Shown piece after piece: positions 1-64,000 of a stretch of DNA of 64,000 bases. Source of the stretch: Stegostoma tigrinum (Eukaryota). The stretch spans positions 49,615,734 through 49,679,733 of the forward strand of contig NC_081368.1 of assembly GCF_030684315.1 (NCBI RefSeq), in the 5' to 3' direction. The position numbers and the translations under genes were made by a program. Each line of letters opens with the position of its first letter. The first letter of the stretch is position 1. A model generated the notes under the pieces. That model made no database searches. It was given only the letters and a program-made list of their open reading frames with translations, and was not told the origin of the DNA.

Positions 1-268
1 CACCAATCTTCGTGTCATCTGCAAACTTGCTAATCAGTCCACGTATACCTTCCTCCAAATTATTTATGTATATCACTAACAGTGGTCCCAGCACAGATCC
101 CTGTGGAACACCACTGGTCACAGATCTCCAATTCGAGAAACCCCCTTCCACTACTACCTTCTGTCTCCTGTTGCCCAGCCAGTTTTTTTTTATCCATCTA
201 GCTAGCACACCGTGGACCCCATGCGACTTCACTTTCTCCATCAGCCTGCCATGGGGAACCTTATCAAA
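1..268 (-). mobile_element. CR1-type LINE reverse-transcriptase fragment
   Basis: Minus-strand translation gives FDKVPHGRL...[12 protein letters not shown]...FADDTKIG, typical CR1 RT motifs. ORF 12..305 is its antisense shadow. Confidence 0.85.
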
Positions 269-1019
269 TAGTGGTAATGCATTACCAGAACTGAATTTTA
301 GTTAACATAGTAAAGAGAGTTGGAACTAATGGATCATTTTCAGGTTGGGAAGACTTAACTATTGGAGTGTCAGAAGGAACAACCCTAGGGACTCAATTAT
401 ATATACATATCCGTATTCATATATTCATATGCTGGTTGGGGGAGAGTGCAATCTATCCACATGTTCTAATGAAACATAAATATGTATATGTAGATATATA
501 TAAATAGACAAAAAGCTTGGCAGATGGAGTTAAATGTAAGAATGAGTGAGGTCCTGCCCATTGGTAGGAAAAGTCAAAAGGCAGTGATGTGGAACAGAGT
601 CTAGGTGTTTTTCCACATGAAGCATGAAATGTGAGCATGCAGGTGCAGCAGGTAGTTAGGAAGGCAAATGGAATTTTGGTCTTTATTGCAACAGTATCGA
701 AGTTTAAAAGAAGGAAAATCTTGTTACAATTGTACAGAGTGCTGGTTCCCATATGTAAGAAAGGATGTATTGGCATTGGAGGCTGTTCAAAGAAGGCTCA
801 CCAGGCTAATTTCTGGGTTGAAGGAGTTGAATTATTGAGAATGGTTAAACATTTTAGGCTTTTATTCATTAGACTTTAGAAGAATGTGGGGTGACATTTT
901 TGAAAACATACAAGATTCTGAGGCAGCTCGTGACAGTAAGTGCTGAGGAAACGTTTCCACTCGTGGGAGAATCACAAACTAGGGAACATAGTCATAGAAG
1001 GAGGAGACACTTATTTAAA

Positions 1020-1891
1020 GGTTTTGGAGTAGATTTGTCACTCGGGTTGTGGGTGTTGAGGTTGGTTGCCTTGCCGAGCTGGTTTGTTGTTCTGTAGACG
1101 TTTCGTTACCGTGCTGGGTAACATCCTCAGTGCAGCCTCTGATGAAGCATCGGTGTGTTTTCCCGCCTGGCTTTTGAACTCTGGGGTCCGTTGAGATGGG
1201 CTGCCTCACTTCCAGGTTTCCTCCATAGTGGAATGTACATGGGGTCGAGTTCAATGTGTTTATTTATAAACTGCTTCATGGAGTGCCATGCTTCCAGAAA
1301 TTCCCGTGCTTGTCTCTGCCTAGCCTGTCCCAGGATCTTGGTGTTGTCCCAGTCGAAGTCATGGTTCTCCTTATCCATGTGGATTGAGATGAGTAAGTAT
1401 TGGACTGCAAACAAAAGTACACCAAAAAGCCACACACAGAGACCAGGTATTGAACTTCAGTAGTAACCATTCCAGCACACACGAACGAAACTGCGTGCGA
1501 ACACTATTTAAAAGGGCAACAAAACACTGCAGCAACATGGAACTATGCCAAGAGGAGGAGGAATACCTCTTCCAGGTGTTCAAGGATAATGGATATTCAA
1601 AGAATTGGGTCAGGAGATGCCTACAGGAACAGCATCAGAAAGATTCTACACACCCAACACACTCATCACACTACCCTACATCAGGAACACATCAGAACTC
1701 ACCACAAGACTTCTACGACCACTGGACATCAGAGTGGCACACAAGCCCACGTCAACCCTACGACAAGTTCTTACCCAAACTAAAGACCCGGTCCCCACCA
1801 TGGACAGGGCCAATGTCATCTACAAGATCCCCTGCAGAGACTTGCGAGAAACAGTGCATCGGACAAACAGGAAGGAAGCCAACCAACCTCA
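1020..1891. mobile_element. Penelope-like element with internal inversion and 13-bp TSD
   Basis: Plus part 1396-1880 encodes ITLPYI..., ANVIYKIPCRD..(frameshift)..KQCIGQTGR (GIY-YIG-like). Minus part 1020-1395 encodes HDFDWDNTKILG...REFLEAWHS plus the terminal repeat. ACACTTATTTAAA occurs at 1007-1019 and 1892-1904. Confidence 0.85.
1097..1130 (-). ncRNA. Minimal hammerhead ribozyme motif in Penelope terminal repeat
   Basis: CTGAGGA-T-GTTACC(cagcac)GGTAAC-GAAAC-GTC: intact core and 6-bp stem II. Flanks ctgca/tacag approximate stem I. Confidence 0.75.
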
Positions 1892-2199
1892 ACACTTATT
1901 TAAAACTGCGGTGTGAATGCATTTCTTCTCCCAGAGGGTAGTGCATATCTGGAATTCTCTACAGCAGAGAGTTGTGGAGGCTAGATCACTGAAAGTATAT
2001 GAAGAGGACCTAGACTACTTTTTTGGAATATTAGGGCATTGATGGCTACGAAGAGCTGACATGAATGAAGAGTTGACACGTGGGTCAGATCAGCCACGAT
2101 CTTGTTGAATGGCATTGCAGGCTTGAGGGGGTCTACTATTTGTATAATAATTAAATATTAATAATTTAACATTAATAATACTATTAAATGCTCTTTAAT

Positions 2200-3600
2200 A
2201 ACATATTCCAGCATTTTCCCAATAATTGATGTTAGGCTCACTGGATGTTCCCATTTTCTAACTGCTATCTTAGTTATATTTGCCAACATCCCATCTCATA
2301 GGAGTGGTCCCAAATCTAAGGAATTTAGGAAAATTATAATACATACATCCATTGTCTCTGTGGCTACATCTTATAACCCTAGGAAGTGAGACATCAGGTC
2401 TCAGGAATGTGTCAGTATTTTTGTCCTTATACTTTTAATACATTTTCAAATATTTCTTCACTGATGATATTAATTTCTTTAAAGTATTAACTCCCTACAT
2501 TAGCATCTATTTCTGGTATAAAACTCATATCCTCTACTGCAAAGACAGACTCAAAATATTTGTTCAAAGCTACTTTCTTCATTCCTCTAATAATTTCTCT
2601 TGATGCTGCTTCCAATGAACTTGAATTGAGCTATTCTGTTCCTTTTTATACATATGTCAAATCTCTTTCTATCTGTTTTCATATTTCTGGCTAGTTTATC
2701 CTCTATTGTATTTTTTCTTTCTCTTCTCGACTTTGGTTACCATTTCCATAACAATCTAAATGCTGACACTTGGTGTTGCATTTTTTCATATTGTAAGCCT
2801 CTTCTTTTAATTTAATACTATGCTTAACTTTCTAAATGTATATCTAGTGGATCTTGTTGAGTTTTTGCACTTCAATGAAATGTACTCATGTTTTGACCAA
2901 TTTGAATTGTTTATTTAAATGTTTTTTATTATCCATTTGCAGCCATACTTTTCTTGTTGCCAACCTACCCAATTAACCTTAGCCAGTTGTCCACTCAAAA
3001 CCTTAAATTTGCCTTTGTTAATTTGGCTTTGTTTAAGATTTTTGTTTGTGATGGGATATGTTGCATTGAAATCGATCACTAAATCCAACAGTTTTATGAT
3101 CAGTATTTCCCAGGGGAACATATCCTGTGACATTAATCCTCATTACTCATTCATTACTCAAATCTTGATCTAAGATAGCTATATCCCTGGCTGGTTCCAC
3201 AATACAGTGCTCCAAGAAACAAGAACATTCTAACCACCTCCTCTTCTAGACCACTCTTACCAATCTTATAATTACAGTTTATATGAAGATTAAAGTCCTC
3301 CACTCTTGCTATTCCCAATTTCCTCACATGATTATTCTACGTCAGGAACACCTAAAGGCAGCTCTTTTCTCACTAACATCCTTATGTGATCCTTTACTAT
3401 CAGGGTTATCCCGTCATCTATTTTTCTGAAATACTGTGCACTCCGGAATATTTACTTTGCTAAATTATCACCTTGTAACTATGTTTCTGTAATGGCAATT
3501 TAATCAAAGCATTTAGCTCAATTTGTACCACTAGTACACTTACTGCACATTTAGATGAATAACCTTTAATCTTATTTTTAAATCCTTATTCCTTGATTTG
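2200..3600 (-). mobile_element. Old, highly decayed CR1 ORF2 remnant
   Basis: Minus strand near 2200-2245 reads PVSLTSIIGKMLE (CR1 YRPVSLTS motif). Other fragments resemble the CR1 at 22083-24885. Confidence 0.55.
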
Positions 3601-5334
3601 GTGATGTTGTTTTTGTTAAATTTCTCTATCCTTTCCTGTCTCATTCTGATCAGTCCTTTGTGATCCTTTAAATTGTACAGGGGCCACCTAGGAACGCATT
3701 TTTGTGTTAAAACTGAGAGTGACTAGTCAATGGACTAGCTAAGCCTTCAGTTTGACTTAGTAAAAGTTGGGACATTCTTATCAAGTGCCATTTTAAACGT
3801 ATGAGTAATTACTTGGTTTTTACAGAACTTAAACAGTGTTTTTAAAAAAGACGTGGAACTCAAGCTTCTTATCTCCTACTCACGGGGACGGAAACACGAG
3901 AAATATATCAAATGCATATGATCCAGATCAAGAAATTTGGGTGCACTTCCCATCATTTCATGTCTTCACCCACTGGCGCTGCTGAATCTCCCTCCTTTTT
4001 AAAAACTCTATTTAAAATCTAAATACCAGCAAATTCAATTCCAAAATAAATCTGTCTGCGATGCAAGAATTTTTCATTTCCACTACCAGTAAACCTTTGA
4101 GTTTAATGATCTTTCACTGATATAAATCAATTCAAAGCCATCCATCTGCATTCAGAACAGCGCTTGTCTCCCACTCATTTCCGATCGGCTCTGACAGTAC
4201 AATAAAGGTTTCTGAGATGATTTCGTAAAGCTATTGAGGTGTAAATCAATACACGTCAACGTACGGCAGCAGGGCAGGAAATTACACGCCTCGACTAGAA
4301 GCCTGTAAACAACTAAACACCAGCTGCTGTGGCTGAGTCTACATATTATATAACTTGCTTAATTTGATTCATTTTAAGGATGCAATATCCTGTTTCAGTA
4401 GTTCAGCTAAAACTGTCAAAAAGTCAAATTTACGCAATTTATCTACTTTTTTTTCTAAAGCCAATGCTACTATTTGGTAAAATGCAAACGAGAATATTAA
4501 CAAAATTGTAAAACGTTATAAAATATCCTTCGAGCATAATTTCAACCCTTGCAAATAATTTTAGCGCCTTTTTTAAATGGACAGCTAGAGTTTTGATGAC
4601 GAGCGATGACATGGCAGAAAAGTTACAAGGAAAGCTACTTCCAGATCTGGTGTATATTTATATGTCAGTCACAGTGGATTCCAAAGCTCAAAGCATTCTA
4701 CATTTAATGTCATTGATTGGAAATGTGCTGCAAAATCTTTTCTTACTCCTCAGAGTTGCTGCTTCCAAATGAATCCATTAAAATTTTAGGACAAAAGCTT
4801 TACAAAATTCTGCTGTACTTGCCCCCAGATCAGACAGCTGCCTCAGCAAACACATGCTATGCCAAAAATTACTTGAATTAATATAACTGAGGCCAGGCCA
4901 CCATAACAGTGTTGATTCTTTTGGCAGATTAACTTGGCATTCACACTAAAGCAAAGAAATTACTTCAACTGTTCCCAATCTCTTCTATGTATGTGATAAA
5001 TTAAGCTGATATGCTGTGCTACAAAGGAACAGGAAATGACTTTGCATCTATATTTTTTCACATGCAAGTTCTCAGTGTTAGACTAATCATCAGAGCAAGA
5101 GCCCGAGTACTTATTCAAATGGATGAAGGAAAACTGGCAGGTAATGCACTGAGGCTTCCTCGTGTACACTTCTTGTGTGCTCAACAAAAGCATTGTCAGA
5201 GACCAAGCTCTTGGCCAGGAAATATCTTCTTCACCTGTGAGCTACTTTTTCGGGCCAGTGCCCGTGAAAGTCTCTGAGATTTTGTCACAGGTCTGTGAGA
5301 TTGTTTAAAACAAGATATCTAGGAGGAAAACAGG

Positions 5335-5540
5335 GTTTTATAGCGAGTTTTGAGAAGATTTGTAGCTCAGGTTGAGGTTCTGGATGTTAGTTTGCTCGCT
5401 GAGCTGGAAGGTTGGTTTTCAGACGTTTCGTCACCATTCTAGGTAACATCATCAGTGAGCCTCCGACGAAGCGCTGGTGTTATGTCCCACTTTCTATTTA
5501 TCTGGTTAGGTTTCCTTGGGTTGGTGATGTCATTTCCAGT
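5335..5540 (-). mobile_element. Solo Penelope terminal repeat with hammerhead motif at 5422-5455
   Basis: Homologous to 1020-1200. Minus strand reads CTGATGA-T-GTTACC(tagaat)GGTGAC-GAAAC-GTC. Confidence 0.75.
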
Positions 5541-6624
5541 TTCATATTTGAGGTATATCATACCTTATCAGAAAGCTAGGCATCCTTGTATCTATTTTCA
5601 CTCAATAAATTTCTTGATCTTGGTTTAAATTAAGATGCTCTAGACATATCTCCAGCTGGTTTAAAAAAATGGGCCAGACTCTAATACCTGAAAATCATAA
5701 TATTGTATCCCCTTGTTTGCCACGTCAAGATGATACACTGTCCTACACTGTCAACACAGGAGTGAAAGATAGGAAATTAGTGAGATATTTTGACAAATCT
5801 TTTAAACTGCTCCATATCCAATGAAGCAATGAATTACAAATCTGTTCATCATAATGACCCAATATAAATGTTTACATTTTCTACAAGCTGTTTAAATCAT
5901 GATGCAGGTTAGAACCTGGTTTCTTGCTACTATCAGTCCTCCTGAAGAAGGCTTCATTTCCACAATATTTTCTTGGCATTTTTCTTTCATACAAGAGATT
6001 GGAATCTGGAACCAAGGCGTGTTGCCTCAAAAAACATTCTAATCTAAAATGAGCATCTTTCATTTATACAGAGCCTTTTAATGTAATAAAACACACAAAG
6101 ACGCTTCCCATGAACTTTGAATTACAAAATATTAACTGACACTTTGCCTTTCTAAATCTGCAGTGTAACTATCACAGATGGTTACAATGCAAATACCAGT
6201 GCCCATTAGAAAAAGCCCTCATGAAGTGAAATGAGATGCTTAATCCTTCCCATCCCCATCTTTGCCACCATCAAAATTGCAGCAATTTAGCTTGCAACTC
6301 CTATTGGTTAGAGAGCTTCGAGTGGGATCAGTGGAAGAGCTAGCTGTAATATTCCAATCTTCCCTAGATACTGAGGAGATAATAGAAGATTTAAGAGAGG
6401 TCTGATAACTGCAGGCTTGTCAGATTAACATCAGTATGGGTTTGCTTTTAAAAACACAAATCAGGGAATAATCGCCAATTCTTGAGGAGCTTGAGTTTAT
6501 TCTGGAGAACCAGCATGGATTTGGAAAAGATAGATAGATTGTGTTTGACTATGAGGAAGCAATAGAAGTTTTGTGAGGAGAATGTTGTCTCTGGATTCTA
6601 GGACAGCCTAGAATACACGATATT

Positions 6625-6750
6625 ACTTAAAATGGAGGTACATGGAATAGTGTAGGTTAGATGGGCTTGAGATCGGTATGACAGGTCGGCACAACATCGA
6701 GGGCCGAAGGGCCTGTACTGTGCTGTAATGTTCTATGTTCTATGTTCTAT
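6625..6750 (+). mobile_element. 5'-truncated CR1 3' end with (TTCTATG)n tail
   Basis: gggccgaagggcctgtactgtgctgtaatgttctatgttctatgttcta: CR1 3' stem-loop plus terminal microsatellite. Confidence 0.75.
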
Positions 6751-8025
6751 TACGCTGAACCACATAGGAAGATAATAGGTATCAGATGAACGAAAGCTTA
6801 GTTGAAGAAGCAAGATTTAAAGAGGGTCTTAAAGGAAAAGGGGGTAGGCAACTGAAGGCTCAGCCACCGATGATGATATATTCATATCAGGGATGCTCAA
6901 GAGGCCAGAATTAGAGCAGCACACACATCTTGAATAGCTACACTGCTGGAAATTTTGATTAATGAGGGGTAAGGGCTCATGGAAGAATTTGAAAGCAAAG
7001 ATGAATGTTTTAAAATCAAGACATGACTTGAATTGGGATCCAGAAGAGGCCAGTGAGCTATCACAATGGTGATAAGGGAGTGGGATTTGCTACACATCAA
7101 GATGTATACAGAAGAGTCTGGATGTCAATAATGTCAGAATGTTGGACACTAGCTAGCAGTGTATTGGAATTGTCAAACATGACATAACGAAGGTATAGTT
7201 GACGTCTTCAGCATCAGATCAAATGAGACAGGGCGAAGTTTGGTGACATTATGGGAGGAAGTAGGCTTGGTAATGTCATGACCTCGTGGTTGGAAGCTTA
7301 TCTCAGGGTCAAATAGGACACAAGGTAGCAAACACATTTGTTTGATCTCAGACTGTTGTCAGCAAGAAGGTGGAATTTGGAGTGGGAACCAAAAACAGTG
7401 ACCTCTAACAGTTAATCTAATAAAATAATTGTATGTTTGAACAGTAAGAAAGGATGGCCTTGTTGGAGGAGAGGTTCAGAAGGGATTAGTTTGAAGATCC
7501 ATAGAATTTGTGAAAATACCCATCATAAATGGGAAGACAACTAATAAAACATCTGTATAGAATGTGTACTCACTATAACATGTTCTGATAGCACAGCCAT
7601 CATTTGTAGTTCTGCTTTCAACAAAACCCTGCAGATAATTCTTCATGTTGTAATGCATAAATCAGTACAGTGATATGTGCAGCTCCCACAAATATGAAGT
7701 CTGCATTTTAAATAAGGACTAAAGTGCTTAGAAAACCAAAACTTTTTCTATTTTAATGTTACTTGGATAATTTGGAAGAAAATTTTTTTCAGGTCTAATG
7801 AATAAATTCTACAATATTATTTTCATATGTGTTGAAACTCCATTATGTACAAATGTGGGATGACCGGAATCCAGTTTATTGCTTCCCAAATTATTATCCT
7901 AAGGCATAACGCATTCATTCAGAAAGCATTAGCTGCTTTTCCTTTGAATGACTCCAGCTCTAAACACATTGTGCTGACAACTTGGGGGAAGACACAACTG
8001 AAAGGTAGAATCACACAACACTCAC

Positions 8026-8083
8026 CCGACAAGCCCCCTCCAATGATTATCACATCTTGTTTCCCAATGGGCATTTTCGCCAT
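8026..8083 (-). CDS. First coding exon of a monoamine oxidase (MAO)-like flavoprotein; remaining exons not found in the window
   Basis: ctgacATGG Kozak context. Encodes MAKMPIGKQDVIIIGGGLS-G with a phase-1 donor G|gtgagt. Contains the FAD-binding DVxxxGxGxxG motif, and the intron position matches exon 1 of MAOA/MAOB (DVVVIGGGIS-G|) as I recall it. Confidence 0.7.
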
Positions 8084-11000
8084 GTCAGTTTTCACCTGTC
8101 TTTTGTGCAGATGATCCTGGATGTGGCTGTTTGATGATTTCTTTTACCTTTATACAATCTGCTGCTGTTGGATTCTAGGCTGTAACTAAATCAACCAGTG
8201 TCCACTTGTAGAGCCTCAGCTGCACCTTTTCATCTGTTAAACTGCCCAACACAGGCGTACGTCTTTTATCTGTGTGTGTGTGAGTGATGTCTCCAGCATG
8301 CTCAAGAGGAGGGACCATTGACAGGATTGTTATAGGTTCTGTATTTATTATTTCATCTGAGGAATCAAAGATGAGAATCAAATGTGTACGGTTATGAGCA
8401 TTAATTGTAAAAATAAAGGCTAAAATGATACTAAAAACATGAAACTACCTTGCTCATCACTGTTAATTAAAATCCTTGAGGATTCATTGTTGTGTAAATT
8501 AATGTATGCATTAAATTGCTCTATATGGAAATATAGACCTAGCAGATTTACATAAGCAAATATATCAAAAGTTATATTGTTGAAAGCTAATAATAGCTGT
8601 ATGCTGGCAACACTGTTTCTACCATGTACAATAACAGTGCCATTTTAATGTGCCAGGATGATTATATTTCGTTGAGTACAAGAATTAGTTATTATAAAAC
8701 ATTTCATTCTTTTGGCCAGAGGAAATTATTTGCATACCTTACAATGATGAGGTGCCATGGTAACCGTTACCAAATCTTATTGTGATTTAAGACAGGTGAT
8801 AATATGTAATAAGCAGAATGCAAAAGATGAGCGAAATTTAGATTAAAAACTATGTTGTAATGAAAAGCATTCATGGGCACCGAAATCTTAAAAATTAATA
8901 CCTTGCATTTTTTATTGTTGCATTCAACTGGTAATCAAAAATATTCTAAAGATATTTTATCTTTCTTTATGAGAGCGAAGAAAGTTATGAATGAATTTGC
9001 AGGAAGGATTTTATGGCCTATCATCCCACAGTACTTTAAAGGCAACTGATAAAGTTAGACTATAGGAAAACATGGCAGGAAATTTGTACATAGCAAGGTC
9101 TGACTAAGCTCAGATGAAGGAACTCAGTGAAATGACAATTTGGGTCTAATCTTGACTCTGTTTTTGTGAATGGTTGTTGATGATTTAGGATATTTCAGTA
9201 ACAAATGAGCTTGAATTTTGCAGTCAACAGTGAAGCAAAGAAGAAGAATCACTGAATCCAAAATAATAATTCTGCTTTCAATCCACAGGTGCTGCCAGAT
9301 CTGCCGAGTGTTTCCAGCAATTTGTTTTTGTTTTTGAGTTAGAGCATCCACAGTTCTTTGGCTTTTTTTGTTATGCAGCAATGGTTTCTGACACTGAAAA
9401 AAATTGCCCTGAAAAATCCAGAAATTTACATGGCACAGACTTTTCTTGCCCAAGGTTAGCTTGAATTTTGCATCATATCAAGGGAATCTCCAAGCATCAC
9501 ACAACAGCAATGTCAGAAACTAAGATAAATAGCTAAGTATACCTGCAATCTGCAAGCCTGTAAATTAATAATAACTAAACGTCTACTTTTAATTTTTACA
9601 GACATTAAAATAAAAACAAATGATGGATTAGATATAGAGATGGGATTAAAGTAAATTCAAAAATAAACCTTTAAAAAACATTTAAAAGATATAATTTTTT
9701 ACTAAAATTGGGACATTCAGGAGTCTAAGCAATTGAAGAGTAGATTTTCAAGACAGTCCACTGGTACCTAATTGCTTCCAGTGGCCCACTCTCAGGATTA
9801 GCGTAGAACCATTCACAATGAATTGAATCTCTAGACTTACAGGTTTAGCAATGCATCTGCAATCTTGAAAGGTTGCTGTCAGTTTCAGAGGAGTAATGAT
9901 GGCAAATACTGACAGTTGCTCAGCCATTATTGTTGAAAAGCACGGCTGAAATCCAGCCCTATTCAGTGAAACTACAAGGTTGCTGTCTTTTAGAGCCAGT
10001 CTCCCTCTCACCTTAACATTGGAGACCTCGTGGCACTATTTAAAAGAAGATATCAAGGAAGCTCTTCTGGCATCATGCATCATTTATACCTGAATCAACA
10101 TTATTTAGAATAGGTTGCCTGGTTATTTATTTAATTGCTGTTCATGGCATCTTGCCATGGTTAAATTGCTTGTTATGTTTATCTACACCGTACAATAAAC
10201 TGTGACATACCTAGCTTATATTGACAGTAAAACTCTTTGAGATATCCTGAGGTTATGAAATAAAGAATATAAATTATACATGTTTTGAAATTTAGACATC
10301 TGCCTGTTCCTCTGCTTGCAGAGAATCGTGAACATAATCCTATCATACTATTCAAAAAATAATTGTTATGCACTCTGATATACAATTCCTCCCCAATACA
10401 TTCCAAAGTATCTTTCTGATCATAAAAGTGATTACACTTCAAAAGTAATTGGCTGGTGGTGAAAACCTTTGGGATTTGATAATTTACTTAGGTACATTTG
10501 CTCTTGCTTTTTCTTGTATATCACAGTTGAAACAACAGTGTACACATGTAAGGTGGTGTATACTTCTTATACATAGTTCATGGTTTTTCTAATGAATTAC
10601 TTTGGTAAAATATAGAAGATTCACATGTTGCTTTGTTTTGATAGTTTCATGTTTAAAAATGTCAGTTAGCCTCACCTTGATGATGGATTACTTTTCTTGA
10701 ACCTCTTTCTCTTGCAACACTTGGTACATGACAGGGATAAAACGAGAACAGATGGGGATTATAACAGTTAATAGCACATCCTGCAAATATAACAAATTTC
10801 TAATTATAACAACAGTGTGACATATATCTGCATTTCAAAATATGATAGTGCTAAGTACATTCAGAGGACAGATAGTTTTAAAATGCATTGAGAGAGACAA
10901 TTATACAGCAACACAAACATTTTGTGAGTTATTATTCAGAACACTTGCAGAGTAACATTAGTATGACTGCTGTCTACTAAGAAATTAGAGCTAGTGATGC

Positions 11001-13324
11001 CCTGAGAAATCAAATTTCCAACTTCTCAAGATAGGCAAGGCAAGAAAGTGTGGCAATGTCAACATATCACCCAAAGAATACTGGTTATGCACAAAACAAT
11101 AATTGCACAGAATATGTAACCATTTGTAAATTTTGTAATTTGCATCTTTATCATGTTAGAAATCCTATGACAAAAGTGCTCTTTTTTTTGAAAGATACAA
11201 GAGAATAGTAAAATAGCATTGGGTTTTGTTTTGTTTCTATTCAATCTTAAAATGATACAAAAGAGAGAGGCACTCAGCCCACTTTGTCCATGGCAACTTC
11301 CCATTCTAATCCTACGTTCCAACACCTGGTCCATACATGTGCAAGTTACAGCACTACAGGTGGAGATCCAAGTTCCTTTTAAATGGGTTGAAGGTTCCCA
11401 GCTCAACCACCAAACTGTCCAGCAAATTACAGACATGCACAAGAAGATATGGCTGAGGAATAAGTCGAAAAATAAAAGGTCAATCAGTATTCAGGCCAGC
11501 AGCCTGATTTAGTTTGTGGGAAAGTCATCAGGAGTCTTCAAACACTGCTGTTGTGTTTCTGGTGGCATTTTCAATTCTTTACATATTAGTCTTTCTGCAC
11601 ATGAAAAAAGAGTGACATAAATCTGATGTGTAGTGTACATAAATGTTTATATGAGAGAAATTACAAAGACTCAGTTATAAACTGTAAAGGCAAGTAACAA
11701 CAAATTAAATTTTGATGTTTTTAAAACATCCATTAGTCAAGTCTTTTTAGAGTTCAACAAACATGTACAACTGGAAAATATCTATCAAAGTGTTTTCACA
11801 TCTGATTTCAGATCAGTAGAAATCAGGCTTTATTCTTAATTATGTATAATTACAAATTACATGTTGAACATAAACATCCAATTCAAACCTTACCCACATC
11901 AGTGCATATCTATGCTGAAAACTAACAGGCTGCTTTGGTTTATCTGCAGAGGTCAATAAACTATACCAGAAATCACAAATGGGCAATTAGAACAACATTA
12001 GTGTCCAGGTCAAAAATGTTATTATGCTTGGAAACTACAATTTGACAAGTGGAACACCAGTCATTGTGGGATATGGATCAATTAATTCCACAAAGAATGT
12101 ATTCAAATCCTGTTGAGAATCGCACTGTATTACAGATTGTATTGTGGCAGTAATAGCCTAACAGTTGACCAGATGTATATGAATAACGTGTATATTCCTT
12201 TTCATCTCAGATACCAATACATGGAACTGAATGAAAATAGTTGTGCCATACAAAGAAATTAAAAGACACAATCAAGACTGTTTAAGTACTGGAAGCGATA
12301 ACAGATTGTAAAGTAGTGCTGTCACATTTATTCAGCCAATCTAGGTATCTTTGCAGGTTAATGGCTTCCCTTCTCATCTCTAAAAAAAAATGTTTGGTTT
12401 GCACACAATTTTTTGATCCTCTTTCCACATCTCCTGTCATTCCTCTTTGGTTAGAGGCGTTGGAAGAACTGGTCCTTCTCCTACTGAAGATTCAGATATG
12501 TTGCTTGTGTAAATTAATGATACAATCAAAGATGCCATTGAAACAGTCCAAACTTTTGAATTGGTCAATAAAATGCAGGTTGGTGATGCAATGATGTCAA
12601 ACCATCATAAATCTACTGAAGTCAAAAAGAAAATTGTCAACAGAGAATTTTTTCTCTACTCACTATTTACTTTCACAGGGAACACAGTGAGAAATCAACA
12701 GTCTCACCACTTTAGATTTAGCTGACATTTTGTGGCGTTGAAAGGTATTTTCCAGTATTCACTTAAATTTTCCAACAGCTGGCGATTACTTACAGTAATC
12801 AGAACATCTATTGGCTAAAGGCTATCCAATATGCAAGCCACAAATAAAAACACAAGCAGCCATTACTTTGTTGACAAATTTATCAATAGTCAACAAATTC
12901 CCTGGTTTCAAGAAATAATATCAATTGAAGTAACTTCTATAATCACACTGTGCAACTGAAACAATGATTAGATAAAACATCAATAGAAAATTAATCTATC
13001 CAACAACTTCATGTAAATGGAGCCACAAATTCCAGTACAGGACACCTGAAATGTGGGCTTCAGGATCCAAAAAGGACAAGAACAATCTCCCTTTGACACA
13101 AAAGCTGATCAAAGCTATAATGTGTCCATTTCCATTTGTCAGGATATAAGTGTGGATTGATAAGCAAGTAAAATGAAGAGCAACAAAAGAGGGGTCTTTA
13201 ACATGACCCAAAAGCTTTGTTACAGATCTTTGTTACAATCCAATAGCTTCCTTGTCCATCAGTAACAGAAGAACAACTGGAGTGCAATTTTCTGTCCCTC
13301 TTCCCATAGGTCCTATGATTCCTT

Positions 13325-13476
13325 TCACTTTAAGGCTGCTAGCTCTTGGAGGAGCTGTTCCTTCTCCCGCTGAAGTTCCAGGATATGCTGTTTATTCTGA
13401 TCAAGGCGGTCCTCCAGCCACTGTAGCAAAGGACCACTAATGGATGACATCTGGCTACACAGATTCTTTGTGAAAA
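13325..13476 (-). CDS. BRCC3: BRCC3 coding exon 8 (terminal coiled coil and stop)
   Basis: ccag|TT TTC ACA AAG... = VFTKNLCSQMSSISGPLLQWLEDRLDQNKQHILELQREKEQLLQELAALK*. Confidence 0.96.
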
Positions 13477-14832
13477 CTGGAGAAATAAAATGAACAGGCA
13501 GATATTGGTCAGTCAAGATATTTTAAATTTTTTAAAACCACATTGGATATATTCTACATAAATGAATATTGTTGCATCCAAAAAATAAACATCGAATCGT
13601 ATGTGACTAATTCAAAGCAAAATGGTAATTTGGAGAAGCCCTAGCTTAGCCTGTCCTTATAAAAACATTCAGAAATTACTCAGTTTGCTTATATCTAGGC
13701 AAATGTTGAGCCAATCAGTTTGTTCACATTTTGTATCATTTATTTTTAATTTGAACAAATAATTGTAAACATTGAATGGGAATATTAGGGTATGATATAA
13801 ATGCTCCATTTTCGGATAAGACACCTCTCCCTTTTCCCATTATTCTCTTTTAATTCACTTATTGCAATTTATTACATAATAGGCATGCAGAAAAAATTGT
13901 TCAAAAGCAGATAGTAGGAAAGTCAGCCAGATTTCAGAATTCCCAAACAGGTTTGTCAACCCTTCTTTCTGTTTGAAACTAACAGAAAGCTAACTTCGGT
14001 AATGCTGCCCTTTAAAATCAAATAAATTTACTGAATCAATTTGTTTGTGACGGGGGAATAAGATCATACATTTCACAATACACAGAGTTTGCACCTTATG
14101 GTACACAATTTCAGAACCTTATCACATTCCACATTCCCCATCAATCACAAAAAGCACCCATTTCATTCCAGGTAATATTTCCTCCTCTGTCATCTCTCTG
14201 GTCAAACTGCCATTGAAACCCCTAACCATGTGCTTGTTACTTCTAGGCGTACCTTTTCCAATGCTGTACAAAATTCACAAAATAGAATTTAACAAGGTGG
14301 TATACAAAAAATTTAAAATTTATTTTCCTATGCCAACCTCATTATTGGCATGTGCATTTCTGGGATGGTGAAGCACTCAACCCGGAAGGACAATATCCTG
14401 GAAAATTTTGAATCTTTGAAATCTCTTTCCCTTTAATTATTTTTCTCTTCCATTGAAAAACTTCATTTCTGTATTCCACACAAAAAGATTTTCCACCTCT
14501 ACCAATACAAAACTCAAAAGGTCACCAATGTTTAAGTGTTAAATGTCAACTTTGTGCTGTTGTCTGTAATTCTATGTCTTTTACACGGGTGAAACACATA
14601 GTTAATATTTCTTGCAAAAACCTTTTATAAAGAGTGGGAAAAGGAGTTCACTCATGAAACAGGTATCTTTGTCTTGCACAGAATTCTCTATATCTTGTTC
14701 TTTAACTCTGTTTCACCAGCACTCATCAGGATCATAAATGTAACCATTCAACTCTACTCTTCTGGTATGTCACTTAGCGTACATACTATTTTCTTACAAA
14801 TAGGGCTTTTAAAACATTGAGGCATCATCTAC

Positions 14833-14876
14833 CTGATCCATTGTGAATCTTAGTTATAGGATCCAGATGTGTAAGG
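14833..14876 (-). CDS. BRCC3: BRCC3 coding exon 7 (44 nt)
   Basis: tcag|...(S)LTHLDPITKIHNGS|gtagat. Phases fit the neighbouring exons. Confidence 0.95.
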
Positions 14877-17800
14877 CTGAAACAAAGATAAAATGTCACA
14901 GATTATGTTTATTTCAACCTTCTGTTGAATACAAACATTCATTGTTAACAAGATGTGAACTAGATTAACAAATCTTATCCTCGCAAAGAATAGAGAAGAG
15001 TACAGATGAATCTACTTAAGCACTAGACAATGGTTATTCTCCTTCCAAAACAGGTAATTCTCTTTTAACATGATAGTTGTATTCTGGTGCAACATCATGC
15101 TATAGAAAATCGCTATACTGTACAGCCGAAAGTTTGCATTACCCAAACAGCATCCATGATTCATCAATCACATTATAGCCAACTCACATCGATGAAACAC
15201 AGACTATAGCAGAAATACCTGTCATTCAAATTTGGGTCAAAATCCTGGAACTCCCTCCCTACAGCTTTGTGTTGGTACCTACACCAAATAGACTGCAGAG
15301 GGTTCAATAAAGTACCTAACCAAGGAGCAACTAATATCATTTTTTGAAATGTGTTCGTGGGATGCAGGTATTGCTAGATAAGGTAGTAGTTATAGGCCAT
15401 CCCTAACAGTTCAAAAGGCAGGTAAGAACTGTTGCTTTGGGTCTGGAGTCACATGTAGGCCAGATGAGGTACCAATGGCAGATTTCATTCCATGAAGGAC
15501 ATTAATGAAACCAACGTGTTTTAAGGCGATCAACAGTAGTTACATGGTCACCATTAAACAGCTCTATTATCCCAAATATTTATTGAATTCAAATTTCAAC
15601 ATCTGCCGTCGAACAAATGTCCCCTGGAAGTTCGTCTTGGAATTCTCGGTTAGCCCAGTGACATTGTCATGTCACTGCCTCCCACAAAGGGCTAAGCAAT
15701 AAATGCTGGCCAGCCAGTGAGACCCACATCCCATTAATGAATAAAAACGATGCCAATGAACAAAAAGTAAACTTAAGTTGAGAATTTAAATAAGTATCAG
15801 TAAATTAACTGAATTTTCAGCCTCTGGGGTGGAGGAATGCTAAAAATTGTATATATCAAGACGATAAACAAAGCTGGTGCTCGTGTCCATTACAGCATTA
15901 TTACTGTATTCAAGTCAGAGATAAATAGGTTCTTGATTAGTAAGGGGATCAAAGGTTACAAGAATAAGACAGGACAATGACAGTGAGAAACATATCAGGC
16001 ATTATCAAATGGCAAATCAGACTCAAGGGCTGAGTGGCCTAATTTTGTTCCTATATCTTAAGGTCAAATGCCACTGTATGAGAACAAGAACTGTGTCTAA
16101 ATAATGGCTTCAATAAAAGTATTCTGAGAAAAGCATAGGAATTTCATAATGAAAAATGCTTTGTTAACATGGACAACAATGAGTTAGTTACAGCCATGTA
16201 GTACTTCTTTAAAATATACTGGTTGTGATTATAGGTATAACACAACATATATGCTATAACATGTATTTCATTAACATGAATTAGCTGTAATGTAATTGAT
16301 GAAGAGTGTTTGGATAACATAACCTTTCTGCTGTACAGGTATAGCCATTGTCACAGCAATTTCCCGGAATGTGATTTTCCATTGCGCGAGGTCACACATG
16401 AACGCAACTATAGGAGAACTGCTTGTACATCATTTAAAACAAAAATGCTGCAACATTGATCATCATGAGAAATGCAAAGATTGGATGTAAAACTAGAACT
16501 GCTGGCTGCTCTTTCACCTCTCAGAGGGACTCAAATTTTAATCAGTCTGAGGATCTTCAAAAGTCTTAAATAAATTGGGTTTGGCAATTTCAACTCCATA
16601 TGTGAGCATGAAGCTTGAGAAAAAAAATACTTAGGTTCAGCCAAACAAATGCAAAATCTGACATAGACTTGAATTCAACTCCAGACTAATTTCAGTTTAA
16701 AGTAGCTTATACAAATGAATAGCTTGCAAAAATGTCATAGATCATTCTCTTTAAGTCTTGGTTTGGCACACTTGGGATAAAATAACTGTATCTAACTCAT
16801 ATAGTGCATGGTTTTTAAGTTCTTGATAGTGATGCCAGTGCCAAAGGCAGAAGTATTAATATTCTGGCATTGTGCCACCTGCCTGTCAAGTACAGTACTG
16901 TAAAAAGGAAAGCAAATAATTTTAAATACGAATGTTTAGATTAAAAAAAATCAAATCAGCAGAGCTACTTGACAAACAAAAGCATGATGCAAACCAATTT
17001 TACATGGGGAAGGAATAAATTGATTACCTTCAATTTGCATTGGAATGCAGATTCCTTTACTGCTATGACCTCAGTGTTTTTCATCTACAATGATCACGTG
17101 TTCAAAGGAGAAAATGGTGGCAACAAAATTCCATGACTTCGTTGACAACAGCACACCTTTACATCATATAATGTTTTTGGTTACCAAAAATTGATCAATT
17201 TCAGATTTAAAGTTAATATGGAATTGGCTTGTGAGGATTGGTTGGCATAGTTAGCTAAATACCAATGGTGCAGGTTCATTCCCTTTGAGGGCTGTGGTAA
17301 TTCTTGATGCAGAGTAGTTTCCTTGAGCTATATGATCAATTGTGTCTCTCCAACATAGAGAGATGTCTATGGTCCCCTGTGGGCAATGAAGAATTATCTT
17401 GATTCACTATCAACAGCAGTTGCATAATAGCATTTAGCAAATTTCTATCAACCTTTGCGCAAAGAAATATTTGTTGATTTCATGCCTGAAAAGTTTGGTT
17501 TTAAGATAAATGCCCAGCTCAACATTCTCCAAATAGCAGAACTTGTTACTCTCAACCTACTCTATCTGGTCCTCTTAATATCTTGCAAAGTTCCATCAAA
17601 TCAACATTTAACCTTCTAAATTCTGGAAACACAAACAGTTTGTATAATATCTCCTCATGATTTTTAACTTCTGCAATCCAGATATCATTCTAATAAGTTT
17701 ATGCTGCAGTCCCTCCATGGCCTTTATGTATGGATATTAAAGTTTTATGCCCTGAAACGCTCAGAGTACTCCAAATGTCATCCAACCAGAGTTTCAAAAA

Positions 17801-18014
17801 ATTGAAGCATGATTTTTATCCACTTGTTCCTCTATCCTCTAGGTGTAAAGACCAGCATTTCACTAGCATTTTTGATTAATTTTTGTATTTGTTCATGACT
17901 TTCTGACTTGGGTATAGTTTGAAACCAAAGTCTCATTGGACCTTCACTATTTCAACCAATTCATTATTTAATTAATGCATCAAACACAAAATTACACCTC
18001 ATTTCTTACTTTAC

Positions 18015-18146
18015 CTGTGAATTCTTCTATAGGCATCCTGCTCCTCTTGACAAAGAATTTTTGGAAGTTCCACAGCAGACTCCAGACACACTTTACCAAT
18101 AGTTTCATGAGGCACGACATGGATAGGGATTTCTATTCGTTCATAC
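18015..18146 (-). CDS. BRCC3: BRCC3 coding exon 6 (132 nt)
   Basis: YERIEIPIHVVPHETIGKVCLESAVELPKILCQEEQDAYRRIH, with AG/GT boundaries. Confidence 0.96.
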
Positions 18147-18511
18147 CTGAAACAAAGTTATCAAAATGTTAATGACATTCAGATGACCTCCTAAACGATA
18201 AGCTTAGGCTATGATGTTTTAATAATCCAGATTGAATTAGAGGCCTACCCATTATCTATTAATTTTGAGCACGAGTCTCCACCAACCAATTAACTCATAC
18301 AAAATTCAAACCACGACAGCGAAGGATTGCCGTCAGTTCCCAGACTATGAGAAAAGTACTCAAATATATGCAAGGACATATGCATGGATGGGACAATTTT
18401 GCAAACTTTCCATTTGCCATTTCTGTATAATAGCAAAATTAATCACCTCATATTAAAAAAACTCTTAGTTTATATTGTTTTCACAAGAATAACAGACTGC
18501 ATTATACTTAC

Positions 18512-18567
18512 TCAGAACCTTTCTGTGCCTGAATTGACTGGAAACAGGTATACAGAACTCGGCCAGT
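18512..18567 (-). CDS. BRCC3: BRCC3 coding exon 5 (56 nt)
   Basis: ttcag|TGRVLYTCFQSIQAQKGSE|gtaagt. Confidence 0.96.
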
Positions 18568-19346
18568 CTGAAGAAAAGACGTAAAAAGGCAAAATGTAGT
18601 TGTTTAATGGTGTTTCCCAATTTTCTAATGACCTCTTAATATAACCAGCAAGCCCTTCAAACTGTGCTTTAATGATAGGAACTACTACAAAATCTGGGTG
18701 GAATATAATAATTAACTATTCAAATAAGTATGCTGTTTCTTAAAATTGCAATAACTCTGTCATGAAGCACTGAAACCTGATATTTAAACCTAAACTAGAC
18801 TAAAGGGATAAATGTGACGTTTCCTCCTGACAAGAATAAAATGAGCTCGATGCGGTAGCAACCTATGCATACAGCACAAAACTGCTGATAAGTCACAGCA
18901 AATTGGCAATTACAGTCATCATGGCAAAAAGGCAGCATTGTCTGGAATTGGAAAAATTGCAGCAGATAGTAGTCTTTTTAGTTTGGATTTTTAAAACTTC
19001 ATTCAAAGTACATGGATAACCATGGCAAGGTATGTATTTTCACCATTACTATCTACCTAGACAATATGCTGGCGATTTACCTTCTTAAGCCAACCACAGA
19101 GAGGGCTGTTAGGTTGGTGATTTCAGTGATAGTGAAGGAATGGTAATATACTTCCATTACAGGATATTATTGACAGAGTTATCATTTTGGTCTGTCCCAT
19201 AAAAGTTGCACATAATTGTTAACAACTGCTAAAAGGGGAAAATCACCCTAGAGATTTTTTCTCATCACACCAAGAAGAAGCAGTAAACCACTACTAAATG
19301 CCACCAAAGGAATGAACACACAATACAATAAAGAGATGGTACAGAC

Positions 19347-19435
19347 CTTGGTGTTTTTGTCCTCAATGAAACAGGAGAAGATCAACCCTACAAAGCCTTG
19401 ATCCATCATCTGGTACATTGCCTGTGTACGGACAT
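19347..19435 (-). CDS. BRCC3: BRCC3 coding exon 4 (89 nt)
   Basis: (D)VRTQAMYQMMDQGFVGLIFSCFIEDKNTK. Completes the JAMM Asp codon. Confidence 0.96.
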
Positions 19436-20459
19436 CTGACAGAAATAATGCAGATTTAGAATGGCATTGATCAAGCTTTACTTCTTGAACAAACTACTTC
19501 ATGTTAAATGCACTAGCAAGGAAAGTAAAACAGACTCCAAACTCTTCCAATGGAAAGAGCTTAACATTGATGATCTAAATTGATACTTTTGGACATAATT
19601 CAAATTTTAACAGCAAGGAGCACTCTTATTTTGTCCAAAAACACAAGATCCCATTAGCCAATATAACAGGGAGGTAGGTATACCTCCCATAGAAAATCAC
19701 TGGAAAAGCCTTAAGTAGAAATATCTATTGCACACACAGTGAACAGTAAAAAATCTTTTTTTCTTTTTTAAGCAGATTTAAACAAAACAACAGGAGGTCA
19801 CAGATAGACATATATCATGCAAATACTAGATTACAAAATCTAGACAAATGGAAAACAAAACTCTCTGACAGCTTACGGGGAAGTGCAAATCATCCAAAAT
19901 ATTAAATAGAAATGTGAAAGGCCCATCAATTTGTGGAGCTTATAGCTCCCCTATAACAATACTCAAATATCTCTTTAGTAACTTGACGCCTTTTGACGGC
20001 AATATTCCAGATTCTGTGCTGCTTTTTCCAGTCTAGTAAATAAACAAGAATGCTCCAAATGGAATCTAAAGCACAAAACCAAGGGGGAAGGGGAGAAGTT
20101 AAAAATGCCAGCCAGAGTTCCTACAGAGATCCAAGCTGCTAAGAGCACGGTATCCTGTCACCAAGACAGCCCTTATTTACATATGGCGAGTCCTTGACAT
20201 TGATCCAGCTCCCTCAGAGCCAGGTCTCAGAGTGAAAAGAATACTTGACACTCCTGTTCTTAGCAGTCAGCCAGGGCTTCCTGATTCGTCCAGGTTAACA
20301 GCTCCAGATTCTGTACGGCCCACCTGACTGACCTCGTTACAATCACAACAGTAGCTGCCATAGACAACACGTGAAAATACAACAGAGGTCAGAAATGATG
20401 CCTTTGACAGTCAACTGACCTGAAAACACACTGGAAAGTGTCAAAAGAGATGGCATCTT

Positions 20460-20632
20460 GAACATAGTGTGGAGGTGAATGAACACAGCAGGCCAGGCAG
20501 TATCAGGGAAGTAGGAAAGTTGATGTTTCGGGTCAGAACCCTTCTTCAGAAGTTCTGGCCAGGCCTGCTGTGTTCCTCCAGATCCACACTGTGTTATCTC
20601 TGACTCCAGCATCGGCAGTTCTTACAATCTCT
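20460..20632. repeat. Inverted pair of short Penelope-derived repeats with hammerhead-like motif (20522-20549, minus)
   Basis: gtgtggag..gaacacagcaggcc is followed by its reverse complement ggcctgctgtgttc..ccacac. Minus strand reads CTGAAGAAGGGTTCTGACCCGAAACATC. Confidence 0.7.
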
Positions 20633-20782
20633 TGCATGTTGAAGAAGCCATTCGCTACACATCACTGATCTTTCCTCATGTTTGACTATCAGGGACAAAC
20701 AGGAGAAAAGTCATAACTGCTCACATAAGTCAGGTTAACTTCACTATTACTTGATGCTCACCCAATTCAGTCATGTACTTAC

Positions 20783-20870
20783 CTACATGTGAAGGCCATA
20801 CAGTGATATGAGGGTGAGAATGATACCATCCTACCACTCTCATTGGGCGACCCGTCATTTCAGCTAACCT
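20783..20870 (-). CDS. BRCC3: BRCC3 coding exon 3 (88 nt), JAMM/MPN+ zinc site
   Basis: RLAEMTGRPMRVVGWYHSHPHITVWPSHV (H-S-H-x7-S-x2-D). The acceptor is AC and the donor is gtaagt. Confidence 0.96.
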
Positions 20871-23800
20871 GTACAAGTCGTCAAAGATTGTATGTAATTC
20901 AAATCTCTAGTACATAATCTGCAGGTGATGCATTTTTCCCAGAACACTGCAAACCCACAAAGTCAATAAATTGCAATCCTCACCAGAATTCTCTGATATC
21001 AAACCACCAAAACATTTGAACTCCTCCTAATCTAAATAATACAGAAAAATAATGTTGTGAAAGTATATTATGATTGTTTAAAAAAGCATTTTCCTATTTC
21101 ACCCAAGTACCTTTCAGTTGAATGAACAAAGAAATGTTTAAATCTGCCAGTTTCATTTTTGAGAAAGAAGGAAATTTGCTTTTTGCCTCCTAGCAAATGT
21201 TATTTTGCATCTAACTTAAAAGCTCATGTATAGAGCTAACAATTTAATGTACATATCTAGAACCATGAATTTCGGGTGGCAGAGTGGACAGGGATGAGGT
21301 GGGATATAAATAGAAAATATTCTTATTTGATTTCCTCCTTGTGAAGCAAATTTACTAAAGACAATGTTTTTTTAAAAAAGAAAGTTAGTTCATGGGATGC
21401 GGGCATTATTGGCTGGACCAGCTTTTCTTGTGTGCCCCTAACTGTTCTTGTACCAAGTGGCCAGCTAGGGTCTTCAAGAGGGCAGTTAAGAGCTGAACAC
21501 ATGGCTGAGACACTGGAGTCAGACCAAGTGAACATGGTAGTTGTCCCTCCCTAAAGGGATTAGTAAACTAAATGGGTAGTTATGACACTTATATACTTGC
21601 TAGCTTTTTAATTCCAGATTTGTACTAAATTCAAATCTTACCATTGCTGTAGTAGAATTCGAACCCATGTAACTTTTTTTTATTCAGGCATGAGATGTGG
21701 ACAGCATGTATTGCCCATCCCTAATTGCCCACAGAGCAGTTGAGAACCAACCACATTGCTGTGGATCTGGAGTCACATGTAGGCCAGACGAAGTAAGGAT
21801 GGCAGATTTTTTTCCTTAGACAATGTTAGTGGATCATTTGGTTTTCCCTGACAATTGACAACGGTTTCGTGATCATCATTAGGCTCTTAATTCCAGACTT
21901 TTTTCTTACTGAATTCAAATTCTACCATCTTCTGTGGTGGGGTTTGAACCTGGATCTCTGGATTTACAGTCCAATGATAATACCACAAAGCTGTCACCTC
22001 TCCCTCAATCAGTATGTTAGTCTGGGGCTATGGGTTACTAGCGCAGTGATATTATCTTTATATCACTGTTTGTTTAACAGTTCACGCAGATAGATGTAAA
22101 CAGGTAAGATATCATTGGGATTACGGAGACATGGCTGCAGGGTGATGAGGGATGGGAACTGAATGTCCCAGGGTATTCAGTATTTATGAAGGACAGGCAA
22201 AAAGGAAAAGGTGGCACAGTGGCATGACTGGTTAAAGAGGAAATTAACACAATAGTAAAATAGGAAATTAGCTCTGACAATATGGAGTCTGAATGGGTAG
22301 AGTCGAGAAATACCAAGGGGCAATAAACATTAGTGTGTATCACGAATCGATCCCCAAACTGCAGTGATGTCAAGAATGACATTAAACAGGAAATAAGAGA
22401 TGCATTTGATAAGGGAATATCGGTGATCATGGGTGATTTTAATCTGCACATAGATTGGACAAATCAAATTAGTCACAATGCGACAGAGGAGGAATTCTTG
22501 GAGTGGATACTAGATGGTTTTCTTGACCAATATGTGGAGGAACCAACTAGACAGCAGGCCATCTTAGGCTGGATGCTGTGAAATGAGAAGGGAATCATTG
22601 CCAATCTAGCTCTGTGAGACCCCTTAGGGAACAGCAACCATAACATGTTAGAATTTTTTATCAAGATGCAGAGTGAGGTTGTTGACTCAGAGACTAGGGT
22701 GTTAAACCTTAATATAGGAAACTACGAGAATATGAGGGATGAGTTGGCCTTGATAGATTGGGGAGAGTTACTTAAAAGGGATGACACTGGATAGGCAATG
22801 GCAAACATTCAAGCAACACATAAGGGAACTTCAACAACTTTTTATTCCTGTCTGTCACAAAAGCAAAATGGGTAAGCGGGCCAATCCATGGCTTACAAAG
22901 AAAATTAGAGATAGTATCCAATCCAAGGAAGGAGCATACAGATTAGCTAAGAAAATTAATAAATCTGAGGATTGGGAGCAGTTGAGAAGTCAGCAAAGAA
23001 GGTCCAAGGGATTGATTAAGGAGAAAATACAGTACGAAAGCAAGCTTGCAGGGAACATAACAACTGATGCTAAGAATTTCTATAGGTACGTGAAGTGGAA
23101 GAGATTGGTAAAGACAACTGTAGGTCCCTTATAGACAGAAATGTGGGAATATGTAACAGGGCACAAAGAAATGGCTGAGGAACTCAATACATACTGTGGT
23201 TCTGTCTTCACAAAAGAAGACACAAATCAGATACCACAGAATTGTTGGAGAAGGTAAGATTTACTAAAAGGGGAGAGCTGAGGGAGATCAATATCAGAAG
23301 AGAAATGGTGCTGGGAAAATTGTTGGGATTGAAGGCCAATAAATCCCCAGGGCCTGATAATCTACATCACAGAGGATTTAAGGAAGTAACTCTAGAAATT
23401 GTGGATACATTGGTGGTCATCTTCCAGGATTCGATAGACTCTGGAACAGTCACTGCAGATTGGAGGGTGGCTAATGTCACCCCAATATTCAAAAAGGCAG
23501 GTAGAGAGAAAATAGGGAAATATAAACTGGTGAGCCTAACGTCGGTAGTAGACAAAAATTCTCGAATCTGTTGCCAAGGATTTTATAGTAGAGCGTTTAG
23601 AAAGTAGTGGCAGGATCATACACAGTCAGCATGTAATCATAAAGGGGAAATCGTGGTTGACAAATCTATTGGAATTCTATGAAGGTGTACAGTTGACAAG
23701 GGGGAGCCAGTCGATGTAGTATATTTGGACTTTCAGAAAGCATTTGACAACATCCCACAAAGAAGATTAATGTGCAAGATTAAAGTGCGTGGGATTGGAG

Positions 23801-25725
23801 GAAGTATATTGAGATGGGTAAGAAACTGGTTGGCAGAGAGGAAACAAAGAGTAGGAAATAATGGGTCTTTTACAAATTAACAGACAGTAACTAGTGGGGT
23901 GCCACAGGGATCGGGACTGGGACCCCAGCTGTTCACAATTATTATTAACGATTTGGATGAGGGAACAAAATGTAGATGATACTAAGTTGAGTGGAAGGGT
24001 GAACTGTGACGAGGATGCAGAGATCCTTCAGCATGATCTCGACAGGTTGGATGATTGGGCAAATCAATGGCAGATGCAGTATAATTTGGATATATATTCA
24101 CTTCAAAAGCAAAAGCAAGAAGACACATTAATACCTAAATGGCTGTAAATTGGAAAGGTGGAGTGTGCAATGGGACCTGGGTGTCCTTGCGCATTAATTG
24201 CTGAAGGTAAGCATGCAGGTGCAGCAGGTGGTAAAGAAGGCAAATGGTGTGGTGGCATCGTGACAGGTTTCAAGTACAGGAGCAGGGATGTGTTGTTGCA
24301 GTTAAACTGGGATTGGTGAGACCACACTTAGAATATTGTGTGCACTTTTTGGTCTCCTTTTCTGAGGAAGGATGCTCTTGCTTTTGAGGGAGTGCAGTGA
24401 AGGTTTACCAGGCTGTTTCTGGGAATGGCAGGTCTGATGTATGAGGAGAGATTGATGAGGTTGGGATTGTTTTCGCTGGAGTTCAGACAAATATGGGGGA
24501 TCTCATAGAGACCTATAAAATTCTAACAGGACTGGACAGCAGAGATGCAAGGAGAATATTCCGGTGGTGGGTGTGTCCAGAACCAGGGGTCACAGTATAA
24601 GGATTCGGGGTAGACCATTTGAGATGGAGATGAGAAGACATTTCTTCACCCAAAGAGTGGTTAGCCTGTGGAATTCATTACCACAGGGAGCAGCTGATGT
24701 CAAAACATTTAATATATTCAAGAGGCGCCTAGATATAGCACTCAGGGTGAATGGGATCAAAGGTTATATGGAGAAAACAGGAATAGGCTACGAGTTGGAT
24801 GAGCTGCCATCATTGTGAAGAATGGTGGAACAGGCTCAAAGGGCCGAATGGCCTCCTCCTGTTTCCTATCTTCTATGTTTCTAAGTTCACCAGAATGATA
24901 ATACATTAGAGGGTAGGTTAACTCAGATGGCTGGATGGCTAAATTGCAATGCACAGTGGTGCAACAGTGTGGGTTCAATACCTATGCCAGCTGAGATTGC
25001 CATGAAGGTCCTGCCTGGGTCATGGTGACCCTCTGATTAAGCTCATCACCGGCTTTCTCTGTCTAATGAGTAGCCCATCTGGGACTTTGGCAATTTTTTA
25101 ATAACGTGTTTTGAGCAACTACAGTCAGCACTGCACTGCTACTCCAATGCTGAGATATTTAAAGACAATTTTCCCCGTCAAGGCTTTTGATTCTGATTTT
25201 CTGAAAGCCAGCAGAACAGACACAAGGAAAAATACAAATTCAACAACAGGAGTCAACATCAAAATCAAGTCACTGCATTGTCACAACAGTATTGGAGTTG
25301 AGTAATAAACTAATGAAAATGTACTGTATGAAATGCAAATGAGAGACAATGTACTTGTGGATCCGTCAACCTACAAGAAAGAGCAAATTCAGATCATAAG
25401 GAACTTTTGACATTACAGCATTGAATTTGTGCAGAAGTCATGGATTTTTTGTGTGGAAATTGTTGTCTGCTTTGTACATGGCCAGGTAGAGTAACACATG
25501 CTGTTATGTGAGTCGACATCACAAGCTGATGAGGGAGGAAACTTTACACTCCACTTACTATCCACTTTCCTTTCCCATACATGGATGCCTCAATCCTGAT
25601 AAAATATGAAAACAATTATCTGACAACTTTTCAAGTAGCTAATGCTGCAGCTGCTTGCTAACAATAAGATGACAATATGTGAATTCCTCAACCTATCTTG
25701 ATAATAATCTCAGTTGAAAGGATAT
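20871..25725 (-). other. BRCC3: U12-type (minor spliceosome) AT-AC intron 2 of BRCC3
   Basis: 5' site GAG|ATATCCTTT. Branch-like ATCTTTGAC at 20888-20880, 3' site TGTAC|AGG. The reading frame is preserved with these boundaries. Confidence 0.93.
22083..24885 (+). mobile_element. Long CR1 LINE, near-complete ORF2 (endonuclease and RT) with stops and frameshifts
   Basis: IIGITETWL, MGDFN, KSPGPD, YLDFQKAFD, GVPQG..LGP, VDDTKL and FFTQRVVSLWNSLP motifs in order, ending in a ttctatgtttcta tail. It lies antisense within the BRCC3 U12 intron. Confidence 0.92.
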
Positions 25726-25845
25726 CTCAGCTTCAGTAGATGCTGCAGAAAGTTGCTCTGGAGAAATTTCCACTCGATCTTTGCGCTTATCTGAGCGGCG
25801 GAGAATGATGACAGAATGGATATGAACAATCCTGCTTGTGTCAAC
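25726..25845 (-). CDS. BRCC3: BRCC3 coding exon 2 (120 nt)
   Basis: cttag|VDTSRIVHIHSVIILRRSDKRKDRVEISPEQLSAASTEAE|atatcc. Confidence 0.96.
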
Positions 25846-25949
25846 CTAAGAAAAATATGAGAGGTTAATTGACTTCATTTACTTCCTACCTTGTCAAAAT
25901 AAACTGGTGGCAGACTGGATTCGGGCATTAATTTTTATTTCTGGAACCT

Positions 25950-26215
25950 GGCAGAACGGTGGCTAAGTGGTCAGCACTGCTGCCTCACAGCACCAGGGAC
26001 CTGGGTTTGATTCTACCCTTGAGGACTGTCTGTGTGGAGTTTACACTTTCACTCCTTGCATACAAGGGTTTCCTCCCACAGTCCAAAGATGTGCAGGTTA
26101 TTTGGATTACCCTTGGGAATTGCAGGTTGATAGGGTAGGGGGGCAGGTCTGTGTGGGATGATCTTCGGAGGCCTGGTGGGACGACTGGCCTGCTCCCACA
26201 CTGCTGGGGTTCTCT
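25950..26215 (+). mobile_element. HE1-like V-SINE (tRNA-derived)
   Basis: ggtggctaagtggtcagcactgctgcctcacag..gggtttgattc A/B boxes, followed by the V-domain tgtctgtgtggagttt..cccacagtccaaagatgtgc. Confidence 0.8.
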
Positions 26216-26312
26216 ACGCTCACATCCAACTGGGCAGAACAAATTAATATCTCTTTTTGCTGGCTTTAATGGGCCTTAAAGGTGTGGTTTTCATCAAACT
26301 AAGCATAATTGT

Positions 26313-26910
26313 TTGGCAGTACAAAACTTGAGTATTTTCATTGTTGAAGCTTTTCATCTCGCATCCATCAGGACAATATTTACATTGCATTTGAGGATAT
26401 TTCTGATTAGTTGTCAAGAAGACTTTGATAACTCCTCTAGACAGGCTACTGTTAATGATGGCCGACAGTTAACTTCAGTAACTACACAACTGCACCACAT
26501 TAGAGTTCATGAAGACACACAAGGAAATTGCATAAAGCTACGGCATAAAGGGATATGACTTGAGAGTCCTTATGAGGCCATAAATTTGTGGACGCAATGA
26601 ACTGTAAGGATCAAATCAACAATACGGGTAATTTCATTCTCTGGTTTATTTCTAACGGCAATGCCTTAATTAATCAGCGTCAACCTTCCTCGTTTAAAAT
26701 TTAAACAAAGCTTGATAGTTAAGTTTAGTCATTAATTGAGACCCTCTCCATGGCAGCGCTGCTACCAGAGGCAATTTGCCAACCAAATATCACCTCCACT
26801 TATACAATATAACGGTTAATTTCCCTTTACTTTGACACTTCTTGTGAAATGCCCTGATGAGTACAAGATGAAAAGCTTCAACAAAGTGTCCTTGCCCAGT
26901 AATGCTGAAA
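26313..26910. repeat. Element with divergently oriented terminal repeats, each carrying a CTGATG..GAAA hammerhead-like core
   Basis: 26345-26373 (minus: gtcctgatggatgcgagatgaaaagcttc) mirrors 26852-26885 (plus: ccctgatgagtacaagatgaaaagcttcaacaa). Further copies at about 36360-36390 and 38250-38340. Confidence 0.6.
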
Positions 26911-28654
26911 CGGAGACCAATATGGAAATAGAAATATCAGTGAGGCAATACAACACAATCTGCCTAGAGATCAATTAATTCCAGGATAGAGAAACATGTT
27001 ACTGTCACAAATCGCTGACACTGAATAACAAGATAGAAAATGTCCAGTTTCTCTGTTGATAACACGCTTCACCTTACTAAAACAAAACAAGACGTTACAG
27101 AAACATTATCAAATGGAGGACATTTTGGTGTGTCTCCAGAAACCATTGTGTTTTGACTAACAATCAGTTTTCTTTTTAAAAACAGATGGGCATCTGCCTT
27201 GGGGCCTAAATATGAATTGAATTGTTAATACAACATAAAGTGCAAGTAAAAGCATTAATTTTCTTCCAACAACCTCCATCCAACCCTAATCCTAAAACTG
27301 TTTTTGCTATTGACAGCAGAGCTCATTTACCGTTGGACTGCAACAGACAACTGATAATCCATTTCACATCTTTAAAAGACACAGCTTTCACAGTCAACTC
27401 TGCATTTTCTTGTGAAATATCTGAATGCTTTCAAAACATGAAAGTATCCACACAAGTACAGAATTGCAAATAGCTAAGGAAAAGCTGATTTACTCCAGAT
27501 GATTCAAGAAGCAGACAGATGAACAGTTAGGTGACTGCGCTTGTTCTCCCTTCTGTTAATTATGACCAATGAGGGCCTAACTAATAGTTTCTGGGTTGAG
27601 TTATTTATTTGTGGAGTTCAGTTAGAAATGGGGGAAAAAGCACCTTGACCTGTTGTTGACATAATGGTGACTCAAATCCATTTCCTGGAACTAAAATGCT
27701 GAAGATCGATGCTATTTGTATCAACACGCCTTGTGGCAGATTAAGAAGCTTCTTCTGAATTTTTCAGTGGTTACTTTGGATTACACCTTTGGAGTTGGGT
27801 AGCCTATTTAATTTGTACATTATTTCTGATAAGTCATTAATGATGTGATGTCATTAATTAGCTCATAGAGTAAAAGGGACAGTAACAACATGGATGCAGA
27901 CTGACTGGAAACAAACAGTAGTGGGTAATAGATGATTCTCAAACTGGAGAAGGGTTTAGCGGTCAAGTTCTCCAGGAGTCAGTGTCAGTGATTTCAAAAT
28001 TTGTTGATGATACAAAACTTGAAAACGAGGATTTGTGAAAAGTATACAGCAGAATTTCAACAGGACAAAACAGGCAGGTTGACGGAACAGGCAAACAATG
28101 AAATTTAATACAAAGAAGTCTGAAGTGATTCAGTGTGGTAGGATGAAGATAAAGAGACAATATGAAAGGAGGGGTACAATTCTAAAGTTAAGGCAGAACC
28201 ATGAAAAGAAGATGGGATGTGGAGCTCATCAAATTGCTCCAATAGAGACTCAGCACTGTCTCAATGAGTCAAATAGTCCTCTTGCAGTGTAGCAACTCTG
28301 TGAATTACTCCATAAGATGATGCAGGCAAAATCCAAGTAGAGGAGACTTGGGGAAGTATAGGTCCAATGATATTTGGTCTTCCTAAACAACTTACACTTA
28401 GCACATGCAGATAACACATACACCGTATACCAACATTTTCTGAAAGAAATAAGATGATTCCATTTTCTTGCTGGGGCACCCTATTGAAACTGAAGTAACA
28501 ATTCCACACAGAATGGATTTATATTGAGTTGAGGTATGTTTTGTTGAGAGAACAATTAACTCAGGATTCATTAGATCAACTCTCTCAATGCCTCAGCACA
28601 GCAAGGGACGTTTGTTGTGCTCCATCAGCCTGTAAAGAGCATCACCCTACGGAA

Positions 28655-28955
28655 GTACAGGTCTCAGTGGTTAGCATTTCGTCTCACAGCACCAGAGACC
28701 TGGGTTCAATTCCAGCCTCGGGTAATTGTCTGTGTGGAGTTTGCACGTTCTCCCCATATTCTGCATGGGGTTTCCTTTGGATACCCTGGTTTCTACCTAC
28801 AGTCCAAAGATGCGCTGGTGAGGTGGATTGGCCACGCTAAATTACCCATAGTGTTTAGGGTGGGAAATGCAGGGATAGGACAAGTGGTGGGTCAGGGTCG
28901 GGTGCTCTTTAGAGTGTTGGCGTGGACTCAACTCTTTTCTGTGGAAAGTGATAGG
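28655..28955 (+). mobile_element. HE1-like V-SINE
   Basis: ctcagtggttagcatt..gggttcaattcc and tgtctgtgtggagtttgcacgttctcccc..gtccaaagatgcgc. Confidence 0.8.
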
Positions 28956-29237
28956 TTCCAGTAGAACAGCAGGCAGTACCAGCTGAACCTGTGCTGGTGA
29001 CAGAATGGAGCAATCTCTGGAATGACAGCCCCAAACCTGATTCCTGAGGCAATGCACCAATTCCCATTCAGAGGGGACAAGCTGAGGCTTCCTCATCACG
29101 GACTGGACTGGCCGGGAGGGTTATGAGGCCTGGTTGCCGGGGGTAACAGTGCCCAGCCCCGTTGCTGAGATGGGGGGGGGGTGTTGTCAGGGTGACGGTC
29201 TCCGGCCCGGTTGCTAAGGGAAGGTTCGAGCGGGTAC

Positions 29238-29342
29238 CTCTCCGATACACAGTCCCATCACTTCCTCCTTTTCCGTGGACAAGGCGTGATTTAAACAGAC
29301 GAGGAACGCATCCGAGTCCAGATGAACCCCACACACCGCCAT
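29238..29342 (-). CDS. BRCC3: BRCC3 (BRCC36 Lys63-specific deubiquitinase) coding exon 1
   Basis: MAVCGVHLDSDAFLVCLNHALSTEKEEVMGLCIGE|gtaccc. The 8 exons join to a 786-nt CDS (261 aa). Confidence 0.97.
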
Positions 29343-29600
29343 GTCCGCTCAACGGTCGGGAGTGAAACCTAAAACCCGATTTAACCGAACCGGATCCTCT
29401 CCCCTTCCCGACAAAAACAGGGACAACAACCGGCGCCGGGCGACAAGCGCACGCGTCGCAACTAGGTTCCGGAAAATTCTCCGAGTTAAAATTGTGGCAG
29501 TGGCAGAGAGAGAGAAAATAAAATTACGAGTGATAAAAGCAGTTTTAAAATTTCGGGCAGAGGGAACTCGCAACGTGGGTATCGATTGTAACAGCGCAAC
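29343..29600. promoter_or_regulatory. CpG-rich bidirectional promoter between BRCC3 and CMC4
   Basis: Locally CpG-dense region between divergent genes. NRF1-like GCGCACGCG at 29447-29455 and palindromic ETS/GABP-like TTCCGGAA at 29467-29474. Probable non-coding CMC4 exon-1 donor CAG|gtaaag at 29692. Confidence 0.7.
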
Positions 29601-30486
29601 GCTGACAATGTCAATATTTAATTTTCATCAGTTCGTTGGCAGCTGAACCCGAGCAGTTTAGGAGGTGACACCGGCTCTCCTTTTCAGGACAGGTAAAGGT
29701 TTGAGGACAGGCTGGTCATTTTTGTGAGAAAATACATCCGCGTGGCTATTTTTATTATACTTAGTCCACACCAATTTGATTAGGTTCCTGAAAAAGCCGA
29801 ATTAAGTCTGTACCTTGAGCTTTAAGGAAGCTTTGTACAAATAAAATAGAACAAAACATTAATCTTGATTATTGCTGACCTGTAATCTGTAACATCTAAG
29901 AGACACCAAAATGGTTATCTTTAAAACAAATATTTGGGAGTAGAATTTCATCGATGGAAGGGATTGACCAAACATTGAGGCATTAGGCCTATCATAGATT
30001 TCAAAGTGCTTGTTCTAGGAATCTGAATTCAGAACAGAGTTGAAACTTTATGCCGCATTCAAAACTAATGGTAAACAGGGAAAGGATCAGAAGTTGGGAT
30101 TTAATATTTCTGTCTCTGATTTCTTTTCAACATTTGAAAAATTAATGTCTTTATCGGCACAAGACATTAAAGTATTTTAAGAAGTAAAATTGGGGTACCA
30201 ATTTTGAATTTAGAATGTCTTCAAAAACTTAGACAAGTTCCCTAAATAAAACAAGTTTATCCCTAGTTTGCTGACAATGAAAATGTATGGCTGTAATTAT
30301 TAATTCTGTTTTTGCTGCCTAGCATAAATTTCTGTATGTTCCCTTTTCTGTCAGTTGTTAAAATATTTAAATTAGCTGCACATAGGTTTTTAAAAATATC
30401 CCACTGCTTTGATGCCAGAGTTCCATTCCATGTAAAACTGCAAACAGAAAAGCCAATATATTCATTTCTTTTTCAGGAACATTGCT

Positions 30487-30544
30487 ATGTCAACTAAGGA
30501 CCCTTGTCAGAAACAGGCCTGTGAAATACAGAAGTGCTTACAAG
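30487..30544 (+). CDS. CMC4: CMC4 (Cx9C motif protein, p8-MTCP1NB) coding exon 1
   Basis: Acceptor tttcag| at 30476. Encodes MSTKDPCQKQACEIQKCLQ, then a phase-1 donor G|gtgaaa. Confidence 0.95.
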
Positions 30545-31488
30545 GTGAAATTTAAGTTTACATTTTCCTTCAACTGTTCTTAATTTGAAATCTCTGACAC
30601 TCATTATTTGCCCTTTATTATCTATTCTGAATTAGTTAAATTTTATTGAGACACTAAAGTAATGCAACTTGATTGCTACTGTTATTAAACAGCTTCACAC
30701 AGTATTTGATATTTTATAATTATAATACAATACATAGAAACAAGGAACAGGAACAGGTTAACAGTTATTCAGTATGTTCATGGCCAATCCTTTATCTCAT
30801 TGCCTGTTCCTACTTTCTCTTCATACACTTTGACACCTTCAATATCTAAAAAGCAAATACAAGTTCAGCTTGTCCAACCCTTCTGCATAAGTTAACCTGC
30901 CAATTCCAGATATTAATATAGCAACTCTGAACTGGAGTTTTTGTGCCTTGTCTTTATCAGCAAAAATCTGAAGCTGACTCAGCTTCCAAAAGATAAATAG
31001 CATAAAGTTCTTTTATACTTCACAATATAATTTTTAGTTTTTGAAAAAGAGAAGTTGCTACTGTGAATATTTGGAATTGCTAATGTGAATAACTGAATAT
31101 TATGTTGTGTAGGGTTTTACCTGAAATTTTCCCTGCATATTTTAGCCAGTTCTTTCTCTGTCTCTTTACCTCCCCCACCCACTCAACTCCCCACTATGGC
31201 AGTAGCCTGTTACATAATGTTGAGACTGGCCACTTGCACTTCTAAAATCTGAAGTCAGTAATTTCATAAGAATGGACTAAGAGAACACTTTTCACCTCCA
31301 TCACATAGTTCAGTTCATTAATGATACTTGAAAAATTAAATCCTAGAGGAAAGTGGTTATTGCTTTCCATTCTGTGCTGCCAAAAAGGACCAGCTTTGGT
31401 CAGTGGCAGATGGTCCTGTATGAAAGCTGAACTGGATGAACACGAGTGGCCTTTGACTGATTTCTCATTTTTTGTGTGTTCTTTGCAG

Positions 31489-31634
31489 CTCACCATTATC
31501 AAGAAAGCAGATGCCAGCATGTAATTGAAGAAATGCACAAGTGCTGTAAGACATATGCAAAAATATCTGTTTGTTGTTCAGGGTTTTTGAAAGAAGAAGA
31601 GAAAAAAAGCTTACAGATATACAATTGTCAGTGA
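31489..31634 (+). CDS. CMC4: CMC4 coding exon 2 with stop
   Basis: ttgcag|(A)HHYQESRCQHVIEEMHKCCKTYAKISVCCSGFLKEEEKKSLQIYNCQ*. Total 67 aa with twin Cx9C (C7/C17, C28/C38). Confidence 0.95.
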
Positions 31635-33077
31635 ATACAAACCCTTTGGTTATACCTTACTTTTAAAGATTGCCAAAGTACTGCATCAGACCTTGATTCT
31701 GGCTGTATCACTATTAACCATGAGGATTTGGAAAGAGGATATAACAAACACAGTGAGGTCCTTAAATCTACTCTCGGGCAAATGTTAAATCTGAAGAATA
31801 CAGAATGGCACAAATGTGAATTAAATAACATACTATAATTTTACATTGGATGATGGTCTGGCTTTCAACTTTTTTTGGTAAACTGCTAGTAATGGTATCA
31901 GTTATTTAATTCTCGGATGTGAATGTAATTTTGAAACACAATAGACGCAGACTGTGTGTGGTATTTAAGCAACATAATTAGCTATTTATATGTGGTCAGG
32001 GATGCAATAAGTGCAGTAATCACTATTGTCACAAACCACACATCATAATGTACAAGACCATCAGAAATTTATTGACTGACTTTTTTTTGTTTTGTTTTGT
32101 TAGTATCAATCCATAAATAGATAATTATGTAATTCTGATTTCTAATTAAGTCTGGTAACGTACTGCCAGAATGTTGTCATTCACTGTCTAGTTGACTTTT
32201 ACAGTATTAAGATTCAGTAAATAGAAAGATATTTAATTATTAAATGTTAGCAAAAATGAAAATGAGACTATCTATTAATTTTGATCAAACACAGTGTGAG
32301 CTCACAAAGGTGTTAGAGTAGACAAACCTGTTAATATGTGTACATAAATTGTTGAAGGCAGCAGAACTGGAAGAAAAAGTAGTTAATAAGGCATACAGGA
32401 TCCTGGGCTTCATTAATGGAGGCATAGACTACAAAACCAAGCAAGGGATGGGCCATTTAGAATTGGGATGAGAAATTTCTTCACACAGACAGCAGTGAGC
32501 CTGTGGAATTTCCTGCTGTGATAACATTGACTGGCGGAGTAGTTTCAAAGGGCTAACTGGCCTACTCCTGCTCCTTTTATTTGTGGGGAATCCTTTGCAA
32601 ATTATTAGTTTGGTCTCAACTGTGACAAATTTTGAGCACCACATTTCAGGAAAGATTTGAAGGCATTCAGATCTGTTCAGAAAAGATTCTCGAGAATGGC
32701 TCCAACAATTTCTGACTTCATTTGCAAGGACAGATTGGCAAAATGGGATTGTTCCTACCATTAGTTACTTTCATATTCTTCAACAGGCACAAGCGTTTCA
32801 TTGCTATCATGCAATTTGATGAAATGGAGAAGAAAAGTTATCTGCGCTACTAATGTATTTGAATGCAAATTGAGAGCACAAATATGAACTTACAAAATAG
32901 AGCATAGAACATGAGGAGTCGAAGTAGTCCATTTGACCCCTCAAGCCTGCTGTGCCAATCAAGAAGATCATGGTTGAGTTGGCTGTGCTTCACATTCCAC
33001 ATTCTTATCTGTCCCTGGTAACCCTTGATCCCCTGCCTAACAAGAATGTATCCACCTGTTGTAATCATCATCCTGGA

Positions 33078-33378
33078 TCATAGAATCCCTACAGTGTGGA
33101 AACGGGCCCTTCGGCTCAACAAGTCTACACCGACCCTCAGAGCATCCCATCCAGACCCATCCAGTCTACACATCCCTGATGTCTGTGGGCAATTTAGCAT
33201 GGCCAATTCACCTAGCCTGCACATCTTTGGACTATAGGAGGAAACCCAGACCACCTGGAGGAAACCCATGAGGAGAATGTGCAAACTCCACACAGACAGT
33301 TGCCCAAGGGCAGAATTGAACATGGGTCTCTGGTGCTGTGAGGCAGCAGTGCTAATCACTGAGCCACTGTGCTGCCCT
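33078..33378 (-). mobile_element. HE1-like V-SINE
   Basis: Minus strand: ggcagcacagtggctcagtgattagcactgctgcctcacag...tgtctgtgtggagtttgcacattc...gggattctatg tail. Confidence 0.82.
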
Positions 33379-33397
33379 GAAGTGAAGCAAGAAATCT

Positions 33398-33488
33398 GGG
33401 CTTGTCAGGGAGTTGAACCTGGGACTTCTCGCATGTCACACGCTCTATAGTACCCTAAGTGAGAATTGTACCCCTAGACCAACAAGCC
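33398..33488 (-). tRNA. tRNA-Pro(AGG)-like gene with 19-nt intron at position 37/38; probably a pseudogene
   Basis: GGCTTGTTGGTCTAGGGGTACAATTCTCACTTAGGG[TACTATAGAGCGTGTGACA]TGCGAGAAGTCCCAGGTTCAACTCCCTGACAAGCCC aligns to vertebrate tRNA-Pro. The acceptor stem is perfect; the D, anticodon and T stems have mismatches. Confidence 0.8.
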
Positions 33489-33714
33489 ATGCGTTTTCTG
33501 AAGAAGCGTCCCAACCTGAAACATCTGCTTTCCTGCTTCTCTGATGCTGCCTGGCCTGCTGTGTTCCTCCAGCTCCACACTGTGTTATCTCTGACTCCAG
33601 CATCAGCAGTCCTTACTATCTCCTCCTGCAGCATTGGCAGTTCTTACTATCTCTGTTTGGAATCTGTATTTTTTTTTATTCACAACAGTTCTAACATCTC
33701 TGAATAGCTGTAGG

Positions 33715-35510
33715 ATATCGCTGCAGCAGAAATGTAATAATTGATCATTCCCATCTGGCACAAAATAAAATGGGAAAGGTAGCCCAACCATGGCTAATGA
33801 TGGAAATTAGGGATTGTATTATATCCAAGAAGAGGCACAAACAAAAGTGGCCAAAAAAATGCAGCAGACTTGAGGATTAGGATCAATTTAGATTTCAGCA
33901 TAGAAGGACAAAGTGATTATTTAAGATGGGGGAAATAGAGTGCGAGAATAAGTGGGGAACATACATACGATTCTAAGAGTTTATATAGGTATGTAAAGAG
34001 AAACGGGTTAGTTAAGATAAATGTATGTCCTCTACGATCAGAAACAGGAGAAGTTAATTTGCGGAAGAAAGAGATGGTAGACTAGTTAAATAGGTATTTT
34101 GGTTTAAGGACCACAATGTCATTTGGAAAATTGATGGGATTAAAGGCTGACAAATCCTCAGGGCCTGACAATCTATAATATCCTAGAGTAGTTAAGTGGC
34201 CCTACAATAATGTCTGCATCTTTCAAGATTCTATAGACTCTGGAACAGTTCTTATGAATTGCGGTAGGTAAGGTAACTCCACTATTTGAAAAAAAGAGGT
34301 GGAAAGGAAAAGGGGAAAGAAAGGCCAGTTAACCTGACATCCGTCATGGTTGTGGGGGGTGGGGGGCGGGGGCGGGGGATGTGGAATAGAGCTAGAAACC
34401 AATATAAAAGATTTAATAGCAGAGTTGTTGGAAAACAGTGACAGGATTGGACAGAGTTAGCATTAATTTATGAAAGGGAATTTATGCTTCATTCATCTGA
34501 AATTTTTTGAAGATGAGTTCATTAGGGAGAACCAGTTGGTGTAATTTACCTGGTCTTTCAGAAGGTTTTTGGTAGGTGGCTACTAGCTATTTGCTATATA
34601 TATTAATGATTTAGATGAAGGAACTAAATATAATATGTCCAAGTTTTCAGGTGACACAAATCTGGGTGGGAGGGTGGGCTGTGATGAGGATGTAGAGATG
34701 CTTTAGTATGATTTGGACAAGTTGAGTGAATGATCATGAGAGATGAAGCATAATGTGGATAAATGAGAGTTTATCCCCTTTGGTAGCAAACGCACAAAGG
34801 CAGATGATTATTTGAGTGGTGGTAGATTGGGAAAAAGGAAGCTGCAAAAGCTAGATGTCCAACACACCAATTGTTGAAAGTAAGCATGCAAGTGCAGCTG
34901 TTGTGAAGAATGCAAATGGTATGTTGGCCTTCATAGGGAGAGAGGTATTAAATACAGGAGAAGGGATGTCTCACTGCAGTTGTACAGGTGAGCAGTTTCT
35001 ATATGCTCATCTGAGGAAGTTCTGGCTGTGAAGTGAAGGCAACAAAGGTTTACCAGATTGATTCCTAAAATGGCAGGACTGATGAAGAGAGACTGGATTG
35101 GTCAGGATTATATTCACTGGAGTTTAAAAGAATGAGAGGGAACTCATTAAAAAAAACCATAAAATTCTAACTGGAGTGAGCAGAGTAAACCACAGGAACG
35201 GTGTATGCGATGACCAGGAGTCCAGAACCAGAGGTCACAAATTAAGGAAATGGGTTTGGCCATTTAGGACTGAGATAAGTGGAAGTACCTCCACCCAGTG
35301 ACTGGTGAACCTGGTGGAAGTCTGTCACAAAAAGCAAAACATTTAATGCTTTTCAAGGAGATATAGTTTTTAGGCCTAAAGGGATTAAAAAGTACAGGGT
35401 AAGAAATCAGCAACAGGGTACTAAGATGATCAGACATGATTCAGTTGAATGGTGGTTAGGCTCAAAGGGCCAAATAGTCTATTCCTACTCTTACTTCCTA
35501 CATTTCTACA
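33715..35510 (+). mobile_element. Decayed CR1 LINE ORF2 and 3' end
   Basis: Collinear similarity to 22850-24885: KSSGPD, INDLDEG..GDTNLGG, and the 3' tail ttcctacatttctac. Confidence 0.8.
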
Positions 35511-35724
35511 TCATATTTCTCATAACAGACATCAAGCTAACTGGCCTATAGTTTCCTGTTGCCTTCCTAAAGAGAGAGGTTATATTTGCTTCTTTTCAGT
35601 TTGATTAAACCTTTGCAGGATCTAAAAAGTTTGGAAAATTAACACCACTGCATCTACTACCTCATTAACAACCTCTTAAGATGGAAGGATGATGTCTATC
35701 CAGAGATAGAGACTTGTCAGCCTG

Positions 35725-36200
35725 GAGAAGGTTCACTAGGTTGATCCTCAGTATACAGACATCTTTTGGGAAAAGCTGCCTAGGTTGGGTTGTATTCATT
35801 GAAGTTTACAAGAATGAGAGACCACTTTACTGAAATAAATAGTGTTCTAAGGGGGTTTGACAGGATTAATGCTGAGAGGTTGTTTCCCCTGGTTAAAGTG
35901 TCGAGGGCCAAAGAACATAATCTGTGTCAAGTGTGACCCATTCGAGATAGAGATGAGGAGGAATTTGTTTCTCTAAGGGTCATGAATCCGTAGAATTCTT
36001 GACTACAGATGGCTGTTGAGGCTGATTTATTAAGTATATTCAGGCTCAGATAGATTCCTAATCATTAAGGGAATCGAGTTATAGGGGGAAAAGGCAGGGA
36101 AGTGGAGTTGATGATTATCAAATCTCCTTGAATAATGGAGCAGAGCCAATAGGCAAATGACCTACTTGTTCTCCTCCAGTAGAATGGTCTTATGATCACA
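35725..36200 (+). mobile_element. CR1 3' fragment
   Basis: RFTRLI..., LFPLV, and the 3' stem-loop region typical of CR1 ends. Confidence 0.65.
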
Positions 36201-36449
36201 AACTTGCTTAGTACCACTTCCTAGTGATTGTAATTTCCTCCCTAAATTTCTCTCTCTCTCTCTCTCTCTCTTCCACAGCTATTACTGAAATGATTTTTGT
36301 ATTCTCCACCATGAAAACAGAATGCTTTTGCTTCTTGGGGATTGCAGAAACGACGTTTTGTCAAAGCTTTTCATCTTGCACTCATCAGCATATTTCATGG
36401 GAGGCATTTGTCTAGTGGTGTTATCATTAGACTATTAATCCAGAAAAAA

Positions 36450-37600
36450 AACACCAAAAGAATTGCGGATGCTGTAAATCAAAACCTGGAAAAGCCCAGG
36501 TCTAGCAGCATCTGTGAAGGCAAAAACAGAGTTAACGTTTAGGGTCCGGTTACCTTTCCTCAGAACTACAGTGGCTGGGAAAACGTCAGATTATATACAG
36601 AAAATAGGGAAGTGGGTGGAGTAGGGTGTAAACGATAGGATAGGGTCCAAAGAGAAAGACAGTTGGATAAAGGAGTTGCTAACGATCTGGCTGGGAGGGT
36701 GAATAGTTGTTAATGGGGACTGTTAGTGACTAACAACAGTGGGTGGTAATGGCAGGCTATGTGGTAAAAAGGCCTGGTGTGTGGGTTAGGGGATTGAGGC
36801 ATGGGAGAGTTTAAGCCCTAAAATTATTGAACTCATATTGAGTCCAGAGGGCTGTAGGGTCCCCAGGTGGAAAATGAGGTGTTGTTCCTTCAGTTTGCAT
36901 TGGGCTTCGCTGGGATACGTCAGCATGTCAGAGATGGAAATGTTGGCCAGGGAGCAGGGTGGTGCATTGAAGTGGCAAGCAACAGGCAGTTCAGGGTCTT
37001 TTTTGCAAGCAGAACTAGATGTTCTGCGAAGCAGTCGCCAAGTCTACGCTTTGTTATCCCAATGTAGAGGAGACCACATTGTGAGCAGCAAATGCAAAAG
37101 ACTAGATTCTGGGAAGTGCATGGTATGTTTGAGCTCCTGGCTACTGGGGAGGGAGGAGATAAATGGGCAGGTGTTACACCTTCACTGGTTACAGGGGCAG
37201 GTGCCATAGGTCTGTGGGTGAAGGGAGTGTGGACCAGAGTATCGCAGAAGGAACGGTCCCTGCAGAAGGCGGACAAGGGAGGGGAATGGGTCTGGTGGTG
37301 GAATCTCGCTGTAGCTGGTGGAAATGGCATCTGATGATCTTCTGGATGTAGACACTGATGGGATGGTAGGTAAGGAGAAGAGGAACCCAATTACTGTTGC
37401 TGGGAGGGAAGAAGTACAGAGATGACTCAGACCTGGTTGAGGGCCCTGTCAACAACGGAGCTGGGGAATCCTCAGTTGAGGAAGGTGGACATTTCAGAGG
37501 CTCCCTGTCGAAGTTGGCCTTATCTGAACATATGCAATGGAGACGAAGGAACTGAGAGAATGGGATGGAGTCTTTACAGGAAGTGGGGTGTGGATGAAAC
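36450..37600 (-). mobile_element. Penelope-like element (RT thumb, GIY-YIG endonuclease, terminal repeat)
   Basis: ORF 37189..37602 has SCKDSIPFSQFLRLHCICS. ORF 36920..37390 has CTSQNLVFCICCSQCGLLYIGITKRRLGDCFAEH. A decayed hammerhead motif lies at about 36534-36563. Confidence 0.88.
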
Positions 37601-37834
37601 AAGATCGGTTACGGTAGTGGATACAATGGCCTGATGTGCCATGGGGCTCATGGTTCAGGGGAAGGTAGGAGGAGGTAAATGAGAATTGTCTGTGAATTAT
37701 GCCTTCAATTTGAAGAAATTAATACGAAATGCAATGAAACACGTAAGATCTGGTAAAACCTTTTTTACGCACTCGGCCTCTGCAAGTTGGAAGGTCAGTA
37801 CGTTAAACTACAACAGCACCACCCTTAATCGGCA

Positions 37835-38150
37835 GGCATCCCAGGTAATGTTCTGGAGACCCAGATTTGAATCCCACCAAGGCAGATGGTGAAGTTTGAA
37901 TTCAGTAAAAATCTACAATTAAAAGTGTACTGATGACCATGAATCCATTGTTGATTGGCAGAGAAACTAATCTGACACACTAATGTCCTTTGGTAAGGAA
38001 ACTGCCATCCTCACCAGGTCTGGCCTACATATGACTCCAGACACACAGCAACATGGTTGATTCTTAAGAACCCTTTGGGCAATTAGGAATGGGCAATAAA
38101 TGCGGGTCTAGCCAGTGATACCCACATCCTGTCAATGAATAACAAAAAAA
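37835..38150 (+). mobile_element. SINE sharing its 3' tail with the LINE at 60807-61570
   Basis: B-box-like agatttgaatccc. The tail gggcaataaatgc..gccagtgatacccacatcc..aatgaataa also occurs at about 15695-15745 and 61520-61568. Confidence 0.6.
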
Positions 38151-38714
38151 AAGTACTACTTGAGGGGAGTGCACTGATTGTTTAGCACATAGACTGTGAC
38201 TATTCGTGGCAATGCCATGAGGTGGAGCTTTCCTATTGAATTCTTGTGAATTGTCCTGATAAGATCAATACAAAGAAAATTGAACAAAACGTGTCATTTT
38301 TCAGCATACTCAAGTTCTGCACTACCAAATGACTATTTATATTGCATTTCTATTTTCTAATACCTACCACATCGCCAAAGCCCATTACTTTATCCCAATT
38401 ATTTATTTATAATTATTTCCTGGCAATTTGAGTGCTTACCCGTCATCCCTAGTTTAATATTTGATGCTCATCTAATTTCTCAGCCATGTCACTAGTGGCC
38501 TTCTACTTTAAATCAACCACGTTTGTGGGACTTTATCAAATGCACTCTGCAAGTCCCATATAAAATACATCCATAGACATTCCCCTTGTCCATTACCTTG
38601 GTCACCTCATCAAAAAAAAAATACAATAAGGTTTGTCACACACGACTTCTCTGTCATGAACCCATGCACACTAACTGAAATTATTTTCAGGATATCCTTG
38701 ATTACAAATGATTT

Positions 38715-38825
38715 CTGAAGAAGGGTCTAAGCCCGAAACGTCAGCTTTCCTGCTCAGCCTGCTGTGTTCATCCAGCTGTACACCCTGTTATCTCAGATTC
38801 TCCAGCATCTGCAGTTCCTACTATC
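38715..38825 (+). repeat. Short Penelope-derived repeat with intact minimal hammerhead motif (38715-38742)
   Basis: CTGAAGA-AGGG(tctaag)CCC-GAAAC-GTC, followed by the family tail gcctgctgtgttcatccagc..ccagcatctgcagttcc. Confidence 0.7.
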
Positions 38826-40449
38826 TATGGTCTATAATCTCCTGGTTTTCCTCTTTCACTCTTCTTAAAAAAACAGAGTGACATGCAATTTTCCAATGCA
38901 ATCAGGATTGCTTATATATTCCTGAGCACATTGGGGCAAATACATGAAAGAAGAATTAAAGCAGTGGCTAAAAAGATTACTGGTATTTGGTGAGCAGTAC
39001 CAAAGAGACAGCACAGATATGATCAGTTAAATGGCCACCTTCTGTGGTGTACTATTCTATAATTCTCCACCCCTCCCCACTGGGAGGGAGGTACGTGTGC
39101 GTTTTTACTACAAATGCTCCCGACTTTACTATGGCTACCTTGTTACCATTCAAGGATTAACTCCGCTTACTGACATTCCTTATAGCTCACAGGGATCACC
39201 AATAAAAAGACTGAAATAAGCATTTCTGCCAATTTGTCAAATCCCTCAGAACATCCTGATACACCGTAGTCCAAAAACCTCATATGGAACTGTTACATTA
39301 ACTTAGCTTGGTTACTGTCTACATTAGCTGAGAGGTCGCACCTGATAAGAGGCAGATTTCCCATTGGTGATGCTGATAAAGCCCAGCAATATATTGTGTT
39401 TAAAAATGGACATGGGATCTTGCCACACTGAAATGTCACCATGCCTGAGGATTAATACAAAAGGCAATGAAACACATAAGATCTGGTAAAACCTTTTTTA
39501 TGCAGCACTTACTCCATACCAAGTGATCAAAGTAATGCATTAATTTTCAAGAAACAATACATTTACCTAAAGTACAATCATAAAGTGAACATATAAACAG
39601 GAGGCACAAATTGGCAAAATATTCCGTAAAGCAGATAACTGTACTAAGTGAGTGAAGTAACTGTGTATTTAAATATAAATCTATATACACGAGAATTTAA
39701 TGCAAATTATCAAATTTCTCAATACATATCAGATTGCAGGCCTTCATCTTAGTATACTTATAAATTTATTTAAATACAATACACAATTGCAACATATAGA
39801 CATCAGATGCTTTCTTCAAATCAAACAGACAACAAAATTAACTTTTCCAGCCAAAAACTGCCTTTAAAAATATTGCCTTTTGGCCATAAAAACAAGCAAA
39901 TACCGGTTAACAATAAAAAAAACTATACGGTATTTCCACTGAATGAAAATATAGAAAGCTGCTATACCAGTTTCCCTTCTCTCCCTCCCACCCAAATAAA
40001 AATCACTTCCCATTATGTTAATCTGTGAATAGGACAGAAAAGTAACTGTAGTGGTAGGGTAGGAGAAGAAAATAATATTTATACAGGTTTTTAACACTAA
40101 TCTGAAAGCCATTACAATTTTTAGAATCAGTGACTGAAGACTAGGACACATTCTGTACCCTTGCTACAGTGATCATTACCCTTCTCAGAGCTTTTAACCA
40201 AAAAACCAGGAGCCCAGGTACATCAATTTTTAAGATATATGGACTTCTCATTTCAGATCATGTATTGCAGTGACTAAGTATTGTTGGTAATCTTCTCATT
40301 CTATGTTAGGGTAATGTCCTCAACTTACTAACTGCAAATATTGTAAGCAATTTGTTGGGTGGACAAGAGGGAGCTACAGATAGAATTATTCTGTGGTCTT
40401 AATTACTTACTTAATTTCTTCAAACTGAAGACATAATTCACAGACAAGC

Positions 40450-40485
40450 ATAAATAAATAAATAAACAAACAAACAAACAAACAA
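40450..40485 (+). repeat. Compound (TAAA)n(CAAA)n microsatellite in the presumed FUNDC2 3' UTR
   Basis: ataaataaataaataaacaaacaaacaaacaaacaa. Confidence 0.9.
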
Positions 40486-42410
40486 TCAAGCATCCCATGA
40501 CCGAGCTTATATTTCAATGCAAGGTCTGTAAAGGATCATGGCAAGACTGGAGGACAAAGAGTCAAGTAAGGACAGAAAATGTACTATTCGTTGTATGATG
40601 AAAGTGACCATCTAAATTTTTGTCAGTTAGCGAACATGTAACACCAAAGACTAACAGATATTCAATAAAACAGATCTAAAGAAGTTAAACCAATTGAGAG
40701 TGATGTTTGGAGTAAAAATGCCCGTCTGCATTTAGTAGACAGCAACTTTTTATTAAAAAATAGCAAATTCACCAGTTTGTCCGAAAGCTAGATATGTAAA
40801 TGTATAACTGCACTACAAGTTTTACAAACATACATCAAAAATGACGTTACTGTCCGACTTTTCATTTTTACTCGTGAATAGAAATTTCAATTTAGCCTGC
40901 CCAATGACTAGATAGCTCACTTTTCAAAGATACTATTTAAGATAAGCTTGTATTTATAGAGCACCTTTGATGTTCTCAGCATTTTGCAAAACTCTTCGTA
41001 CCTGATGAAGTACTTTTGAAATGTCGTCACTGTCAAACATAATAGACAAATTTGCACACATTGAAGTCTCATAGTGACCAGACATCTGCTTTCATGATTC
41101 CAGTTGACAGTCAAATATCAGACTCTCCTTTATTTTTTGAAAACTATCTCAGAATCTTTTGCATCCACCTAAAAGAGGAATACAAGGTCCCAATTTAACA
41201 CCTTATCTGAAAATAATTGCCTTCAGCGATGCAGCACTTCCTCAATATGGCATTAGTATGAACCTGGATTTCATGCTGAATTCAATGGGGGAGGATTTGA
41301 ATTTATAATCTTCTGACTTAAAAGCAAATCATTACTTGAGATGTAATAATGTAACAGCTCAAGTATGAAAAGACAAGGCATCATAAAAATCAGTACTATG
41401 TCGTGCCTACCTACACTGTGCACATACAGAATTAGAGACTTTTCTTTTTTACTGGGACACCAGGGCTCTTGAGGTTCCAACACGATGAATCTCTTATTGC
41501 CAACTGTTGAAGCCAAACAAGTTCTAACCCCTGGGTATACTACAGTAATTAAAGCATAAACATGAAGTACGGGAAAGGTATGATTCAGGCTATGCTCATA
41601 AGCAACATGATCTCAGAATACTTATGGCAATGTAATTAATAAGTTAGAAAACATCTGCAAGTAACTTTTAAACCTCAAATATAATAAAGATTCTCAAAGG
41701 ACAAAGCAAAACAAGAAACAGTGCATATAAAAAGTCACCTGATCTCTTAAGATATTGTTTTAACTTTGAAAAACACTCACGTCCAGTTTTCGTAATGCCA
41801 TGTCACACTGAATTTGTCACGATATCTATGTCAAGCTGGCAACTACAGCATGTGATGTAACACAAACAAATGGCATAAGCTCCAGTCCATTTAAAGTGTC
41901 ATTAAGGGGAGTGTCCAGCCTTCATAAAATCTTAACATTTAGAAATACTTATTCTTAGTAATGTGCAGCATATAGCCCAAAAACATGCAAACAGAGTCGA
42001 TGTCAGCTCAGAAGTTCCATATGATGGTAAAATATGAAGATGGTAAGATGTGAAGTATGAAGTATCACAAAAAGATGAACATCTGTGATTGCATAATGAA
42101 GCAAGTTAAAACGTGAGACCCACATCTCAAACAATGCAACCAACCATACTGAAACATTGTACCACCATTTTAATTATCGTTATAAAGCAGGGCAAAAGTA
42201 ATGCTGACTCAGATGATTGAGGTCACAGAGTCAATTCAGTGATGCAAATTCCTTCCAATAAAGTAAAATTGAAGATACTAGCTCAGCAATGTCTTTGGGG
42301 CACGCAAACCCAACTTAGAAGCATGTACAATCTATCAAGGGTTTCAGGGCAGGGAGAGAAGTAATAACGGACTGTAATTCATCAACTGTAGTAACATCTT
42401 CAACCAATCC

Positions 42411-42488
42411 TCATGAAGCAAGTCCAAGTAGGAATCCACCAACAAAACCCCCAGTAAGGACAATGTTCTTCTTCACAAACACAGTCAC
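42411..42488 (-). CDS. FUNDC2: FUNDC2 coding exon 5 with stop
   Basis: cacag|[25 protein letters not shown]. Confidence 0.95.
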
Positions 42489-42594
42489 CTGTGTGGGGTA
42501 GAAGGAAAGGACAGAATAATTAGCATTTACCATTTCACAGCAGTTGTGGGGGAACAAAGGATAACCTATGGCACGAAATTGTTTAAAAACCAAA

Positions 42595-42805
42595 AAGAAC
42601 TGCGAATGCTGTAAATCGGAAACAAAACTAAAGACTGCTGGAAAAGCTCAGCAGGCCCAGCAGCATCTGTGAAGAGAAATTAGGGTTAATGTTTCGGATC
42701 CACTCAAAGTTCTGAAAAAGGGTCACTAGACCCAAAATGTTAATTCTTGTTTTCTCTTCACAGATGCTGCCAGGCTGCTGAGCTTTTCCAGCGATCTCTA
42801 TTTTT
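42595..42805. repeat. Inverted pair of Penelope-derived short repeats (long hairpin) in FUNDC2 intron 4
   Basis: gctggaaaagctcagcag..gcagcatctgtgaagagaaa is mirrored by tttctcttcacagatgctgc..ctgctgagcttttccagc. Confidence 0.8.
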
Positions 42806-43102
42806 ATTACAGAATTGTCTGGTTTAAATTGTTCCTAAAACAGAATTTCACTATCACTGCAAACCATAAATCTAATAAGACAGTCTCTACAGCTGTTAAG
42901 ATGATACATTCAGTTTTATTGAATGTTCAATTTTTTTTGTCAGCAATCATGTCTAAATTATGAAATAAATCCTTCAAATATCATCCAACGGAAAAAATGT
43001 GCCAAGATAATAATATGTTTTCGTTACCATGACTTTTATTTGGTTAATAAAACTGAAAATAACTAATAACACAAGTACACCACCATGTCATCATTTTCCT
43101 AC

Positions 43103-43231
43103 CTCATCAATTGCACCATGTACTTCTGGAGCAACCTTACTCTTGCCAATTTTCAATTGTTTCTTTGCCTTATTTACATCCCTTTCCACTCGTTTCCAGT
43201 CAATAGTGATATATCCTGTATGATTGGCAAT
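43103..43231 (-). CDS. FUNDC2: FUNDC2 coding exon 4 (129 nt)
   Basis: [43 protein letters not shown], with AG/GT boundaries. Confidence 0.95.
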
Positions 43232-43689
43232 CTGAAAGAAAAACTAGAACATCACTCCATCCACATTGAGAGTCATTACTTTTCACAGGATTCTGTATTA
43301 TGATTTACAGTATCTTCTCCTAATGGATATGCTGTTTAGTTGTAAATCATCTGAAATGTTTCTTACTAAACACTATTGTCAAAATAGCTTTTCTCTTCCT
43401 CCCACTAATGAGTGGAAACAAGCTGATGTTCTTAGGAAATTGGTTATCACTATCTCCACAGCAATAGCAAAATTACAGCTCTTTTCACTTGCATTATAGA
43501 AATTGGATTAACTTCTCCATTCAGCGTAGACAGTATACACATTGTACATATTCATGAATGCAGACATGCATAATCACCACACAATAGAAATTTCATGCAA
43601 ACTGGACTAAATCAGCAGCTGAAATTGAACTTCAAGCAGGTGTTGGTGAAGAAGACAGTTCAAGCATTTGATTCAGTGAAGAAGAAACA

Positions 43690-44610
43690 TCTGATAAATT
43701 TTGTGCCTTTTGGGAGAGAACTTGTAGGTGGTGGCATTCCCATAATTTGCTGCCAAAGTAGTAGAAGTTATGGGGCTGCAAGGTACCGTTCAAGAATCCT
43801 TGGCAAGTTACTGCAGTGCGTCTTGTAGATAATACATACTGTAGCCACTGTACACCAGAAAGAGTGAATGTTTAAGAAATGAATAGGATGCCAGTCAAGA
43901 GAGCTGCTTTGTCCTGGATGGTGTCAAGCCCCCAGGGTATGGTTAGAGCTACACTAAGTTGAGAGTGTTCCTTGTAAATGGTGGAAAATTAATCAAAAGT
44001 CAGGTGGTGAGTGACACACTGCAGAATAATCTAACTGACTTTTGTAACCCAGCTTCTCCTCGATGGTACAATTATCCTGCAAATTCCCCTTTCCCAATTT
44101 CAGATTCAGTGACGGTAATGTCATTTAATATTGATGCCAATGGTCACTGCTTGATATTTGTGCGGCAGAAATGATACTTGTCATTGATCAATCCAAGTCT
44201 GACTGTTGGCCAAGCCTTACTGAATGCAGATATAAGAATTATTTCAAAATCTGAAAGGTTGCAAATGGAACTAAACACTATATAATCATCAGTGAACATT
44301 TCCACTTGTGATGGGCGGGGGAGGGTGTAATTGATGAAGCAGCTGAGGATTGGCTGGGCCTACAGTCTGATAAACTTCTGCAGAAAATGTTCCAAGGTTA
44401 TGATAAGTGGGGTCCAACAACCTTCCTTTGTGCTAGGGCATGACACCATCTAGCTAGTGGGAGTACTCTGATTCCCATGGATTTACATTATACAAGAGTT
44501 GTGTACTGCCACATTCAAGTCAAATGCCAGCTACCTTGATGTCACGGGCAGTCAGGAAATAAGATCTTTTTTATCCGCATTTGGACCAAAACTGTTATGA
44601 GGTCTGGAAA
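43690..44610 (-). mobile_element. Decayed LINE (same family as 60807-61570)
   Basis: 43870-43930 is the reverse complement of the gacaccatccaggacaaagcagc motif seen at about 57630 and 61140. Confidence 0.6.
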
Positions 44611-45918
44611 AACTGGGATTGCACTCTTTAAAGCATTAATGATTAAGGGAGATCTGATAAAGATTTTCAAAATCATGAAGCGTTTTAATAAATAAGGAAC
44701 AACTTTTTAAAAGGCAGAATAGTCAGCAACCTCATGACAAAGATTCAAGGTAAATGAAAAGAACCAAGTGCAAGATTTCTGAAGAAGGATCCCAAACCGA
44801 AACATCAAGCTTTTCTGCTCCTCTGGTGCTGCTTGGCCCGCTGTGTTCATCCAGCTTCACATCGTGTTATCTCAAATGCAAGATTAGTTTTGTTTTAAAA
44901 AAAAGCAATGAATCGTCCTGATCTGGGATACACTGCCTGAAAGGGTCTTAACAAAGGAAACTGGGTAAATATTTGGAAGGGGAAACTTTGCAGAACAGCA
45001 AGATAGGGGACATGGAACTAAAACTAATCAGATAACTCTTTCGTACAGCTAATATTGAGATTATGGGCTAAATGGCCTTCCGTGTGTAAGAGACTATTGT
45101 TTTCAGTTTGCTGGCCTCTCCGTTTTCTGGTCCCTAGCAGTATCATTTTTTATCCTTGCTTCCGCACAAACACTACAGCATGCAAAAAAACAGTTCATCA
45201 TGCATGAAGAAAAATATGCAGTTTTTTTTTAGAAAGAACACTGGAATTGCTGTTGCCAATGAACAGCAACAAAACTGTAAGATCAAACACGAGAAATGAA
45301 ACAGAATACAGACACAAGGAGTAGTAATTTTGAATTAATGGGGTTAGGGAGGGGCAGTTGGACATTAGTTATAAACTCGCCAATATTTATATAGTCCCTT
45401 GTATATAGAGATTCAGTGCAACCCCCTTTGTATATGACAGTTGGGACATAAAACAAATGCAAAAACTCGTGAACTAATGAAATCAATAACTTGGATCATA
45501 CTTTAGCAATTAATCAGACTAACTTAGTTCATCTACTCAGGCAGCTCACTTGATTGCAAAATGCTCAAAGACAGCAAGGTGAACAAACGGCACACTTATC
45601 ATACACTACCAGCCAGGGATGAACAAATGAATGTATGATGCCTAACTGCTGCATTTTACATTTACATCTGCTGAATTATCAGCTCAAAATCAATTTAACA
45701 CATTCTAAAAAAACTATTAAAGTGTTAAGAATTTTGTTTACAGGATTAAATCCCTAAATTAATGAATACATACATAAACCCCAAAATGTGCATAGATTTG
45801 GTGCACAGATCGTGATGAGCCACCTCAGCCTTTAAGTCCCTCTCTACAGTTAAAGCTCTTCTCTCATTCTACCACTCAAAAAGACTTTACATTTCCCAAC
45901 TCAGTAACTGACTCTCAC

Positions 45919-45994
45919 CTGAAGCAGAAAGAAACCTCCACCAACTGCTGTTGCTGCTAATTTTCCAACCTTCTGAAACAGGAACCCTGCACAC
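45919..45994 (-). CDS. FUNDC2: FUNDC2 coding exon 3 (76 nt)
   Basis: (W)[25 protein letters not shown], the FUN14 core. Confidence 0.96.
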
Positions 45995-46189
45995 CTACAA
46001 CAAAATGGCAGAAATTTAATCTTTAAAATTATTGACAGATAGAGAAATCAACAGATTCACTCACCTCTCTCCTCAAGATTGCTTTCCTTAGATTCAGTTG
46101 ACAATGAATAATTACGAAAGAAACCAATGAAATATTGGTCCGTATATTACAGGGTATAAAATTAAAAGTGAATTTGGGAAATTGGTTAA

Positions 46190-47140
46190 GCAGCAGGTGA
46201 CAGGAAGTGGGTAGAATGGGTTGGGGCTCAAATTGGCAGAAAGTGACCAGTGGTGTCCCTGAAGGATCTGTGCAAGGGCCTCAATTATTCACATTAGTTC
46301 AATTCAATTCGGCAGAATTGCAAAGATTGTAGACGATAGCGTAAAATTACAAAGGGAGATTGGTAGACTGTGTGAATAGGCAAAACTGTAGCTCATGGAG
46401 TTCAATGTAAGCAAGGATGAGACTATCCATTTTGGACCAAAAAAGGCTGCTTTCTATACAGTATGAAGTTTTATGCAGTGGATGCCCAGAGATTTGGGGG
46501 TTCAGGTTCATACGTCTTTAAAATATCAAGTGCAGAAAATAATTAAGAAATCTAATGGAATGCTGATCTTTATATCTAGACGATTGGTGAACAAGGATGT
46601 AGCAGTTATGCAAACCCTTGGTTACATCCCACTTGGAGTACTGACAGCAGAATGGTGCACCACACTTTAGGAAATATTTACTGACTTTGAAGAGAGTACA
46701 ACGTAGTCTTACAAGAATGATAACCCACACTTCAGAAGTTAGGTTATGAAGAGAGATTATACAATTTAGGTCTGTTTTCTGTAGAAGTTAGAAGGTTAAG
46801 GCATGAACTGATCAAAGTCTTCAAAATATTAACAGGAAAAGATAGGATAGATAAAGATAAACTATTTCTATTTGTTGGGGATTCTAGAACAAGGGGCATA
46901 GTCTGAGAATCTGGACCAGACTATTAGGAAGCACATCTACACACAAAAGGTGGTAGATGTTTGGAACACTTCCACAAATAGCAGTAGATGTAGGATCAGT
47001 TGTTAGTGATCAATCTGATATAGATAAATTTCTGTTAAGCAAAGGTATAAAGGGATACAAAGTTAGACCATAGATCAGCAATGATATCACTGAATGGTGG
47101 AACAGGCTCAAGGGACTGAATGGCTTACTCCTGCTCTCAT
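46190..47140 (+). mobile_element. CR1 LINE 3' portion
   Basis: VTSGVPEGS, RDLGVQVH, QKVVDVWN motifs and the 3' stem-loop. Confidence 0.8.
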
Positions 47141-48186
47141 GAATGCAGCTTACATTAACAGCATGAATGAAACAAACATAGAAAATGCTGGGGTAATTCA
47201 GCACGTTTTCAGTTGGATATGTATCTTCAGGATTGTCACATCAGACCTGAAATGTTAACTTTGTTTCTCTCGCCACGGATGTTGCCAGACCTGCTGAGCT
47301 TCCTCAAACTTCAAGTATTTTGCTTTTATAACGTTTTGAGAGTTACCCAACAGTGATAAAGATCCTGGGAGAAATGAATTGAATAGAAACAACCTAGTTC
47401 CTAACAACCAAATGAATTCACACTACTATCCAAAGGTTGACAATAATTCAAAGGCTTATTCAGAGGTCTTAAGATTGGTTGGTTAAAACTATCACATTAT
47501 TGGGAACTTGACTTGAGGAAGCTTCATGCTTATACTAAATACAAAAGTAACTGAAATTGCTCCTCCTTATCTGAAGATTTGGAACTTGTTCTAAAGATAT
47601 TTTCTAATCAATCTGTACAGACAAGTTATGATACCTTGAGAGTAAATGGACCTTGAACTTGAGTCTCTTGGCTCCAAACACTTTCGCTAATGAAATCTTT
47701 GAACACAAACTAGTAATTAGAAGTGGTTTAAGGAACAGTCAGGGACTCTCCGGAAATATGGAGTCTTGGTTTAATTAAAATATCCTTTTTCCTTTTTATT
47801 CACGTAGCCAATAGTGATTTGAAATGCTTTGACCATTTCAATTGGTATAGTTCATTATGAATGTTAAATTCTAGGTTTTTTTCTTTAACCTTGCATAGAC
47901 TTAAAAATATGCTACTACATTACACGAGCAATCCATTCATTGGGATATTGTAGTAGAAAAGGAACTTTCCAATTCAGGTCATGAGATTGAATTTGCATAG
48001 GTTGTCTCAATGTTTCTTGAAAAGTAAGTAACCTTGGCTACAATGATACATGTTTAAAATGAGCTAATGTAAATCATATAACTGAGGATAGTTTTTTCAG
48101 ACGATCTCCAATACCAAGTTCTGTCCATTCCTGTAAACAGCATTAAAAAAATCTCTGCTTAAAGTGAATCAAAAGTTAAATCTCAC

Positions 48187-48343
48187 CACCCGCTGGCTCC
48201 TCCAATCATCAGCTGTGTTGCTACCGTGTATTTTTCAGCAATTGGTCCAGAATTTCTTCCAAAGAATCGATTCCACCATCTTTGTCGTTTGGCATACTCA
48301 GCTAAATCCAACACCTCAAACTGGCCATTATCATTGGTTTTGT
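48187..48343 (-). CDS. FUNDC2: FUNDC2 coding exon 2 (157 nt)
   Basis: (D)[52 protein letters not shown]. Confidence 0.95.
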
Positions 48344-48939
48344 CTGGAAAGAAAGACCTTAGTCATTTTTAAATAGAGTCTATCCAGATATGTAATCCAC
48401 TATCTGTGGTATATTTTTCTAGTCATTAGAAAAAAAGAATCAACATGGAGCAACACTGATAATTGCCATCTTATGACACTAATTTTGGATGGACATTTAT
48501 CATTGGTACAAATAGTACCACTGCTTATTTTGCCAGTCATTCTGAACAAATAAAGCAACCACAATGTGACGATGTGACTCCTCAGGTACAATCTTAATTA
48601 TTGCGGCATGGTGTGCAGATTTGAAATACTTCTGGGAAAAAAAAATCAATATTTTTTGGATTGAAATACCTGTAAGAGCATTTTACCTAATGAATCAGAC
48701 ATTTTAGAACATAACAAGCATTATAAAACCTGTACATTACTCATGCCTTTCTTTCTTCTCACTCCATCACAGCACATTTCACAAAGACACTTACATTCAT
48801 GTCCGGGCACAATTGTTCCTGTATCCAAAAAGCACTGGGAACTTTTGAAAGTGAAACATCCAAATGTATAAATTTGAGAGGATATAATGTGTACATTTTT
48901 AAAATTGCAGCAATGTCAAAATAATGACTTAATAATTGA

Positions 48940-49402
48940 CTGCGAAAATATATTCTGGGAAGTGCAGGTGAAGTGTTGCTTCACCTGGAAGATATGTTTG
49001 GGGCCCTTGGATACTGGGGAGGGAGGTGGTAAATGGGCAGGTGTTGCGTTCTGCTCGCAAAAAAGACCCTGAACTACCCACTGCCTGTTACTTTAACGCA
49101 CCACCTTGTTCCCTGGCCAACATGTCTGTTGGTCACTAATAGTCCATGTCAACAAATATTCACCCTCCCAGTCTGATCGTTATCAACTCTGTCTGTCCAA
49201 GTGCTCTTCTCTCTCTTTAGGCTGAATCCTGTCATTTACTCCCTACCCCATTTCCCTCCCCTTTTCTCTGCATACGTTTTCCAAGCTACCATTAGTTCTG
49301 AGGAAGGGTCACTGGACACGAAACATTAATTGTTTTTCCCTTCACAGATGCTGCCTGACCTGCTGAGCTTTTCCAACAACTTTGTTGTTGTTCCTGATTT
49401 AC
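48940..49402. mobile_element. Penelope-like fragment with inverted 5' part
   Basis: 48940-49045 is in the same orientation as 37090-37175, while 49046-49402 is the reverse complement of parts of 36480-37015. Hammerhead-like CTGAGGA..CGAAAC at about 49298-49325. Confidence 0.7.
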
Positions 49403-49404
49403 AG

Positions 49405-49710
49405 GTCTTTTCCCTAGGGTGGGGGAGTTCAAAACTAGGCGGCATACTTTTAAGGTCAGAGGAGAAAGATTTAAAAGGGACCTGAGGGGCAACTTTTTCA
49501 CACAGATGGTGGTCCATGTTTGTAATGAACTACCAGAGGAAGTGGTAAATGCCTGTACAGTTACGACATTTCAAAGACATTTGGAGAGATACATGAATAG
49601 AAAAGGTTTAGAGGGATATAGGCCAAATACAGGCAAGTAGGACAAATTTAGTTTGGGAAACTTTGTCAGCAGGAATGAATTGGAGCAAAAGGTCTGTTGT
49701 CTTGCTGTCA
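49405..49710 (+). mobile_element. CR1 3' fragment
   Basis: ORF 49419..49640 reads KTRRHTFKVRGERFKRDLRGNFFTQ..NELPEEVV. Confidence 0.85.
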
Positions 49711-50289
49711 GACTCTGACTCCAAACTCTCAACAATGTCAATTGACTCTTAACTGACCTCTGAAATGGCATCACAAGCCATTGCATTTTATGAAGTAGCT
49801 ACAAACTCTCAAAGGAATGAAAAATGGACGGACCACCTGATATCAACTTGGGCAGCAAGAATGACAACATCAAACACAGCTCTATCAACACTGCAACATC
49901 CTCCTAACAAAAGTCTGGGCGCTTGGGCCAAAACAGGGACAGCTGCCTCACAGACCCATCCAGCATCAGACTGACATCATCATACTCACAGAATCATACG
50001 TTACTGACAAGTCCAGCGGCCACCATCACCATCTCTGGGCACATCCTGTCCCATTAGCAGGTTAGATACACCACAAGTGACAACAGAATAGTTTCAGTGT
50101 CAGGAAGAGCTGCCCAAAGAGTCCCCAACATTGAATTCTGATGCCATGAAGTCAAATATGGGAAAGGAAATTTCACGTTGGCTACTTTTCCTCATCTGGA
50201 AAAGCAGTACCCTCCACACTGAACACCACTTGAGAGAGGTAAAGGTAAAAATAAAAATAAAGTTGCTATAGTCTTACCAGATTATAGAA

Positions 50290-51060
50290 ATTTATAATAC
50301 AGAGCAGGCTAATTCCACTCACTGTCTGTACTAGTTCCCAAAAAAGCTACCCAGCTAGTCCTATCCTCCAGCCTTACATCCACAGCCGTCTAAACTCAAC
50401 ACTTTCAAAAATGACCTCTTAGAGATGACACCTCCACTGTTCTTCCAGGCAGCACATTACAAATCTGAACAACTCTCCGAGTAAAGAAGTTTCTCCTCAA
50501 CTTATTTCTAGCTGTCTTGCTGACAGACTTGAAATTGTGACCCCTAATTACTGACATACCAACTAGTGAGAACAGAATATATTTCTTTACCCTGTCAAAA
50601 TTTTTCACAATGTTGAAAACCTCAATAAGGCGACCTCAATCTCCTCTGCTCCAAGGAGAAGGCCAATTTTTCTTATCTTTCCTTGTATCTAAAATCCTTC
50701 ATTACTGGTTTCATTCCAGTAAATCTCCTTTGCTCCCCACAGCTTTATCATCCTTCCTTAAATAAGGTGCCCAGACTGTTCACAATACTCCAAATGTGGG
50801 CTCTCCTAAGATTTGCAGAGGTTTGGCATCATTTCTGTGCTTTTATACTCTTATGTCCCTATTTATAAATCTAAGGATCCTGTAAGCTTTCTTCACAACT
50901 GTTTCAACTTGCCTGGCCACCAAAAATGATGCACATGAATTCCGAGGTCCCTCTGCTTATGTGCTCCCCTCAAACTTGTCTAATTGAGCCTGTATTGTCT
51001 CCATCTTTTTTCTCCTACCTCACATTCCTCTGCATTGGAAATTCATCTGCCAAGTGTTTG
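50290..51060 (-). mobile_element. CR1 3' fragment
   Basis: ORF 50405..50608 reads RGHNFK..RRNFFTRRVVQICNVLP. Confidence 0.8.
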
Positions 51061-52090
51061 CTGTATAGTCTCTATATATTAATAAAGGACGTCACTGATA
51101 TTGTTGCAGTATATCAGGCAAAATAATATACACTGAAATTATGAGACAATCCTTATAAATTAATGAAGGATATCACTGTAGCATGCAAGGTCCTGAAGAA
51201 GGGTAATAGCTGAAACGTTGACTGCTCTTTTCCTCCAGATGCTGCCTCACTTGCTGTGTTCTTCCAGCCTGTTTGTCTACTTGGATTCCAGCATCTGCAG
51301 TTTTTTTGTCTCTGACTAAGTTTTACAATTGCAAAGATGTCCACTTTGAAGAAGTCCCCTGCCTCCCCTCACAGGTGAACTCAGTGACTCCCTTTCTCAC
51401 TGTTGCAGCCTCTTCAGCCCTTCAACTATTTGACCACACCATGAAACAAACCTGCTACTATATAGCCACGTGTCCTTCCTCAGCTCCTGTCTTGGCCACC
51501 ACTTCATCCCTCAAGGTGATCCTGAAGAAGGGTAATACTCAAAATGTTGACAGCTCCTTTCCTCCAGATACTGCCTGACTTGCTGTGTTCTTCCTGCCTC
51601 CTGTTTGTCTACAAGGATATCACTGACTTGATTACACTACACCATGCACTATAACAGACAATGACATTACTGTAGTGTTTTATATTAATGAAGGGCAATG
51701 ACATGATTATAGTATAGCAGACAAGTAATAGTGTTTATTAATAGACACCAATGTTGAGCGTGGTCCTCTCGGTCCTGGTATAGGGACTCTATCACTGTCC
51801 CACAAGGAAAATGATAAATTTTGATAAAATACATGGATAGATAAGCAGACAAAAAGGCATAATCACATTGGCTGCATGCCATATATTAACATTACTGTAG
51901 ATTTTATTAATAATGGACATCATTGGCATAATTACAGTAGCAGGCACTAATAAAGACTGACTTTACTGTATAGCCTTTTTATGTTAATATACATCATTGA
52001 CACTTGCTGTACATCAAACACGAATGTACACTGACATTATTACAAAACATTAACAATTATAATGGATATTGACATGACCGTACAGTTTTC
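51060..52090. repeat. Degenerate tandem repeat (roughly 75-bp unit) in FUNDC2 intron 1, interrupted by insertions
   Basis: Recurring blocks acattactgtag..tatattaat(g)aa(a)ggac/tatcactgac..attacagta..caggca at about 51065, 51155, 51665, 51890 and 51960. Confidence 0.55.
51179..51612 (+). mobile_element. Retrozyme-like insertion: two direct hammerhead-bearing repeats flanked by a 13-bp TSD
   Basis: AAGGATATCACTG at 51166-51178 and 51613-51625. Direct repeats at about 51186-51280 and 51512-51612, each with CTGAAGAAGGGTAATA..(G/A)AAA(C/T)GTTGAC. Confidence 0.7.
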
Positions 52091-52328
52091 ATCCAATAAT
52101 AAACGCCACCACTCAGCGATGGCACTGTTGTGGGCCCTCCCACCAGCCCTGATAACAGACAGCCTGCCCGTGTTAACCTTGACTTCACTCTTACGCTCTT
52201 ACCCTCCTTCCTCTCGATCGATACCTGCCGCCGCTGTCTAACGCTTCTCCCCAGACTCGCTCGCTCGCTCTTCCTCTCTCGCCCCCCTCGCTGCCTGCCT
52301 GACAAACATTAATTTCCAACACACTTAC

Positions 52329-52344
52329 CTTTCGCCTCCTCCAT
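52329..52344 (-). CDS. FUNDC2: FUNDC2 coding exon 1 (16 nt)
   Basis: aggATGGAGGAGGCGAAAG|gtaagt = MEEAK, phase 1, matching exon 2. It sits in a CpG-rich region. The full CDS is 456 nt (151 aa). FFLLQ, ANHTGYI, QLKI.KS and FVKKN plus synteny favour FUNDC2 over FUNDC1. Confidence 0.85.
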
Positions 52345-52470
52345 CCTGCCCTGTCCTCTCACCCGGAAACAGTCCTTCGAAGCCAGCGGAAATGATGTAA
52401 CTGAGTGCACGTGCTTGGTGCGATGTCAATCATTCAAGTGCAGGCAGTGGTGCAACGGGCGTTGATTGTA
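52345..52470 (-). promoter_or_regulatory. FUNDC2 proximal promoter
   Basis: CCGGAA at about 52363, ETS-CRE/CARE-like CGGAAATGATGTAA at 52387-52400, E-box CACGTG at 52408-52413, with local CpG enrichment. Confidence 0.55.
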
Positions 52471-53640
52471 AATGATCACTTGTAGTACATTTTGGTTAAA
52501 GAAGAATATAATTTGTAAGTGTGTGCTCTGTTAATAAGTACTGCAAGATATACATACAATTTTCTTGATTCAAATTAAGATCTGGTGTTAGTTCTACCTT
52601 AATAAGACCATAAGACATAGGAGCAGCCCCTCTCGCCCCTGCCTCCTTCACCTGTCCGTCTTTTCTCCCACCAACCCCCATCCCAACTCCCTACCCACTC
52701 TCGCCTTTACTGGTTTCGTCCCCCTCCTCGACCTGCCCTTCTTCTCTGCACCAATCTGCTGGTTTATCCACCTGCTGTCATCACGTCCCCGCTCTCTCTC
52801 GATTTATTTGAGGGTCTCTTTCCCCTCCCCGATTTCTGGAGACGGGTCTAGACCTGAAACGTCAGCTTTCCTGCTCCTTTGATGCTGCCTGGCCTACTGT
52901 GTTCATCCAGCTCCACACCTTGCTACCTCAGTCTTAAATGTACTCAAACATCTGGCCTCCACAGCCTTCTGTTAGAGCAGTTGCGGTGGACCTGCTCCTC
53001 TTCTGAACAATAAACAAATTGCATACAGTAGGGAAAGTGGCCATTCAACTTTAGTGCTGAAAACTGTAATTATGTGCATTACTTACACATCAATATCTGA
53101 TAAACCTCAAAATATTAATGTACGTCATGAACATCTTGATGATCACGCGGTCAAGGGTTACAGGGAGAAAGTGGGAGAATAGCATTGAGGAATTTTATCA
53201 GCCATGATTTAACAGCGGACCAAACTAGTTGGGCTGAATGGCCTAATTTCTGCTCCTATGTCTTATAGTCTTCTGGTCTTAACTCTCCAAGGGCATGTCC
53301 ACTCTACCCACTCCCTCTTCTCTTTCACTGAAAATTGTTAATTTTAATTGTTAGGCTTTAGCATATAGCTGATCACATTTTGAAAATAGATGGTGCTCAA
53401 CCAATGTGATTATACCTCTTTTTGTCTGCTTATCTAGCCATTTTAGCAAAACTGATCGCTTCCTTGTGGGACAGTGGTAGAGTCCCTATCCCTGGACCGA
53501 GAGGACCAGGATCAAGTTCCCTGACCTGCTCCAGAAGTGTGTAATAATGTCTGAACAGATTGATTAAGAGAAAAAAGTCATGATCTGCATTAAGCAGACT
53601 AACCGTCCAATGCATTCAAGAACCTCGTGAGCACAAAAAA

Positions 53641-55486
53641 ACGCAATGGATCTTTCAGTGCAATAGTATTCCAACATTATAAATATTATAAATACAACGG
53701 TGGACAGCAAATGTCCTCAAGGGTGAGGAAACATTTAATGTCAAATTTCACAGTGCCTCAGTACCAATACTAACTGAACCAGCTCAGTACTGCAGCAGGT
53801 GGTCATGGTACTATTAAAAGAGAAAAAGCCAATTGACCATCCTCAGTAAATGTTGTGTTGTGTAATATTATCAATTGATCCTCAAGACAAAATCTTCTTC
53901 ATACTGAGTACACGTGCCATCAAGTTATATAGCATGACCACCATGCTAAATGAGATGGTTTCAGAACAGATTTAACAGTTCAAAACCAGCATTAGGACTG
54001 GTAGAAGCAGCAGATTTGTATTTACCACAATCTTAAGTTACATCATACCCCTCATTTTTGCTATTACCATTAAGCCAAGGAACAAAGCCTTGATGAAGAA
54101 AGCATGCTGGACAGCATACCAGGAGAGGCTCCGTGAGTACCAAAAAATAAGGTGCCAGCCTGCTGATGCTACAGCCTTACAACATAGCAAAAGACACAGG
54201 CTAAAAAGTGAGCTAAATGATTCTATAATCAATTGTTCAGATTCAAACTCTGCAGTACTGCCACTTGTAGTCGTCAACAGTGATGAACAATTGAACAACT
54301 AACTGGAGAAGTGTCCATAACGCCACAAACTTCATGATGGCACAGTCCAGCATTCAATGCAAAAGATAAGGTTGAAAGGTTTGCAACCGACTTCATTTAG
54401 ACATATAAATTCAATGGCCTATATAAGCCCTCTCCTAAGGTCCCTAGCCTCACAGTTACTGGAATTCAGATGAGTAGGCACATTCCATGTGATATCAAGA
54501 GATGGCTAGATAAAACAAAGGTTATGAGTACTGACAGCATATAGACTTGTGCTCCACATCTAATCATGCTTCTGGCCATCTTGCTCCTCTATAGCTACAA
54601 GTATGGTTTATACTACGCAATCAAAAACTACCTAGGTATGTTCTGCCTCCAAAAATGTAGCACATGTCTAGTCTGACCAGTTAACACCCCATCAGTCTAC
54701 TTTCAGTCATTACCAGATTTATGGAATGTGTCATCAAATGAAAGTGCAAAGCTGCACCTACTCATCAAAAACTACCTAACATACGCTGCTGTAGGGAGCT
54801 TTACAGCTCTAGATCTCAAATAGCTGAAAGAGCTGAATTCCAGAGGTGACATTGAAGTAAAAAAAAACCAAAAACTGCAGATGCTGGAAATTGGAAACAA
54901 AATCAGAAATTGCTGGAAAAAACTCAGCATGTCAGGCAGCACTTGTGAAGAGAAAGCAAAGCTAGTATTTCAGGTCTAGTAACCCTTCTTCAGAACATTG
55001 TGATATTGAAGTAATTGTCTTTGACAAGATGACAGCAAATAACCAAATTTGATGTCAAGAAATATTAGGAAAATTGCGAAGAAGGATTCCAACCCAAAAC
55101 GTCAACTCTCCTGCTTCTCTGATGCTGCCTGTCCTGCTGTGTTCCTCCAGTCCCACATTGAGTTATCCATTAGTAAAACTGAACTGGAAATGGCCTGACA
55201 GTGCAGCATTGTCTACTATTTCCTCTTTTCATTTTGGGAATGTGAGTATCAGTGGCAAGGTACATCATGTATAGTTAAACAAAAGTAAAATACTGTGGAT
55301 GCTGAAACAAAAGTTCTGCCCTCAGTACTGAAAAACAATCATACTAGACATATTACGGTAATACATATTATGAAAATTGACATTAAATGTTTCCTCACCC
55401 TTCAGGACATTTGGTATTCTTGTGGTCCATCATGGTGTTTATAATATTTATAAAGGAATACTATTGCACAGAAGGGTCCATGGTGT
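53641..55486. repeat. Inverted repeat pair (about 110 bp arms) enclosing about 1.6 kb
   Basis: 53641-53750 matches the reverse complement of 55371-55486 (gtgcaatagtattcc, ttataaatattataaa, caaatgtcct.aagggtgaggaaacatttaatgtcaa). Confidence 0.85.
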
Positions 55487-56249
55487 TGCTGCCAGTGTCC
55501 TCTACATTTCTTCTATCTTTTAGCTCATTGCCAATTATTCTTGAGAAGTTGGTGGCCTGCATGAAACACTTCAGCCCCTGCGATGCTAAGTCTAAAATCC
55601 TGTAACTCCCCTCCTAACATCTCCATTGTCCCATTCTCAGACAAGAAATTTTGGCAATGTTTCATTTGCTCTCTAGCTGGTAAACATTTATTCCTGAATC
55701 AACATGAGTAAAACAGATTATCTGGCTGTTCTGAGATAATGGGAACTGCAAATGCTGGAGAATCAGAGGTAACAAAGTGTGGGGCTGGATGAACACAGCA
55801 GGCCAAGTAGCATCTTAGGAGCACAAAAGCTGATGTTTCGGGGCTAGACCCTTCATCAGAAAAGCTGTTCTGGCTGCTCTCATGAGTTTGGGACCTTCAT
55901 ATTGAACATCATTTTCAGTGCTGCATATATCACGACCAATACACAGCAGCCTGGAAAATTGTATGTAGCCTTGCTCATGTTAATTAAAATAGTGTGCAGC
56001 ATTTTGACACATACAAGGAAATGTTACAAATGGTTATAAATGTGACCTCCTTTCAGAATTACTTTTTGACTGTCAAAAGTTTTGGAAGTTCCGAGGTTGT
56101 GCTATGAGCCACATGACTGCAGGTCTGTTTTCACACATCTGGCTCTAAATTAGTCTTGGAGTAATTCTCTTAGCCTTATTGAACATAATTAGGTAGCACG
56201 CCTTAGCTACTTAACAAGATAAGCGACCATGGTGTTGTAGACAGCATTT

Positions 56250-57215
56250 CAACATTGGTGGAGGACTGGCTAACTAACAGAAGTCATAGAATTGGGATAA
56301 GGAGGACATTTTTAAAATGGGGCCATAGTTAACTTTCAGTACATATCAGTGATTTGGATGAGGGAAGTGAATGTAGCCACGTTTGTGGATAACACAGAAG
56401 TAGGTGGGAAGGTAAGTGGTAAGAATGATGCAAAAAATCTACAGAGGGATGTAGGCAAGAGGGTGGACAAATTTAACAGACAAACTATAATGTGGGAAAA
56501 TATCAGGTTATGCACTTTGGCCGTAGGAATTCAGCAGCTGAATATCATTTAAATAGAGAAAGGCTTCCGAGAAACTTCAACACAGAGCGATTTAGGAACC
56601 CTTGTGCATAAATCACAAAAGGCTAGCATCCTAGTTCAGCAGATAATAGGGAAATCAAATGCAGTATTGACCTTTATTTCAAAGGAAGTGGAGAAGCTTT
56701 GCTGAACTTATACAAAACACTAGTCAGACCACACCTGAATACTGTGAATAATTTTGGGCCCCTTATCTAACAAAAGACATACTGGCATTGGAGACAGTCC
56801 AGAAGAGTGACACCAGGTATGGAGGAACTGTTTTCCAAGGATAGGTTGAATGCGTTGGGCCTATACTCATTGAGCATTAAACGAAAACAAGGCAAACCTG
56901 TTGAAACATGCAAGATTCTTACGGGGCTTGAGAGGGTAGATGCAGAAAGGATATTTCCCCTATTGGGAGAATCTAGGATTGGGGTGCAAACCATTTGCCT
57001 ATTTAAGGCAGAGATAAGGAGTAATTTCTTCTCTCAGAAGTTATTGAATTTGTGGAATTCTCTACCACAGAGGGCTGCAGAGGCTAATTTTTTGACTATA
57101 TTCAAGGGAAGGGAATTAAGGCATTAAAATAGAATTAAGAACGATTGGAACAGCTATTGAATGACAAAGCAGACTTGATGGGCTGAATGGCCTACTTCCA
57201 CTCTTATGTCTTAAC
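56250..57215 (+). mobile_element. CR1 LINE 3' portion
   Basis: LYKTLVRPHL; ORF 56807..57127 includes RSNFFSQKLLNLWNSLPQRA. Confidence 0.85.
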
Positions 57216-57689
57216 ATTTATATTCACAAGAATATCAGACTTAATTAGTGTACTGCCCAACTGTATTTTTCATTCCTGTCTTCAATATTTAGGAATCCCA
57301 GACTGATAGTATTTCATTAGAGATTTCCATTGCCTAAGGGGTAGGTTGGTTTGGAATAAAGGTGCACCAAAGGCACTCTACAAGGATTCTGCACGAACAC
57401 ATTTGACTTTAAACAAATCAGCAAAATGCAAATAAATTATTACTAATCACTTTTGAGAGTTTTTGAATAGTTAAATTGAATAGACGAAAGGTGAAATTTT
57501 GGTAATGTAGTCTGAAGGATAAACTTTACAAATGAGTAAATGACTGACTGTGCAAGGTACAATCTGGAGTGCGTTGGAATGTTCTGCATTTCCCTGTATG
57601 GGTACAGCTTCTATAATGTACAAAAGTCTTGACACCATCCAGGACAAAGAAGTCCGCTTGACTGATATACAATCTACCAGCTTAACATT

Positions 57690-59150
57690 CATAGGGTGGA
57701 GGGGAACCAGATATATAGGACAGTAGATGCAGAAATTGAGGGAGAAACCAAGACAAGGAATTGCTGCTGAAAGGAACAGGGGAGGTGGTCTGAGATGCAT
57801 GTGTTTCAGTGCAAGAAGTATAATAGGCTCGGGAGATTAATTTAGAGCTTTGGTTCGTACTTGGAACTATGACATTTTTGCGATTAAAAAGACTTGGCTG
57901 AAAGAGAGCTAGGACTGGTAGCTGAATGTCCCAGGATTTAGATATTTCAGGTGTTATAGAAGGGGACATAAAAGGGTGAGGAAGTTGCATTACTGGTAAA
58001 GGAGTATCTCAAAGCTGTACTGAGGGAGGGTACACCATAGAACTCATGTAACGAGAAAATATGGGTAGGGCTCAGGAATAGGAAAGGTGAAGTCACAATG
58101 CTTTGGGTATACTATAGGCCTCCCAACAGCCAGCAAGAGATGGAGGAGAGAACATGTAGACAGAGTTTGGAAAGATGTAAAAACAGTTGGGTTGCTGCAG
58201 TGGATGATGTTAACTTTCCCTATATTGACTGGTACTCTTAAAAGCAAGAGGTGTCGTGCATCTTAAAAATATTAAGGTAAAATAGTCCCCAGCTCCTGAT
58301 GGGATCTATCCCAGAATGTTGAGGGAGTCAAAACAACAAATTGCTGGAGCATTGACAGACATCTTTGTATCCTATTTGGCCACAGGTGAAGTCCCAGAAG
58401 ACTGGAGAAAAGCCAACGTTGTCTCATTGTTTAAGAAGGATAGCAGGGATAATCTAGGAAATTACAGGCCTATGACCCTCATGTTGGTGGTAGGGAAATT
58501 ATTGGAAAAGATTCTCAGGGACAAGACCTATATGAATTTAGAAGCAAATTGACATATTAGTGATAGACAGCATGATTTTGTGCGGGGAGGTCGTGCCTCA
58601 CTAACTTGATTGAGTTTTCTGAGGAGGTGACAAAGATGATGAGGGAAAAGCGGTTGATGTTGTCTACATGAACTTCAGTAATGACTTTGACAAGGTCCGT
58701 CATGGCAGACCGGTACAAAACGTAAAGTCACATGGCATTGGTGGCGAGCTGACAATGTGGATACAGAACTGACTTAGTCATAGGAGACAGAGGGTAGCAG
58801 TGGAAGGATGCTTTTTGGAATGGAGGGTTGTGACTACTGGTGTTCCACAGAGATCAGTCCAGGGATCTCTGCTGTTTGTGGTCTACATAAATGATTTGGA
58901 GGAAAACATCGGTGGTCTAATTAGTAGGTTTGCAGATGATACAAGGGTGAGTGCCTGGAGTGTGCTGCCAGAGGAGGTGGTGGAAGAAGACACAACAGCA
59001 GCATTCAAGAAGCACTTGGATGAATACATGAATAGGAAGGGAATAGAGGGATATGGATCCTGTCATTTTAGTATGGAAGTGCAAAATGCGTGGGCGCGGG
59101 CTTGGAGGGCCAAAGAGTCTGTTCTTATGTTATATTGTTCTTTGTTCTAT
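57690..59150 (+). mobile_element. Internally deleted CR1 LINE
   Basis: Endonuclease remnants, then VPEDWRKANVVSLFKK..NYRP and GVPQRSV..YINDL..FADDT joined directly to the 3' end with a ttgttctttgttcta tail. Confidence 0.85.
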
Positions 59151-60806
59151 TCACTTCCTTCACCACTGATAGACAGGAGCAGCAGTGTATACCATCTGCA
59201 AAATGGAGTGCAAAAATTCACTTAGGCTCCTTTGTAACTTTCATGCTCATGAGTGCTACTATCTAGAAGGGAAAGGGCAGCAGACACTTGAGACCACCAT
59301 GTCCAGCAAGTTTCCCTCCAAGCTACTCACCATCCTGATTTGGAAATATATTGTTGTTCCTTCACTGTTGCACCAATATCCTGGAACTCCCTTCCTAACA
59401 GCATTATGGGTCAACCACATTGCCTGCAGAGATTCAAGATGGCAGCTCACTATCACCTGTTTCTGGTTATTAGATTATGTTGTGGAGATGGCTCATTTCT
59501 ATCATTTCTTTTTCCCTGGATTTGAAACCTCAGGCATACCAGTGAACATTGCAGTAATGTGCACTCGGAAATAAATGCATTTTAATAGGCCTTTGCGCTA
59601 TTTTCCAACAATGTTATCACTTTGCAGAAAATGAACATGAGTAAAAAATCTCAGAAGTCTTATAATCCAGAATAAGGCCATTCGTTCCATTATGCCTGCA
59701 TCCGCTGTAAAACTGGGAGAGCCAAATGGAAACAAAAACTGACAGAGACAAGAATTTTACTGAATTGTACTGAAAGTGAGGAATTTTCAAAAATTTATTC
59801 CAAATAAAATGAACATCACCAAGCATATTCAGTTTATTGAGGGATATAGTTTTTTAAATGTTTCTGAATATATTTCCTTACAAACATTGCCTCACCTCAC
59901 CACTGAAATGTTTTCCTTACCATGATATACGTGGAAGTTGTGATTTTTATCAGCAAAGAATGATTGTTTGTACATATACAGTGGTAGCCCAGAACGTAAT
60001 GCTGTTATTAGGTAAATCTTACATCACATGAGTTTTAATTTCTATTGTTTGTATGTAAGTGGTGTGTCTATCTAGTAATATCAAGGGTCATAAGCCCAAG
60101 AATGTAGGTTGCCCAATAACATGGAGAGTCATTCCATCAGAACTCAGGAGTAAGCACTGGGGAGGAATCAGATAGGTCTATCCAGGGAATACTCCCGAGG
60201 TCTAATGGCCATTAATGGGCTTGCAAGACAAAGACGTTTGTGCCCACAGTAACAATGATTGCATAACATGGGTAATTAATACATATGTACAGCACTGCAA
60301 TGATGCTTTAATGGTAGCAGTGAGGGAGCTTTGTACAATATTGCAGATAATGCAGTTAAAATGTGGGTATTATGAGAACTTAGTTCTGGATTACTGTGAC
60401 ACAAAGTTATTGCAGAATATAGCAAGTCTGATGCAAGAGAACATTGATAACTACGTGGGTTTTGGTTTTTGTTTAGAATCAAATTGATGCATTGACGTAT
60501 GATGTGATGCCAAATGGCTTAGAGAGCTAAGTGCAAGATTGCTTTGCATTAGGAATGCCATAGGTGTTAGTGAGCACAGTGCAGAATTGTATTGCATCAA
60601 TAACACATTGGATTAATGAGATCAGTGCAGCATTGAAGGAATCAAATAAATCATCTGTATTCCAACAATACTAATATAATTCCAACATCAAATTATTTGC
60701 AGTTTTGTTCTTTGTTGTTTTATTATGAATGGCATTTCGTGTTGATTTATTTTTGACATGGTTGAAAGCTCCTCACCCAAAAGAAGACAAAGTGGGCTGA
60801 CAAGCA

Positions 60807-61570
60807 GCAAGTGACATTTGCACCACGCAAATGCCAGGCTATGACCATCACCATTAAGAGACAATCTAACCACCATCCCTTGACATTCAACGGTGTTACC
60901 ATCACCGAATACCCCACTATCAACATCCTGGGTGTTATCATTGACCAGAAACTCAACTGAACTCACCACATAAACGCAGGGGGTACAAGAGCAGGCCAGA
61001 AGCTAGGAATACTGCGACAAGTAACTCACCTCCTGACTCCTCAAAGCCTGTCCACTATCTACAAGACACAAGTCAGGAGTGTATTGGAATACTCCCCACT
61101 TGCCTGGATGAGTGCAGCCCTAACAACACTCATGAAGCTTGACACCATCCAGGTCAAAGAGGCCTGCTTGATTGGCACTACATCCACAAGTATCCACTCC
61201 CTCCACCACTGACACAAAGTAGCAGCAGTGTGTACTATCTACAAGATGCACTGTGGAAGTTCAGCAAAGATCCTCAGACAGCACCTTCCAAACCCACGAC
61301 CACTTCCATCTGGAAGGACAAGGGCATGAGATATATGGGAACATCACCACCTCTAAGATCCCCTCCAAGCTGCTCACCATCCTGACTTGGAAATATATCG
61401 CCGTTCCTTCACTGTCACTGGGTCAAAATCCTGGGCAGTTTGGGTCAACCCACAGCAGGTGGACTGCAGCGGTTCATGAAGGCACCTCATCACCACCTTC
61501 TCAAGGGAACTACGGATCTGCAAGAAATGCCGGCCAGCCAGTGACACCCACATCCCATAAATGAATAGAG
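60807..61570 (+). mobile_element. LINE (CR1/L2 clade) 3' portion
   Basis: KCQAMTI..INILGVIIDQKL..IYKTQVRSVLEYSPLAW..LDTIQ, ending in gccagccagtgacacccacatcccataaatgaata. Confidence 0.8.
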
Positions 61571-62151
61571 AAAAATAAAAGTGAATATGTTTCATGAACT
61601 ATACCTGAACATCCTGTGAAAATATTGGTCTCAGCATGAAGTAGATAACACTGAATGATCCAAATATATTCACTTGTGTTCACCCTTCTGGAATATTTCT
61701 ATTTCTGTCTTCATATGCTGTATCTCCATACTTTTCTCAATTTATTCTTACTTTCCATTGCCTGCATTGATTAATTTAATCCATTATTGCTGTAATAATA
61801 TCTGGTAGCTTGTGTAATATCAAAAGTCTGCAATAATTAACAAAGTGCATGGGATAATTAGAATTAACTGGTGTTTGGACAGTTTTGTTATAAAATGAAT
61901 GCCAGAATTGCAGTTAAATGTTCTCAAAGTAGCAAAAGCAGTTACAAAACTCAACTTAAATCAGCATGACACTGTCCTTTGTCCAACAGCCGTACAGTTG
62001 TGAGATTTCTTAATCCTAATGAGCAATATTTGCCGTTTGATAATGTCATCAGAGACCCAGTAACCAGATGTAGCTGTAGCGATTGTGAAACAGATCCTAC
62101 ACTAGCTACTGAGCAACTGATTGACATCTTTTATCCAACAATTAGGAAACG

Positions 62152-62196
62152 TCATGTTGTGGTTTCTGCAGAATCAGGTTGGAGTTTCATTTCATC
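62152..62196 (-). CDS. Possible terminal coding exon of an unidentified minus-strand gene entering from the right
   Basis: Good acceptor gttttattctattacag| followed by DEMKLQPDSAETTT*. No family recognised. Confidence 0.25.
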   Translation of the reverse strand, partial: DEMKLQPDSAETTT

Positions 62197-64000
62197 CTGT
62201 AATAGAATAAAACATACATAAGCTGCATTTAATATGGTGTAGGAAACCAAAGCCCGTTGGCCAAATAAGATCATCTCAGTCAAAATCCAACAGAAGTTGG
62301 AAGATGACGATCAAAATAAGCCCTCAAACTTTACACATGAGCAACTTCACAAACATTAACCAGCCATTCAGGCTGTGAAAGTTGAATCCCCCTCCAGAGT
62401 CACAGGATGACAATAGGAAAGTGCCAAGAACTGCCTGACAATTTGAGCATCTTGTTAGCTCCAAAATTCAAATACAGCAGTTCCTTTTCTTAGTTTATAG
62501 TTCTACTCACTTGTTGCATCACTTTCTGTTTTAATGAAACCCAGTTAATTCTAATGGGAAATAACAAATATCAATTCCTTCATTTGTGCTTTGGTTTATT
62601 TGCAGGAACCAATTTTACCACAGGAAATGTTGCAAAGGAAATTCTTGGGGCATAAATGCAATATTGGTAATGAGCCACTGCAAATCAAAAACATATGAGT
62701 TGCAAAATAACATGTCGTTTAAAGTGCCGATAGAAAATGAAAACAGGATGCGTGTATTGGCTGGTTCCTCTCATTGATGATTTAACCATGCACAAAGGAA
62801 AGTGATCAAAGTAATTACAGGAGTGATTTTAACTCTATGAACCCAGGTTGTTAAACCATCACGAGACTTAACCAGTCTTTTCCTTTAACTAGCGGCCAAA
62901 GGGGCTTATAGGGACTGTCAATGAATATGCTGGTCACAGGGTCTGATGATGTCATTGAGCTCCAAAGACAATTTAAAAACTAGCCTCAGTTGGGAAACTG
63001 TTGTAAGTGTGAACAGGGAAAGGCTGAAACAGCTTTATATTTCTTATTCAGCTAAAAGTAACATTTAGGCGTCCCTTTTTATCTGCCACTTCCACCATCA
63101 CTCATTGTGCCTACTGCCAGACCCTCCTGAAATCCCCACAATACAGGAAGTATTGTTCTGTTTGACGTGTCTCATTCCTCTGGGAATGCCACAAAAAGAT
63201 GAAAATGTTGATCAGAATCCCGTGGATCTTTGCCCTAATACTGCAATTAATGGTTTTGTTCCATTTTGGGAAACTGTTCTTTTATGTAAATGTCTCCCAA
63301 TAGGACGTGCCAGTCTGATGTAGAGGCATAGATGAAAAATGTTACCCTGAGCTGGTTGTGTTGAGTTTCAACCTGTTGTTACCCACTGACTAGTTAACAT
63401 TGTAATAAAAATAATCTTCTCACACTGAAAAAATACTCAAGTAAATAAAACCAGCACAAATATTTCTGAAAGATATAATTTAACACCTCTTTCTTTTAGA
63501 ACATCCAGTACATTTCAATGTAAGACTAACAGAATTACTTTACTTTAAGAGAAAATTGTCAAAAGCAGTTGTTCTGGCAAAATATTTTGCCAATGTTTGG
63601 AATCTCGTGTCACTTACAGCATTCTATCAACAAAACTTATTATATAGTAAAACAATAATTGTATACACTGTTAAAAAGCCTTTTCCTGATTTTAAACAAT
63701 GTGGGATCCCCATCGTTGTGCATCTCCAGAAACACTTTTTAGCATTTTATCATCCTTTATTGGCCCAATTTTGCTGATTAACTTTCATAGTCACAAAGTG
63801 TCATCACAATTTGATGTAGTGGAATTTCTCAATCAATGATGAAATTTCTATATTTCCTTAACTGTAAACTTGCTGCGTGCCTAAGCGTATACTTTGAAGG
63901 GACAGTAGATTGCACTCTAGTTACTTTGATACATGGCTGCACAGCATCTCATTAATCAGGCACGAAGCAAGCCTGCTGAATGCTTTGTTTATGTCAGCAG

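What the first reader, a model, noticed from the sequence alone, without database searches (positions are those of the whole stretch)
8026..8083. Monoamine-oxidase-like gene beside BRCC3-CMC4-FUNDC2: candidate ohnolog absent from the mammalian locus
Seen: MAKMPIGKQDVIIIGGGLSG with a phase-1 intron in the last Gly. Known: MAOA/MAOB exon 1 ends at this same position, and human MAOA/MAOB lie near FUNDC1 (Xp11), whereas the human FUNDC2-CMC4-BRCC3 block (Xq28) has no MAO. Inference: this is the MAO paralog from the FUNDC2-side duplicated block, retained in sharks. I recall a third MAO lineage being reported in non-tetrapod jawed vertebrates but cannot verify that this is it. Only 19 codons are visible.
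Basis: partly seen in the sequence, partly recalled or inferred. Interest (0 to 1): 0.7.

Follow-up and report, generated by a model that had tools for sequence, protein, structure and literature searches.

The report
Shark monoamine oxidase F, first exon
This short exon matches letter for letter the start of zebra shark monoamine oxidase F, an already published third amine-degrading enzyme kept by many fishes and lost in land vertebrates, so it is an ordinary known gene, and only its likely origin in an ancient whole-genome duplication adds a small footnote.

Summary
Observation confirmed: window 8026-8083 (-) is a 58-nt ATG-initiated exon with a phase-1 GTGAGT donor, 5.2 kb downstream of the BRCC3 stop, beside CMC4 and an intact FUNDC2. 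Its 20 residues are identical to the N-terminus of zebra shark XP_048400495.2, a 522-aa monoamine oxidase. Merello Oyarzun et al. 2025 (PMC11833248) list this accession as MAO C/F and already place MAO F next to CMC4 and BRCC3. My tree puts it in the MAO F clade (99/97) and rejects grouping with chondrichthyan MAO A/B (p-AU 0.0006). The catalytic residues are intact in the database protein. Exon 2 is not in the window, so the link to the rest of the gene is inferred. The ohnolog reading is not in the MAO F paper but is likely: MAO F shares a contig with FUNDC2 in 18 of 18 non-teleost rows (0 of 7 teleost rows), and FUNDC1/FUNDC2 are published strict ohnologs. Shark FUNDC1 linkage to MAO A/B was not tested. 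Verdict: already known, low interest.

The parts
8026..8083 (-). Coding exon 1 of MAO F: ATG plus 19 codons and the first base of Gly20; encodes the first beta-strand and GxGxxG loop of the FAD-binding Rossmann fold
   Evidence: 20/20 identity to P0002 = XP_048400495.2
8020..8025 (-). Phase-1 splice donor GTGAGT
   Evidence: sequence
8149..8154 (-). TATA-like box 71 nt upstream of the ATG; promoter role inferred only
1..8025 (-). Intron 1 (runs off the window, over 8 kb); holds retroelement-like remnants, no MAO exon 2
13325..29342 (-). BRCC3, start codon to stop codon, same strand and directly upstream of MAO F (5.2 kb from stop to the MAO ATG)
   Evidence: Pfam JAB and BRCC36_C on exons; tblastn with bichir BRCC3 P0234
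30487..31634 (+). CMC4, two coding exons, head-to-head with BRCC3
   Evidence: Pfam CMC4
42411..52344 (-). FUNDC2, five coding exons, open 151-aa frame
   Evidence: Pfam FUN14; 150/151 to whale shark FUNDC2 P0247, 104/143 to a teleost FUNDC1 P0216

Best explanation
The stretch is a 58-nt exon identical in its 20 residues to the start of zebra shark monoamine oxidase F, and it is most likely exon 1 of the MAO F gene, predicted to make a mitochondrial outer-membrane flavoenzyme that oxidises amines such as serotonin, dopamine and tyramine. Shown: exon, donor, neighbours, identity to XP_048400495.2, placement of that protein in the MAO F clade, and its intact catalytic residues. Inferred: splicing to exon 2 beyond the left edge of the window; that the window is zebra shark or a close carpet-shark relative. 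Mechanism, inferred from human MAO A/B and tarpon MAO F: exon 1 supplies the beta-strand and Gly15-x-Gly17-x-x-Gly20 loop that grips the FAD pyrophosphate; FAD is bound covalently to Cys401; the amine sits between Tyr402 and Tyr439 and is oxidised to an imine, which hydrolyses to aldehyde plus ammonia; O2 re-oxidises the flavin near Lys300, giving H2O2; a hydrophobic helix at about 495-513 anchors the enzyme. The Phe203/Asn176 cavity predicts MAO A-like behaviour (clorgyline-sensitive, weak on benzylamine). Origin, inferred at about 0.8: MAO F and MAO A/B are a whole-genome-duplication pair, one beside FUNDC2 and one beside FUNDC1.
For: The search with the exon returned 1 protein among 1 candidate: P0002, 100% identity over the 20 coding residues, though E only 0.15. 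P0002 is XP_048400495.2; XP_048400495.1 is in the MAO C column of Table S1 of PMC11833248. The paper states that MAO F is flanked 5' by CMC4 and BRCC3, also in cartilaginous fish. Over the last 17 residues the exon matches 15 chondrichthyan F proteins at 13-17 and 14 chondrichthyan A/B proteins at 10-12, zebra shark A/B 12. Tree of 33 rows: F clade 99/97, A/A-B/B clade 100/99, forcing P0002 into chondrichthyan A/B rejected at p-AU 0.0006; a 51-row quick tree agrees. Gly15/17/20, Lys300, Cys401, Tyr402 and Tyr439 are present; the C-terminal 19-mer has hydropathy 2.2. The best PDB matches are human and rat MAO A and MAO B (E 1e-250 to 1e-244), far above other flavoproteins. Tarpon MAO F was shown to be mitochondrial and active on all six amines tested. 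FUNDC1/2 are strict ohnologs in PMC5526904.
Against: Only 20 of about 522 codons are in the window and no genome is held, so the rest of this copy was not seen; all catalytic-site evidence comes from the database protein. No enzyme data exist for a shark MAO F in what I read. In 0 of 7 teleost rows is MAO F on the contig of the FUN14 hit found. No shark FUNDC1 was retrieved, so the other half of the paralogon rests on one teleost (P0216 and P0075 share a contig length) and on human deletion data. The two outgroup rows in the tree are unnamed and long-branched, and no lamprey MAO was retrieved, so the timing of the duplication comes from the paper, not from my tree.
Confidence: 0.95

Rival explanations
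1. The exon is an orphan or belongs to a decayed MAO F copy in this genome: exon 1 looks intact, but the downstream exons are missing or broken.
For: No exon 2 within the 8 kb visible; the rest of the locus could not be read.
Against: ATG context, frame and donor are intact. The peptide is identical to a full-length annotated 522-aa protein. All 15 chondrichthyan F proteins compared keep this N-terminus. A first intron over 8 kb is ordinary here: FUNDC2 spans 10 kb and BRCC3 16 kb.
Confidence: 0.03
2. It is the FUNDC1-side MAO A/B orthologue moved next to BRCC3.
For: MAO A/B starts with a similar peptide (10-12 of 17 identical) and appears to share the intron position.
Against: Zebra shark MAO A/B is a different protein (P0142 = XP_048396801.1, 69% identical to P0002) on a contig of different length (82.1 vs 74.9 Mb). 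MAO A/B is on the FUNDC2 contig in 0 of 14 rows. p-AU 0.0006 against grouping.
Confidence: 0.01
3. It is exon 1 of another FAD-dependent oxidase (IL4I1/LAAO, SMOX, PAOX, LSD1/2) or a chance GxGxxG frame.
For: The 20-mer alone has no significant Pfam or PDB match, and GxGxxG is common to many flavoproteins.
Against: Exact 20/20 match to a protein whose best solved relatives are MAO A/B at E about 1e-250, against about 1e-26 for LAAO-type and 1e-19 to 1e-20 for LSD2 and polyamine oxidase. Pattern seen in 0 of 100 resamplings. The position matches the published MAO F synteny.
Confidence: 0.01
4. On origin only: the gene is MAO F, but it arose by a local or segmental duplication and relocation in the jawed-vertebrate stem, not by whole-genome duplication.
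For: The MAO F paper says only 'a duplication event' and never mentions ohnologs, WGD or FUNDC. It reports no conserved synteny in lungfish and coelacanth. Teleost rows break the FUNDC link. FUNDC1 linkage in sharks is untested.
Against: The two MAO genes sit on different contigs in all 11 species rows where both MAO genes and a same-contig FUNDC2 are on record, and F always goes with FUNDC2. FUNDC1/2 are strict ohnologs. Human FUNDC1 is co-deleted with MAOB, NDP and EFHC2. The timing (after the lamprey split, before sharks and bony fishes split) is that of the jawed-vertebrate tetraploidy (PMC7269912). The paper's Fig. S1 text shows a GPR34 label at both loci.
Confidence: 0.15

Closest known systems
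MAO F (MAO C in the preprint), Merello Oyarzun et al. 2025, PMC11833248; zebra shark XP_048400495
   Same: N-terminal 20 residues identical; same CMC4/BRCC3 neighbourhood; the accession is in the paper's own MAO C list; same clade in my trees.
   Different: Nothing found in the exon. The paper does not mention FUNDC2 or an ohnolog origin, and it assayed tarpon, not shark, enzymes.
Indo-Pacific tarpon MAO F (XP_036404314.1 = P0024), the only assayed member
   Same: Same clade; 70.9% identity to P0002; same Cys/Tyr/Tyr/Lys catalytic set, Phe gate and the Thr-x-Met pair.
   Different: The second gate residue is Leu330 in zebra shark and Met in tarpon (Leu in 13, Met in 11 of 24 F proteins). In this the shark enzyme equals tarpon MAO A/B (Phe/Leu), so its inhibitor profile may differ.
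MAO A/B of cartilaginous fish (zebra shark XP_048396801.1 = P0142)
   Same: Same fold and catalytic residues; 69.2% identity; apparently the same first-intron position.
   Different: Sister clade, different chromosome, published neighbours GPR34-GPR82 and NDP-EFHC2; Ser-x-Ile instead of Thr-x-Met at human A positions 323/325; GGGISG instead of GGGLSG.
[quoted passage not shown]
   Same: 66% identity to human MAO A; Asn181, Phe208, Lys305, Cys406, Tyr407 and Tyr444 equivalents all kept.
   Different: Products of a later tetrapod duplication of MAO A/B; MAO F has no tetrapod orthologue according to the paper; lacks the MAO B-type Ile/Tyr gate.

Membership tests
Vertebrate monoamine oxidases (flavin amine oxidase, PF01593) | N-terminal Rossmann GxGxxG FAD-binding motif | tested here: met
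   In the window exon itself
Vertebrate monoamine oxidases (flavin amine oxidase, PF01593) | Full-length Amino_oxidase domain, closest to MAO A/B among solved structures | tested here: met
   On P0002, not on window DNA: PF01593 E 5e-84; PDB MAO A/B E about 1e-250
Vertebrate monoamine oxidases (flavin amine oxidase, PF01593) | Flavinylated Cys, Tyr-Tyr aromatic cage, O2-site Lys, C-terminal membrane helix | tested here: met
   P0002 Cys401, Tyr402, Tyr439, Lys300; hydrophobic 495-513. Residue roles from PMC11833248; human A numbering recalled and checked by alignment
Vertebrate monoamine oxidases (flavin amine oxidase, PF01593) | Amine oxidase activity and mitochondrial location | not testable with these tools
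   Shown for tarpon MAO F only
MAO F | Groups with the published MAO F clade, sister to A, B and A/B | tested here: met
   P0002: 99/97, SH-aLRT 99; the exon alone scores 15.1 on an F profile and 6.8 on an A/B profile, neither built from P0002
MAO F | CMC4 and BRCC3 on the 5' side | tested here: met
MAO F | GABRA3/GABRB4 on the 3' side (only partly kept in cartilaginous fish) | not testable with these tools
   Lies beyond the left edge; no genome held
MAO F | This copy has all downstream exons and is spliced | not testable with these tools
   Exon 2 is not in the window; no genome held
MAO A/B | Groups with chondrichthyan MAO A/B; lies at the GPR82-NDP locus | tested here: not met
   p-AU 0.0006; neighbours are BRCC3-CMC4-FUNDC2
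Ohnolog pair MAO F / MAO A/B | Duplication dated to the early-vertebrate tetraploidies | tested here: inconclusive
   Both clades hold cartilaginous and bony fishes, so it predates their split; no lamprey row in my tree; the paper places lamprey outside both
Ohnolog pair MAO F / MAO A/B | MAO F linked to FUNDC2 | tested here: met
   Window (34 kb apart); 18 of 18 non-teleost rows, 0 of 7 teleost rows
Ohnolog pair MAO F / MAO A/B | MAO A/B linked to FUNDC1 in the same genomes, with further pairs in register | tested here: inconclusive

The most novel reading that the evidence does not exclude
MAO F and MAO A/B are a true ohnolog pair from the jawed-vertebrate tetraploidy, sitting in the FUNDC2 and FUNDC1 paralogous blocks (human Xq28 and Xp11 equivalents). 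Tetrapods lost the Xq28-side copy and rebuilt a two-enzyme system by tandem duplication of the other. Shark MAO F, with a Phe/Leu gate instead of tarpon's Phe/Met, may also differ in inhibitor profile from the one assayed MAO F. Neither point is in the two versions of the MAO F paper that I searched.
Probability: 0.75. Interest if true: 0.25.

Novelty: already known. Interest (0 to 1): 0.14.

Why it matters
The gene, its name, its neighbours and the enzymology of one orthologue are in print (PMC11833248), and the matching zebra shark protein is in that paper's table, so a specialist would not be surprised. What remains is modest. Tying MAO F to FUNDC2 gives a mechanism (whole-genome duplication) for a split that the paper left as 'a duplication event'. 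The Leu/Met variation at the substrate gate shows that tarpon is not representative of all MAO F, which matters if MAO inhibitors are used to probe monoamine turnover in sharks. It is also a clean check that the first-stage reader recognised a real paralog from 19 codons and synteny.

Tried and rejected
No whole genome is held, so exons left of the window could not be searched. The 20-mer alone against PDB and Pfam gave nothing significant. Sequencing runs: no RNA holder listed. The four runs laid (at most 2 samples, 1 study, contigs) cover 7700-8500 in one piece with no differences or joints; they may be this DNA's source and say nothing on splicing. Single-sequence AlphaFold of P0002 was uninformative (pLDDT 32) and was not used; no fold search was run. 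The first careful tree (51 rows, mixture model) did not finish and returned a quick tree; the second used 33 of those 51 rows, dropping near-duplicates and four of the six unnamed rows. One unnamed 'outgroup' row (P0301) fell inside the MAO A group and was dropped. No lamprey, coelacanth-F or chimaera-F MAO sequence was retrieved. Chromosome positions of gar FUNDC1/2 were sought in the supplements of PMC5526904 and not found (its Supplementary Table 2 was not visible). PMC7269912 has no text hit for gar or chicken chromosome labels. PMC6050045 had no hit for FUNDC1 or MAOB. A search for the human MAO exon-1 boundary gave only listings, none read. PMC10244343 passages add only bilaterian MAO monophyly. 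Earlier scan findings: none. Rows left out of the linkage count: C. plagiosum and one A. ruthenus copy (FUNDC protein shared with another species, so the contig length is not theirs), and species where only one of the two genes was retrieved.

Full report
1. Observation. On the minus strand, 8083..8026 reads as 19 codons plus one base followed by gtgagt. Read through the donor it gives MAKMPIGKQDVIIIGGGLSG. A TATA-like box starts 71 nt upstream. A Rossmann-type pattern occurs once in the six frames of the window and in 0 of 100 dinucleotide-preserving resamplings. The exon alone is too short for Pfam or PDB. No exon 2 lies in positions 1-8025, and no genome is held for this window.

2. Neighbours. 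Exons of BRCC3 (minus, ATG 29342 to stop 13325), CMC4 (plus, 30487-31634) and a FUN14 gene (minus, 52344-42411) were located. Pfam gave JAB, BRCC36_C, CMC4 and FUN14 on 8 of the 10 neighbour exons scanned. The FUN14 gene is an open 151-aa frame, 150/151 identical to whale shark FUNDC2, 137-148/151 to other elasmobranch FUNDC2 and 104/143 to a teleost FUNDC1, so it is FUNDC2. The order FUNDC2-CMC4-BRCC3 with CMC4 and BRCC3 head-to-head fits the human Xq28 block described in PMC7537572 (passages), a text with no mention of MAO.

3. Identity. A search with the exon among longer proteins returned one candidate, P0002, 522 aa, identical over the 20 coding residues (E 0.15 because the match is short). 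P0002 is zebra shark XP_048400495.2. The whale shark orthologue matches 18 of 20 and bamboo sharks 15, so the window is likely zebra shark or a close carpet shark (inference). Merello Oyarzun et al. 2025 (PMC11833248; I read parts 1-4 of 7 of the text and part 1 of 2 of the supplement) describe MAO F in non-tetrapod jawed vertebrates, flanked 5' by CMC4 and BRCC3 in bony and cartilaginous fish and lost in the tetrapod ancestor. Their Table S1 lists XP_048400495.1 under MAO C (the preprint name) and XP_048396801.1 under MAO A/B. The latter is P0142, 69.2% identical to P0002 and on a contig of different length.

4. Phylogeny. A 33-row IQ-TREE analysis gives an F clade of 13 rows (99/97) and an A, B, A/B clade of 18 rows (100/99), each with cartilaginous and bony fishes. 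Holding P0002 with the five chondrichthyan A/B rows costs 258 log-likelihood units (p-AU 0.0006). A 51-row quick tree agrees (F 17 rows, SH-aLRT 99). The outgroups are unnamed, long-branched rows. Two profiles built from published anchors (without P0002) class 25 of 133 proteins as F; by the names none is from a tetrapod or from a teleost outside eels, tarpons and bonytongues. Only the best 120 of 839 hits were listed, so this is not an exhaustive absence test. The exon by itself prefers F: 13-17 of 17 identities to 15 chondrichthyan F proteins against 10-12 to 14 A/B proteins.

5. Intron position. I could not read the human genes. Indirectly, of 19 database proteins lacking the normal N-terminal motif, 14 resume at the LSAAK-type segment after a foreign start (13 with Gly just before it) and 5 start further downstream; the 14 come from both the F and the A/B side. 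That is what mis-predicted first exons give if both paralogs break in this Gly codon.

6. How it works (inferred from P0002 and from the paper). P0002 carries PF01593 over 18-455, and its best solved relatives are human and rat MAO A and MAO B, E 1e-250 to 1e-244, against about 1e-26 for LAAO-type and 1e-19 to 1e-20 for LSD2 and polyamine oxidase. By alignment to human MAO A it keeps Gly15/17/20, Glu38, Arg40, Tyr64, Asn176, Phe203, Gln210, Lys300, Phe347, Cys401, Tyr402 and Tyr439, and has a hydrophobic C-terminal stretch at 495-513. The window's exon supplies the first strand and glycine loop that bind FAD. The expected reaction is FAD-dependent oxidation of an amine C-N bond to an imine, hydrolysis to the aldehyde and re-oxidation by O2 to H2O2 at the mitochondrial outer membrane. 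Tarpon MAO F localises to mitochondria, oxidises kynuramine, tyramine, phenethylamine, serotonin and dopamine, is weak on benzylamine, and is inactivated by clorgyline but not deprenyl. The paper gives tarpon F a Phe/Met gate. In my alignment that position is Leu in 13 and Met in 11 of 24 F proteins, Leu in zebra shark, which is the tarpon A/B state. A Thr-x-Met pair at human A positions 323/325 is present in 24 of 24 F and 0 of 24 other MAO proteins aligned, so it is the better F marker.

7. Origin. The words FUNDC, ohnolog, WGD and paralogon do not occur in the journal version; FUNDC, ohnolog and genome duplication do not occur in the preprint; paper searches listed no other paper on MAO F origin. 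So the ohnolog reading is not in print as far as these searches reach. In its favour: using the contig lengths reported, MAO F and FUNDC2 share a contig in 18 of 25 rows, namely 18 of 18 non-teleost rows (16 species; one is a 177-kb scaffold) and 0 of 7 teleost rows, while MAO A/B is on the FUNDC2 contig in 0 of 14. PMC5526904 (passages and section 12 part 1) reports FUNDC1/FUNDC2 as strict ohnologs with nine paralog pairs in their human neighbourhoods, and puts the zebrafish copies on chromosomes 9 and 21; zebrafish MAO is on chromosome 9 in the MAO F paper's Fig. S1 text. Human FUNDC1 is deleted together with MAOB, NDP and EFHC2 in one patient (PMC9108013, passages). A sea bream FUNDC1 and MAO share a contig length. 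The paper's timing, after the lamprey split and before the shark-bony fish split, matches the jawed-vertebrate allotetraploidy of PMC7269912 (passages). Against or open: no shark FUNDC1 was retrieved, contig length shows chromosome and not adjacency, teleosts break the link (likely reciprocal loss after the teleost duplication; inference), and I had no lamprey sequence. I put the ohnolog origin at about 0.8.

8. Verdict. Novelty: already known. Interest 0.14. The residual additions are the FUNDC2 link, pointing to a whole-genome-duplication origin, and the Leu gate of shark MAO F. Supplements of the bioRxiv version were not read, and figure images were not visible in any paper; Fig. S1 was read as extracted text only.

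Noticed in passing
P0002 residues 318-330 (database protein; gene continues left of the window): The second substrate-gate residue is Leu in 13 and Met in 11 of 24 MAO F proteins (Leu in most sharks and lungfish), so the Phe/Met gate of tarpon is not general; a Thr-x-Met pair at human A positions 323/325 separates 24 of 24 F from 24 other MAO proteins.
   Followed up: partly
alignment column of human MAO A residue 181: PMC11833248 says the residue matching MAO B Cys172 is Gln in tarpon and human MAO A; my alignment shows Asn in human A and in all 24 F proteins including tarpon. Possibly a slip in the paper's text.
   Followed up: no
window 29693-30480: The stretch between the presumed non-coding first exon of CMC4 and its first coding exon is only about 0.8 kb, and 9 of the 13 plus-strand frames scanned gave no TCL1/MTCP1 match; MTCP1, nested here in human, may be absent in this shark.
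   Followed up: partly
teleost rows: In 7 of 7 eel, tarpon, bonefish and bonytongue rows MAO F and the FUN14 gene found lie on contigs of different length, unlike all non-teleost rows; this may be reciprocal loss after the teleost genome duplication.
   Followed up: no
P0020 and P0203 (lungfish): The paper reports no conserved synteny for lungfish MAO F, yet lungfish MAO F and FUNDC2 share the same 863-Mb contig length, so chromosome-level linkage seems kept.
   Followed up: partly
P0008, P0014, P0015 and others: Several shark MAO F models in the databases have foreign N-termini that resume at the exon-2 start, so the short exon 1 behind a long intron is often missed by annotation.
   Followed up: partly
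window 8074-8083: A second in-frame ATG (Met4) matches the start used in bamboo shark and ray MAO F models, so two start sites are possible.
   Followed up: no
window 1-300, 1130-1940, 22000-24900, 56300-59200: Decayed reverse-transcriptase-type retroelement remnants (labels from my own recognition of the frames); ordinary for shark introns.
   Followed up: no

Follow-up and report, generated by a model that had tools for sequence, protein, structure and literature searches.

A hammerhead-bearing insertion in shark DNA is likely an old, inert copying by-product of a Penelope-like element

Introduction

Neptune-type Penelope-like elements (PLEs), which encode an endonuclease and carry minimal hammerhead ribozymes, have been described with a pseudo-LTR (pLTR), an open reading frame (ORF) and a second pLTR in that order (PMC4209133; Craig et al. 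2021, PMC8557442). Further described features are a minimal type I hammerhead with an extra nucleotide after A9 and a palindromic ACGU, a 3' end that occurs in a short and a long form about 33 nt apart, target-site duplications (TSDs) in AT-rich DNA, and proteins that combine reverse transcriptase (RT) and GIY-YIG domains with a CX2-5CxxC-like linker. The insertion analysed here, which lies in a 64-kb stretch of shark DNA (the window), shares the order of parts, the hammerhead type, the two 3' ends and the AT-rich TSD, and the N-terminus of its ORF is homologous to such proteins. It differs from these elements in that no ORF is left past codon 62, the repeats start just 5' of the hammerhead core and the hammerheads are damaged.

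Metazoan non-LTR retrozymes (Cervera & De la Pena 2020, PMC7229834; Li, Clavereau & Pollet 2026 preprint) resemble the insertion in unit size, GC content and the presence of one hammerhead per repeat, as well as in the absence of coding capacity, a TSD over 4 bp and a link to PLEs. In contrast to these retrozymes, the insertion has a PLE ORF remnant as its spacer, comprises only 1.3 units, has one hammerhead without G12, would yield a weakly self-paired monomer and gave no sign of a family sharing its junction among the matches listed. The preprint 10.64898/2026.07.22.740005 describes non-LTR retrozymes with a mean consensus of 363 bp in one chondrichthyan genome, argues for their PLE origin and reports cleavage of one of nine tested Xenopus dimers; the main text of PMC7229834 contains neither 'shark' nor 'cartilaginous'. 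Short derivatives that keep the pLTRs of an autonomous family are likewise described for Adineta vaga (Pen2, Pen5 and Pen6; PMC3846280) and among non-autonomous Chlamys elements such as MRC1 (PMC8557442). Those families resemble their parents mainly at the 3' end and amplify, whereas the insertion described here keeps the 5' start of the ORF and was seen once. Our literature search returned no description of this shark element, which Repbase, Dfam or the preprint supplement may list. As far as the available sources go, the insertion is a PLE derivative of an ordinary kind, and both the presence in a cartilaginous fish of non-LTR retrozymes and their PLE origin have already been reported (10.64898/2026.07.22.740005).

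Results

The insertion comprises 434 bases and consists of a pLTR, a 23-nt 5' UTR, codons 1-62 of an ORF, two further bases and a second pLTR (Table 1). It is bounded by the 13-bp sequence AAGGATATCACTG, which is identical at 51166-51178 and 51613-51625 and whose match extends on neither side. Only four maximal exact repeats of at least 13 nt lie 300-600 bp apart in the 64-kb window, namely this pair and three that fall within repeat 1 and repeat 2. Since the flanks belong to a decayed AT-rich repeat with a period of about 81 bp and contain a look-alike of the 13-mer with two mismatches at 51085, the chance level of such a pair is higher here than elsewhere. We accepted the pair as a true TSD because, once the insert and one copy of the TSD are taken out, the resulting empty site shows a self-alignment spanning the junction (67% over 125 columns, E 6e-11). 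This bears out the initial annotation, which had been made from the sequence alone and had claimed exact 13-bp TSDs around about 1.3 tandem units (434/329 = 1.3). The 12 nt between the left TSD and repeat 1 partially fit, when compared by eye, the loose-end consensus found upstream of relatives, and also partially fit 51500-51519 at the core's end, in an alignment that needs three gaps (two being 3 nt long) and has CAT and CAAGGT in common; by eye, the relatives' upstream consensus fits about as well as the core end and needs fewer gaps.

Table 1. Features of the insertion, its target and a decayed PLE in the same window.
Feature	Coordinates	Strand	Basis or remark
Left target-site duplication, 13 bp	51166..51178	+	Exact match to 51613-51625; empty site restores the ~81-bp flanking repeat
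12-nt 5' junction	51179..51190	+	Ambiguous origin: decayed upstream-UTR end of the family, ORF-remnant end, or untemplated
Repeat 1: PLE pseudo-LTR, from just 5' of the hammerhead through the long-form end	51191..51313	+	Relatives end at 51307/51313
Short 5' UTR, pseudo-LTR to ATG	51314..51336	+	Between the end of pLTR similarity and the ATG aligned to P0334 residue 1
Codons 1-62 of PLE ORF	51337..51517	+	Three frameshifts near 51373, 51407 and 51456; conserved N-terminal motif (51464-51517) at the end
Two nucleotides between ORF and pLTR	51518..51519	+	ORF similarity stops at 51517; repeat similarity from 51520
Repeat 2: pseudo-LTR, short form without the last ~33 nt	51520..51612	+	Relatives run past 51612 with sequence found in repeat 1
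Right target-site duplication	51613..51625	+	Exact match to left copy
Target: decayed AT-rich repeat (period ~81 bp) interrupted by the insertion	51057..52090	.	Empty-site self-alignment, autocorrelation; families D1, D3, D4, D6
Decayed PLE: ORF remnants including GIY-YIG region, ~290-nt spacer/3' UTR, related hammerhead pLTR (core 36563)	36447..37900	-	ORF and repeat similarity

The two repeats, compared over 51191-51280 and 51520-51612, are identical in 80 of 93 columns, with 10 substitutions among the 90 aligned letters and one 3-nt gap. They are spaced 329 bp apart and have the same starting nucleotide, which lies two bases ahead of C3. By BLAST they are 85-86% alike, compared with at most 76% over comparable lengths for other copies in the window. 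Judged by their sequence, both fit the minimal type I hammerhead motif of PLE pLTRs, with its core, an extra nucleotide after A9, a short stem II and a palindrome replacing helix III, which we recognised from the published description of the minimal hammerhead (Cervera & De la Pena 2014, PMC4209133). The repeat 1 core (51193-51219) has every core letter, an extra A after A9 and the palindromic ACGU, with a cut predicted after 51219; its 4-bp stem II contains a G-G mismatch and a G-U replacing the closing G-C. In repeat 2 (core 51522-51548), G12 is changed to A (51541) and C15.2 to U (51545), and stem I is 2 bp long. G10.1-C11.1 is present in repeat 2, and the core and palindrome are present in repeat 1. 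G12 is essential to the hammerhead. Cores at 51193 and 51522, 329 bp apart and both mutated, had been proposed before, and we agree on position, spacing and damage, stem II being broken in repeat 1 and G12 absent from repeat 2; of the GTC/GAC stem I that had been proposed alongside, repeat 1 can form 3 bp plus a G-U, whereas repeat 2 forms only 2 bp.

Three of the hammerhead lesions fall at CG sites in the majority sequence of 13 aligned copies from the window, which is consistent with decay of methylated CpG. Across these 13 copies, 80.8% of stem cells can pair, compared with at most 47.8% when the stems are slid along the alignment, and stem covariation in the same 13 copies did not exceed shuffles (156/500). 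An Rfam scan at E up to 10 gave eight weak matches with no hammerhead among them. None of the single-strand folds of four pieces beat its shuffles, and the hammerhead fold was not the minimum.

On similarity to known proteins, the spacer between the repeats is the frameshifted start of a PLE ORF, made up of 5' UTR and codons 1-62. Residues 1-62 of P0334 (XP_072440417.1, a PLE protein of Chiloscyllium punctatum) align to 51337-51517 across three frameshifts with 33 of 59 positions identical and 44 positive, and the alignment score of 125 compares with maxima of 40 for 62 window controls and 37 for 30 shuffles. The Chiloscyllium punctatum match is consistent with a shark origin. P0334, which lacks the endonuclease end, is a relative, with 56% identity over the remnant. 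Independently of P0334, a profile built from the N-termini of 85 long PLE proteins gave the core the top rank of 1710 six-frame chunks (E 5e-4, from two overlapping chunks, with the next at 1.5), and the core reached a PSSM score of 40 bits, compared with at most 23.8 for the 79 window controls and 20.9 for the 40 shuffles. In 59 of 91 long proteins, the N-terminal motif is preceded by at least 40 residues, its median position being 45. Pieces found on the core by tblastn at E up to 10 came from 62 of 85 proteins (at least 780 aa); they are singly weak matches and, with the exception of P0149 and P0154, all lie at the motif ending at 51517. Within the 64-kb window, BLAST with the core as query found no second copy, none of 208 candidates scored in a first protein search with a decayed window PLE fragment, and Pfam gave no relevant match in the six frames of the window.

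A search with a window PLE fragment returned 380 relatives at E up to 0.001. Among the 150 of these 380 that were listed, the four longest all have GIY-YIG, and three of the four have RVT_1. Among seven relatives checked, DKG or DKGS is present in all and a CX2-5CxxC-like linker in four. These linker and DKG motifs, which come from relatives and of which the linker also occurs in Nematis, would point to a Neptune-type parent (PMC8557442). The insertion itself, with its 62 codons and three frameshifts, contains no intact RT and endonuclease ORF and is thus not an autonomous PLE.

By their similarity and placement, the repeats are the hammerhead-bearing pLTR of a very abundant PLE family, of which 11 related copies could be aligned elsewhere in the 64-kb window. 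In the decayed minus-strand PLE (Table 1), the pLTR stands after the GIY-YIG ORF remnant, as at a PLE 3' end, and so shows where such repeats are usually located. The relatives end near 51307-51313, about 33 nt past the end of repeat 2. The gap between short and long pLTR forms matches the optional tail of 30-40 bp described for PLEs (PMC8557442, PMC11167929). Among 12 motif-scan hits, three solo pLTR copies, at 44779 (+), 54993 (-) and 55859 (-), had TSD scores exceeding those of all 40 random positions, and the other nine did not. These three are about 100-135 bp long with TSDs of 12-15 bp that end 1-9 nt before the hammerhead core, which indicates that a stop immediately 5' of the hammerhead is frequent in the superfamily and that TSDs of 12-15 bp are ordinary for it. 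The shared 5' stop, which is distinct from the ribozyme cut site, may mark the start of the transcript.

Several other PLE-related features were observed in the window. In the decayed PLE at 36447-37900, most of the RT that would lie between the DKG region and the thumb also appears to be missing, and a decayed PLE 3' part with GIY-YIG remnant, 3' UTR and hammerhead pLTR lies at 49048-49404 (+). Inverted or closely paired pLTR pieces occur at 42585-42816, 20461-20631 and 54863-55167; a head-to-head arrangement of pLTRs is known for PLEs. A second hammerhead family with a longer stem II is present at 1023-1164 (-) and 5348-5488 (-), with cores at 1130 and 5455, and the ORF remnants at 1127-1941 that adjoin it look like another PLE clade.

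The abundance of each part was gauged by aligning contigs of public sequencing runs to a 1.2-kb stretch at 80% likeness, at which copies less than 80% alike are invisible. In runs X1, X3 and X7, 7,460, 7,328 and 7,017 contigs matched, mostly on the repeats. Summed depth, which is not a copy number, reached 106,455 on the repeats in X1 compared with 4.6-9.7 in the unique flank, and was 79-190 in the core bins, or 8-20 times flank depth. Position 51473 in the core was covered by 16 (X1), 18 (X3) and 19 (X7) contigs. The core had previously been regarded as unique and non-coding. With its origin as the start of a PLE ORF and 16-19 core contigs per large run, it is not unique, nor is it non-coding in origin. 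The contig that crosses from core to hammerhead (51287-51549) had a depth of 9.8, against 9.69 in the right flank, and of the eight pieces listed for X1 only the three belonging to the locus itself exceeded about 124 bp. Among the matches listed, and at 80% likeness, this single-copy depth argues against a large family sharing the junction, although it is not decisive. Loose contig ends before 51190 and before 51520 have a common C-rich consensus (agreement 0.39-0.51) that is unlike the core and resembles a 3' UTR, so the relatives usually carry different upstream sequence. The modest multi-copy signal of the core is what the 5' ends of parent ORFs would give.

In the contig alignments we also found joints that go back about 331 positions (51610-51612 to about 51280). 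These were considered as circle junctions and are read instead as long-form pLTR copies aligned across both repeats, because repeat 2 of the reference stops short. Run X5 (46 Mb of contigs) contains an exact contig, 51398-51633, with the 3' half of the core, repeat 2, the right TSD and 8 nt of flank, and has little other coverage of the insertion flanks; we do not take this contig as evidence of either expression or a circle. The search of sequencing runs listed no RNA dataset as containing the insertion. The left junction also occurs in a second organism (B), with 15 differences in 330, as do the right junction, with 31 in 412, and a piece of the core, with 9 differences and 12 gap letters. 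With both junctions present there, the insertion predates the split and is old.

With 329 nt, 46.8% GC and a 13-bp TSD, the putative monomer lies within the limits given for retrozymes (170-400 nt, below 50% GC, TSD over 4 bp). Folded as a putative circle it reaches -56.5 kcal/mol with 52% of bases paired, compared with -62.2 +/- 4.3 kcal/mol for 60 dinucleotide shuffles (z +1.32); strong self-pairing may have been lost as the copy decayed. Two or more consecutive units with complete hammerheads, by which the 2026 preprint defines an active element, were not found at this locus, which has 1.3 units and a repeat 2 without G12.

Discussion

We think it probable that the locus represents one old insertion in which two PLE pLTR pieces surround the first 62 codons of a PLE ORF, likely produced by a template jump while the parent element was being reverse-transcribed and likely inert today. 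Under this model, the PLE endonuclease would nick an AT-rich target and the RT would prime inside the pLTR at its short ('tail-less') end, at 51612. It would copy 93 nt and reach the site immediately 5' of the hammerhead core at which the superfamily's short copies commonly stop, and would then jump to a PLE RNA at about nucleotide 181 of the ORF, from where it would copy the ORF start, the 5' UTR and the pLTR to the same stopping point. Second-strand synthesis would leave the TSD, and the copy would subsequently decay. If the two repeats folded as a dimer, repeat 2 would be predicted to have a dead core and at most one of the two cuts could be made; because G12 is missing from repeat 2, no 329-nt monomer or circle would be released, as judged from general hammerhead chemistry.

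The behaviour of an anole PLE in vitro offers a point of reference for such copying (Frangieh 2024, PMC11167929). Its reverse transcription starts inside the RNA, its targets are AT-rich, the first 172 nt of the ORF are needed in the template (PAc), and its hammerhead cleavage, which the protein assists, is dispensable for insertion in vitro. From this behaviour we infer that two rounds of copying probably took place in one event. The anole PLE belongs to the Poseidon clade and its hammerhead overlaps the ORF start, unlike the arrangement here (PMC11167929), and the parallel between its 172 nt and the 181 nt of ORF retained in the insertion is suggestive only.

Much the same anatomy would be expected if a full-length PLE (pLTR-ORF-pLTR) had inserted with its TSD and had then lost about 2.5-3 kb by genomic deletion, an equally inert outcome that we regard as unlikely. 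Internally deleted Penelope copies with microhomology-mediated deletions have been described (PMC3846280), as has a copy with a 2.84-kb internal deletion (PMC8557442). A random deletion, however, gives no reason for a right breakpoint at the exact start nucleotide of repeat 1, near the starts of the solo copies, and it would have to be old, as the second organism appears to carry the core too. That the parts came together in two or three separate events, with a solo pLTR inserting into or next to a PLE 5' fragment and the 13-mer pair supplied by the repetitive flank, is very improbable. The 64 kb are densely populated with solo pLTR copies (11 others) and the flank does contain TSD look-alikes, but the exact TSD encloses the whole unit, the empty site is coherent, no inner TSD surrounds repeat 2 (the best score, 5, falls in the range of random positions), and repeats 1 and 2 are more alike (85-86%) than other window copies (at most 76%).

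Somewhat more doubtful than the deletion is the proposal that the locus is a decayed member of a non-autonomous, PLE-derived family, whose 329-nt unit was cut out by dimeric hammerheads, closed into a circle and then copied 1.3 times by a PLE enzyme. Its size and 47% GC fit the range of 170-400 nt and under 50% GC given for metazoan retrozymes (PMC7229834), its TSD is longer than 4 bp, and retrozymes averaging 363 bp are reported from one cartilaginous fish (preprint 10.64898/2026.07.22.740005). The core bins at 8-20 times flank depth would suit a family, and the 181 nt of retained ORF would again correspond to the 172 nt needed by the PAc template (PMC11167929). The 12-nt 5' junction partly matches the core end, and its CAT and CAAGGT would fit a template that contained the junction twice. 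Against this stand the single-copy depth of the junction, the different sequence that precedes the relatives and the lack of a long junction-spanning relative among the matches listed. Self-pairing of the monomer is not above that of shuffles (-56.5 against -62.2 +/- 4.3 kcal/mol), there are only 1.3 units and no array, the hammerheads are of the minimal PLE type that is reported to cut weakly (PMC4209133), and the multi-copy core signal is expected from the 5' ends of parent ORFs in any case.

The initial annotation had proposed a shark family that produces circular RNA. A non-autonomous, TSD-flanked and PLE-linked element with two mutated minimal hammerheads stands, but a producing family is not supported by a junction seen, at 80% likeness, only at single-copy depth and by relatives mostly preceded by C-rich sequence. 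It had also held that a core which was single-copy or part of an autonomous element's UTR would speak against such a family, and this is largely what we found, the core being assigned to the 5' UTR and codons 1-62 of a PLE ORF. Rather than a ribozyme circle that spreads itself, the insertion is likely a by-product of copying that is old and inert. In a further version, for which we see only a small chance, the 329-nt unit would have been a minimal Penelope RNA that can be mobilised in trans, comprising a hammerhead, RT start sites, a 5' UTR and about 180 nt of ORF that bind the PLE protein; it would once have formed a small family, and the locus would be a fossil of the birth of a retrozyme in which the ORF start was kept as a protein-binding signal. 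If the junction were a family trait, it would lay out a direct route from PLE to retrozyme at sequence level and suggest the ORF start as the signal recognised in trans.

A single dead copy matters little in itself, yet under the template-jump model it records PLE mechanics in the shared start 5' of the hammerhead, the short 3' end, the jump at the ORF start and the 13-bp TSD. A match to two hammerheads plus a spacer can evidently be a gutted PLE, which bears on automated counts of retrozymes. The insertion could also be used as a presence/absence marker common to two organisms.

The surroundings of the insertion contain two CpG-rich regions. At 52000-52500 (-), observed/expected CpG is about 0.9-1.0, compared with 0.26 window-wide, and in this patch ATG GAG GAG GCG AAA G runs into a consensus splice donor at about 52331. 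A minus-strand gene likely has its first exon here, which would place the insertion antisense in intron 1, about 700 bp from the donor. A second CpG-rich island, likely a promoter, lies at 29000-29650.
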